Source of the DNA: an uncultured bacterium
GTDB lineage: Bacteria; Gemmatimonadota; Gemmatimonadetes; Gemmatimonadales; Gemmatimonadaceae
Direction of reading: 5' to 3'
Assembly (NCBI GenBank): GCA_963978095.1
Contig: CAXBQP010000029.1
Span: 1 to 40,935 of the forward strand
DNA: 40,935 nucleotides
The translations under genes and the position numbers were made by a program. Below, in pieces: positions 1 through 40,935 of this stretch (positions are counted from its first letter, which is position 1; every line of letters begins with the position of its first letter). The notes beneath the pieces are model-generated. The model did no database searches. It saw only the letters and a program-made list of their open reading frames with translations, and was not told the origin of the DNA.

Positions 1-560
1 GTGGCCGCGGCGGCCCGCCGCTCGACTACTCGCTCGACGACAAGCCGCAGAAGAAGGCCGCCCGCGAAATGATGAAGATGGTCGCCGACATCAACGGCAA
101 GTATCTCACCGGCGCCGGCCTGACGATGGACGCACGGAACAGCGTGACCTGCGAGACCTGCCATCATGGGCTCGCCAAGCCCCGAACGCTCCGCAATGCG
201 CTCGGGGGCGCCCTCGACGCCAAGGGGGTCGACTCGGCGGTCGCGCTGTATCGTGAGTTGCGCACCCGCTACTACGGCACTGCCGCGTATGACTTGAGCG
301 AGAGCGCCCTCCTGGGCGTGGCCAACGATGCGAGCCGCGCCAACAAGACGCCCGCTGCGCTCGCGCTGCTCAAGCTCAATCTCGAGTTCTACGAGAAGTC
401 CGCGGGGACGTATTCGGCGATGGCCAACATCAGTCTGGCCGGCAACGATACCGCTTCGGCGATCGCCGCTCTGAAGAAGGCGATCGAACTGCAGCCGAAC
501 AATCCGCAAGCGCAGGGACTGCTGACGCGTCTCACCACCAAGCCCCCGCAGACGCGGTAG
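1..560 (+). CDS. 5'-truncated c-type cytochrome (photosynthetic reaction-centre cytochrome c-like domain) with C-terminal TPR
   Basis: Frame is open from base 3 (GRGGPPLDYSLDDKPQKKAAREMMKMV). It has a heme motif VTCETCHHG preceded by the family-like DxSxDDKPxKxxARxMxxMV segment, and a TPR-like C-terminus (AIAALKKAIELQPNNPQA). Confidence 0.7.
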   Translation, partial: GRGGPPLDYSLDDKPQKKAAREMMKMVADINGKYLTGAGLTMDARNSVTCETCHHGLAKPRTLRNALGGALDAKGVDSAVALYRELRTRYYGTAAYDLSESALLGVANDASRANKTPAALALLKLNLEFYEKSAGTYSAMANISLAGNDTASAIAALKKAIELQPNNPQAQGLLTRLTTKPPQTR

Positions 561-580
561 CAGGGCGCTAGATTCCACGC

Positions 581-1213
581 ATGCGCTCACTCATGTGTCA
601 TGCGCTGGTCTGGATGGCGGTTCCTGTGGCGTTGGCTGCCCAGGGGCTGCCGCCCACCCCTGCGCCCGCGACTGCGCCCTCGTATGCGATCGCTGGTTTT
701 GCCGGCGGGGTACAGCGGGCGGAATCCGGCAAGCAGGAGAATGGGAGTCGACTGATGGCTGCCGTGTCACTCCTGCATCCGCATGCCGCAGTCGGGGCGA
801 TCAGTCTGATGGAAGCCAGCATCGCCTTTGCGCAGATGAACAGCTCGACGGCGAACTACGCGGTGCGTGAGAACTCGGTGGAGTTCGGTGCCACTGCGGA
901 CGTGGTCGCCATGGTGCGGTCGTTCTGGCACCTCGATGCGGGGGTGGGGCTCGTGCTCAGCCACAGCCTGGGCTGTGCCACCAATGGCGCGGGGAGCACT
1001 CCCGCGGGATCCGTCCCGTGCGTGCACCGCTATGCGAACAGCGGCTCGTCGCTCTTGGGCTACCGTACGCGTGTCATCAGCAACTGGGGCGGCGACTACA
1101 CCACGGTGATGCTGGGGCTCGATCTGTCCGCCCATACGGTGGCGGCGGGGACGAGCGTGGTGCCGAGTTTCTTCACCGGTGTGCGCTACAACCTGGGACC
1201 GATCGGGCGCTGA
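581..1213 (+). CDS. Hypothetical secreted protein, possible small outer-membrane beta-barrel
   Basis: Signal-peptide-like N-terminus (VALAAQ), alternating amphipathic beta-strand patterns and a terminal strand FFTGVRYNL. TAGATT lies 6 nt before the ATG. Confidence 0.55.
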   Translation: MRSLMCHALVWMAVPVALAAQGLPPTPAPATAPSYAIAGFAGGVQRAESGKQENGSRLMAAVSLLHPHAAVGAISLMEASIAFAQMNSSTANYAVRENSVEFGATADVVAMVRSFWHLDAGVGLVLSHSLGCATNGAGSTPAGSVPCVHRYANSGSSLLGYRTRVISNWGGDYTTVMLGLDLSAHTVAAGTSVVPSFFTGVRYNLGPIGR

Positions 1214-1243
1214 GCCGTCGCAGCGCCCGGTCGATCCCCGCGC

Positions 1244-2665
1244 TCACCCGACGGCGGCTTTCGCCTGCTGGAGCTGCGCGGCGACGGCGGTGGCGCCGGT
1301 GCCGCCCGCGATGTCGCGGTGTGCGAGCGAGGTGCGTGCCTGCAGTTCGTGCAGCACATCGGACTCGAACGCATGGTGCGCCTTCACGAAACTCTCACTG
1401 GGGAGTGCGGTCATCTCGATTCCCTTCTCCTCGGCCTCGCGCACGAGTGCGCCGACGGCGCCATGCGCTTCGCGGAAGCTGACGTGCTTGCGCACGAGGT
1501 AGTCGGCGAGATCGGTGGCCATCATCGATGACGTGCAGGCCGCGGCCATGGTGTCGCGGTTGAAGGTGAGCGTCTCGAGCGAACCGGCCACGGCGGGCAA
1601 CAACAGGAGCATGCCGTCCACCGCGTCGAAGAGGGCGCGCTTGTCCTCCTGCAGATCCTTGTTGTAGCCGCTCGGGAGTCCCTTGATCGTGGCGAGCAAT
1701 CCGACGAGATCGCCGAGCATGCGGGCGCCGGAGCCGCGCGCAAGTTCGAGGGCGTCGGGGTTCCGCTTCTGCGGCATCATGCTCGAGCCGGTGCTGAAGC
1801 TGTCGCCGTAGCGCACGAAGCCGAACTCGCTCGAGCCGTAGAGAATGAGATCCTCGGCGAGGCGCGAGAGATGCATGCCGAGCATGGTGATGGCGTAGAG
1901 CGTGTCGGCGATGAAATCGCGATCGCCGACGGCGTCGATGGAGTTCATGCTGACGCGGTCGAAGCCGAGTTCGGTGCGCAGCAGCTCGCGATCGATCGGG
2001 AAGGCGGAGCCCGCGATGGCACCCGAGCCCAGCGGCATGACGCCTGCCGAGCGCGAGGCGGCGGCGAGGCGTTCGCGGTCGCGCACCAGGGGCCAGAAGT
2101 GATTGAGCATCCAGTGGGCGCCGCTCACCGGCTGCGCGCGCTGCATGTGCGTGTAGGCCGGCATGATCGCGTCCTGGAGCTGTTCGGCCTGCGCGATGAT
2201 GGCGCGCTGGAGCGACTCGATCCGTGCGTCGATGCGGCGGATGGCATCGCGGGTCCAGAGGCGGGTGGCGGTGGCGACTTGGTCGTTGCGGCTGCGTCCG
2301 GTATGGAGGCGCGAGGCCGGATCGCCGGCGGCGTCGTGGAGGAGGCGGTCGATGATGGTGTGGACGTCCTCGTCGGAGGCGATCGGTGGTTCACCGGCGG
2401 CGAGTCGGGCCGCGACGGTGTCGAGTCCCGCGCGCACGGTGTCGCACTCGGCGGTGGTGAAGACCCCCGCCTTGGCGAGGGCGAGGGCCCAGCCTTTGGA
2501 GAGTTGGATGTCGAAGGGCCAGAGGCGGAAATCGACCGTGATGGAGCGGTTGACGGCTTCGAGGGCCGGATGCGGCCCACCGGCAAAGCGACCGCCCCAG
2601 AGTTTGTGGGCGCCGCCGTGCGCTGCGCCGGTGGGGGAACTGGGGTCAGCGTTCGTGGGGGTCAT
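1244..2665 (-). CDS. argH: Argininosuccinate lyase
   Basis: KLWGGRF, HTGRSRNDQVAT, PLGSGAIAG and the fumarase-superfamily signature GSSMMPQKRNP. AAGGA precedes the ATG. Confidence 0.97.
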   Translation of the reverse strand: MTPTNADPSSPTGAAHGGAHKLWGGRFAGGPHPALEAVNRSITVDFRLWPFDIQLSKGWALALAKAGVFTTAECDTVRAGLDTVAARLAAGEPPIASDEDVHTIIDRLLHDAAGDPASRLHTGRSRNDQVATATRLWTRDAIRRIDARIESLQRAIIAQAEQLQDAIMPAYTHMQRAQPVSGAHWMLNHFWPLVRDRERLAAASRSAGVMPLGSGAIAGSAFPIDRELLRTELGFDRVSMNSIDAVGDRDFIADTLYAITMLGMHLSRLAEDLILYGSSEFGFVRYGDSFSTGSSMMPQKRNPDALELARGSGARMLGDLVGLLATIKGLPSGYNKDLQEDKRALFDAVDGMLLLLPAVAGSLETLTFNRDTMAAACTSSMMATDLADYLVRKHVSFREAHGAVGALVREAEEKGIEMTALPSESFVKAHHAFESDVLHELQARTSLAHRDIAGGTGATAVAAQLQQAKAAVG

Positions 2666-2680
2666 CGGATTCCTTGGGCT

Positions 2681-2734
2681 TGCATATCAGGAACATAAAT
2701 ATGCGAATATGGAACCGGAACATGCATGTTCCGG
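2681..2734. promoter_or_regulatory. AT-rich argR-argH intergenic region with candidate ARG-box and a perfect 20-bp palindrome
   Basis: AACATAAATATGCG (2692-2705) resembles the ARG core TGMATAnnTATKCA. A half-site TGCATA lies at 2681-2686 and the palindrome CCGGAACATGCATGTTCCGG at 2715-2734. Confidence 0.5.
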
Positions 2735-2740
2735 CGGCGG

Positions 2741-3202
2741 TCAGCCTTTTTTCGCGAGGGAGAGGAGGCGTTTGGCGACGCGTTCGCGGGCCGAGTCGGA
2801 GCGACAGATGATGAGGATGGTGTTTTCGCCGGCGATGGTGCCGAGGACGTCCGGGTTTCCTTCGTTGTCGATCGACTCGGCGATCGGTTGGGCGCCGGCG
2901 ACGACCGTGCGGACGACGATGAGGTTGCCGGTGAAGTCGAGGCGGGCGAAGAGCTGCGGGAAGATGGAGGCGAGGGTGGCGCGTCCTTCCTCGGAGGCGG
3001 CCGTTGCGTCCGGGACCGTGTAGCGGATGCCCGTGGGGGTGGGGATCCGGGCGATGCGCAGGTCGCGCATGTCGCGCGAGAGGGTGGACTGGGTGACGTC
3101 CCATCCGCGTTCCGCCAGGAGCTGGCGGAGTTCCTCCTGACTGCCGACGGGGCGAGTCGCGATGAGCTCCCGGATCACGGTCTGGCGTTCGCGTTTGGTC
3201 AT
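2741..3202 (-). CDS. argR: Arginine repressor
   Basis: MTKRERQTVIRELI, SQEEL, VTQSTLSRD winged HTH and C-terminal GTIAGENTILII. Start moved to ATG 3202. Confidence 0.95.
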   Translation of the reverse strand: MTKRERQTVIRELIATRPVGSQEELRQLLAERGWDVTQSTLSRDMRDLRIARIPTPTGIRYTVPDATAASEEGRATLASIFPQLFARLDFTGNLIVVRTVVAGAQPIAESIDNEGNPDVLGTIAGENTILIICRSDSARERVAKRLLSLAKKG

Positions 3203-3264
3203 GGGCGGTCGGGAGGTGAGAGGCAGAGGTAGGGTAGCGCGGGGTGCGGCGTCTCGGAAGCAGG

Positions 3265-3315
3265 TTGACAACCGCGAGATGCGTACTTATGCATTATCTA
3301 ATGCATAGAATACCA
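3265..3315 (+). promoter_or_regulatory. argC promoter with tandem ARG-box-like operators
   Basis: TTGACA at 3265-3270 with TATGCA 17 bp downstream. Cores TGCGTACTTATGCA (3280-3293) and TGCATAGAATACCA (3302-3315). Adjacent to argR. Confidence 0.65.
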
Positions 3316-4263
3316 ATTGGCGTCCTCGGCGCAAGTGGGTATGCCGGACGCGAGCTGTGTGCGCTCGTGCGAAAGCACCCGAATCTTCGGTTGGCCTTTG
3401 CCACCGCGAATGAACAGGCCGGTCGTACGGTCGAGCTACCGGGTGGCGGCGCGGTCACCTTTGTGGCGACGGATCAGGCGCCGCTGGCGGAGGCACAGCT
3501 GATCTTCAGCGCCTTGCCGCACGGGGCGTCCAAGGTGTGGGTCGAGCGCTCGCGGGCTGCGGGGGCCAAGGTGGTCGACCTGTCGCACGACCTGCGGATC
3601 GGCAATGGGGTGGAGGGGATCGTCTACGGACTGACCGAACTCCACCGCGCGCAGATCCGGGGTGCGGACCTCGTGGCGAATCCGGGCTGTTATCCGACGT
3701 CCATCGCGCTCGCGCTGTTGCCGCTGATCGAGCAGGGGCTGGTGGCGCCGCACGCGACGATCATCGCCAACTCCGCCAGCGGCGTGACCGGCGCGGGCTT
3801 CACGGCACGCACCGACCTGCTCTTCGGCGAGATCACCGAGAACTATCGGGCCTATGGCACCGGGAACACGCACCGGCATCTCAACGAGATGCGGGCGTTG
3901 CTCGGCGCCTTGCAGTCGGATGCGGAACTCGTGTTCACCCCGCATTTGTTGCCGATCGCGCGCGGGATCCTCTCGAGCATCACCGTGCCGTTGCGCGGGA
4001 CGCTGGACGACGCGATGGCGCCATACCGGTCGCGCTACGGTACCGAGCCGTTCATCGAACTCGCGAGTTCCCCGCCGGAGTTGCGGCATGTGACCGGGCG
4101 CAACACGGTCCGGATCTACGCGCAGCCCTTGGCACAGCTGCGGCAGCCGACGCTGCTGATTCTCTCGGCGATCGACAATCTGGTGAAGGGAGCGGCGGGG
4201 CAGGCGTTGCAGAATGCCAATCTGATGCTGGGACTCGACGAGACGGCGGGTCTGCCGGCATGA
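3301..4263 (+). CDS. argC: N-acetyl-gamma-glutamyl-phosphate reductase
   Basis: GASGYAG Rossmann motif, ALPHG, DLSHDLR, YGLTE, catalytic NPGCYPT, SGVTGAG and DNLVKGAAGQA. Start ATG 3301 is inferred. Confidence 0.95.
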   Translation: MHRIPIGVLGASGYAGRELCALVRKHPNLRLAFATANEQAGRTVELPGGGAVTFVATDQAPLAEAQLIFSALPHGASKVWVERSRAAGAKVVDLSHDLRIGNGVEGIVYGLTELHRAQIRGADLVANPGCYPTSIALALLPLIEQGLVAPHATIIANSASGVTGAGFTARTDLLFGEITENYRAYGTGNTHRHLNEMRALLGALQSDAELVFTPHLLPIARGILSSITVPLRGTLDDAMAPYRSRYGTEPFIELASSPPELRHVTGRNTVRIYAQPLAQLRQPTLLILSAIDNLVKGAAGQALQNANLMLGLDETAGLPA

Positions 4264-5033
4264 AGCGGGTCGTGAAGATCGGTGGGCGTGCCCAGGGCGA
4301 CGCACGGCTTCCGGCGGCGCTCGCGGCGGCGACGCTGGCGGCGCTGGCGACGCCGAGCGGCTTCCTGTGCGTCGTCCACGGGGGCGGCGACGAGGTCACG
4401 AATCTCCAGACGCGGCTCGGGCTGCAGTCGGCGTTCATCGGCGGACGTCGGGTGACGAGCGTCGAGGATCTGGAGATCGTGCGGATGGTGTTGTCCGGGG
4501 CCACCAACAAGCGCATGGTGGCGCAGTTGATTTCGCAGGGGGTGCGGGCGGTGGGGATCTCGGGTGAGGATGCCGGGCTCTTCACGGCGCAGATCACCGA
4601 TCCGGCGATGGGACGTGTGGGAGGGCGCGTCACGGTGCATGCGGCGCTGGTCGAGCACTTGGTACAGGGCGGGTTCGTGCCGGTGATCTCACCGCTGGCG
4701 CGCGACGCCGACGATGTGGCGGGTGCCGGACTCAACGTGAATGGTGACGATGCGGCCGCGGCGCTCGCGGCGGCGACCGGCGCCGACGAGCTGGTCCTCG
4801 TGGCGGATGTGCCGGGGGTGCTCGACGCCGGCGCGGTGATCCCGGAGATCGACGCCGCGATGGCGCAGCGGTTGATCAGCCGTGGTGTGGCGGCCGGCGG
4901 CATGGCCGCCAAGCTCGACGCCGCGCTCACGGCGTTGCGCGGTGGTGCCCAAGCGGTGCGAATTTCAGGGCTCGACGGTATCAGTGACCGCGGCGCCGGG
5001 ACGCGCATCGTGCTTTCCTCCCCTCAGGCGTAG
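4260..5033 (+). CDS. argB: Acetylglutamate kinase
   Basis: VVKIGG, VHGGG, RVT, NVNGD, DVPGV and GGMAAK motifs. ATGA overlap with the argC stop. Confidence 0.92.
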   Translation: MKRVVKIGGRAQGDARLPAALAAATLAALATPSGFLCVVHGGGDEVTNLQTRLGLQSAFIGGRRVTSVEDLEIVRMVLSGATNKRMVAQLISQGVRAVGISGEDAGLFTAQITDPAMGRVGGRVTVHAALVEHLVQGGFVPVISPLARDADDVAGAGLNVNGDDAAAALAAATGADELVLVADVPGVLDAGAVIPEIDAAMAQRLISRGVAAGGMAAKLDAALTALRGGAQAVRISGLDGISDRGAGTRIVLSSPQA

Positions 5034-5040
5034 AGACATC

Positions 5041-6228
5041 ATGACGACGCATCCGACCTCCGCTCCCCAGACCGACGCGCTGCTGGGCGTGTACAAGAAG
5101 CCGCCCATGGAGTTCGTGCGTGGCGCGGGCGTGTACCTCTACGACGCCGACGGCAAGGGCTATCTGGACTTTGTCGCCGGCATCGCGGTGAACGCACTCG
5201 GCTACGGTGATCCCGGCGTCGACGCCGCGATGCGCGAGGCGATGGCAACGGGGATCCTGCACACCTCCAACCTGTATCGGACGGCGCCCGGGGAGCAGTT
5301 GGCCGACAAGTTGGTGGCGCGCACGTTCGCGGATCGCGTGTTCTTCTCGAACTCCGGCGCGGAAGCGAACGAAGGGGCGTTCAAGATCGCCCGTCGCTGG
5401 GGGCGTGCGGTGGGGGGAACCGCCAAGCACGAGATCGTCTCGCTGCGTGGAGCCTTCCACGGCCGCTTGATGGGAACGCTCGCGGCCACGGATCGCCCGT
5501 CGTATCGGGCGCCATTCCGCCCGCTCGCGGGCGGCATCGCGATCATGGAACGCGACCTCGATGAGCTCGCGGTGAAGCTCAGCGCCGAGACGGTCGCGGC
5601 GGTGATCGCGGAGCCGGTGCAGGGGGAAGGAGGGGTGCGCGTGCTCGATAGGGCATTCCTGCAGGGACTCCGCGCCCTCACGCAGGAGCGGAACATCGCG
5701 TTGATCCTGGACGAGATCCAGTGCGGCTACGGTCGTACCGGCACCTTCATGGCACATGAGCACTGGGGCATCACCCCGGACATTCTCACGATCGCGAAGC
5801 CGATGGCGGCGGGCTTGCCGATGGGCGGCATTCTGACCACCAAGGCGATCGCCGATCCGATGCAGCCCGGTGATCATGGCACCACCTTCGGCGGCGGTCC
5901 ATTCGTGGCGGCCGTCGGCAATCATGTGTTCGATCGCGTGTCCGATCCCGCATTGCTCGCGCATGTGACGGAGCAGGGGACGTTCATCGGCGCCACCTTG
6001 CAGGGGATCGCGGAGAAATCCGCGAAGGTCCGTGCGGTGCGCGGCATGGGCTACATGTGGGGAGTCGATGTGGTGGACCCCGCCAAGGACATCATCGGGC
6101 GTTGCATGGACGCGGGGCTCTTGGTCTGTTCCGCCGGCGAGCACACCCTGCGCTTGCTGCCGCCGCTCGTGATGTCGCGTGAGGAGCTGGCGGCCGGCCT
6201 GCAGATCCTGGAGTTGGCGATCGGCTGA
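5041..6228 (+). CDS. argD: Acetylornithine aminotransferase (class III PLP)
   Basis: DFVAGIAVNALG, NSGAEANE, FHGR, EPVQGEGG, DEIQCGYGRTG, AKP (PLP lysine) and HGTTFGG. Confidence 0.93.
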   Translation: MTTHPTSAPQTDALLGVYKKPPMEFVRGAGVYLYDADGKGYLDFVAGIAVNALGYGDPGVDAAMREAMATGILHTSNLYRTAPGEQLADKLVARTFADRVFFSNSGAEANEGAFKIARRWGRAVGGTAKHEIVSLRGAFHGRLMGTLAATDRPSYRAPFRPLAGGIAIMERDLDELAVKLSAETVAAVIAEPVQGEGGVRVLDRAFLQGLRALTQERNIALILDEIQCGYGRTGTFMAHEHWGITPDILTIAKPMAAGLPMGGILTTKAIADPMQPGDHGTTFGGGPFVAAVGNHVFDRVSDPALLAHVTEQGTFIGATLQGIAEKSAKVRAVRGMGYMWGVDVVDPAKDIIGRCMDAGLLVCSAGEHTLRLLPPLVMSREELAAGLQILELAIG

Positions 6229-6256
6229 GACGCGCCGGACGCCGGACGCCGGATGT

Positions 6257-6297
6257 GACGAAGGGGAGCGCCGACACGATCGGCGCTCCCCTTCGTC
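6257..6297. terminator. Likely bidirectional intrinsic terminator hairpin
   Basis: Perfect 18-bp stem GACGAAGGGGAGCGCCGA / TCGGCGCTCCCCTTCGTC with a 5-nt loop, between convergent genes. GTTGTT follows on the + strand. Confidence 0.8.
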
Positions 6298-6312
6298 GTT
6301 GTTCGGTCCGGC

Positions 6313-7350
6313 TCAGTTACCCGGTTTCTGGCAGCCGTAGCGGAACTCCTTCTCGGCCGCCTTGGGGTTGGCGGCGATCTTCCAGAAGTCCGCGTTCCAC
6401 TTGAGCATCGACTTGCTCTTGTCTGGGGCCAGCGAGGGGACCTTGGCGAGCCAACCGTCGATGACGTCCTTCTTGGCGAGGAAGGCATCGAGCGTCGGCT
6501 TGAGCTGTGCCGCGGTGAGGCAGGGGCCACGATAGAGACGATCCGTGACGCTGCGGATCTTGAGGCGCGAGTCGGGAGCGGAGTAGCGCGTGTTGACGGC
6601 GCCGGACCAGTCGAAGTCGTACGCCACCGGGTCGAGCTTGGCGGTGGCGGTATCGCGGAGCATCACGATGTTGTGCAGTGCGGAGAGCGACCAGTCGGTG
6701 TTGCCGACGAAATACTCCCACACGCTGACGCGGGCGAGCGCCTCGGGATCGACGTCGTCGAACAGCGCGCCCTTGGTGGTGTCCGGCTTGAGCTTGAGGT
6801 GCTGGCCGACATCGCTGATGTCTTCGATGAAGAAGGCCCAGCTGGTGATCGGCTTGTCCTTGCTGAGCGTGTCTCTGTAGGTGATGCGCGCGAGACGGAC
6901 GCGGAAGCTCTCCTTGGAGATTTCGTTGTACATCTTGTAGAGCGCGTACTCCTGCAGGATGTACTGTTCGTACTCGCTGTCGCCCGGACGGCAGTTGGTG
7001 GTGATCTTGACCTTGGCGAGCCCGTTGAAGATCGAGGCCTTGGCGTCGCTGCTCTTCCAGTTGAGCCAAAGGGGCGGGAAGTCGCAGTTGCGGGCCTGAC
7101 GGCGGAAGTGGCCGCGGGCGCGCAGTGTGACGGGGAAGGTCACGGTCTTTCCGCCCTCGCCGGCGTAGCTCAGCACGCCGGGATGCTTGTTGATCGCGAG
7201 CGAGTCGCGCTGACGGAGCAGGGCCTTGAGTTCGGTGGTGATGGTGATGTTCACCACGGAGTCGCCCTTGAACAGCTTCTCCTGGGCTTCGGCGCGCGGG
7301 GCCCAGGCGAGGAGCGCGAACATGGCGAACAAGCGGAGAGGTCGGATCAT
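6313..7350 (-). CDS. Secreted protein with CotH-like atypical kinase motifs
   Basis: Signal peptide (MIRPLRLFAMFALLAWAPRAEA-Q), RARGHFRR, EYALYKMY, FFIED, GNTDWS..HN and PVAYDFD. GGAG precedes ATG 7350. Confidence 0.65.
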   Translation of the reverse strand: MIRPLRLFAMFALLAWAPRAEAQEKLFKGDSVVNITITTELKALLRQRDSLAINKHPGVLSYAGEGGKTVTFPVTLRARGHFRRQARNCDFPPLWLNWKSSDAKASIFNGLAKVKITTNCRPGDSEYEQYILQEYALYKMYNEISKESFRVRLARITYRDTLSKDKPITSWAFFIEDISDVGQHLKLKPDTTKGALFDDVDPEALARVSVWEYFVGNTDWSLSALHNIVMLRDTATAKLDPVAYDFDWSGAVNTRYSAPDSRLKIRSVTDRLYRGPCLTAAQLKPTLDAFLAKKDVIDGWLAKVPSLAPDKSKSMLKWNADFWKIAANPKAAEKEFRYGCQKPGN

Positions 7351-7541
7351 ATCAGCTCCAGGCGTGCAGAGTGTAGGCCGGTGAGATCGGGGCATGAGCC
7401 TGTCGAAAAGTTGTACATCGGGGCGGCCGGCGGCAACCCACTGGCGCGCTCCGGCACCGGGGGGCATCCTAATAGCTACTATATGAATATCGACCGTCCC
7501 GGCGTCCGGGCGGTGCCTTCGTACTGTTTCAGGGTGGGTCC

Positions 7542-9137
7542 ATGTTTCGTCGCATGATCGCGGCTGCGGGTCTGTCGACCGGGTTGGTCGCCCCGGGAGC
7601 CGCGCAGCAGGCAACCGGATCGAGCGTCGCCGCGCGCCCGACGTTGGTCGTGTTCATCACGATCGACCAGATGCGGGCCGACTATTTCGAGCGATTCAAG
7701 TCGCAGCTGACCGGGGGGCTCAAGCGTCTGCACGACGAGGGGGCGTTCTTCACGCAGGGCTATCAGGATCATGCCATCACGGAGACGGCCCCTGGCCATG
7801 CGTCGACGATGTCCGGACGGTTCCCGGTGCACACGGGGATCATGATGAACTCCCAAGGGGTGAATACCTCGTCGGCGCCCTTGATCAACGCGCCGGAGCA
7901 GGGGGCGTCGCCCTTCCGCTTCCAAGGAACGACGCTGACCGACTGGTTGCGGGCGGCGGATCCGCGCACGCGCTTTCTCTCGGTGTCACGCAAGGACCGC
8001 GGGGCGATCCTGCCGATCGGGCGCAGCAAGGGCGATGTGTATTGGTGGTCGGGGAACGGCACGTTCACCACGAGCAGCTACTACGCGGACGCGCTCCCGT
8101 CGTGGGTGACTGCGTTCAATGCGCGGCGGATGGCGCAGTCCTACGCGGGCAAGACGTGGAATCTCCTGCTGCCGCCGAGCGCGTATCCGGAACCCGACAG
8201 CGTCAGCCTCGAGAGTCTCGGGATCGATTATGTCTTTCCGCACGAGATGCTGAACGACGCCACCTACGCGGCCAAGAACATCGCCGGGTTCCCGTGGATG
8301 GATGATCTGACGCTCGCGTTCGCGCTCGACGGCGTGTCGAAGCAGGAGCTCGGCGCGTCGGCGGACCGGACCGACATCCTGGCGGTGTCGCTGTCGACCA
8401 CGGACGCGATCGGCCATCGCTTCGGCCCGGATTCGCGGGAACTGCATGATCACGTCCTACGGCTGGATCGCGCGCTCGGGGTGTTCCTCGACTCGCTGTT
8501 CGCGCTGCGCGACCCTCGGCACGTGATCGTCGCGCTGACCGGCGACCACGGCATGAGTCCGTTTCCGACGCTCCGCTCGACGATCTATCCCAATCAGGAT
8601 GCCAAACGGGTCTCGATCGACCAGGCCCTGTTGGCCCTGCGCGTGCGGTTGAGTGATGCGTCCATCGATACCACGGCCGTGCAGTTCGACGATGGCGTGA
8701 TCACGGTGACGCGCCCCGAGGCATTCACCAAAGCGGGGGTGAGCGCGGATTCCGTACTCGCCGATTTCGCGCGGGACATCGCGCGGACGCAAGGCGTGTT
8801 GCGTGCGGATCTGGTCAGCCGACTGGCGTCAGCCGATACCGTCAACGACACGATCGCCCGGCGGTGGCTGCACATGTTCGCCCCCACGGGGCCGACGCGC
8901 CTCGTGATCACGCTGACGCAATACAGCTACTGGTATTCCACCAACTACGCGACACATGGATCGCCGCACGACAACGATGCCAACGTTCCGGTGCTCTTCT
9001 GGGGTGCGGGCGTGATTCCGGGGGTGCATGCCGAGTTCGTCCGCGTCGTGGATATGGCGCCGACGCTCGCGGCACTGCTCAAGATCACGCCGCTGGAGAA
9101 ACTCGACGGCGTCGTCTTGCGCCAGGTCGTGCGGTAA
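7542..9137 (+). CDS. Alkaline phosphatase / nucleotide pyrophosphatase family protein (PafA-like)
   Basis: Signal peptide, ITIDQMR, Thr-nucleophile region TETAPGHAS, SRKDRGAIL, DAIGHRFGP, TGDHG and HGSPH. Confidence 0.9.
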   Translation: MFRRMIAAAGLSTGLVAPGAAQQATGSSVAARPTLVVFITIDQMRADYFERFKSQLTGGLKRLHDEGAFFTQGYQDHAITETAPGHASTMSGRFPVHTGIMMNSQGVNTSSAPLINAPEQGASPFRFQGTTLTDWLRAADPRTRFLSVSRKDRGAILPIGRSKGDVYWWSGNGTFTTSSYYADALPSWVTAFNARRMAQSYAGKTWNLLLPPSAYPEPDSVSLESLGIDYVFPHEMLNDATYAAKNIAGFPWMDDLTLAFALDGVSKQELGASADRTDILAVSLSTTDAIGHRFGPDSRELHDHVLRLDRALGVFLDSLFALRDPRHVIVALTGDHGMSPFPTLRSTIYPNQDAKRVSIDQALLALRVRLSDASIDTTAVQFDDGVITVTRPEAFTKAGVSADSVLADFARDIARTQGVLRADLVSRLASADTVNDTIARRWLHMFAPTGPTRLVITLTQYSYWYSTNYATHGSPHDNDANVPVLFWGAGVIPGVHAEFVRVVDMAPTLAALLKITPLEKLDGVVLRQVVR

Positions 9138-9140
9138 TCG

Positions 9141-9767
9141 GTGAAGCGGACCGCGACCCCCTCGGTGTCGATCGCCCCGCTGGCGCACGCCTTCGACGAC
9201 GTGCGGTTCGGTGCGGCGCGGACGCTGGATCTGCGGAGTTCGATGCCGACCGCGGAACAGGCGGTTCGGCGATTGGATCCGTGGCTGCGGCAGAAGCAGG
9301 TGGAGAAGGCAGGCGAGGTCCTGGTGATCACGGGACGCGGCAACGGGAGTCCGGGTGGTGTGGCGGTCGTGCGCGTCGCGGTGCGCAAGGCGTTGACGCA
9401 ACTCAAACGCAAGCGGGTCATCGCCGAGGTGCATGAACACACGCCGGGGTCGTACGTCGTCACGCTCGAACGGACCGCGGCGCTTTTCGAGGCCGGAAAG
9501 CGCACCCGCGATGCGGAACCTGCCCCCCGCCCGCGTTCGACGGAGGTCGAGGGACTTTCGTTGCAGACCGTGACCATGCTGCGTGCCCTCGCAGCGCGCG
9601 CGCTCGATGCACTCGGCGCGCCGCGTTCGGAACGCTTCATGGACGATGAGTTCCGCCGCCAGTTCTCGGTTCTCTCCGCCGCCATTCCCGCGGATGCGCC
9701 GGAGCGTGAACAGCGTCTTCGTGAGATGGTCGCGGCCGCCCTGGAGGCGTACGACGACGCCGAGTGA
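9141..9767 (+). CDS. Smr-domain protein with helical C-terminal extension
   Basis: TLDLR, A..RL..WL, VLVITGRGNGS and GSYVVTL match Smr topology. The GTG is 3 nt after the upstream stop. Confidence 0.75.
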   Translation: MKRTATPSVSIAPLAHAFDDVRFGAARTLDLRSSMPTAEQAVRRLDPWLRQKQVEKAGEVLVITGRGNGSPGGVAVVRVAVRKALTQLKRKRVIAEVHEHTPGSYVVTLERTAALFEAGKRTRDAEPAPRPRSTEVEGLSLQTVTMLRALAARALDALGAPRSERFMDDEFRRQFSVLSAAIPADAPEREQRLREMVAAALEAYDDAE

Positions 9768-9851
9768 TCGCTCGCCCACCGTCGGTGATGCGCACCGAGG
9801 GTGGTTCCCCCCGTACACGCCACGCCCGTGACTCCAGCGACTCCAGCGACG

Positions 9852-10742
9852 ATGGAACAGCGCCGACTCGGACGCTCAGGCCGGACGGCCTCGATCATCA
9901 CCCTCGGCACGTCGCGGCTCGCGAGTGTCGGCCAACAGGCAGCGATCGCGCTCGTGCGCGAAGCGATCGATCACGGGGTCAATGTGATCGAGACCGGATG
10001 GGCGTATGGCGACGGAAAAGTCGAGAAGTGGCTCGGCCTCGCCCTCAAGGACGGCTATCGGGAACGCGTGATGCTGGTGTGGCAGTGCGGGGCGTACCGG
10101 CGTGACTACAAGACCTCGATGCAGCAGTTCGACGAGTCGCTGCGCCGCGTGGGGACCGACCGGTTCGATATCTGGTCGTTCGGTGAGCTGATCTACGACA
10201 ATGACCCCGAGTGGCTCGACGACCATGGCGGCCTCGACGCGGCACAGGAGGCGCGCGACGAAAAACGCATCGTCGGCATCGGGTTCAGCGGACACAAGGC
10301 ACCCCATATCCACATGAAGCTCTTGCAACGCGGCTTTGCATGGGATCTGGTACAGATGCCGCTCAATCCGCTCGACGCCACGTATCGGTCGTTCGAGCGG
10401 CAGGTGCTGCCGGAGGCGGTCAAGCGCGGAATCGCGGTGATCTCCACCAAGCCGATCGCTGGTGGTGCGATCGCGCGTGCAAAGGTGGTGAAACCCGAGG
10501 ACGCGCTCCGGTATTGCTTCTCGCTGCCGGTGAGTTCCGTACAGTGCGCGGCCGATGATCGGGCACTCCTGAAGAAGAATCTCAAACTGGCGACCACGTA
10601 CACGCCGTATCACGCCGGCGAGATGGATCTCGTGCGTCAGAAGTGTCGGCCCGTGGCCGGGGACGGCCGGTTCGAGCGATACAAGTCCACGCAGGAGTTC
10701 GACAGTCCGCTCGGATTGGCGGTGCACGGATTCCGTCCGTGA
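9852..10742 (+). CDS. Aldo/keto reductase
   Basis: RRLGRSG, GVNVIETGWAYGDGKVE, SLRRVGTDRFD, IGFSGH and QMPLN. The start could be as early as GTG 9801. Confidence 0.85.
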   Translation: MEQRRLGRSGRTASIITLGTSRLASVGQQAAIALVREAIDHGVNVIETGWAYGDGKVEKWLGLALKDGYRERVMLVWQCGAYRRDYKTSMQQFDESLRRVGTDRFDIWSFGELIYDNDPEWLDDHGGLDAAQEARDEKRIVGIGFSGHKAPHIHMKLLQRGFAWDLVQMPLNPLDATYRSFERQVLPEAVKRGIAVISTKPIAGGAIARAKVVKPEDALRYCFSLPVSSVQCAADDRALLKKNLKLATTYTPYHAGEMDLVRQKCRPVAGDGRFERYKSTQEFDSPLGLAVHGFRP

Positions 10743-10752
10743 TGTCGTCCCG

Positions 10753-12297
10753 ATGCCGCTGAGCGGCAACGCCTCACCGGCGATCGGTCGTTGGTGGTGG
10801 CTCCTCTCGCTTGCCGCGGGCGCTGCGATCGTCGTCGGCTTCTGGTGGATGGCACATCGGACGCTCTATCCGCTTCTGCCGGACAGTACGGCGTATCTGG
10901 AAATGGCGCGGTCGTTCCTGCGGGTCGGACGATTCGAGGTGGTGCCGTACGCGCTCACGGAATCCGGTGCGACCTCCACACCGACCATTCTCTGGCCTCC
11001 GCTCTTTCCGTTGACGATCGCGGCGCTCTCGCACGCGGGGATCGCCGACGTGCTGGCGGCTCCTCTGATCAACCGGTGCTGCTTTGCCGTGGTGCCGGCC
11101 GCGTTGCTGTGGGCCCTGGCGGGACATCTGCCGCCACGACGCGGATTGATGGCGGGCCTGCTGGCCCTGACGGCTCCGGGCATGCTCGCCACACAATATT
11201 TCGGCCTCAGCGAGGGGCTCGCGACGCTGTTGCTCGTCGTGAGCGTGGGGAGTGCGTTGCGGGCCGAGCGCATGGCGATGCTGGTCGTCTCCGGGGTATG
11301 CGCGGGGGCGGCGTATGTCACCCGCAATCCCGCGCTCGCCATCTGCGTGGCGATCCCTGCCTGGCTGCTGCTCGAACGGGAGCGTGGGACGCCCGCCCGC
11401 CTGCTCGCGTGGAGCGCCGGGGCGCTGCTCGCGATCGCGCCGCTCTGGTGGTACAACCTGTCCGTCTTCGGCAGCGTGCAACCGTATGCGGCGACCGCGT
11501 CCACGACCGGGATCGTCCGGAACGTGCAGGCCTTGACCGTCAGCATGGCGGGCGAGCTCGTGGGCGCCCGCGGTGTCGACCAGTGGCTGGCATTCCCGGT
11601 GCTATCGCTCCTGACATGCGTGGGATTTGCGGCGGGCGCCGTCTGGGGGTGGCGTGCATCGGTTCGGCGCGCGCACGACGGGCGTGCGGTGCGTCTCCTG
11701 CTGCTGGTCGCGGCGGGGATGAGTGTGCTGCTCGTCGTCGCCGCAAGTCGCTACGAGTTCCAGGGGCTCGGCGACCATCGGTTCGTCGTGCCCTATCTCT
11801 GGACGCTGTTCGCGGCGGGCGCAGTCCTGATGCCTGAGATCGCCTCCCGGCATCGACCACTCGTCCTCGGCAGCGTCGTACTCCTCGTCGGAGCACGAGG
11901 TTATGATTCGTGGCAGCGCAGCAGGCATATGACGGATCATGGCGATGGTGCGATGGCCGTTGCCGCCGATACGTCGCTGCATCGATACCTCGTGGATCAG
12001 GTCGAACCACGCGTGCTCGTGGCGTCCAATGCAGCGTGGGTGTTGCGCGCCGAGACCGGGACCGCCACGCGTCAACTGCTGTTCTGTCCGGACTTCGATG
12101 CACAGCTTTCGCAGCTCACCGCGCTGGTGGCATCAGGGCGTCCGGTTGCGGTGGTCATGACCGCGCCGGTCACCGGTGCCCGGTGTGAGGACGCCTGGAT
12201 GCAGGCGCTCCGGCAGCGGGGCTTCGTGCCGGTTTTCGTCTCGCCGCAGTCGGTGGTATATCGCCAGGACCCGTCGCCCTCGGGTCACTCATCCTGA
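10753..12297 (+). CDS. Polytopic membrane glycosyltransferase (GT-C, ArnT/PMT-like)
   Basis: N-terminal TM then PDSTAYLEMARS, WPPLFP, LSEGL, YVTR and HRFVVP, with about 11-12 hydrophobic segments. Confidence 0.65.
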   Translation: MPLSGNASPAIGRWWWLLSLAAGAAIVVGFWWMAHRTLYPLLPDSTAYLEMARSFLRVGRFEVVPYALTESGATSTPTILWPPLFPLTIAALSHAGIADVLAAPLINRCCFAVVPAALLWALAGHLPPRRGLMAGLLALTAPGMLATQYFGLSEGLATLLLVVSVGSALRAERMAMLVVSGVCAGAAYVTRNPALAICVAIPAWLLLERERGTPARLLAWSAGALLAIAPLWWYNLSVFGSVQPYAATASTTGIVRNVQALTVSMAGELVGARGVDQWLAFPVLSLLTCVGFAAGAVWGWRASVRRAHDGRAVRLLLLVAAGMSVLLVVAASRYEFQGLGDHRFVVPYLWTLFAAGAVLMPEIASRHRPLVLGSVVLLVGARGYDSWQRSRHMTDHGDGAMAVAADTSLHRYLVDQVEPRVLVASNAAWVLRAETGTATRQLLFCPDFDAQLSQLTALVASGRPVAVVMTAPVTGARCEDAWMQALRQRGFVPVFVSPQSVVYRQDPSPSGHSS

Positions 12298-12322
12298 ACC
12301 CTTCCTTCACCGCTCGAATCCC

Positions 12323-14431
12323 ATGATGCATCGTGCCGCACTGCTTCTTGCCCTCATCGGCGCACCGCTCACGGCGCCGCTCGTCGCCCAGGGTGTGGTC
12401 GGGTACACGCCCGCGAACGCCGATCGGCAGAAGGCCGCCGAGCAGGCCGCGATCGCGCGGCCGGATCCGGCGCGCGCGTCGGTGATGTCCAAAGCGCTCT
12501 CCGATGGCCCGCATGTGGCCGGCACGGACGGGCAGGCGCGGACGCGTGACTATGTGATTGCCCAGATGAAGGCGATGGGGATCGAGACGGATGTGAAGCA
12601 GTACGACATCTGGATGCCGCACCCGACGTCCGTCCAGGTCTGGCGCATGGGGAGGACGCCGAAGGCGCTGAATCTCAAGGAAGGGCCGGTCGCGTCGGAT
12701 CCGACCTCGAGCAAATACCCGGAGACGGCGCCGATCAACGGCTATGGCGGGTCCGGCGATGTGACTGCCGAGGTGGTGTATGTGAACTATGGGCTGATCG
12801 AGGACTACGCGACGCTCGACTCGCTGGGCATCAGCGTGAAGGGAAAGATCGTGATGGCGCGCTACGGGCGCAGTTTCCGCGGCATCAAGGCGCGTGAGGC
12901 GGAGAAGCATGGCGCGAAGGCGCTGTTGATCTATTCCGATCCGCAAGATGACGGCTACGTCGTCGGCGATGTGTACCCCGAGGGTGCGTACCGTCCGTCG
13001 CAGGGCATCCAGCGCGGGAGCGTCATGAACGGCGATGGCGATCCGAGCACGCCCGGCTACGCGAGTGTGAAGGGAGCGCCACGTCTGGCGCTGGACAAGA
13101 TGGATGTTCCGCATATTCCCGTTGTGCCGATCTCGTATGGCAACGCGGGAGAACTCCTGCGTGATGTGCGCGGTGGTGTGTTGCCGCGCGGGTGGCAGGG
13201 CGGACTCCCCTTCCGCTACCACGTGGGTCCTGGCCCAGTGACGGCGCGCGTGAAGGTCGTGACCGACACCGCGACCAAGGCGATCAAACCGATCTGGGAC
13301 ACCTTCGGGACGATCCGCGGGACGGAGCTGCCGGACGAACTCGTGATCGTCGGGGGCCATCGTGACGCGTGGGGCCCGGGCGCGGCCGACAATGTCAGCG
13401 GTACGGTGAGCATCCTCGAGGCCGCGCGCGCGGTCGCCGAGCAAGTGAAGGCCGGCTGGAAGCCGAAGCGCACGCTGGTGTTCGCCACGTGGGACGCCGA
13501 GGAATGGGGGTTGATCGGCTCCACCGAATACGTGGAGGATGACACCTTGCGTCTCAGCAAAGGCGCCGTCGCCTATTTCAATCAGGATGTCTCGGCGCAG
13601 GGGGGATCGTTCGGCGGCGGCGGCTCGCCGTCGTTGCGTCCGCTCCTCCGTGATGTCGCGCGCGCCGTGCCGTATCCCGGGAAACCGGGCACGAGCGTCT
13701 ACGCGATGTGGCGCAGCATGACCCGCACCCCGGACGGACAGGAACCCTCGATGGGCGATCCCGGCGGTGGCTCGGACTTCGCCCCCTTCTACAACCACCT
13801 CGGCATTCCGATCGCCGAGTGGGGCTTCGGCGGCGGCGGTGGCGTCTACCATTCGGTGTACGACTCGTACGCGTGGATGTCGACGTTCGGCGATCCCGGG
13901 TTCACCTTCCACGCCACGTCGGCGCGCCTGGCGGCGGCGATGATGATGCGCATGGCCAATGCGGACGTGCTCCCCTACGACTATGTGGAGTTCGCGCGGA
14001 CCATGCAGAAGTATGTGCCTGCCGTCCAGTCGGCACTCGGCGCGGCGGGATGGAAGACGCTCAGTGCGGCGCCGATCGCCGATGCGGTGACGCGCATGGA
14101 ACAGGCCGCAGTCGCGTACCAAACCGCCCGCGACAACGCGCTCGCCAATGGGGTGAGCGCGGCCGTTGCCAAGAATACGAACGAGGCATTGCTCAAGGTC
14201 GAGCGTGCCCTGACGCGTCCGGAAGGGCTCAAGACACGTCCGTGGTTCCGCAACCTCATCTATGTCGCCGACGAGAACAACGGCTATGCGAACATGGTTT
14301 TCCCGTCGGTGAACGAGGCGATTCGCTCAGGTGATCAGGCGCTGACGCAGCGCGAGATTCTGGATCTCGCCAAGCGGTTCGACGCGGCGACCGCGGCGGT
14401 CAACGCGGCGCGTGCCGCGCTCACGCCATAG
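12323..14431 (+). CDS. M28 metallopeptidase with PA and transferrin-receptor-like dimerisation domains (glutamate carboxypeptidase II-like)
   Basis: PHVAG, YVNYG, QRGSV, GDPSTPG, GGHRDAW, GAADNVSG, WDAEEWGLIGSTE, GGSDF, YHSVYD and RPWFRNLIY. Confidence 0.92.
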   Translation: MMHRAALLLALIGAPLTAPLVAQGVVGYTPANADRQKAAEQAAIARPDPARASVMSKALSDGPHVAGTDGQARTRDYVIAQMKAMGIETDVKQYDIWMPHPTSVQVWRMGRTPKALNLKEGPVASDPTSSKYPETAPINGYGGSGDVTAEVVYVNYGLIEDYATLDSLGISVKGKIVMARYGRSFRGIKAREAEKHGAKALLIYSDPQDDGYVVGDVYPEGAYRPSQGIQRGSVMNGDGDPSTPGYASVKGAPRLALDKMDVPHIPVVPISYGNAGELLRDVRGGVLPRGWQGGLPFRYHVGPGPVTARVKVVTDTATKAIKPIWDTFGTIRGTELPDELVIVGGHRDAWGPGAADNVSGTVSILEAARAVAEQVKAGWKPKRTLVFATWDAEEWGLIGSTEYVEDDTLRLSKGAVAYFNQDVSAQGGSFGGGGSPSLRPLLRDVARAVPYPGKPGTSVYAMWRSMTRTPDGQEPSMGDPGGGSDFAPFYNHLGIPIAEWGFGGGGGVYHSVYDSYAWMSTFGDPGFTFHATSARLAAAMMMRMANADVLPYDYVEFARTMQKYVPAVQSALGAAGWKTLSAAPIADAVTRMEQAAVAYQTARDNALANGVSAAVAKNTNEALLKVERALTRPEGLKTRPWFRNLIYVADENNGYANMVFPSVNEAIRSGDQALTQREILDLAKRFDAATAAVNAARAALTP

Positions 14432-14447
14432 TGCCGGACGCGCACGC

Positions 14448-15611
14448 ATGACGGTGTCGACCGCCGAGTTGCGCCGCTATGCGCGGCAGATCGTCCTGCC
14501 CGGCTTCGGGACCGACGGGCAGGAACGCCTGCGCGCGTCGTCGGTGCTGGTCGTCGGCCTTGGTGGGTTGGGGTCACCCGCGGCGCTGTATCTCGCGGCG
14601 GCGGGCATCGGGCGGTTGGGGCTGGTCGATGCCGACCGGGTCGATGAGAGCAACTTGCATCGGCAGATCCTCCACGGAACCCCCGACCTCGGACTCCCCA
14701 AGACCGAGTCCGCGCGCGCCAGACTCGCGGCGCTGAATCCGCACGTCACGGTGGAAGTCCATCCGGAGTTGTTCAGTGCGGCGAATGCCGTGCGACTGGT
14801 CCGTCAGTACGATGTGATCCTGGATGCGACCGACAACTTCGGGACGCGCTATGCCGTGAATGACGCCTGCGTGCTCTCCGCGCGTCCGAACGTGTATGCG
14901 AGCGTGCACCGCATGGAGGGACAGCTGTCGGTGTTCGCCGCGCACGGTGGTCCCTGCTACCGCTGCCTGTATCCCGAACCGCCGGCGGACGGCACGGTAC
15001 CCAACTGCGCCGAGGGCGGGGTGTTGGGGGTGGTACCGGGGATCCTCGGCACCGCGCAGGCCGCCGAAGCCATCAAGTTGATTGCCGGGATCGGCACGGC
15101 CCTCGTGGGTAAGCTCGTGTTGTTCGACGTCGGATCCATGCAGAGCCGTACGATGACGGTCGCGCGGAACCCCGAGTGTCCCTCGTGCGGGACCAAGCCG
15201 CGGATCCGTGCCGCCGGTGATGGTATCGTGGCGGACGATACGCTCGCCGAGCACTATCTGGCGGGCTGCACGCCCCCCAAGCCCGTGGAGTTGGCCTTCG
15301 AGATCTCGCCCAGGGAGCTCGCGGAGCGTCGAGCAGTCGGTGAGCCGTTGATGGTGATCGATGTGCGGGAGGAGTGGGAGTACGGAATCGCACATCTCGC
15401 GGGGGCGACGCTCGTGCCGTTGAGCACCTTGGTGGGCGCCGAGCCCGGCATGACGCGCCACGGCGAGTTGATCGTGTACTGCCACCATGGGGTGCGGAGT
15501 GCGCGCGCCGCCGAATATCTGCGCTCGCGGGGGATCACCGGCGCGCGGAGTCTCGCGGGTGGCATCGATCGGTGGAGTGTGGAGATCGACCCGGACGTCC
15601 CGAGGTATTGA
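14448..15611 (+). CDS. moeB: MoeB/ThiF adenylyltransferase with C-terminal rhodanese domain (MoeZ-like)
   Basis: RYARQIVL, GLGGLG, SNLHRQ, DNFGTRY, CYRC, NCAEGGVLG, CPSC and rhodanese YCHHGVRS / LAGGIDRW. Confidence 0.9.
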   Translation: MTVSTAELRRYARQIVLPGFGTDGQERLRASSVLVVGLGGLGSPAALYLAAAGIGRLGLVDADRVDESNLHRQILHGTPDLGLPKTESARARLAALNPHVTVEVHPELFSAANAVRLVRQYDVILDATDNFGTRYAVNDACVLSARPNVYASVHRMEGQLSVFAAHGGPCYRCLYPEPPADGTVPNCAEGGVLGVVPGILGTAQAAEAIKLIAGIGTALVGKLVLFDVGSMQSRTMTVARNPECPSCGTKPRIRAAGDGIVADDTLAEHYLAGCTPPKPVELAFEISPRELAERRAVGEPLMVIDVREEWEYGIAHLAGATLVPLSTLVGAEPGMTRHGELIVYCHHGVRSARAAEYLRSRGITGARSLAGGIDRWSVEIDPDVPRY

Positions 15612-16495
15612 TGACGTGGTGGGAGGGAGTCGCCGGCGTGGGGGCCGTCCTCGCCGTGTGGTGGCCGATCCGCGGACGGATCGCCGCGCGCATCGAGCGC
15701 GATTTCATGGCGGCGCGTCCGCGCGACGCGGAGGGCTTCATCGTTGGGGCAGCACCATTCACCATGCCGGGGACGCGCCCCGGGGGGGTGCTGCTGTTGC
15801 ACGGCTACAATGACTCACCGCAGTCGCTCCGGGCGATGGCCCGGATGATCAACGCGCGCGGCTGGACGGTGCGGGTGCCCGCGCTCCCCGGCCATGGCCG
15901 CACCCTCCAGGAATTCGCGGCATCGCGGGCGGACGCATGGATCGCGAGTGCGCGCGCCGAACTCCGGGCACTGCAGGGCACGCACGCCGAGGTCGCGGTC
16001 GGTGGGCTGTCGATGGGCGGGGCGATCGCCCTGTTGCTGGCGGCGGAAACGCCGTCCGTGCGTGCCGTGGTGACGTTCGCGCCGTACCTCCACGCGTCGG
16101 TGCCGTTGCCGCTGCTTGCCGCGATCGCGCCGTTGATGGCCCTCCGGGCACGGTGGATCCCCGGTGGCGGTGGCCGCTCGGTGCGCGATCCCGTGGCGGC
16201 CGCGGCGATGATCGCGTACCGGCGATCCACGCCACGCCTTTTGGTACAACTCGCGCAGGTGGTGCATCGGGTGCGGCGGACACTCGGCGCGGTGCATCAG
16301 CCCGTGCTGGTGCTGCAGTCGCGCGAGGACAATCGGATCCCTATGGGATCCGCGACGGAAGCGTTCGCACGGATCGGGTCGACGGACAAGACGCTGCAGT
16401 GGAGCAGTGGCAGCGGGCATGTCGTCACCGTGGACTACGGGTACGAGATGATCGGGACCGCCGCCGCTGATTGGTTGGAGACGCGACTGCCGTGA
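15611..16495 (+). CDS. Alpha/beta hydrolase (carboxylesterase / monoacylglycerol lipase-like) with N-terminal membrane anchor
   Basis: LLLHGY, LPGHG, GLSMGG nucleophile, QSREDNRI and SGHVVTVD. TGATG overlap with moeB. Confidence 0.88.
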   Translation: MTWWEGVAGVGAVLAVWWPIRGRIAARIERDFMAARPRDAEGFIVGAAPFTMPGTRPGGVLLLHGYNDSPQSLRAMARMINARGWTVRVPALPGHGRTLQEFAASRADAWIASARAELRALQGTHAEVAVGGLSMGGAIALLLAAETPSVRAVVTFAPYLHASVPLPLLAAIAPLMALRARWIPGGGGRSVRDPVAAAAMIAYRRSTPRLLVQLAQVVHRVRRTLGAVHQPVLVLQSREDNRIPMGSATEAFARIGSTDKTLQWSSGSGHVVTVDYGYEMIGTAAADWLETRLP

Positions 16496-16523
16496 ACGGG
16501 GCGGATGGAGCGGGGTCCGGTGG

Positions 16524-17522
16524 TCAGCGGTTCAGCTGGCGCGTCTCGCCGGGCTGCATGATCCAGAGATCCTGCGCCGGGAATCCTGCTGCCGCCCAGG
16601 CGGTCCGTGTACGGCGCGGCGGTTCGTCCACCGGTTCGTCGGTGAGGACGAAGGTGCCCCAGTGCATGCCGACCATGACCGGGTTCGCGGCGTGTTCGGC
16701 GGCGATCGCCGCGTGCGCGGCCACCGCTTCCTCAGGATTCACATGCACCGGCGCCATGAACCAGCGCGGGTCGTAGGCGCCGATCGGCATGAGGACCGCA
16801 TCGAAGGGGCCGTGGCGTGAGGCAATCGCGCCGAACTCCGGGTGGAACCCCGTGTCGCCGACAAAGTAGATCCGGTGGTGGGCGGCACCCAAGACCCAGC
16901 CGCACCAGAGCGTGTCGTTGCGTCCGGTGATTGTGCGACCCGCAAAATGTTTGGCGGGCACGCAGCGCAGGTCGGCACCAGCGGCCGTGGTGGTGTCGTG
17001 CCAGTCGAGTTCGATCAGCTGCCGGACACCGCGCGCGCGGAGCTGGGGACCGACGCCCAATGGGCAGCACCAGACGGCGTGGGGGGCGTGCGCCGCGATC
17101 GCGCGTACGCTCGGATCGCACAGATGGTCGTAATGATCATGCGATTGCAGCACGAGGTCGATCGGCGGGAGCGCGTCGAGCGACACGCCCGGCGGTACCA
17201 GCCGTTTCGGTCCGGCGAAGGGGACGGGGGAGGCGCGCTGCCCGAAGACCGGATCGGTGAGGACATTGAGTCCGTCGATCTGGAGCAGGAAGGAGGAATG
17301 CCCGATCCAGGTGATCCGGCAGACGTCGGCGCCGGCTCTCGGGTAGCAGAGCTCCGGTGTGGCGACGGCCGGGGGTGTTCCGTGCGGCGCGGAAAACAGG
17401 CGCCCCTGACGCGCGCGGTCCCAGACCCATCGCCACATCCCCGAGGCCCCGTGTTCCGGCGATCCCGGCCACGGGTTCCGGAACCGCGGATTCCGGGCAT
17501 GATGGGGAGGGCGTGGCGTCAT
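16524..17522 (-). CDS. Metallo-beta-lactamase-fold hydrolase (NAPE-PLD/RomA-like)
   Basis: FRNPW, TWIGHSS, LTDPVF, SHDHYDH, GDTG, PIGAYDPRW and MHWGTF. Confidence 0.9.
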   Translation of the reverse strand: MTPRPPHHARNPRFRNPWPGSPEHGASGMWRWVWDRARQGRLFSAPHGTPPAVATPELCYPRAGADVCRITWIGHSSFLLQIDGLNVLTDPVFGQRASPVPFAGPKRLVPPGVSLDALPPIDLVLQSHDHYDHLCDPSVRAIAAHAPHAVWCCPLGVGPQLRARGVRQLIELDWHDTTTAAGADLRCVPAKHFAGRTITGRNDTLWCGWVLGAAHHRIYFVGDTGFHPEFGAIASRHGPFDAVLMPIGAYDPRWFMAPVHVNPEEAVAAHAAIAAEHAANPVMVGMHWGTFVLTDEPVDEPPRRTRTAWAAAGFPAQDLWIMQPGETRQLNR

Positions 17523-17566
17523 ACGGGACAATACCTGTCGGAAGTCGCCGCGGCTAGATTCCGCGC

Positions 17567-17845
17567 ATGGCGACGATCACCTGTGCCCGTTGCGGCAACA
17601 CGAAGGATGCATTCGAGAAGGCTCCGTTCCCGGGAGCGATCGGCGCGCGCGTGCTGGACGGCACCTGCCGCGACTGCTGGGGCGACTGGCTGAAGCAGCA
17701 GACGATGCTGATCAACCACTACGGCTTGAACGTGATGGATCCGCAGGCGCGGCAGTTTCTGACGCGCAACATGGATGCGTTCCTGTTCAAGACCGGCGCC
17801 GGCGACGCCGTCGACACGAGCAAGCAGGGAACGATCACGCACTGA
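17567..17845 (+). CDS. YggX-like Fe(II)-trafficking / oxidative-damage protection protein, four-Cys variant
   Basis: PFPG..G.R, W..WLKQQTMLINHYGLN and AR.FL...M..FLF match the YggX pattern. It also carries CARC and CRDC. Confidence 0.85.
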   Translation: MATITCARCGNTKDAFEKAPFPGAIGARVLDGTCRDCWGDWLKQQTMLINHYGLNVMDPQARQFLTRNMDAFLFKTGAGDAVDTSKQGTITH

Positions 17846-17879
17846 GGGGGGGGGCGGGGCGGTGTGCACACGTCGGCGC

Positions 17880-17912
17880 GCGCGCCGGTCGCGCGCCGGT
17901 TGCGCGCCGCTT
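17880..17912 (+). repeat. Three tandem 11-bp direct repeats
   Basis: GCGCGCCGGTC / GCGCGCCGGTT / GCGCGCCGCTT abutting the TTGACA at 17911. Confidence 0.6.
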
Positions 17913-17945
17913 GACATTATTCGCGTAGTGTAAATAATTAGCGCG
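17911..17945 (+). promoter_or_regulatory. Sigma70-type promoter with overlapping imperfect palindrome
   Basis: TTGACA (17911-17916), an AT-rich -10 region TAAATAATT (17931-17939) and the inverted repeat ATTATT-N11-AATAAT (17916-17938). Confidence 0.7.
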
Positions 17946-18650
17946 ATGCGCGATCGCCCTCGTCCCACGTCGCCGGCGCGTCCCAGAGCCGGAACCGCGA
18001 CCACCTCGCTGGATGTCGTGCTGTGCACGGCGCACGGCAACGCCTTGGCGGTGTTGCTCGTCCGCGCGTCGGCGCGGGACTCGTGGACGTTGCCGTGGGT
18101 GGGACCCGTGGCGGGCGAGCGGCTGGAGGTGACGGCCGCCCGCGTGGCCGCGGCAGCGTCCGGTGCGCCGGCCGCGTGGCTCACGCAATGCGGGGCCATC
18201 ACCGACACACGACGCCATCCGGGTGGTGCCGCGCTGTCGGTGGGGTTCGTCGGCGTGGCCCCCTCGCGACCGCTGCCACCACCGGGGTTCGGACAGTGGT
18301 TCGCGGTGACGGCGCTCCCCGCGTTGGCGCCCCGCCAGAGCGCGGTCCTCGCGCTGGCGCTGGCGGCACTGCGTGACCGGATGGATGTGGCCCCGGTCGC
18401 GTTCCATCTGCTGCCGCGCACCTTCACGCTCTCCGAGCTGCAGGCGATGTACGAGATCCTGCTCGGCCGCCGCCTGCACAAGGCCAGCTTCCGCCGCGCG
18501 CTGCAGGCGGCGTATCTGGTGGAACCCACGGACGAATGGCGGAGTGAGGGGCGCGGCCGTCCGGCCCAGCTCTTCACGTTCGCGCCGCGGAAACGACGGG
18601 CGTCGCAGGGGTCACGCCGCGCCGTGCGCTTCGATCTGCTCGCCGGCTGA
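17946..18650 (+). CDS. NrtR-like transcriptional regulator (degenerate Nudix + winged HTH)
   Basis: N-terminal Nudix-like fold (DVVL, VLLVR, WTLP, RHPGG..LSVGF) and C-terminal LLPRTFTLSELQAMYEILLGRRLHKASFRR ... GRPAQLF, typical of the NrtR DNA-binding domain. Confidence 0.85.
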   Translation: MRDRPRPTSPARPRAGTATTSLDVVLCTAHGNALAVLLVRASARDSWTLPWVGPVAGERLEVTAARVAAAASGAPAAWLTQCGAITDTRRHPGGAALSVGFVGVAPSRPLPPPGFGQWFAVTALPALAPRQSAVLALALAALRDRMDVAPVAFHLLPRTFTLSELQAMYEILLGRRLHKASFRRALQAAYLVEPTDEWRSEGRGRPAQLFTFAPRKRRASQGSRRAVRFDLLAG

Positions 18651-18712
18651 GGGGTCCTGCGGCGTCCCCCGTCGGCGTGACCAGCCCGTGACGGCGAGCG
18701 GGCGGCGCACCC

Positions 18713-18771
18713 TTGACGCGCGGTCCTATTAGTTGCAATGTGTATATAACGCTAAAAGGAATAAAGGTCCG
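18713..18771 (+). promoter_or_regulatory. AT-rich promoter region upstream of orphan gene
   Basis: TTGACG at 18713, then TATTAGTTGCAATGTGTATATAACGCTAAAAGGAATAAAGG, a strongly AT-rich island in GC-rich DNA ending in SD-like AAAGG. Confidence 0.55.
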
Positions 18772-19140
18772 ATGCTCGCGTACCTGGACGCCCTGATTGC
18801 CGCCGTCGCGGCCAACGACCGCGACGCCATGACCCGGCTCCTCGCCGACCCCAGGGCGCGCGTGTTGACCCGCGCCGTCCGACACGAGGTCCGGGCGCGA
18901 TCGGCGGCGGTGCGCCGCGACACCGACGGCCTGCGCGCATTCGGCGCGCCACTCCCGCTGCTGCAGCTCCGGCACCAGACCGCCCAGCTGCTCGACGGGC
19001 GTACTGACCACGAGGATCCGGTCGAATACCGCCCGCAGGCCCCGGCCGAGGCCCCGGCTCCGGTGCGTCGCGCGCCGTCTGCGGGAGGTGCTCCCGCGCG
19101 ACGGCGCTCCCGTCAGATCGAGTTGCCGCTCTCGGCCTGA
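18772..19140 (+). CDS. Hypothetical protein (122 aa)
   Basis: SD-like AAAGG before ATG 18772, a helical N-terminal part, a Pro/Ala-rich tail ending QIELPLSA, and GC-rich third codon positions. It overlaps the convergent gene by 28 bp. Confidence 0.65.
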   Translation: MLAYLDALIAAVAANDRDAMTRLLADPRARVLTRAVRHEVRARSAAVRRDTDGLRAFGAPLPLLQLRHQTAQLLDGRTDHEDPVEYRPQAPAEAPAPVRRAPSAGGAPARRRSRQIELPLSA

Positions 19141-20564
19141 GGGCGCGCGATCCGTCGCGTCACGGAATTCCCGGGCGTCCCGCGGATCGTCCCGCGACAC
19201 GCCGCCGAGCCACAGCGGCAGGGGAACGACGCCGCCTCCTCGTTCAGCAACTCCGCGAAGTCGATCGTCAGCTCGGTATCGGCGGCGATGTCCTGGAGGG
19301 CGACCACGTCCAACCCGCGAAAGCCGGTGTTGGGGGTGCAGGAGTGGTTCTGCGGCGCCCAATCCGAGGGCTCGTCGCTCCAGAGGACATAGACTTCGTC
19401 GCTCAGCGGGTACGCGTAGTGCTTGAACAGCTCCCGCTGCGCGTCCGTCCAGTGCGCACGGACGTGCGGCCGCGTGGTGATCCGCTGACTGCGCCCCTCA
19501 CCGCGGAAGATCGTCTCGCCGGCCGCGATGGCCCGCACGGCGTAGATCCCGTAGCCGCTGATCGCGCTGCCGCGCATCTCGTAGCACGTCTGCCGACGCG
19601 CATGCCGGGCGATCCCCTCCGCGATGATCCGCAGCAGGAAGCCCCGCTGCCCGATCCCGTCGTGCTTCACGATGTAGTCCGCCGACCCCTCGTAGCCGTC
19701 GGCGTAGAAGACGGAGCACGCGAAATTCACCTCGAGGAAGAACAGCTCGCCGGCCGCGTTCATCCGGAAATCCATCCGTGCGTATCCCACGGCATTGAAT
19801 CCGCCGAAGACCGCGCACGCCGCCGCCTTCAACCGATCGGCGAGCGGCGCGTCCGTGACCGCGACATTGGCCTCGGGATGCAACTCCGACGTCTTGTGCG
19901 CGTAGGTCTTGAACGGCGCCCCCGACGCGAAGCGGTACTCCACCGGGCGGAATGCCTCGCAGCCGCCGTCGGGATCCGCCACGACCAGCACCGTGAACTC
20001 GCGCCCGGCGATGTACTCCTCCACCAGCAGCTCCGGGTACTCCGGCAGGAGCTTGTCCACCTGTGCGCGGAGCGCAACGGCGTCCGCCACCCGCGCCTGG
20101 GCGTCGATCCCCAGGCTGTCACCCGCTTCCGACGGCTTCACGAACAACGGGAACCGGAGCGTCGTCGCGGCCCGCGCCAGATCGGCGTCCGCGTGCGCCG
20201 CACGCACCAGCACGTGCGCCGCAGACGGCACGCCGACCGTGTGCGCCACGTACTTCATGAGCGGCTTGGTCGGATTGTAGAGGGTCGGCGTCGGACCGGT
20301 GTACGGCAGATGCAGCAGCTCAAGCGTGTGGATCACGTCGATCGACGGGATGTCCCACTCGAGGTACCCTTCACACAGATTCACGAAGATGTCGTAGCCA
20401 GCGCCGGCCAGCGCCTTGAGCTGCCGATATGTGCTCCGCTTGTCGAGAGCGACGTGATGCACCTCGTGCTCGGGCACGAGCCGGGCGAGGTCGCGCGCCG
20501 GGTCGTAGTGCTGATAATCGACCGTCGAGCGCGCATAGTCGGGCTGGAGGACGCAGATCTTCAT
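19113..20564 (-). CDS. D-Ala-D-Ala-ligase-like ATP-grasp protein fused to SET and post-SET domains
   Basis: ATP-grasp motifs FPLFVKP, GDSLGI, EEYIAGREFTV, GYARMDFR and LEVN. SET motifs GYGIYA, NHSCTPN and ELTIDF, then post-SET CRCGSAACRG. Start ATG 20564 overlaps the upstream stop (ATGA). Confidence 0.85.
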   Translation of the reverse strand: MKICVLQPDYARSTVDYQHYDPARDLARLVPEHEVHHVALDKRSTYRQLKALAGAGYDIFVNLCEGYLEWDIPSIDVIHTLELLHLPYTGPTPTLYNPTKPLMKYVAHTVGVPSAAHVLVRAAHADADLARAATTLRFPLFVKPSEAGDSLGIDAQARVADAVALRAQVDKLLPEYPELLVEEYIAGREFTVLVVADPDGGCEAFRPVEYRFASGAPFKTYAHKTSELHPEANVAVTDAPLADRLKAAACAVFGGFNAVGYARMDFRMNAAGELFFLEVNFACSVFYADGYEGSADYIVKHDGIGQRGFLLRIIAEGIARHARRQTCYEMRGSAISGYGIYAVRAIAAGETIFRGEGRSQRITTRPHVRAHWTDAQRELFKHYAYPLSDEVYVLWSDEPSDWAPQNHSCTPNTGFRGLDVVALQDIAADTELTIDFAELLNEEAASFPCRCGSAACRGTIRGTPGNSVTRRIARPQAESGNSI

Positions 20565-21646
20565 GCCGGCGCCGCTCCGCCGGCGTGACGCCGTTCGAGC
20601 GCTTCGTCGATGATCTGGCGCACCGCCGTGCTGAAGGGCGTCTCCGCGAAGCGGAGGATCGCTCCGATCGAGGTGTGATTCTCGTCCTCGGACAGCCCGC
20701 ACTGCGCGTTCACCTCGAGCACCTGCAGCGCCCCGGTCGCCCGATCCTGCCGCAGATCCACGCGGCCGTATCCGCGCCCGCCGAGCGCGGCGTATGCTGC
20801 CCAGCTGATGCGCATGATCTCCTCCGCCAGGGCACCGGTCACCGGTTTGTAGTTCCAGAGATACTCATCGTTCCCGATCGGTGCTTCCTGTTCATAGATC
20901 TCCCAGAGGCGATCGAACGAGAGGAATTTCTCGGTCTCGGGAAGCCCCTCGTGGAAGAGTCGTTCGACCGGCGCGTACACGACGCGCCGCGCGGGTGCCT
21001 CGTGCGATCCGATGATGAACGTCGTGAACTCCGGTCCCTGCACGAACCGTTCGACGAAGATCCCGCCATCCCCGAGCTCCCATCCGCGATAGCCGCGTTG
21101 CAGGGTCGCGCACTGCTCACGGAGCGCGTGCTCGTCGCTGACCACATTCCTGGTGCCGATGCCCAGGCTCCCCGCGGAGATGGCAGGTTTGAGGATGAGC
21201 GGCGCCCCCAAGCGGTCGAAGATGCCGGCGATGTTGGCGCCGTCCGGCGGGATGACTTCCCACGGCGACGTGGGCACGTTCGCCCGGGCGAAGGCCCGCT
21301 TCATCACGATCTTCGATGTGGTGATGTCGAAGAAGTGCGCGTCGGCGCCGGTATAGTCGAGTCCGAGCTCGTTGAGCAGGTGGATCACCGAAAGGCCCGG
21401 CGAGCCGTTGCTCTCGTCGCCGTCGCACAGATTGAACAGGATCGGCGCGCGGTCCATCCCCGCGCGCGCCGCGTCCCGTGCGCCCTCGAGCGTGGCGCGC
21501 GCGCCGGCCATCGTGATGGGGGTCCACTGCCACGGGGTCGCGAGCGCCGCGAACGCGCGTGCGTACTCGGCTTCTCCCTGGGAGAAGTCGTTGTAGTAGG
21601 CGAGATTCGGGTCGGTGGTCTCGACCGTCGGGACGAGGACCCACAC
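20561..21646 (-). CDS. D-Ala-D-Ala-ligase-like ATP-grasp protein
   Basis: FNLCDG, YTGAD, PLILKP, SAGSLGI, ERFVQGPEFT, GYGRVDLR and LEVNAQCG. Confidence 0.82.
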   Translation of the reverse strand: MWVLVPTVETTDPNLAYYNDFSQGEAEYARAFAALATPWQWTPITMAGARATLEGARDAARAGMDRAPILFNLCDGDESNGSPGLSVIHLLNELGLDYTGADAHFFDITTSKIVMKRAFARANVPTSPWEVIPPDGANIAGIFDRLGAPLILKPAISAGSLGIGTRNVVSDEHALREQCATLQRGYRGWELGDGGIFVERFVQGPEFTTFIIGSHEAPARRVVYAPVERLFHEGLPETEKFLSFDRLWEIYEQEAPIGNDEYLWNYKPVTGALAEEIMRISWAAYAALGGRGYGRVDLRQDRATGALQVLEVNAQCGLSEDENHTSIGAILRFAETPFSTAVRQIIDEALERRHAGGAAPA

Positions 21647-21772
21647 AGGGCGCGGTGCGATGTCAGCGCTCCGGGTGGCAGCGCGCGCAGGACGGGAAAA
21701 TCATCCGTTCAAACTGCGGTACGTGCCCACACGCGACAAGAGCCGTCCGGGTCGTGCGGCGCGTCGCGCCGA

Positions 21773-22792
21773 TCATGGACGCCGCGCGACCTGCTCGAAG
21801 GGAATATTGCCGATCGGCCATTGGGCCCATCCGACGAGGTCAAAGTGCCACCACTCGGAGGGGTTCACCGTGAACCCTTCGCTCTCCAGCACGGCGCGGA
21901 GCAGGTCGCGGCGCCAACGCTCGAGCGACGTCCCACCCGGATAACCGGGATACGACCGATGCGAGAACTCGTCGTAGCCCCCGGGCATCCGGGCCGGTGT
22001 GCCATCGGCCAACGTGTACAGCGTCAGATCGACGGCGGCGCCGCGATTGTGCTTGGAGCCCGTGGCAGGATTCGCCACGAACTCGTGGTCGGCGCCGGTG
22101 GTCGCGTCCCAGAACATCCGGGTCACGTACCAGGGGCGGTATGCGTCGTGAATGAGCAGCCCGAACCCGTACCCCTTCAACTTCCGGTTCGCCCGGACGA
22201 CGGCGTCGGCCGCCGGGCGCTGCAGGAAGGCGCGCGCCTGCGAATACATGGCGGCGCCCATGAAGTTGTTGTCCGACGCATAGCGGATGTCGAGCCGGAT
22301 CGTGGGGTCGAGGGTGATCAACTCCACAAGGTCGGTCGCGCGCTTCCCCGCTTCGCGTGGCGGGGTCGCCGCACGCGCCGTACGCCGGAGGTCGGGAATC
22401 GGGTGCAACGGGGTGATGCGGAAGGTGACCCCCTCCTCCGTGCCAACGGCAAAGCGGACCGCCGGCTGTCCGCCCGGCACCGAGAGGCGAAGGCTCCCGT
22501 CGATTCGCATGAAATCACGGTCCGGCGTCACCGTGCGATTCCCGCGGCGTGAGAACGCCACCAGGGTGCCGTTGACCTCGGCAACGATCACCGTGTCCGC
22601 CCCGCTCGCGTACTCCCCGACGTACGGGCGCAACGCATCCGGAGCCGCGGGCGGAGCGGCCGCGATGGTGGCCAGCGCGATCGGCGCTGGCGCGATCGGT
22701 TGCACGAGTGACGCGCCCGCCTGTGCCAACAGTGGACTCGACAGGGTGCGTGCAACGATGGCGACGAATGTCGCGTGCCCGACGAACCTCAC
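21773..22792 (-). CDS. M15 D-Ala-D-Ala dipeptidase (VanX/DdpX-like) with signal-like N-terminus and extra N-terminal domain
   Basis: DIRYAS.NNFMG, DAYRP, Zn motif SKHNRGAAVDLTL and EWWHF. Confidence 0.88.
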   Translation of the reverse strand: MRFVGHATFVAIVARTLSSPLLAQAGASLVQPIAPAPIALATIAAAPPAAPDALRPYVGEYASGADTVIVAEVNGTLVAFSRRGNRTVTPDRDFMRIDGSLRLSVPGGQPAVRFAVGTEEGVTFRITPLHPIPDLRRTARAATPPREAGKRATDLVELITLDPTIRLDIRYASDNNFMGAAMYSQARAFLQRPAADAVVRANRKLKGYGFGLLIHDAYRPWYVTRMFWDATTGADHEFVANPATGSKHNRGAAVDLTLYTLADGTPARMPGGYDEFSHRSYPGYPGGTSLERWRRDLLRAVLESEGFTVNPSEWWHFDLVGWAQWPIGNIPFEQVARRP

Positions 22793-22826
22793 GACCCCCC
22801 GGAGCGGATCACAGGGGGCAGGGGAA

Positions 22827-23036
22827 TCAGGCGGCGCCGGCGATGTAGCGGGCGAATCGCCCGCAACTGGTGCATTTCAGCGTCACCTGACACCGCGGCG
22901 GCGGCGGAACATCGCCGGGATCCCGCTCGATCGAACCCGAGCAACTCGGGCAGGAGAGGGGCGATCCGTTGCGGTCGTTGGCAATCAGATTCAGGGCTTG
23001 CGCCGGGTTGAACGAGGCCGGACGAGGCTTGCGCAT
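22827..23036 (-). CDS. Small Zn-ribbon-like protein (69 aa)
   Basis: GGAG SD before ATG 23036, with CPSC and CTSC pairs. Confidence 0.6.
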   Translation of the reverse strand: MRKPRPASFNPAQALNLIANDRNGSPLSCPSCSGSIERDPGDVPPPPRCQVTLKCTSCGRFARYIAGAA

Positions 23037-23188
23037 GCATTCTCCACTGGATAACCCGGGCCCACGCGGCACCGGTTTTACACCCTCGAATCCTAATCAC
23101 GCCGGGTGCAGAATCGTAGTGGTCCGCCCCTCTGTTTCGGCATATGTTCGGGGAAAATCAACTATAAATGACGCTTGGAGTACCCCGA

Positions 23189-24712
23189 TCATCCCGCCAG
23201 GACCGGAAGTTCCCGGATCTTCTTGGCCCACTCCGCCGGTCCGGTCTCGTGGACGTTATGTCCTTCGGCGTCCACCGCGACGGTCACCGGCATGTCGGCG
23301 ACCTCAAATTCGTAAATCGCCTCCATGCCGAGGTCCTCGAAGGCCACGCATCGCGAACTCCGGATGGCCTTGGAGACCAGATAGGCGGCGCCGCCGATCG
23401 CCATGAGGTATGCGGCCTGGTGTTTCCGGATGGCGTCGAGCCCCACGGGACCGCGCTCGGCCTTGCCGATCATGGCGATGAGCCCGGTCTTGGCGAGCAT
23501 CATCTCCGTGAACTTGTCCATGCGGGTGGCGGTCGTCGGCCCAGCGGGTCCGACGACCTCATCACGCACCGGGTCCACGGGGCCGACGTAGTAGATGATC
23601 CGGTTCGTGAAGTCGACGCCGGGCGGCAAGCCTTGGCCGCCCGCGTAGAGATCGGCGATGCGCTTGTGCGCGGCATCGCGACCGGTCAGCAGCTTGCCAT
23701 TGAGCAGCAGCCGATCGCCCGCCTTCCAGCTTTGCACCTCGGTGGGGGTCAGCGTGTCGAGGTTCACATGCTTCGCGTTCCGGTCGGGGTGCCAGGTGAC
23801 GGTCGGCCAGTCGCCGAGCTTCGGCGTGGGGAGGTGCGCCACGCCGGAGCCGTCGAGCGTGAAATGCGCGTGACGCGTGGCGGCGCAGTTGGGGATCATC
23901 GCCACCGGCTTGCTGGCGGCGTGGGTGGGGTAGTCGAGGATCTTGATGTCCAGCACCGTCGACAGTCCGCCAAGGCCCTGCGCACCGATGCCGAGGGCGT
24001 TGACCTTGTCGAACAGCTCGATGCGGAGCTCCTCGATCCTGTTCTGGGGGCCGCGCGCCTTGAGCTGCGTCATGTCGATATGTCCCATGAGCGACTCCTT
24101 GGCGAGCAGCATGGCTTTCTCCGCCGTACCGCCGATGCCGATGCCGAGCATGCCGGGCGGACACCAGCCGGCGCCCATGGTGGGGACGGTCTTGAGCACC
24201 CAATCGACGATGCTGTCGCTGGGATTGAGCATCACGAACTTCGACTTGTTCTCGGAGCCGCCTCCCTTGGCTGCGAGTTTCACCTCGACGGTGTGACCGG
24301 GGACGATCTCGTAGTGGACGACGGCCGGCGTGTTGTCGCGCGTGTTCTTGCGGCTGAAGGCCGGGTCGGACACGATCGAGGCGCGGAGCACATTGTCGGG
24401 CTGCAAGTAGGCGCGTCGGACTCCTTCGTTCACCATATCGGTGACGGACATCGTGGCGTCCCAGCGCACATCCATCCCGACCTTGAGGAATACCACCACG
24501 ATGCCCGTGTCCTGGCAGATGGGGCGCTGTCCCTCCGCGCACATGCGCGAGTTGGTGAGGATCTGTGCGATGGCGTCCTTGGCGGCCGGCGACTGTTCTT
24601 TCTCGTAGGCGTCACCCAGCGCCGTGATGTAGTCGAGCGGGTGGAAGTACGAGATATGCTGCAGGGCGTCCTGGATGGACTGGATGAAGTCGGATTGCGT
24701 GATGACGGTCAT
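23189..24712 (-). CDS. fumA: Class I (Fe-S) fumarate hydratase
   Basis: PICQDTG, KGGGSEN, GWCPPG, NCAATRH, GRDAAH and GPAGPTTATRM. Confidence 0.93.
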   Translation of the reverse strand: MTVITQSDFIQSIQDALQHISYFHPLDYITALGDAYEKEQSPAAKDAIAQILTNSRMCAEGQRPICQDTGIVVVFLKVGMDVRWDATMSVTDMVNEGVRRAYLQPDNVLRASIVSDPAFSRKNTRDNTPAVVHYEIVPGHTVEVKLAAKGGGSENKSKFVMLNPSDSIVDWVLKTVPTMGAGWCPPGMLGIGIGGTAEKAMLLAKESLMGHIDMTQLKARGPQNRIEELRIELFDKVNALGIGAQGLGGLSTVLDIKILDYPTHAASKPVAMIPNCAATRHAHFTLDGSGVAHLPTPKLGDWPTVTWHPDRNAKHVNLDTLTPTEVQSWKAGDRLLLNGKLLTGRDAAHKRIADLYAGGQGLPPGVDFTNRIIYYVGPVDPVRDEVVGPAGPTTATRMDKFTEMMLAKTGLIAMIGKAERGPVGLDAIRKHQAAYLMAIGGAAYLVSKAIRSSRCVAFEDLGMEAIYEFEVADMPVTVAVDAEGHNVHETGPAEWAKKIRELPVLAG

Positions 24713-24772
24713 GGTCGTGGCTCAAGGGTCCGGTCGTGGAATCTAGCCGGCATGCACCCGGATGGGCGCAGG

Positions 24773-25987
24773 TCACATGCGCTGCAGCCGACGGATCGCG
24801 CGGACGCCGAGCACCGGCCCCACGGCCAGCGCGGCAAAGGCCCACGGCCAGCCGGCACCACGCACGATGGGCGGGATCGTCTGGATGGTGACCGTCGTGA
24901 GCAGGAAGCCCAGCGATGTCTGCAGGGTGAGAGCGGTCCCTACGGCATGCGGCTCCACCGATTCCGTGACGAGCACGCTGAACTGCGCGCTGTCGGCGAT
25001 GATGAAGAATCCCCAGACAATCGTCACGGGGGCGAGGATCCAGAGGCTGCGTCCGAAGCTCAGCCCGATGAGTGCACAGCACGTGCCGCTGATCACGAGT
25101 GCGCGGATGACGAGCGGCGCGCGCCCGATCCGGTCGGCGACCCAGCCCCCCCACACGCATCCGATCCCTCCGACGGCGATGACGGCAAAGGAGAGGATGG
25201 CGATCGCCGGAGACGACGGTGCCGTCAGGGCATGGGCGTCCCCCGCGACACTGGCCGCGAGGAAGGCGGGAATCCATGTCCAGTAGGAGTACAACTCCGC
25301 CATATGCCCGAGATAGCCACCGGTCGCGAGCCGCCAACGGCGTGAGCGGAGCACGTCGGTGGCCAACGACCACGAAAAGGGGCGCGGCGGGAACGCGTAC
25401 GGACCGTCGGCATACAGTCCGAAAACCAGCGCGGCGGCCACGAGGGCACTGGAGCACGAGACGACCGTCACGCCGATCACCGTGGCATGCGGGATGGCAT
25501 GCACGAGATATGGCCCGGCTTTTCCGATCGTGAGTGCCCCGACCACAGTTCCGACCGCCAGCCCGCGACGCTCGCGGAACCAGGTGCTGGCCATCTTCAT
25601 CGCCGGGGGATACACCCCGGCAAGGCAGACTCCCGCGACGAACCGACTGGCGATCACCATTGCGAATGATCCGGCCACGGCCATCGGCGCACTCACCAAC
25701 GCTCCCAACGTCGCCGCGGTGGCAAAGAGCAGTCGAGCCGGAATCACGTCGGCGAGGTTGAGCAAGGCCGACAGCGCGGTGCCGATCACGAAGCCGAGTT
25801 GCACGGCAACGGTGAGCATCGCCACCTGGCCACCGGACAGATCGAAGCGTGTCTGCAGTTGCGGGGCGACGGCGCTCCCCGCGAACCAGAGCGACATGCC
25901 CAGCAACTCGGCGGTCGCCAGCAGTGCGAGCATCCGCCATTGGCGCGGTGCCTGGTCGTGCGCGGTTGATGCCAAGGGACTGATCAT
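24773..25987 (-). CDS. MFS transporter
   Basis: About 12 TM segments, with VQLGF, YPPAMK, GYLGHMAELY, ADRIGR and ADSAQFS. Confidence 0.88.
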   Translation of the reverse strand: MISPLASTAHDQAPRQWRMLALLATAELLGMSLWFAGSAVAPQLQTRFDLSGGQVAMLTVAVQLGFVIGTALSALLNLADVIPARLLFATAATLGALVSAPMAVAGSFAMVIASRFVAGVCLAGVYPPAMKMASTWFRERRGLAVGTVVGALTIGKAGPYLVHAIPHATVIGVTVVSCSSALVAAALVFGLYADGPYAFPPRPFSWSLATDVLRSRRWRLATGGYLGHMAELYSYWTWIPAFLAASVAGDAHALTAPSSPAIAILSFAVIAVGGIGCVWGGWVADRIGRAPLVIRALVISGTCCALIGLSFGRSLWILAPVTIVWGFFIIADSAQFSVLVTESVEPHAVGTALTLQTSLGFLLTTVTIQTIPPIVRGAGWPWAFAALAVGPVLGVRAIRRLQRM

Positions 25988-25993
25988 GGCGCG

Positions 25994-27136
25994 TTAGCGG
26001 GGCGCCGAGTCGAGCGACCGGTAGAAGTCGACCGTCGTGCGCGCGATGCTGTCCCACGATGAGGCGACCGCAGTTGCCTGCGCCGCGCACCGGAGCGCCT
26101 GCAGGCGCGCGCGGTCCGTACTCAGCGCGGCGATCACGTCGACGAATCCCTCCACGCTCGGCGGATCGATCAACAGACCAGCGGTCTGGCGGAGCAAGAG
26201 CTCACGACTGGCGCCCGCGTCGGTGGCCAGCGGGGCAAGCCCACACGCCATGCCTTCCACCAGCCCCACACTGAACCCCTCGCTCCAGCTGGGGTGCAGC
26301 AAGAGGTGGCACGCCTGCAGGAGCGTCGGAAGCTCCGCCGCTTGGTAGACCGGCCGCACTCGAATCACCGCATGTGCGCGCGGCGTGAAGTCGGCGAGCA
26401 CACGATCGGCGGACAGGCCCGTGCCCAGAAGGTCAAGCTCGAACGGGACACCCCGGTCGAGCAGTGCCTCGACGACCGCAGCGGTCAACGCGATCCCTTT
26501 GCGTGGGATCCAACTCCCCACGAAGGCGAGGCGCAGGGGCTGTGTCCTGGAGGAGTCCGGTGTCGGGGCGGGCAGGGCTCGCAACGCGTCGGAGACCGCA
26601 TTGGGACGCACCAGAAGTCGGGCCGAGGGGACATGCCATCGGTCGCGCGTGTAGGCGGCATCGCGGGCGTTGAGCATGACGATACCGTCGGCGTGTCGGA
26701 TGGATTGCTCGACTTCCCACAGCCGGTACCATCCGCTGTACAGGCGGTAGCCCAGTGACGGGGATCGTCCGTCCTGCGCCGCGTGATGCATCAGGGCCGC
26801 GTGTGCGGTGTGTTCCAGACCATGCGCCCGCGTCACGATCCGTGGTCCTCCAACGCGGCGCGCGAGCCAGACCCAGGCATCGCCGGTGGTCGCGTCGACG
26901 ACATCGAAGCGATGCCCTTCGCGTTTCAGGAATGCGGCGACACACCACGGGAAGAGCAGCCGATGCCCCCTCGGCGGACCGTCGGGAAAGGCATCCTGGT
27001 AGCCATAGGTGTGCACTTCATGCCCCAGCGCTCGCATGGCGTCGTGCAGGGAGAGCGTCGCGCCGCCGACGCCCGCGTTCCGCTCGACCAAGTGGTGCAT
27101 CACGAACAGGATGCGCAGGTGCGGCGCATGGCTCAT
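25994..27136 (-). CDS. Glycosyltransferase family 4
   Basis: LRILFV, FVGSWIPRKG and PSWSEGFSVGLVEGMACG (EX7E). ATG 27136 overlaps the GT2 stop. Confidence 0.88.
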   Translation of the reverse strand: MSHAPHLRILFVMHHLVERNAGVGGATLSLHDAMRALGHEVHTYGYQDAFPDGPPRGHRLLFPWCVAAFLKREGHRFDVVDATTGDAWVWLARRVGGPRIVTRAHGLEHTAHAALMHHAAQDGRSPSLGYRLYSGWYRLWEVEQSIRHADGIVMLNARDAAYTRDRWHVPSARLLVRPNAVSDALRALPAPTPDSSRTQPLRLAFVGSWIPRKGIALTAAVVEALLDRGVPFELDLLGTGLSADRVLADFTPRAHAVIRVRPVYQAAELPTLLQACHLLLHPSWSEGFSVGLVEGMACGLAPLATDAGASRELLLRQTAGLLIDPPSVEGFVDVIAALSTDRARLQALRCAAQATAVASSWDSIARTTVDFYRSLDSAPR

Positions 27137-27987
27137 CGGTCGGCCTCCCCCATGGCGACGGCGGCGCGCCGCTGCCATGCACCCCAATGCCGCAGCACAT
27201 GAGCCATCTCGGCGATGGTCGAGCAGCCCAGCACCAGGCTGTCGAGGGGCCGTGGCCGCGCGCGCACGGCGCGCGCGCGCGTGCTTCCGATGCGGCGCAA
27301 CAGCATGCCGAGCGAGAGCGGCTCGTGATGCAAGGTCGCATACAGGACCGCCGCGTAATGGGTGCGCGCGAGCGCGCCGCCGAAGGGATTGCGGCGCGGC
27401 GGATGGTCGACGACGGCATCCACGGCAAACTGTTCCCGGAGCGGGACTGCGCGCGCGCGGTGTTGCAGGTCGAGATCTTCGAAGTGCGCGAAGGGGAACC
27501 GTTCGTCGAAGCCCCCCAAGGTCTCGAAGGCCGTGCGTGCCACGAGCACGTTGCAGCTCCAGATGTACCGCCCCTGTTCGTTGATCGGTGCGTGGTCCAA
27601 CGGCGAGGTCCACGGTGCCCGGCAGATCACACGCCCCGGCACGATCTCGGCGTTCGTCGCGATCGCCGGCAGAAATCCCGCGAGCCACCCGGGATCCGGC
27701 ACGCAGTCGTCGTCGACGAACGCGATCCACGGCGCTGTCGTGTGCCGCGCACCGGCGTTCCGATTGCTGGCCGGGCCGCGCCGTGGGCCTGCCTGCCACC
27801 GGACCCACGGATACCGGCTACGTACCATCGAGGCCGTGGTGCTGGTGGGGCTGTCATCGGTGACGACGACCTCGTACGCGGCGGCGTCGAGTGTCTGCGC
27901 GCCGGGGGCGAGTCGGTCCAAGCAACGTGCGAGCGCGGCGGGGCGCTCGTACGTCGGGATGACGACACGGATGCGCGGTGCGGTCAC
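27133..27987 (-). CDS. Glycosyltransferase family 2
   Basis: VVIPTYER, VTDDS, GPASNRNAG, FVDDDC, GGFDERF and FEDLDL. Confidence 0.9.
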   Translation of the reverse strand: MTAPRIRVVIPTYERPAALARCLDRLAPGAQTLDAAAYEVVVTDDSPTSTTASMVRSRYPWVRWQAGPRRGPASNRNAGARHTTAPWIAFVDDDCVPDPGWLAGFLPAIATNAEIVPGRVICRAPWTSPLDHAPINEQGRYIWSCNVLVARTAFETLGGFDERFPFAHFEDLDLQHRARAVPLREQFAVDAVVDHPPRRNPFGGALARTHYAAVLYATLHHEPLSLGMLLRRIGSTRARAVRARPRPLDSLVLGCSTIAEMAHVLRHWGAWQRRAAVAMGEADR

Positions 27988-28715
27988 CGTGCCTCACCCG
28001 AGCCGATGGCGCGGCGCCACGCGACGCCCAGCTGCTGTGGATCCTCACCCGCGATCCGTGCGAATCGCCATCCCGCGCTTGTCGGAAGATGATCCCGGGC
28101 CGCGCGCCGCACCTGCGGGTCGACCCAATCGTGAAAAAGGATGACGGCATTGGCCGGCATCCGAGGCGCCACGATCCTCAGCTCATCACCGACGCCCGCA
28201 TAGTCGTGGCGGCTGTCCTGGAAGAAGACATCCGGCACCACGGTGTCGAGGACCGGCGGCATCGACTCGACCGATGGCTGTCCGCGATGCATCACGATCC
28301 ATGGCCGCAGAGCGGCCGCGATGTGCGCTCCTGCTTTCGGGTACAGGTCGAAGGTATGCACCGCGGTACCGCGGGTCGCGCGCACGGCCGCAGCCAGAAT
28401 GGAGGTCGAGAACCCCCAGTAGGTGCCGGTCTCGAAGACGATCGTGGGTCGCGCGGCGCACACGATCGCGAACAGCGCGCGCGCGGTGTCGGGGTGGACG
28501 GTGTTGGAGCGGGCGAATCCCGCGTCGAGTCGGCGAACGATCGGTGCCGGCAGCCATCGGCGCAGCTGGGTCTCGCGCCGGAGCAGGCGCACCATCGGGG
28601 CGAGCGCTTCCGTGAGCACATCGGCGGGCGGTTCGGTGAGCGCGCCACCGAGCGCGCCACCGAACGCCTCGGACAGGAAATCGGAGAGGGAGACGACGCG
28701 GTGGTCGTCGCTCAC
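27984..28715 (-). CDS. Class I SAM-dependent methyltransferase (Methyltransf_24-like)
   Basis: FETGTYWGFST, TFD, FFQDSRHDY and LFHD. Start inferred at the GTGA overlap (28715), with alternatives at 28721 or 28739. Confidence 0.78.
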   Translation of the reverse strand: MSDDHRVVSLSDFLSEAFGGALGGALTEPPADVLTEALAPMVRLLRRETQLRRWLPAPIVRRLDAGFARSNTVHPDTARALFAIVCAARPTIVFETGTYWGFSTSILAAAVRATRGTAVHTFDLYPKAGAHIAAALRPWIVMHRGQPSVESMPPVLDTVVPDVFFQDSRHDYAGVGDELRIVAPRMPANAVILFHDWVDPQVRRAARDHLPTSAGWRFARIAGEDPQQLGVAWRRAIGSGEAR

Positions 28716-29689
28716 GACCATCCGGTGGACCGGCGCCACACTTTGCGGTCGAGTCGCCAGTAGCGCTTGACCGAAAACTCTTCATCGCCCGGGAACATCT
28801 CGCTGTCGACGACCGCGTCGGTGAAGTTGTTGCCGTTCGCCGAGGACTGGTCGGCCCAGTGCAGCAGTTCCGCCTCAAGCGTCATCGGGCGCACGGCGGC
28901 GCCATGCTCCGGCAGGCCGTGATGCGACTGGATGAAGTGGTGCAGCTCGAGTTCCTGCACCTCCGTCAATGTGCCGGGTGGCAACGTGCGCAGGCGGCGG
29001 TCGAGCATGAGCGATCCGAGCACGATGTGCTGCAACAGGTAGCCGGCCTGCGTGTAGTCGAAGCCTGCGGCGCCGACCGAGTACGTCTCGACCTTCCCGA
29101 TGTCGTGCAGGAGCGCGCCGGCGGTGACGAGATCACGGTCGCCCCCCATGGTGGCGGCCGAGTGGCGTGCGATCGAGGCGACCTCCACGACGTGCAACAG
29201 GAGTCCCCCGACCAGCGCGTGGTGCCCGCGCGGGGCACCCGGGGTGCGCTCGAAGCGCGACCGGAACTCGTCGTCGGCGAAGAAGAGATCCACCGCCCGG
29301 CGCAACGCCGTGGAGGACATTTCGCCGCGCCACGCGTCCACCTGTGACCACAACGACTCGGTGGACTGGCGGATGCGCGGGAGGAAATCGTCGAGGTTGA
29401 TGGCGGCGCTGGGGACCACGCGCGGCGGGGTCGACAGCTTGATCTGTCGGCGTCCGAGGTAGAACTCGACCGTGCCGATGACCTGCACGACCATGCCGGC
29501 CTTGATGCCGGCCATGGCGGCGACCTGTTCCTTCCAGATGTTGGCGCTGATCGTGCCGCTGGCGTTGCCCAGTTGCAGCACCACGAAGGGATCGCCGGTC
29601 TTGGTCTGCTTGTCCTCGCGCGCGCGCACCATCAACTCATGCTGGACGCGTGTGCCTTCGACGAGCGATGGGATATCGAGGATGGCCAC
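28712..29689 (-). CDS. OB-fold + HD-domain 3'-5' exoribonuclease (YhaM/Cbf1-like)
   Basis: N-terminal OB fold (TKTGDPF..L.L..ASG.I.A.IW), HHALVGGLLLH, LLHDIGK, HIVLG, SHHG..EHG and P.TLEAELLHWAD. Confidence 0.88.
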   Translation of the reverse strand: MAILDIPSLVEGTRVQHELMVRAREDKQTKTGDPFVVLQLGNASGTISANIWKEQVAAMAGIKAGMVVQVIGTVEFYLGRRQIKLSTPPRVVPSAAINLDDFLPRIRQSTESLWSQVDAWRGEMSSTALRRAVDLFFADDEFRSRFERTPGAPRGHHALVGGLLLHVVEVASIARHSAATMGGDRDLVTAGALLHDIGKVETYSVGAAGFDYTQAGYLLQHIVLGSLMLDRRLRTLPPGTLTEVQELELHHFIQSHHGLPEHGAAVRPMTLEAELLHWADQSSANGNNFTDAVVDSEMFPGDEEFSVKRYWRLDRKVWRRSTGWS

Positions 29690-29761
29690 AGGGGTCTGCG
29701 CGTTCGCGCGCGGCGGAGGAAAAACGGGGCCGCGTCCACGATCACGGACGCGGCGCTGATG

Positions 29762-30898
29762 TCAGGGTTTCCAGTCAGCCATGAAAAGATTGGTCTCGTG
29801 CGGCTGAGACCCGTACCGATTTGATGCCCAGAGGAGCTTTTTGCCGTCCGGACTGAAGATCGGGAACCCGTCGAACTCCGTGTTGTGGGTGACCTGCTCG
29901 AGTCCCGACCCGTCCACGTTCACGAGGTAGAGGTCGAAGTTGCGGCTCTTCGGATTCGTGTAGTTCGACGAGAAGATGATCCGCTTGCCATCGTGCGTCC
30001 ATGAGGGGCCGAAGCTCGCACCACCCAAATGGGTGATCTGTCGCTGGTTGGACCCGTCGGCATTCATCACGTACAGATCCATCTTGTTCGGTCGGATCAT
30101 GTTCTGCTTGAGCAGATCGCGGTACTGCGACAGTTCGGTGCTGTCCGTCGGGTGGTACGCGCGGTACACGATCTGCTTGCCATCCGGGGACCACCAAGGA
30201 CCGCCGTCGTAGCCCGGCGTCGTGGTGAGCTGCTTCACGTCCGTGCCGTCGACATTCATGGTGTAGATGTCGAGATCCCCGCCCTTGAGCGACGTGAAGA
30301 CGATCCGTCTGCCATCCGGCGAGAGCACCCCTTCGGCGGTGTATACGCCGTAGTTGGTGAGGCGCTTGAGCCCCGAGCCGTCGCGGTTGACCGTGTAGAT
30401 GTCATAGGGATCGATCCCCCACACATAGCCCTTGGACGGATCCGGCACCGGCGGGCAGGCGCTGTCCGCCATGTGCGTCGACCCGAAAAAGAGCCGCTTG
30501 CCGTCCGGGAGGAACCAGCCGCAGGTGGTCTTGCCGGCGTTCGGCGACACGCGCGTACGCGCGGTGCCGTCGACCTTCATGACGTACTGCAGGTCGCACT
30601 GATGCGCTTGCCCGGGAATCTGCGCCTGGTAGGTGATCCACTGGCCGTCGCGCGAGAAATACGCCTCGGCGTTGCTCCCGCCGAAGGTGAGCTGGCGGAT
30701 ATTGTGCAGATGCGATGTTTCCCCCGCATCCGCTGGTCGGGCCACCGGCTTGGTCGGTGCGGCGGTCGGTGCGACGGGTGCCGTGGAAAGCGGTATCGGG
30801 AGTGGAGCCTTGGCCGCCGGGCGGCCTTGGGCTCCAGCGCCGGCCGTGGCCACCGCGACGAGGAGCGCGGTGGACCGGACGCATGTTGGGAGATTCAT
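29762..30898 (-). CDS. Secreted TolB-like beta-propeller (PD40 repeats)
   Basis: Signal peptide, with repeated QLT/RLT...SPDG..IVF units and NAEAYFS. Confidence 0.85.
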   Translation of the reverse strand: MNLPTCVRSTALLVAVATAGAGAQGRPAAKAPLPIPLSTAPVAPTAAPTKPVARPADAGETSHLHNIRQLTFGGSNAEAYFSRDGQWITYQAQIPGQAHQCDLQYVMKVDGTARTRVSPNAGKTTCGWFLPDGKRLFFGSTHMADSACPPVPDPSKGYVWGIDPYDIYTVNRDGSGLKRLTNYGVYTAEGVLSPDGRRIVFTSLKGGDLDIYTMNVDGTDVKQLTTTPGYDGGPWWSPDGKQIVYRAYHPTDSTELSQYRDLLKQNMIRPNKMDLYVMNADGSNQRQITHLGGASFGPSWTHDGKRIIFSSNYTNPKSRNFDLYLVNVDGSGLEQVTHNTEFDGFPIFSPDGKKLLWASNRYGSQPHETNLFMADWKP

Positions 30899-30907
30899 GA
30901 GAGTGGG

Positions 30908-32518
30908 CTAGTGTTGCTTGGGACGACCAGCGCCGGGGGCCGGAGCGGCCGCAGCCGCGAGGGCGAGCAGCTCTTTCGTACTCTTGCCGCGTCGCAAGAG
31001 TTCCAGCGCCTTCTGCAGCTGCGGGTCATCATGGAGATCACGGCGCTTGGCCGTGCTGTCGCCCCACGCGAGCGTGGCGATCTTGCCGTCGAGCAGCCGG
31101 TCGATGTACTTCACGCCGGCATCGAACTCCTTGCGGTCCACCGTGACGCCGCGCTTGACGAGGCGCGCGTAGAACTCATCGCGCATGGCCGGGGTGATCA
31201 CGAAATCCGGCTTCACCTGCTTGCTCATCTCGAACGAGTAGTCGTACAGCGCGAGGTACGTGTCCTGCTGCTTGGAGAGCATGGCGCGCGCCAGCTTCTG
31301 CTCGGCGGTCGTGAAGGTGTCGTACGGGACGATCACGTCCGGCGTGATCGCCCCACCGCCGTACACCACGCGCCCACCGTCACTCTTGTACTTCGGGCGG
31401 TTCTGGCGCACGGCTTCGGTCTCGAGGGAATCCGGCTTCACCTCCACGAGCTGGCCGTCATCCGTGAGCTTGCGTTCCTTCTGGATACTGCGCCCGCTCG
31501 GCGTGTACCACTTGGCGGTCGTGAGCTTGATGGCGTAGCCGCCGTCGAGCCGGTACATGGACTGCACGAGTCCCTTGCCGAACGAGGTGGTGCCGACGAC
31601 GAGCGCGCGATCATGATCCTGCAACGCGCCCGCGACGATCTCGGAGGCCGAGGCCGAGTAGCCGTCGGTGAGGACGACGAGCGGAATCTTCGGAGCGATC
31701 GGCGTCATGTCCGTCACATGCACCTGCGGCGGCTCGCCGCGCCCGCGCACGCTGAGGATCTCCTTCCCCTTCTCGACGAACAGATTGGTCATCGTGTCGG
31801 CCTGCTCCAGGAACCCGCCGGGGTTCCCGCGCAAGTCGAGTACGAGGCTCGTCGCGCCTTCGGCGACGAGGCGCTTGAGATTGTCCGTGACTTCCTTGGC
31901 CGCGGTCTCGCTGAAGCCCTGGACCGGGATGTAGGCGGTGGTGCCGTCGAGCATGATGGCGTAGGGCACGGCCGGAATGCGGATGACGCGCCGCGTGAAG
32001 GTCACCGCGAACGGCTCCGTGGTGCCCGGCCGCACGAACGTCGCGCCGACCTTGGTGCCCGGTTCCCCCTTCAACCGTCCGGAGACCATCTCGATCTTCC
32101 AAGTCGCCGTGATGCGGGCGGTGTCGATCTTGACGATCCGGTCGCCGACGCGAATCCCCGCTTCGTCGGCCGGCGTATGCGGGAACACCTTGGCGATGAC
32201 GATCGTCCCTTCCTGCTGCTCGATCTGCATGCCGACGCCGGCATAGAACCCGCCCGTCGTCTGGTTGAACGCCTCCAACTGCTTGGGCGAATAGATCTCG
32301 GCGTAGGGATCCTTGAGCTCGGCCACGAGCCCGCGGGCGGCCTTCTCGTAGAGCGAGCCGATGTCGACCGAGTCGACATACCGGTCGCTGACGATGGCCA
32401 TGACCTGTTCGAACAGGCGCACACCACTCTGCGCACCGCGCTCCTGGAACACGAACGCGCCCGCGATGAGGGGGATGAACGCGAGCCCGATCAGGGCTGC
32501 CTTGGGAAGTCTGCGCAT
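30908..32518 (-). CDS. S41 C-terminal processing peptidase (PDZ)
   Basis: LKDPY, PDZ region, DLRGNPGG, SASASEIVAGALQDHDR, SFGKGLVQ and TTAKWYTPSGRSIQ. Start is ATG 32518 or GTG 32533. Confidence 0.93.
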   Translation of the reverse strand: MRRLPKAALIGLAFIPLIAGAFVFQERGAQSGVRLFEQVMAIVSDRYVDSVDIGSLYEKAARGLVAELKDPYAEIYSPKQLEAFNQTTGGFYAGVGMQIEQQEGTIVIAKVFPHTPADEAGIRVGDRIVKIDTARITATWKIEMVSGRLKGEPGTKVGATFVRPGTTEPFAVTFTRRVIRIPAVPYAIMLDGTTAYIPVQGFSETAAKEVTDNLKRLVAEGATSLVLDLRGNPGGFLEQADTMTNLFVEKGKEILSVRGRGEPPQVHVTDMTPIAPKIPLVVLTDGYSASASEIVAGALQDHDRALVVGTTSFGKGLVQSMYRLDGGYAIKLTTAKWYTPSGRSIQKERKLTDDGQLVEVKPDSLETEAVRQNRPKYKSDGGRVVYGGGAITPDVIVPYDTFTTAEQKLARAMLSKQQDTYLALYDYSFEMSKQVKPDFVITPAMRDEFYARLVKRGVTVDRKEFDAGVKYIDRLLDGKIATLAWGDSTAKRRDLHDDPQLQKALELLRRGKSTKELLALAAAAAPAPGAGRPKQH

Positions 32519-32658
32519 CGAGATCCGAGTCACTCGTAAGAGAAGAAAGGAGAATACCTAGTCCGCGCGCCCGTCGCCACGGCGAGTTTCGTGCCATGCG
32601 TGGAGACGACGCATGATCGAACCAGTTCAACTCTATACGGCACAACGGGATAGATCGT

Positions 32659-33504
32659 TCAGGCGGCCTTGTGACCAAGGCGATATCGCACGATCCAGTC
32701 CTTGCCGGCTTGCTCGATGACGGCCTCGCGCACGACCCCTGACGTCACGAGCATCTCGTGGGCGGGCTGCAGGACGCGTTGGAGGTGGGACGGGAATCGC
32801 TGCACCAGGGGGAGTTGCTCGGCGAGTTGCTCGAGGCCGATGCGCCAGGTCGTGTGTCCCTCCGCGCGCGCCAGCTCCAGCAAGCGGTAGAGGCGACGGG
32901 CGACGGGGCTGTTGAGCGCCCAATACTGCGACGACGAGAGGGCGATGCTCCACCGCGCGGCGATGTTGGCGCGGAGCGGCGCGGCGATCGTCACGCGTGC
33001 GTCTCCGGGCTCGTTGTTCGTGAGCAGCGGAAAGAGTCCGAGTTGGTCGCGGTCCGTGAGCCGACGGCGATCGATCTGCACGAGGGCCAGTATCGCCAAC
33101 GGCCCCGAGACGTGCGGGCCGTCGGCTCCTTCGCGGTAGCATGCCGAGGATTCGAGCAGGGTCCGTTCGAGCCGATTGAGCGCGGAACGGAGTTGCTCGT
33201 AGGTTCGACCATCGACGCGCCGCCCCATGGCCCGCAGGAACGCATGCAGCGTGAAGGTGACCGTCCCATCGGCGGGCGCGCCGGCGTCGTGATAGCGGCG
33301 CATCAACTCGACATACACGTCCTGGTCGAACGTACCCGGCAGTCGCTCTCCGGGTGCCGGCAGGACGCGCCAGCGACCGCCCGCGGGCGGGGACCAGCTG
33401 ATCACGGCCTCCTCGGCCGAGTCGCTGAGCCGAAAGATGGGGAGCGCCTCAAGGGAGCGATCGAGCACGATGGTGCGCGAGGGCTGCTTGCGGCGCGTGG
33501 CCAT
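32659..33504 (-). CDS. Plasmid-type replication initiator protein A-like winged-helix protein
   Basis: P.FRLS, LPGTFDQDVYVEL, FTLHAFLRAMG...GRTYEQLRSALNRL, Y.AL.SPVARRLYRLL and L.PAHE.L...G match RepA (RPA-family) initiators. Start ATG 33504 is inferred. Confidence 0.75.
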   Translation of the reverse strand: MATRRKQPSRTIVLDRSLEALPIFRLSDSAEEAVISWSPPAGGRWRVLPAPGERLPGTFDQDVYVELMRRYHDAGAPADGTVTFTLHAFLRAMGRRVDGRTYEQLRSALNRLERTLLESSACYREGADGPHVSGPLAILALVQIDRRRLTDRDQLGLFPLLTNNEPGDARVTIAAPLRANIAARWSIALSSSQYWALNSPVARRLYRLLELARAEGHTTWRIGLEQLAEQLPLVQRFPSHLQRVLQPAHEMLVTSGVVREAVIEQAGKDWIVRYRLGHKAA

Positions 33505-33571
33505 CAGGCGCGGGGAGGCAAGCCGCGGCGCGTCGACCGCGCGCGCGGCCGGCGGTGATCGGGTTGCGGAT

Positions 33572-34117
33572 TCATCGCAGCTCCTCACGGCCGAGCGCGG
33601 CGCGCACCGCTTCGCGGATGGCGATGATCACGGCGTCGCGCGCCGCAGGCGAGTCGTCGCGGACGTTGAGCTCGATGCCGTCCGCGACCGGAAGCCGGCG
33701 CCAGCTGACGGGTGCGTCGTCATCGTGCGCCACGGCGCGATCACTGCCGGCGCCGAGTGCCGGGGCGAGCGACTGCGCGACGCGTCGCTCGAGCTGATCG
33801 CCGGTGACGTCCTGCATCTCCGCCTTGATGGCGTCGAGCGTTTGCCCTTCGCGCTGACGGATCTTGATGGCAAGCAACTGCAGCAGATGCCGATAGTGAT
33901 ACGTGGCGGCCGTGCCTTTGCCTTCGGGATGATCGAGCAGCCCTGCCGCAACATAGAAGCGGACGGCGCGGGCACTCGGTGTGGCTCGTGCGGAGGCGTT
34001 GGTGGGGCGCATGCCGGCGGCATCGACGAGCGAGGTCGCATGCGAGGCGAGTCCCCGGGCGTTCCATGGAGCGTGGCGCGCGTGGGCGCGCAGAAGTGCG
34101 ACGGAAGACTCAGCCAT
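33572..34117 (-). CDS. MerR-like HTH protein
   Basis: PSARAVRFYVAAGLLDHP...ATYHYRHLLQLLAIK.RQ.EG.TL.AI and a C-terminal WRRLPVADGIELNV. Confidence 0.82.
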   Translation of the reverse strand: MAESSVALLRAHARHAPWNARGLASHATSLVDAAGMRPTNASARATPSARAVRFYVAAGLLDHPEGKGTAATYHYRHLLQLLAIKIRQREGQTLDAIKAEMQDVTGDQLERRVAQSLAPALGAGSDRAVAHDDDAPVSWRRLPVADGIELNVRDDSPAARDAVIIAIREAVRAALGREELR

Positions 34118-34203
34118 TCGGATACAATAACTCCGTCGGGGCGAAACTTCGAGAAAGGGGCGGGCCGGGGCGGAGGCGGCCGACGGGGGCTGGGATTGGA
34201 GAC

Positions 34204-34239
34204 AACGGGGGGTACGCGATGATTCGCGCACCCCCCGTT
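34204..34239 (-). terminator. Stable hairpin downstream of the H1-like gene, likely terminator
   Basis: AACGGGGGGTACGCGA-TGAT-TCGCGCACCCCCCGTT is a 16-bp stem with one G-U pair on the minus-strand transcript. The U-tract is weak. Confidence 0.65.
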
Positions 34240-34275
34240 CTCCCGGACGGCCGAGGCCGTGGGAGCGAACTCCGG

Positions 34276-34995
34276 TTACTTCTTGCTCTTGGCCTTGGCG
34301 GCCTTCTTCACGACTTTCACGACCTTCTTCGCGGGCTTGGCCGCCTTCTTTGCGGCCTTGACCGGCTTTTTGGCGACTTTGACGCTCTTCTTGGCGGGCT
34401 TGGCGCTCTTCTTGGCTGCCTTGACCGGCTTCTTGGCGGCGGCCTTCGCAGGCTTCTTGGCCGGTGCCTTGGCCTTCGCCTTGGCCTTGGCCTTCGCCGG
34501 CGCGGCCTTGGTGGGTTTCACCGCCTTTTTCACCGCCTTCTTTGCCGCCTTGGCGGGCTTCTTCGCCGGTGCCTTGGCCGGTGCCTTGGCCGGTGCCTTG
34601 GCCGGTGCCTTGGCCGGCGTTTTCGGGGCCGGGGCTGGTGCCGGAGTGGCGGCAGGCGCGGCAGGCGCGGCCGTCACGGGGGCCGCAGTCTCGGAGGCCG
34701 GCTTGCGGCCGCGCTTCCGCGGGGCGCTCAGCCCACCGCCGAACAGATCCGAGTCGTCGTCGTCGTCCATGACGCCAGCGTCGGGAGCGAGTTCGCCCGA
34801 GGCGCTCTCGTCGTCGTCCTCATCCGAGTCCTCGGTGCTGTCCCACAGCGAGTCGCTCTGGTCCTTGTTGATCGCCCAGCCGCCGTCCTCGTCCTCTTCG
34901 TCGTCGTAGGGAATTCCGCCGCCGCCGTATCCGCCGAGTTCCTCGCCGTCGTCGTCGCCGTAGCCGCCAGCGGCCATTGCCTCGCCGAAACTCAT
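34276..34995 (-). CDS. Disordered protein with acidic N-terminus and Lys/Ala/Pro-rich histone-H1-like C-terminus
   Basis: Strong SD AGGAGG, D/E-rich first ~83 aa, PRKRGRKP, then PAKA/AKK repeats to the C-terminus. Confidence 0.8.
   Translation of the reverse strand: MSFGEAMAAGGYGDDDGEELGGYGGGGIPYDDEEDEDGGWAINKDQSDSLWDSTEDSDEDDDESASGELAPDAGVMDDDDDSDLFGGGLSAPRKRGRKPASETAAPVTAAPAAPAATPAPAPAPKTPAKAPAKAPAKAPAKAPAKKPAKAAKKAVKKAVKPTKAAPAKAKAKAKAKAPAKKPAKAAAKKPVKAAKKSAKPAKKSVKVAKKPVKAAKKAAKPAKKVVKVVKKAAKAKSKK
34565..34617. repeat. Four perfect 12-bp tandem repeats (encode PAKA units)
   Basis: GCCGGTGCCTTG x4 plus a partial fifth copy, inside the H1-like gene. Confidence 0.9.
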
Positions 34996-35157
34996 GTCCT
35001 GCCTCCTGTCACAACGTTCAATGAAAGATGGACGCCGTGGTCCACCGCTGAATACGGAGATCGCGCACAGTCGTCACCGCGTTGTGGAACGCAGCTGCCC
35101 GCTGAGCCACAGAGTATATGACACGGGTCGTCCGCACAAGGTTCGTCCGGCGCGCCC

Positions 35158-38100
35158 CTAATGGTGCGTGGTCCTGGCGAGTACGCCGTCCGGGAGATGG
35201 TGGTCCGCCGGGGTCGCATCGCCGGCGTGCTGGTCGCGGCTCCCGCGCCGCTTGAGCCAGATCGTGAAATCGTCCAGCAGTGAATACACGACCGGCACCA
35301 CGAACAGCGTGAGCAACGTACTGGTGATCAGGCCGCCGATCACGGCGTGTGCCATCGGGGCCCGTTGTTCGGCGCCTTCCCCGATTGCGAAGGCGAGCGG
35401 GAGCATGCCGAAGATCATGGCTACCGTGGTCATGATGATCGGACGGAGGCGGATGCGTCCGGACGCGAGGATCGCCTGGAGGCGATCCTCCCCTTCCTCA
35501 CGCCGCTGGTTCACGAAATCGATCAACAGGATGCCGTTCTTGGTCACGAGTCCCATGAGCATGATGATGCCGATCATGCTCATCACGTTGATGGTGCCCT
35601 TGGTGACCAGCAGGGCGAGCATGACGCCCAGGAAGCTGAGCGGCAGCGCGAGCATGATGGCCAGCGGCTGCAGGAACGACCCGAACAGCGATGCGAGGAT
35701 CAGGTAGATGAAGATCACGGCGAGCAGCAGCGCTTCGCCGACGTATCGCTTGGTGTCGTTCAGGTCCTGGACGCTGCCGGTGAAGACGGTGCGGTAGCCG
35801 GGCGGCAGCACCAGCGAATCGATGGCGGCCTTGGCGCGGTCGGCCACGTCGCCGATGGGCGTGTTCGGCAGCACCTGTGCATTGATGCGGATCTGCCGTT
35901 CCAGCGCGCGGCGCTCGATCTGTTGCGGACCGATGCCGGCCTTGATGTCGGCGACCTGACTGAGCATGACGCCGGCCGGGAGGCCGGTGCGGCCGTCGAG
36001 CCCCGAGCCGTTGATCAGGATGTTGGCGACATCGCTTTCGTTCCGGCGGAGCGAGTCGGGGAAGATCACCACCACATCGTGCGTATATCCGGCGGGATCC
36101 TGCCACACGGAGGCACGGAACCCGCTGAAGAGCGGCTGCAACGTGTTGGCGATGGAGTTGATGCCGAGGCCGGCCGCCCAGGCTTGCTGCCGGTCGACGC
36201 TCACATTGAGCTGCGGGATGTTCCCTTCGTCACTCGATTGCGGCTCGGCCATGCCGGGGACCTTCTTCATGGCCTCGAGGACTTGGCTCGCGATGAGCTT
36301 GAGGCGCTGCGGCTCCGGCCCCTGCACGTTCACGGTGATCGGTGCCCCGCGTCCGCCGAAGATGGTCTGGGTCTGTCCGATGCTGGCGTTGATGCCGGGG
36401 AACTTGCTGAGGGAACCGCGGAGCTTATTCTGAATCTCGAACTGCGAATGCGGGCGCTCGTTCCGTGCCTTGAGCCGCAGGTTGATGTTGCCGTTGTTGA
36501 TCCCGCCGCCTCGTCCGCCGGTGGAGAGCGACGTGAAGTCGAGATCGGCCGCGAACTCCTTGCGGATGTACGCATCGAGGGCGCGGGCCTTGCCGAGCGT
36601 GTACTGGAGATTCGAGCCGGGCGCGGTGCGGAAACCCACCGAGAACTCGCCGCCGTCGAAATCCGGCATCCAGGTGAAGCCGAGTTGGGTGTAGATCACG
36701 CCGGCGAGCACCACGGACGCCACGGCCCCGCCGAGGACCATGAGGCGATGACGCATCGCCCAGCGGAGCCCATTCGGGTAGTGGTCGGCCATGCGCTCGA
36801 ACCAGCGGTCGAAGCGGAGGGCGACGCGCCGGATCGGGCCGGCGCTGTCCCATGCCGCGGCGCCATGCTGGATGGCCTCGGGATCATGCCACACCGAGGA
36901 GAGCATCGGGTCGAGCGTGAAGGACACGAAGAGCGACACGATCACCGCGAAGCTCACCGTCACGCCGAACTGGAAGAAGATCTTGCCGATCTGTCCGCCC
37001 ATGAACGCGACGGGGATGAACACCGCCACGACGGCCATGGTCGTCGCGAACACGGCAAGTCCGATCTCGTCGGTGCCTTCCTTGGCGGCGCGGTGGTGAT
37101 CCTTGCCCATCGCCACATGGCGCACGATGTTCTCGCGCACGACGATCGCGTCGTCGATGAGCAGGCCGATGGCCAGGGACAGGGCCAGCAGCGTCATCGT
37201 GTTCACGGTGAATCCGAGCGCCCACATCGCGAAGAACGCGGAGATGATCGAGACGGGCAGGGTGAGCCCCGTGATGACCGTGGAACGCCAGGAGTTCAGG
37301 AACAGATAGATGATGAGGACCGTGAGCACGGCACCGACGCCGATGGTCAGCTGCACATCTTCCAGCGACGAGCGGATGCGCCGGGAATCGTCCTTGGTCA
37401 GTCGCAACTGGACGTCGGCCGGCAGTTGGCGCTCGATCTCGCTGAGCACGCTCTTGATGTTGTCGGCGACCTGCACCGTGTTGGAGCCGGAGATCTTGAG
37501 GACGTCGAGCGAGAGCGCGACGGTGTCCTTGTACAGCGATGCCGAGCGGCGCTCGGCGATCGTGTCGAGTACCGTGGCGACGTCTCGGACGCGCACCGGG
37601 GATCCGTTGCGGACCGTGATGACGAGGTCACGGAAGTTGAGCGGATCGGTGAGGCGCCCCGTGACGCGGACGCCGCGTTCGGTATCGCCCTTCTTGATGC
37701 GGCCGGCGGGCACTTCACGATTCTCGCGGTCGAGCGCGGTGCTGACCTGATCGGGGCTCAATCCGTAGGCCCGCATCGCAGCCGGGTCGAGCTCGACATG
37801 GATCTCCCGTGTCGCCGCCCCGCTCAGCTGGACGCCGCCGACGCCATTGACACTCTCCAGGCGCGGTCGGATGACCTGGTCGCCCAGGTCCGTGAGTTCG
37901 CGGAGCGAGCGTTCCTTGCTCAGCACGGCGACCGTCAGAATCGGCGAGTCGTTGGGGTCGTAGCGGGAGATCGACGGTTCCCCGATGTCACGCGGCAGTT
38001 GGCGACGGATGCGTCCCACCTTGGCCGAGACTTCCGGCTGCATGCGGGTGGGATCGATCCCGAGCTTGAACTGCAGTCGCACGTTGGCGCTGCCCTCCGA

Positions 38101-38352
38101 GGAGGTCGAACTGAGCTCGTACAGGCCGTCCACGGTATTCAACGCCGTCTCGATCGGTCGGGACACTTCGCGCTCGACCACCTCCGGCGAGGCGCCGGGG
38201 TAGGACACGTTGACCGTGATGATCGGGTAGGTGACGTCGGGATATTCGTCGACGGCGAGTCGACTGTACGAGGCGACGCCGAGAACGACCAACGCCACCA
38301 TCATCATGGTGGCGAAGACCGGACGCTTGATGGAAACGTCGGAGAGGAACAT
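35158..38352 (-). CDS. RND efflux transporter permease (AcrB/HAE1-like)
   Basis: IKRPVFA, YPGASPE, proton-relay IDDAIVVRENI, TKNGILL and RLRPIIMT. 1064 aa. Confidence 0.95.
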   Translation of the reverse strand: MFLSDVSIKRPVFATMMMVALVVLGVASYSRLAVDEYPDVTYPIITVNVSYPGASPEVVEREVSRPIETALNTVDGLYELSSTSSEGSANVRLQFKLGIDPTRMQPEVSAKVGRIRRQLPRDIGEPSISRYDPNDSPILTVAVLSKERSLRELTDLGDQVIRPRLESVNGVGGVQLSGAATREIHVELDPAAMRAYGLSPDQVSTALDRENREVPAGRIKKGDTERGVRVTGRLTDPLNFRDLVITVRNGSPVRVRDVATVLDTIAERRSASLYKDTVALSLDVLKISGSNTVQVADNIKSVLSEIERQLPADVQLRLTKDDSRRIRSSLEDVQLTIGVGAVLTVLIIYLFLNSWRSTVITGLTLPVSIISAFFAMWALGFTVNTMTLLALSLAIGLLIDDAIVVRENIVRHVAMGKDHHRAAKEGTDEIGLAVFATTMAVVAVFIPVAFMGGQIGKIFFQFGVTVSFAVIVSLFVSFTLDPMLSSVWHDPEAIQHGAAAWDSAGPIRRVALRFDRWFERMADHYPNGLRWAMRHRLMVLGGAVASVVLAGVIYTQLGFTWMPDFDGGEFSVGFRTAPGSNLQYTLGKARALDAYIRKEFAADLDFTSLSTGGRGGGINNGNINLRLKARNERPHSQFEIQNKLRGSLSKFPGINASIGQTQTIFGGRGAPITVNVQGPEPQRLKLIASQVLEAMKKVPGMAEPQSSDEGNIPQLNVSVDRQQAWAAGLGINSIANTLQPLFSGFRASVWQDPAGYTHDVVVIFPDSLRRNESDVANILINGSGLDGRTGLPAGVMLSQVADIKAGIGPQQIERRALERQIRINAQVLPNTPIGDVADRAKAAIDSLVLPPGYRTVFTGSVQDLNDTKRYVGEALLLAVIFIYLILASLFGSFLQPLAIMLALPLSFLGVMLALLVTKGTINVMSMIGIIMLMGLVTKNGILLIDFVNQRREEGEDRLQAILASGRIRLRPIIMTTVAMIFGMLPLAFAIGEGAEQRAPMAHAVIGGLITSTLLTLFVVPVVYSLLDDFTIWLKRRGSRDQHAGDATPADHHLPDGVLARTTHH

Positions 38353-39701
38353 CAGGGTGCTCCCTTCTTCCGGTGTTCGCCTTTGCCGTCACCCATGGCG
38401 TTCTTGCCGTCGCTCTTGCCGTCGCTGTTCCCCTCGCTCTTTCCGCCGCGTCCCCCTCGACCGCCGCGTCCCCCCCCGGCTTTGGTGTCGGTACCGAGGA
38501 CGGTCGCCTTCATGCCACGTCCGAGTGTTCCCGGATTGCCGACCACGACGACATCCCGCTCCTCCACCCCCGCGAGGATCTCCACGACGCCCCGGGCGTC
38601 GTCGGAAATGCCGGTCTTCACCGTGGCCGCGCTCAGCGTTCCTCCTTCGACCTTGTAGACCATCGGCTTCCCGTCGACCGGGCTGATGCGGACCGCCGCC
38701 TGCGGGATGACCAGTGCGTTGGCGACCGTGCGGGCGATGATCTGCCCCGTGGCAAAGGTGTTGCCCTTGAGCGCGTTGCGCGGATTCGGAATCTGGATGT
38801 AGACCGTGATGTTCCGCGAGGTGGGATCGATCGTCGGGCTGACGCGGGCGACCTTGCCGGTGAACGGCTTGCCATCGGCGGAGAAACGGGTGAGCTGTCC
38901 CTCGCGCACGCCACCGGCCAACTTGGCGGGGAGCGCGGCCGTGAGCTCGAGGGTCTCGTTGCGCACGAGGGTGAAGAGGGCGGCCCCGCGGAGGGTCTGC
39001 TCGCCGTTCTGCACGCTTTTGGTGCTGATGATGCCGGCGACGGGCGCGACGACCCGCATGTCGCGCATGACGTTCTGCGCGGTCCGCAACCGGGCCTCGG
39101 ATGCCGCGAGGCGCGCCTTGGCGGCCTCGGCGGTCTGCTGGGAGGTGCGCAGGTCGCGTTCCGCGATCGCGCCGGCCTTGAACAGCACGGCGTTCTGCTC
39201 CGCGGTCCACTTCTGCGTCTCGTAGTCGCTCTGCGTGGCGAGACGATCGGCCTCGGCCGACGCGAGGGCGGCCTCCTGTTCCGTCGACTCGAACTTCGCG
39301 AGCAGCTGTCCCGCCTTCACCGCCTGTCCTTCGCGGACGAGCACCTGCTCGAGGATGCCATCGCTGCGTGTGCGCACCGCGATCGTCTCGACGGGGCGCA
39401 GATCGCCGGAGATCGGCAGTCCGGCTTCGATGCTCCCGCGGCCGACCTTGTAGACGTCGGTCGCGGAGAGAATGACCGAGGCCGTGCGCTCGCCGCCCCC
39501 ACGACCATCCCTGCCGCCCCTGCCGCCGCCGGATCCCTTCTTGGCATCGGTGGGCGCGTCGGATTTCTTGGCGTCGCCCTGCGGGGCCTGCGCACCAGCG
39601 ACGGACGGTGCCACGACGAGCACGAGCGCGCACCACCCGGTTGCGGCGTAACGGTTCAGGCGCAGGCGGGCGCGCGCCGGATCAGCGATTCGAAGGTGCA
39701 C
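38352..39701 (-). CDS. RND periplasmic adaptor (membrane fusion protein)
   Basis: VREGQAVKAGQLL, VAPVAG, GKVARVSPTIDP.SR and ALVIP. Start inferred at GTG 39701 (AGGA upstream), giving a signal-like N-terminus. Confidence 0.9.
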   Translation of the reverse strand: MHLRIADPARARLRLNRYAATGWCALVLVVAPSVAGAQAPQGDAKKSDAPTDAKKGSGGGRGGRDGRGGGERTASVILSATDVYKVGRGSIEAGLPISGDLRPVETIAVRTRSDGILEQVLVREGQAVKAGQLLAKFESTEQEAALASAEADRLATQSDYETQKWTAEQNAVLFKAGAIAERDLRTSQQTAEAAKARLAASEARLRTAQNVMRDMRVVAPVAGIISTKSVQNGEQTLRGAALFTLVRNETLELTAALPAKLAGGVREGQLTRFSADGKPFTGKVARVSPTIDPTSRNITVYIQIPNPRNALKGNTFATGQIIARTVANALVIPQAAVRISPVDGKPMVYKVEGGTLSAATVKTGISDDARGVVEILAGVEERDVVVVGNPGTLGRGMKATVLGTDTKAGGGRGGRGGRGGKSEGNSDGKSDGKNAMGDGKGEHRKKGAP

Positions 39702-40935
39702 TGGACAATCCTGAGTTGGAGCGGACCGGCACCGTCCCCCCGGTGGGGAGCGGAATCGGTCGGCCACGCAGACGGGCCAGATCGGCCGCGGCGAGGTAGA
39801 GGTCGTACGTGGAACGTGCTTCCGTGGACTTGGCGGTCAGCAATGCGAGCTGCGCGTCGGACACCTCGACCTGGGTCGAGAGGCCGCGCGAGAATCGCAA
39901 GGTCGCCAGCTCGAATGCTTCCTGGGCTTCGGCGGCATTCACCGTGCGGGCGTTGTACGCCAACTGCGCGCGGCCGAACTCGGCGCGCGCGCGGGCGATT
40001 TCGAGCGACGCGGCTTCCTGCACTTGATGCAGCGCCGTCTCGGAGATCTTGGTGGCCGCACGCGCGAGGTCGACATTCCCCTTCGTGCGCAGTCCGTCGA
40101 AGACCGCCCAGGTCATGGTCACGGTGAAGCTGCGGTCGGGGAAGAAACCGTTGTTCTGGCAGAGCTTGGCGGTACTGCCGACCGGGCAGAAGGCGGCAGA
40201 GGTCGCCCCGAGACGGTCCGGGAATCCGTTGACCGACGGCAGCGCGAGATAGCCCCAGTTGAAGGTCGCGGTGATGCTCGGGAGATAATCCCCGCGTGCG
40301 ACGCGCACGGCTTCTTGCCGGGACCGCAGCGAGAACTCCGCCGAACGGACCGAACCGCGGATCTCGTCGGCGAGATGGTCGTTCGCGACGGCGTTGACCA
40401 CCTGACGCACCATCGCGGTGTCCAGCGCCGTGGTGAGCAGGAGTGGGCGGTCGGCCTCCAGATCGAGCAATCGCTTCACGTCGAGGAGCGCGACATCACG
40501 ATCCGAGTGCGCCTGAATGGCCAGGGGCTCGATGTTCGCACGGTCGACGCGCGCCCGGAGCACGTCGAACCGCGCGGCACGTCCCGCAGCGAACAGCTTC
40601 TCGACCTGCGCGAGGCGGTCGGAGGAAAGTTTCAGGTTCTCGTCCTGCAGGGCCGCGAGCCGGGCGAGGTAGAGCGCGTTGAGGTAGCTCCGCTGGATGT
40701 CGACCGCGAGCCGCGCGCGCGTTTCGCCGGCGTCGAACCGCACCGCCTGTCGGGTGTTGTCGGCCGCACGCGTGGCGGCGACGATCTTGCCCCCCTGGAA
40801 CAGGGTCTGCGAGAGCGCGAAGGTGTTGTTGTACGTGTAGGATTGCCCGAAGACCGACCCCACGATCTCGGCGCGCGCATTGGTGAGCACCTGGCTGTAG
40901 CTGCTGTTCAAGCGGAGCTGCGGCAGTCCCGTGGC
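39682..40935 (-). CDS. TolC-family outer-membrane efflux protein (5'-truncated)
   Basis: LSQTLFQGG, FDVLRARV, YLPSI, FDGLRT and RFSRGLSTQVEV.DAQ. The frame runs off the window end. Confidence 0.9.
   Translation of the reverse strand, partial: ATGLPQLRLNSSYSQVLTNARAEIVGSVFGQSYTYNNTFALSQTLFQGGKIVAATRAADNTRQAVRFDAGETRARLAVDIQRSYLNALYLARLAALQDENLKLSSDRLAQVEKLFAAGRAARFDVLRARVDRANIEPLAIQAHSDRDVALLDVKRLLDLEADRPLLLTTALDTAMVRQVVNAVANDHLADEIRGSVRSAEFSLRSRQEAVRVARGDYLPSITATFNWGYLALPSVNGFPDRLGATSAAFCPVGSTAKLCQNNGFFPDRSFTVTMTWAVFDGLRTKGNVDLARAATKISETALHQVQEAASLEIARARAEFGRAQLAYNARTVNAAEAQEAFELATLRFSRGLSTQVEVSDAQLALLTAKSTEARSTYDLYLAAADLARLRGRPIPLPTGGTVPVRSNSGLSSAPSNR

Follow-up and report, generated by a model that had tools for sequence, protein, structure and literature searches.

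Paired Ddl-type ATP-grasp ligases, one fused to a SET domain, as a putative conserved ligation and methylation module in bacteria

An ATP-grasp-SET fusion gene next to a dipeptidase gene

What might two ATP-grasp ligases accomplish when one of them is fused to a SET domain, and does the dipeptidase gene beside them take part? These questions are raised by three consecutive minus-strand genes in an uncultured Gemmatimonadaceae bacterium (contig CAXBQP010000029.1, assembly GCA_963978095.1), of which we analyzed a stretch of 40,935 nucleotides, hereafter called the window. The genes encode an M15 dipeptidase, a stand-alone ATP-grasp ligase (grasp1) and an ATP-grasp-SET fusion (grasp2-SET). The original prediction had described these genes together with their domains, sequence motifs and an ATGA coupling of the two ligase genes, and all of these are confirmed, with the following coordinates:

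21773-22792, minus strand: gene of the M15 D-Ala-D-Ala-dipeptidase family, 339 amino acids (Pfam Peptidase_M15, 2e-31)
21647-21772, minus strand: spacer of 126 bp from the M15 stop codon to the grasp1 start codon
20561-21646, minus strand: grasp1, stand-alone Ddl-fold ATP-grasp ligase, 361 amino acids, GTG start
20561-20564, minus strand: ATGA overlap of the grasp1 stop codon (TGA) and the grasp2-SET start codon (ATG), read from the sequence
19113-20564, minus strand: grasp2-SET fusion ORF, 483 amino acids counted from the ATG, with the stop codon at 19113
19590-20564, minus strand: grasp2, the Ddl-fold ATP-grasp part of the fusion (residues 1 to about 325)
19176-19583, minus strand: SET and post-SET methyltransferase domain, at about residues 328-463 of the fusion

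Profile HMM searches matched all three families named for these proteins (Dala_Dala_lig_C, SET and Peptidase_M15). The M15 gene is co-directional with the ligase genes, and the gap between them, put earlier at about 125 bp, measures 126 bp. This spacer has no Rfam match at E values up to 1, and neither a sigma-70-like promoter nor a minus-strand terminator-like site was found in it.

Both ligases have a predicted Ddl-type fold but differ from Ddl and Van ligases

Homology searches and structure models indicate that both ligases adopt the Ddl kind of three-domain ATP-grasp fold. Pfam Dala_Dala_lig_C matches residues 109-280 of grasp2-SET (2.1e-18) and also matches grasp1 (4.2e-10), which in addition matches DdlB at 7e-12 in a search of PDB sequences. 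When AF2 models of grasp1 (pLDDT 84, pTM 0.88) and of the whole fusion (pLDDT 81.8, pTM 0.73) were prepared and the ligase parts were compared with known structures by Foldseek, the top matches for both were Ddl structures, with E values of about 1e-19 to 1e-20 and TM-scores on the target of 0.73-0.81; across the listed top matches, these scores reached 0.81 for grasp1 and spanned 0.66-0.81 for grasp2. The two ligases are 29% identical to each other. Each carries the motifs KP, G.SLGI, E..x.G.EFT, GY.R.D.R and LEVN, and their omega-loop equivalents read FKTYAHKT in grasp2 and FLSFDRLW in grasp1. Upon alignment with E. coli DdlB, the columns of K97, K144, E180, E187, R255, D257, E270 and N272 do not vary in either ligase, and thus the proposal that both proteins keep the ATP/Mg motifs is borne out.

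Because the top sequence and structure matches are Ddl proteins, the pair could be viewed as extra D-Ala-D-Ala ligases to which the SET domain is irrelevant. We consider this highly improbable. Scores against TIGR01205 are 81.1 bits for grasp2-SET and 59.9 bits for grasp1 (cut-off 245.65), those against PRK01372 are 72.3 and 78 bits, respectively (cut-off 243), and the top Van-type ligase model in NCBIfam, VanG, yields 57.2 bits (cut-off 495). Neither ligase has a Pfam match to Dala_Dala_lig_N, and the GGxSxE motif of E. coli DdlB is found in neither, in agreement with the reported loss of the N-terminal GGxSxExxVS substrate motif. Likewise, residues corresponding to E15, S150 and Y216 of DdlB, which we take to be D-Ala-binding residues, are replaced. 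The E15 column holds S in grasp2 and T in grasp1, the S150 column holds an invariant D in grasp2 and G in grasp1, and no Tyr is present in either ligase at the omega-loop column of Y216, where the alignment is uncertain. In a phylogenetic tree, six Ddl/Van references lie across a branch (SH-aLRT 99) from separate grasp1 (100) and grasp2 (99) clades, a result of a quick search that included only these six references and drew a long-branch warning from the tool. Strict conservation of the SET motifs (see below) also argues against a dispensable SET domain.

Ddl and the VanA, VanB and VanG ligases have the three-domain ATP-grasp fold and the ATP/Mg residues in common with both ligases, but are 16-23% identical to them in structural alignments, and differ in that here the ligase genes are paired and one copy is fused to SET. 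Judged by these sequence comparisons, neither protein would be classed as a Ddl or Van ligase, which upholds the original view that they are not true Ddl enzymes.

A SET domain with conserved catalytic and post-SET motifs

Residues 337-436 of the fusion match Pfam SET (4e-08, 34.1 bits versus a cut-off of 22.4), and the protein also has the post-SET CxCx4C zinc motif, which does not vary among 15 homologues. These homologues show little or no variation in the SET motifs GYG, NHSC.PN, ELT.D(Y/F) and C.CG...C, with G337-Y338-G339, N406-H407-x-C409, E431-L432-T433 and C449/C451/C456 invariant; in the window protein, ELT.D(Y/F) ends in F. These features indicate that the fusion carries a SET-domain (class V) methyltransferase domain with SAM-binding, catalytic and post-SET motifs, and so the assignment of SET and post-SET to the downstream ligase holds. 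The domain also appears to be tied to this type of ligase within its clade, in which a grasp2-type region occurs in 85 of the 150 best representatives and both Pfam domains were detected in 39 of 130 that were scanned.

Searches of PDB sequences with the SET part give SET1, MLL and ASH1L as the best matches. Since these are protein-lysine methyltransferases, a protein substrate would be equally natural for the fusion. A further match is BurB of Burkholderia thailandensis (PDB 9l4t), a bacterial SET enzyme described as acting on a small molecule rather than on a protein, namely by S-methylation of free methionine (PMC12542666). This match is weak (2.4e-5) and spans only 57 residues, from NHSC to post-SET (residues 407-463), and unlike the fusion, BurB is a stand-alone chain of 180 residues that methylates sulfur and has no ligase partner.

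The ligase pair and SET domain are conserved as a unit

Relatives of the fusion are encoded in at least 606 genome stretches, and in 79 of the 80 loci that were fetched, the gene immediately upstream of the fusion gene is a grasp1 orthologue. A 4-nucleotide start/stop overlap (ATGA or GTGA) is present in 14 of 78 loci scored, and identity between the phyla (Bacteroidota and Gemmatimonadota-like loci) is 57-66%. Moreover, some proteins carry grasp1, grasp2 and SET in a single chain (P0009, P0062 and P0107, and also P0242). Because of this synteny and these three-part fusions, the earlier proposal that the ligases and SET act as a joint system is supported by sequence comparisons, and the two ligases and SET most readily fit one functional unit. 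The ligases may pair as a heterodimer, as suggested earlier. Our literature search found no description of an ATP-grasp-SET fusion.

Two additional partners recur. In 52 of 76 loci, from both phyla, the next gene downstream encodes an ABC-type membrane protein with six predicted helices (ABC_membrane_3, PF13748). This protein is 58-63% identical between the phyla, which is the same degree of conservation as that of the ligases. It consists of the transmembrane domain only and has no nucleotide-binding (ATPase) domain. A second SET protein precedes the pair in 63 of 75 loci. ATP-grasp-SET-SET chains also exist, and the second SET domain of one of these (P0253) resembles the stand-alone SET protein of Bacteroidota. 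The window has neither the membrane protein, which is likewise missing from the other 24 loci, nor the second SET protein, and therefore these recurring partners are not visible from the window alone.

The flanks were scanned with Pfam using 54 ORFs, comprising one per similarity cluster of immediate Bacteroidota neighbors and three Gemmatimonadota-like downstream neighbors. They hold no recurring substrate-supply gene (racemase, aminomutase or decarboxylase) and no recurring candidate target gene.

The M15 peptidase is probably an independent gene

The arrangement in the window is reminiscent of Van clusters, in that altered Ddl-type ligases together with a VanX-like M15 dipeptidase could remodel peptidoglycan stem termini. 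The M15 protein is adjacent and co-directional, its match to Peptidase_M15 (PF01427) is strong (109.8 bits versus a cut-off of 27), and an alignment with VanX (1r44) reveals that YRP, SKHNRGAAVD (SxH..G.A.D) and EWWH, presumably the metal-binding and catalytic motifs of the M15/VanX family, are kept. In a few other genomes, an unrelated peptide hydrolase neighbors the pair. One locus (L001) has an M19 dipeptidase directly upstream of the pair, and in a Latescibacterota protein (P0241) grasp2-SET is continuous with a PF00144 serine hydrolase, although the linker of the latter resembles read-through of an intergenic spacer.

Nonetheless, the comparative data leave a Van-like unit very unlikely. 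An M15 homologue occurs in only one of 80 related loci, where it lies 7.7 kb from the ligase pair. Six Gemmatimonadota-like loci extend far enough upstream for comparison, and in none of them is M15 the upstream neighbor. The proposed co-occurrence of all three genes thus stands for the ligase pair and fails for the peptidase, an outcome that the original prediction had itself named as counting against it. No peptidase was found among the 54 flank ORFs, and no VanH-, VanT- or VanRS-type families among the 35 ORFs of the window (40.9 kb) that were scanned, which, together with the position of the ligases outside the Ddl/Van clade and their replaced D-Ala-binding residues, removes the basis for the Van-cluster analogy. 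The window also encodes other peptidases (M28, S33-like and S41), making a chance adjacency of M15 plausible.

Properties of the protein itself point the same way. It shares PF01427 and the metal-binding and catalytic motifs with VanX and DdpX (M15D), but scores below both NCBIfam equivalog cut-offs (139 versus 176 for DdpX; 86 versus 320 for VanX) and is extended at its N-terminus by about 150 residues. This extension begins with a moderately hydrophobic, signal-peptide-like stretch, as read from the sequence, which suggests a compartment other than that of the ATP-dependent ligases; the M19 protein also appears to start in this manner. The M15 gene probably does not belong to the conserved module.

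Candidate functions of the module

We favor, at a probability of roughly one half, a function in which the module performs two ligations driven by ATP and then N-methylates the product, a small peptide-like compound that bears an amine. Here grasp1 and grasp2-SET would work together in the cytoplasm as a conserved module of three activities. Each Ddl-fold ligase would activate a carboxylate as an acyl-phosphate and join it to an amine, creating one or two amide bonds in all, and the rigidly fused SET domain would then N-methylate an amine of the product with SAM. The product would most likely be a peptide of two or three residues or a conjugate of an amino acid with an amine. The six-helix membrane protein encoded downstream in most other genomes may export this product or anchor the enzymes, and the second SET enzyme of Bacteroidota could provide extra methylation capacity, whereas the M15 peptidase in the window would most likely be an independent, secreted enzyme. 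The sequence and structure comparisons show the domains, the intact catalytic motifs, the Ddl fold, the separation from Ddl/Van, and the conservation, synteny and fusions; from there we infer in what order the reactions would proceed, what kind of substrate is used and that the product may be exported.

Ddl and its structural neighbors ligate small molecules. Many invariant acidic residues are found where the Ddl substrate loops would be (D9, D16, D21, D76, D149 and D154 in grasp2; CDGDE in grasp1), and hence a basic, amine-rich substrate would fit. BurB is a precedent for a SET enzyme that is described as acting on a free amino acid (PMC12542666), which also supports a small-molecule substrate. 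We count against this reading the absence of the membrane protein from the window and from 24 of 76 loci, as well as the lack of a recurring substrate-supply gene in the flanks. The missing nucleotide-binding domain of the membrane protein leaves the export step tentative. Enzymes of secondary metabolism rarely reach the 57-66% identity seen between phyla, a level that would be in keeping with a conserved macromolecule as the substrate.

This high conservation is one reason to weigh modification of a protein or ribosomal peptide, which we regard as possible though doubtful. The ligases might attach amino acids at a side chain or at the C-terminal end in the manner of RimK or tubulin-tyrosine ligase, or cyclize a peptide in the manner of microviridins, and SET might methylate a lysine of the same target. 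The histone-lysine methyltransferases among the top PDB sequence matches of SET and its canonical post-SET zinc motif agree with such a role. However, both ligases have the Ddl fold, from which RimK, TTL and MdnB/C are classed apart, and the flanks lack a recurring candidate target gene. Furthermore, no conserved small ORF was found outside the genes between −4.5 and +5 kb in 80 loci. All conserved clusters of 25-95-amino-acid ORFs lie inside large genes in other frames, as judged by simple clustering that very short or divergent precursors could escape.

Known systems with a similar combination of parts speak in part for this alternative. Eukaryotic TTLL12 has a domain order opposite to that of the fusion. 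Like the fusion, it joins SET-like and TTL-like ATP-grasp domains in one chain, but its ligase domain is of the TTL type, unlike the Ddl-type grasp2; human TTLL12 is reported not to catalyze histone methylation (PMC3520985). Microviridin (graspetide) clusters show a partly comparable gene logic and are described as having two ATP-grasp ligases in fixed order (MdnB and MdnC), a tailoring N-acyltransferase (the acetyltransferase MdnD) and a putative ABC-type membrane scaffold (MdnE) (PMC7823629). In contrast to the loci studied here, in which no precursor gene was found, microviridin ligases act on a ribosomal precursor peptide. Our loci also differ in having Ddl-type ligases, a SET rather than a GNAT enzyme for tailoring and, where it is present, a membrane protein that lacks an ATPase domain.

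Returning to the favored small-molecule substrate, the module might represent a previously undescribed route, independent of ribosomes and NRPSs, to an oligopeptide or a conjugate of an amino acid with an amine that is N-methylated, possibly to a quaternary ammonium, and is made on or passed to an ATPase-less ABC-type membrane protein; otherwise, it might be a bacterial counterpart of eukaryotic protein tagging by a ligase plus SET. We advance this pair of alternatives tentatively. If either is true, amide ligases fused to SET methyltransferases would make up a new class of enzymes, present in at least 600 bacterial species.

Gene Organization of the Ligase-SET Locus

Three co-directional minus-strand genes span positions 19113-22792 of the window, which has a G+C content of ~67%:

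21773-22792, minus strand, M15 peptidase gene (339 aa; Pfam Peptidase_M15), separated from the next gene by a 126 bp spacer
20561-21646, minus strand, grasp1, a stand-alone ATP-grasp gene (361 aa; Pfam Dala_Dala_lig_C)
19113-20564, minus strand, grasp2-SET, an ATP-grasp-SET fusion gene (483 aa; Pfam Dala_Dala_lig_C and SET)

The GTG of grasp1 is the sole possible start downstream of the preceding in-frame stop, and its TGA overlaps the ATG of grasp2-SET as ATGA. In the latter protein, Pfam places the SET domain in the C-terminal third. This layout, with these domains in both ligases and the peptidase, had been proposed in the original prediction and is borne out by the open reading frames and Pfam matches; the ligase motifs listed there were likewise all found. 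An Rfam scan of positions 18500-23500 (E up to 1) revealed no RNA element. A promoter and terminator scan returned no promoter-like site and only three terminator-like sites, all on the plus strand and inside genes.

The rest of the window encodes arginine biosynthesis proteins, fumarase, glycosyltransferases, an RND efflux system and several peptidases. The 1247-6225 and 35161-40911 regions contain the arginine genes (argininosuccinate lyase, ArgR repressor, semialdehyde dehydrogenase and class-III aminotransferase) and a three-gene RND set (AcrB-like, HlyD-like and outer-membrane factor), which look like ordinary chromosomal context. Amid chromosomal-looking genes, the ORF at 32662-33588 (minus strand) has a match to Replication initiator protein A (PF10134, 4.7e-19) and is perhaps left over from a plasmid or an integrated element. 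A sugar-modifying gene cluster at 25994-28739 (minus strand) comprises GT4 and GT2 glycosyltransferases and a Methyltransf_24 protein. Because the 604-aa GT4 ORF shares ~675 bp with the GT2 ORF and its Pfam domains start only at residue 246, the true GT4 start is probably further downstream. Immediately upstream of the M15 gene, at 22827-23036 (minus strand), lies a 69-aa Cys-rich ORF with a zinc-ribbon-like CxxC ... CxxC arrangement. It gives sub-threshold matches only (DUF7836, 16.2 bits versus 26.7; ECs_2282 CxxC, 17.6 versus 37) and has no homologue in the 80 related loci described below.

Two Ddl-Fold Ligases Distinct from Ddl and Van Enzymes

Confident AlphaFold models were obtained for the fusion (pLDDT 81.8, pTM 0.73) and for grasp1 (pLDDT 84.0, pTM 0.88), and the top PDB matches of both are D-Ala-D-Ala ligases (Foldseek TM-score on the target up to 0.81, identity 16-23%). 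In an alignment with E. coli DdlB, the ATP/Mg residues K97, K144, E180, E187, R255, D257, E270 and N272 are invariant in both ligases, and on this basis both are predicted to be catalytically active.

With such a fold and such residues, the pair might be plain D-Ala-D-Ala ligases, yet this is unlikely. Both proteins score far under every curated Ddl or Van model (TIGR01205, 81.1 and 59.9 bits versus 245.65), and the Pfam Dala_Dala_lig_N domain is seen in neither. The residues that we take to bind D-Ala, which are E15, S150 and the omega-loop Tyr of DdlB, have also diverged: the E15 position is S or T, the S150 position is an invariant Asp in grasp2 and Gly in grasp1, and the omega-loop Tyr is missing from both in the DdlB alignment. 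A maximum-likelihood tree of 47 sequences agrees: a branch with SH-aLRT support of 99 sets all six references (E. coli DdlB, two plasmid Ddl, VanA, VanB and a VanG-like ligase) apart, although this was a quick search that carries a long-branch warning and uses few references. Across that branch, grasp1 (support 100) and grasp2 (99) form separate clades of their own, and more distant SET-fused ligases group with grasp2 (93). Scores, substrate residues and tree position thus uphold the proposal that these are not true Ddl enzymes. The two ligases are 29% identical to each other; a prediction of their complex from alignment inputs scored 0.00 against a mark of 0.32 and is uninformative either way on a heterodimer.

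Conservation of the Pair and Its Partners

Both Pfam domains are present in all of the best 120 database homologues of the fusion, three of which (831-844 aa) carry grasp1, grasp2 and SET in a single chain. Among these relatives P0002, 88% identical to the fusion of the window, comes from a contig of 39 kb. Counting one genome per species, a fusion relative is encoded in at least 606 genome stretches from Gemmatimonadota, Bacteroidota and other phyla. We kept 80 of these loci: 8 from Gemmatimonadota, 1 from an unclassified high-GC bacterium and 71 from Bacteroidota, mostly Chitinophagaceae. Cultured hosts include Lacibacter cauensis, Lacibacter luteus and Ferruginibacter paludis.

A grasp1 orthologue lies immediately upstream of the fusion on the same strand in 79 of the 80 loci, the exception being L074, which has none upstream. 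In two loci (L008 and L010) ~1.1 kb is inserted between the ligase genes, and the L010 insert carries a 330-aa ORF on the opposite strand. The pair shares a 4-nt start/stop overlap in 14 of 78 loci scored.

An ABC-type six-helix membrane protein (PF13748) that has no ATPase domain is encoded directly downstream in 52 of the 76 loci with at least 1 kb of downstream sequence, including 5 of the 9 Gemmatimonadota-like loci; two more (L050 and L052) hold a split copy. Between phyla this protein is conserved to the same degree as the ligases. A family search on PF13748 returned nothing useful. Directly upstream, 63 of 75 loci encode a stand-alone SET protein of ~165 aa, which is found in none of the Gemmatimonadota-like loci. 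Aside from these two partners, the genes flanking the module are heterogeneous. The window has neither partner, and thus represents a minimal two-gene version.

The M15 Gene and the Proposed Van-Like Unit

Van clusters offered a model for the locus, in which the M15 gene would supply a VanX-like dipeptidase to the ligase pair. The protein itself is an intact M15D-type dipeptidase that keeps the YRP, SxH..G.A.D and EWWH motifs of VanX (1r44). It scores under the VanX and DdpX equivalog cut-offs and has an additional N-terminal region of ~150 residues, which opens with a putative signal peptide ending in AQA. An M15 homologue occurs in only one of the 80 loci. In that locus, L001, it lies 7.7 kb downstream of the pair, and several large ORFs separate the two, three of which are on the opposite strand. 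In the six Gemmatimonadota-like loci for which upstream sequence is available, other genes occupy the upstream position, encoding an M19 dipeptidase, an LVIVD-repeat protein, a TonB-dependent receptor, a caspase-family peptidase, an unknown protein and a MatE transporter. No Van-type partner genes were found among 35 ORFs scanned across the window. Across the 80 loci the M15 gene therefore does not recur beside the pair, and the predicted linkage of a VanX-like gene to the ligases did not hold. A Van-like unit that includes the dipeptidase is unlikely, and a role in vancomycin-type resistance finds no support.

In L001, the closest of the fetched relatives (66% identity), the gene immediately upstream of grasp1 (5340-6776, plus strand) encodes an M19 "membrane dipeptidase" whose start resembles a signal peptide. 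It sits at the place of the window's M15 gene, and the two families are unrelated; this could be chance or non-orthologous replacement. Peptide hydrolases next to the pair in a few non-Bacteroidota genomes comprise these M15 and M19 proteins and, in P0241, a serine hydrolase (PF00144) that shares a chain with grasp2-SET; a caspase-family gene is next to the pair in L024. We treat the idea that peptide hydrolases recur as partners as no more than a weak lead, since the cases are few and from different families, two of the proteins (M15 and M19) seem to be secreted, and the linker of P0241 resembles read-through. Peptidase genes are abundant in the window's own lineage.

The SET Domain and Its Clade

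SET domains are known almost exclusively as protein-lysine methyltransferases. The GYG, NHSC.PN, ELT.D(Y/F) and post-SET C.CG...C motifs are invariant or nearly so in 15 homologues sharing 60-88% identity with the window protein, and by these motifs the SET domain of the fusion looks functional. Its top PDB sequence matches are SET1, MLL and ASH1L; the match to BurB is short.

When the whole library was searched by HMMER with only the SET region as query, 2423 representatives were recovered with E-values up to 1e-3 and 311 with E-values up to 1e-10. A grasp2-type ligase region is present in 85 of the best 150, and both Pfam domains in 39 of the 130 scanned with Pfam. ATP-grasp-SET-SET chains also occur, and in one of the proteins (P0253) the second SET is similar to the stand-alone SET of Bacteroidota.

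Several other architectures were observed. Three proteins of 1415-1479 aa (P0246, P0316 and P0383) each have eight SET-like stretches of this clade, and P0246 additionally holds a fragment of a Ddl-type ligase domain. In proteins of ~440-520 aa (P0290, P0293, P0313, P0320, P0346 and others) a C-terminal SET takes the same position as in the fusion. No Pfam family matches their first 300 residues; in a subset searched with a family HMM, this region is only weakly similar to the N-terminal half of the grasp2 ligase, and it could be a ligase domain that has degenerated or diverged. In a 943-aa protein recorded for the green alga Mesostigma viride (P0243), a related Ddl-type ATP-grasp domain (32% identity over 61% of the query) is joined to a C11 peptidase domain of the clostripain family. 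One protein with an amidase and half a SET domain (P0272) looks chimeric and was excluded.

Possible Products of the Module

We regard the system as an amidoligase module of the ATP-grasp kind to which a tailoring enzyme has been fused. Each of the two Ddl-fold ligases, if active as predicted, would couple a carboxylate to an amine through an acyl-phosphate, so that two ATP-dependent couplings might take place. In the fusion model (whole-chain pTM 0.73) SET follows a long helix with almost no linker, which suggests that ligase and SET are held in a fixed arrangement, and from this we infer that SET would N-methylate the product of the ligases.

The product may be a small amine-bearing peptide-like metabolite, a reading to which we give a probability of about one half. 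It is favored because Ddl-fold enzymes are small-molecule ligases, because a membrane protein resembling an exporter usually accompanies the module, and because no precursor or target gene recurs nearby. It also has a precedent in BurB, a bacterial SET enzyme that can take a free amino acid (PMC12542666).

The main alternative, that the module modifies a protein or a ribosomal peptide, appears somewhat improbable. In its favor, the SET domain is histone-methyltransferase-like, the module is very highly conserved across phyla, and there is a parallel with TTLL12. Microviridin clusters follow a similar logic, their ABC protein being proposed to scaffold the enzymes (PMC7823629). However, no target gene recurred among the flanking genes scanned, and a search of the 80 loci for a conserved small ORF that could encode a precursor peptide gave only out-of-frame ORFs within large genes.

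Novelty and Significance

Ddl-fold ligases are known mostly as cell-wall enzymes. Our literature searches turned up neither a paper describing an ATP-grasp-SET fusion in bacteria nor a characterized member of the conserved Ddl-type ligase-SET family. The main survey of ATP-grasp amidoligases (Iyer et al. 2009) lay outside their coverage, and the same group may have noted links between SET domains and peptide ligases, so a prior mention of the fusion is possible.

In databases these proteins are labeled "D-alanine-D-alanine ligase", "VanC family" or "protein-lysine N-methyltransferase", automatic labels that are misleading and that the present result corrects. The cultured Lacibacter and Ferruginibacter hosts make testing feasible, and the conserved fusion of a Ddl-type ligase with SET points to an unknown metabolite or modification.
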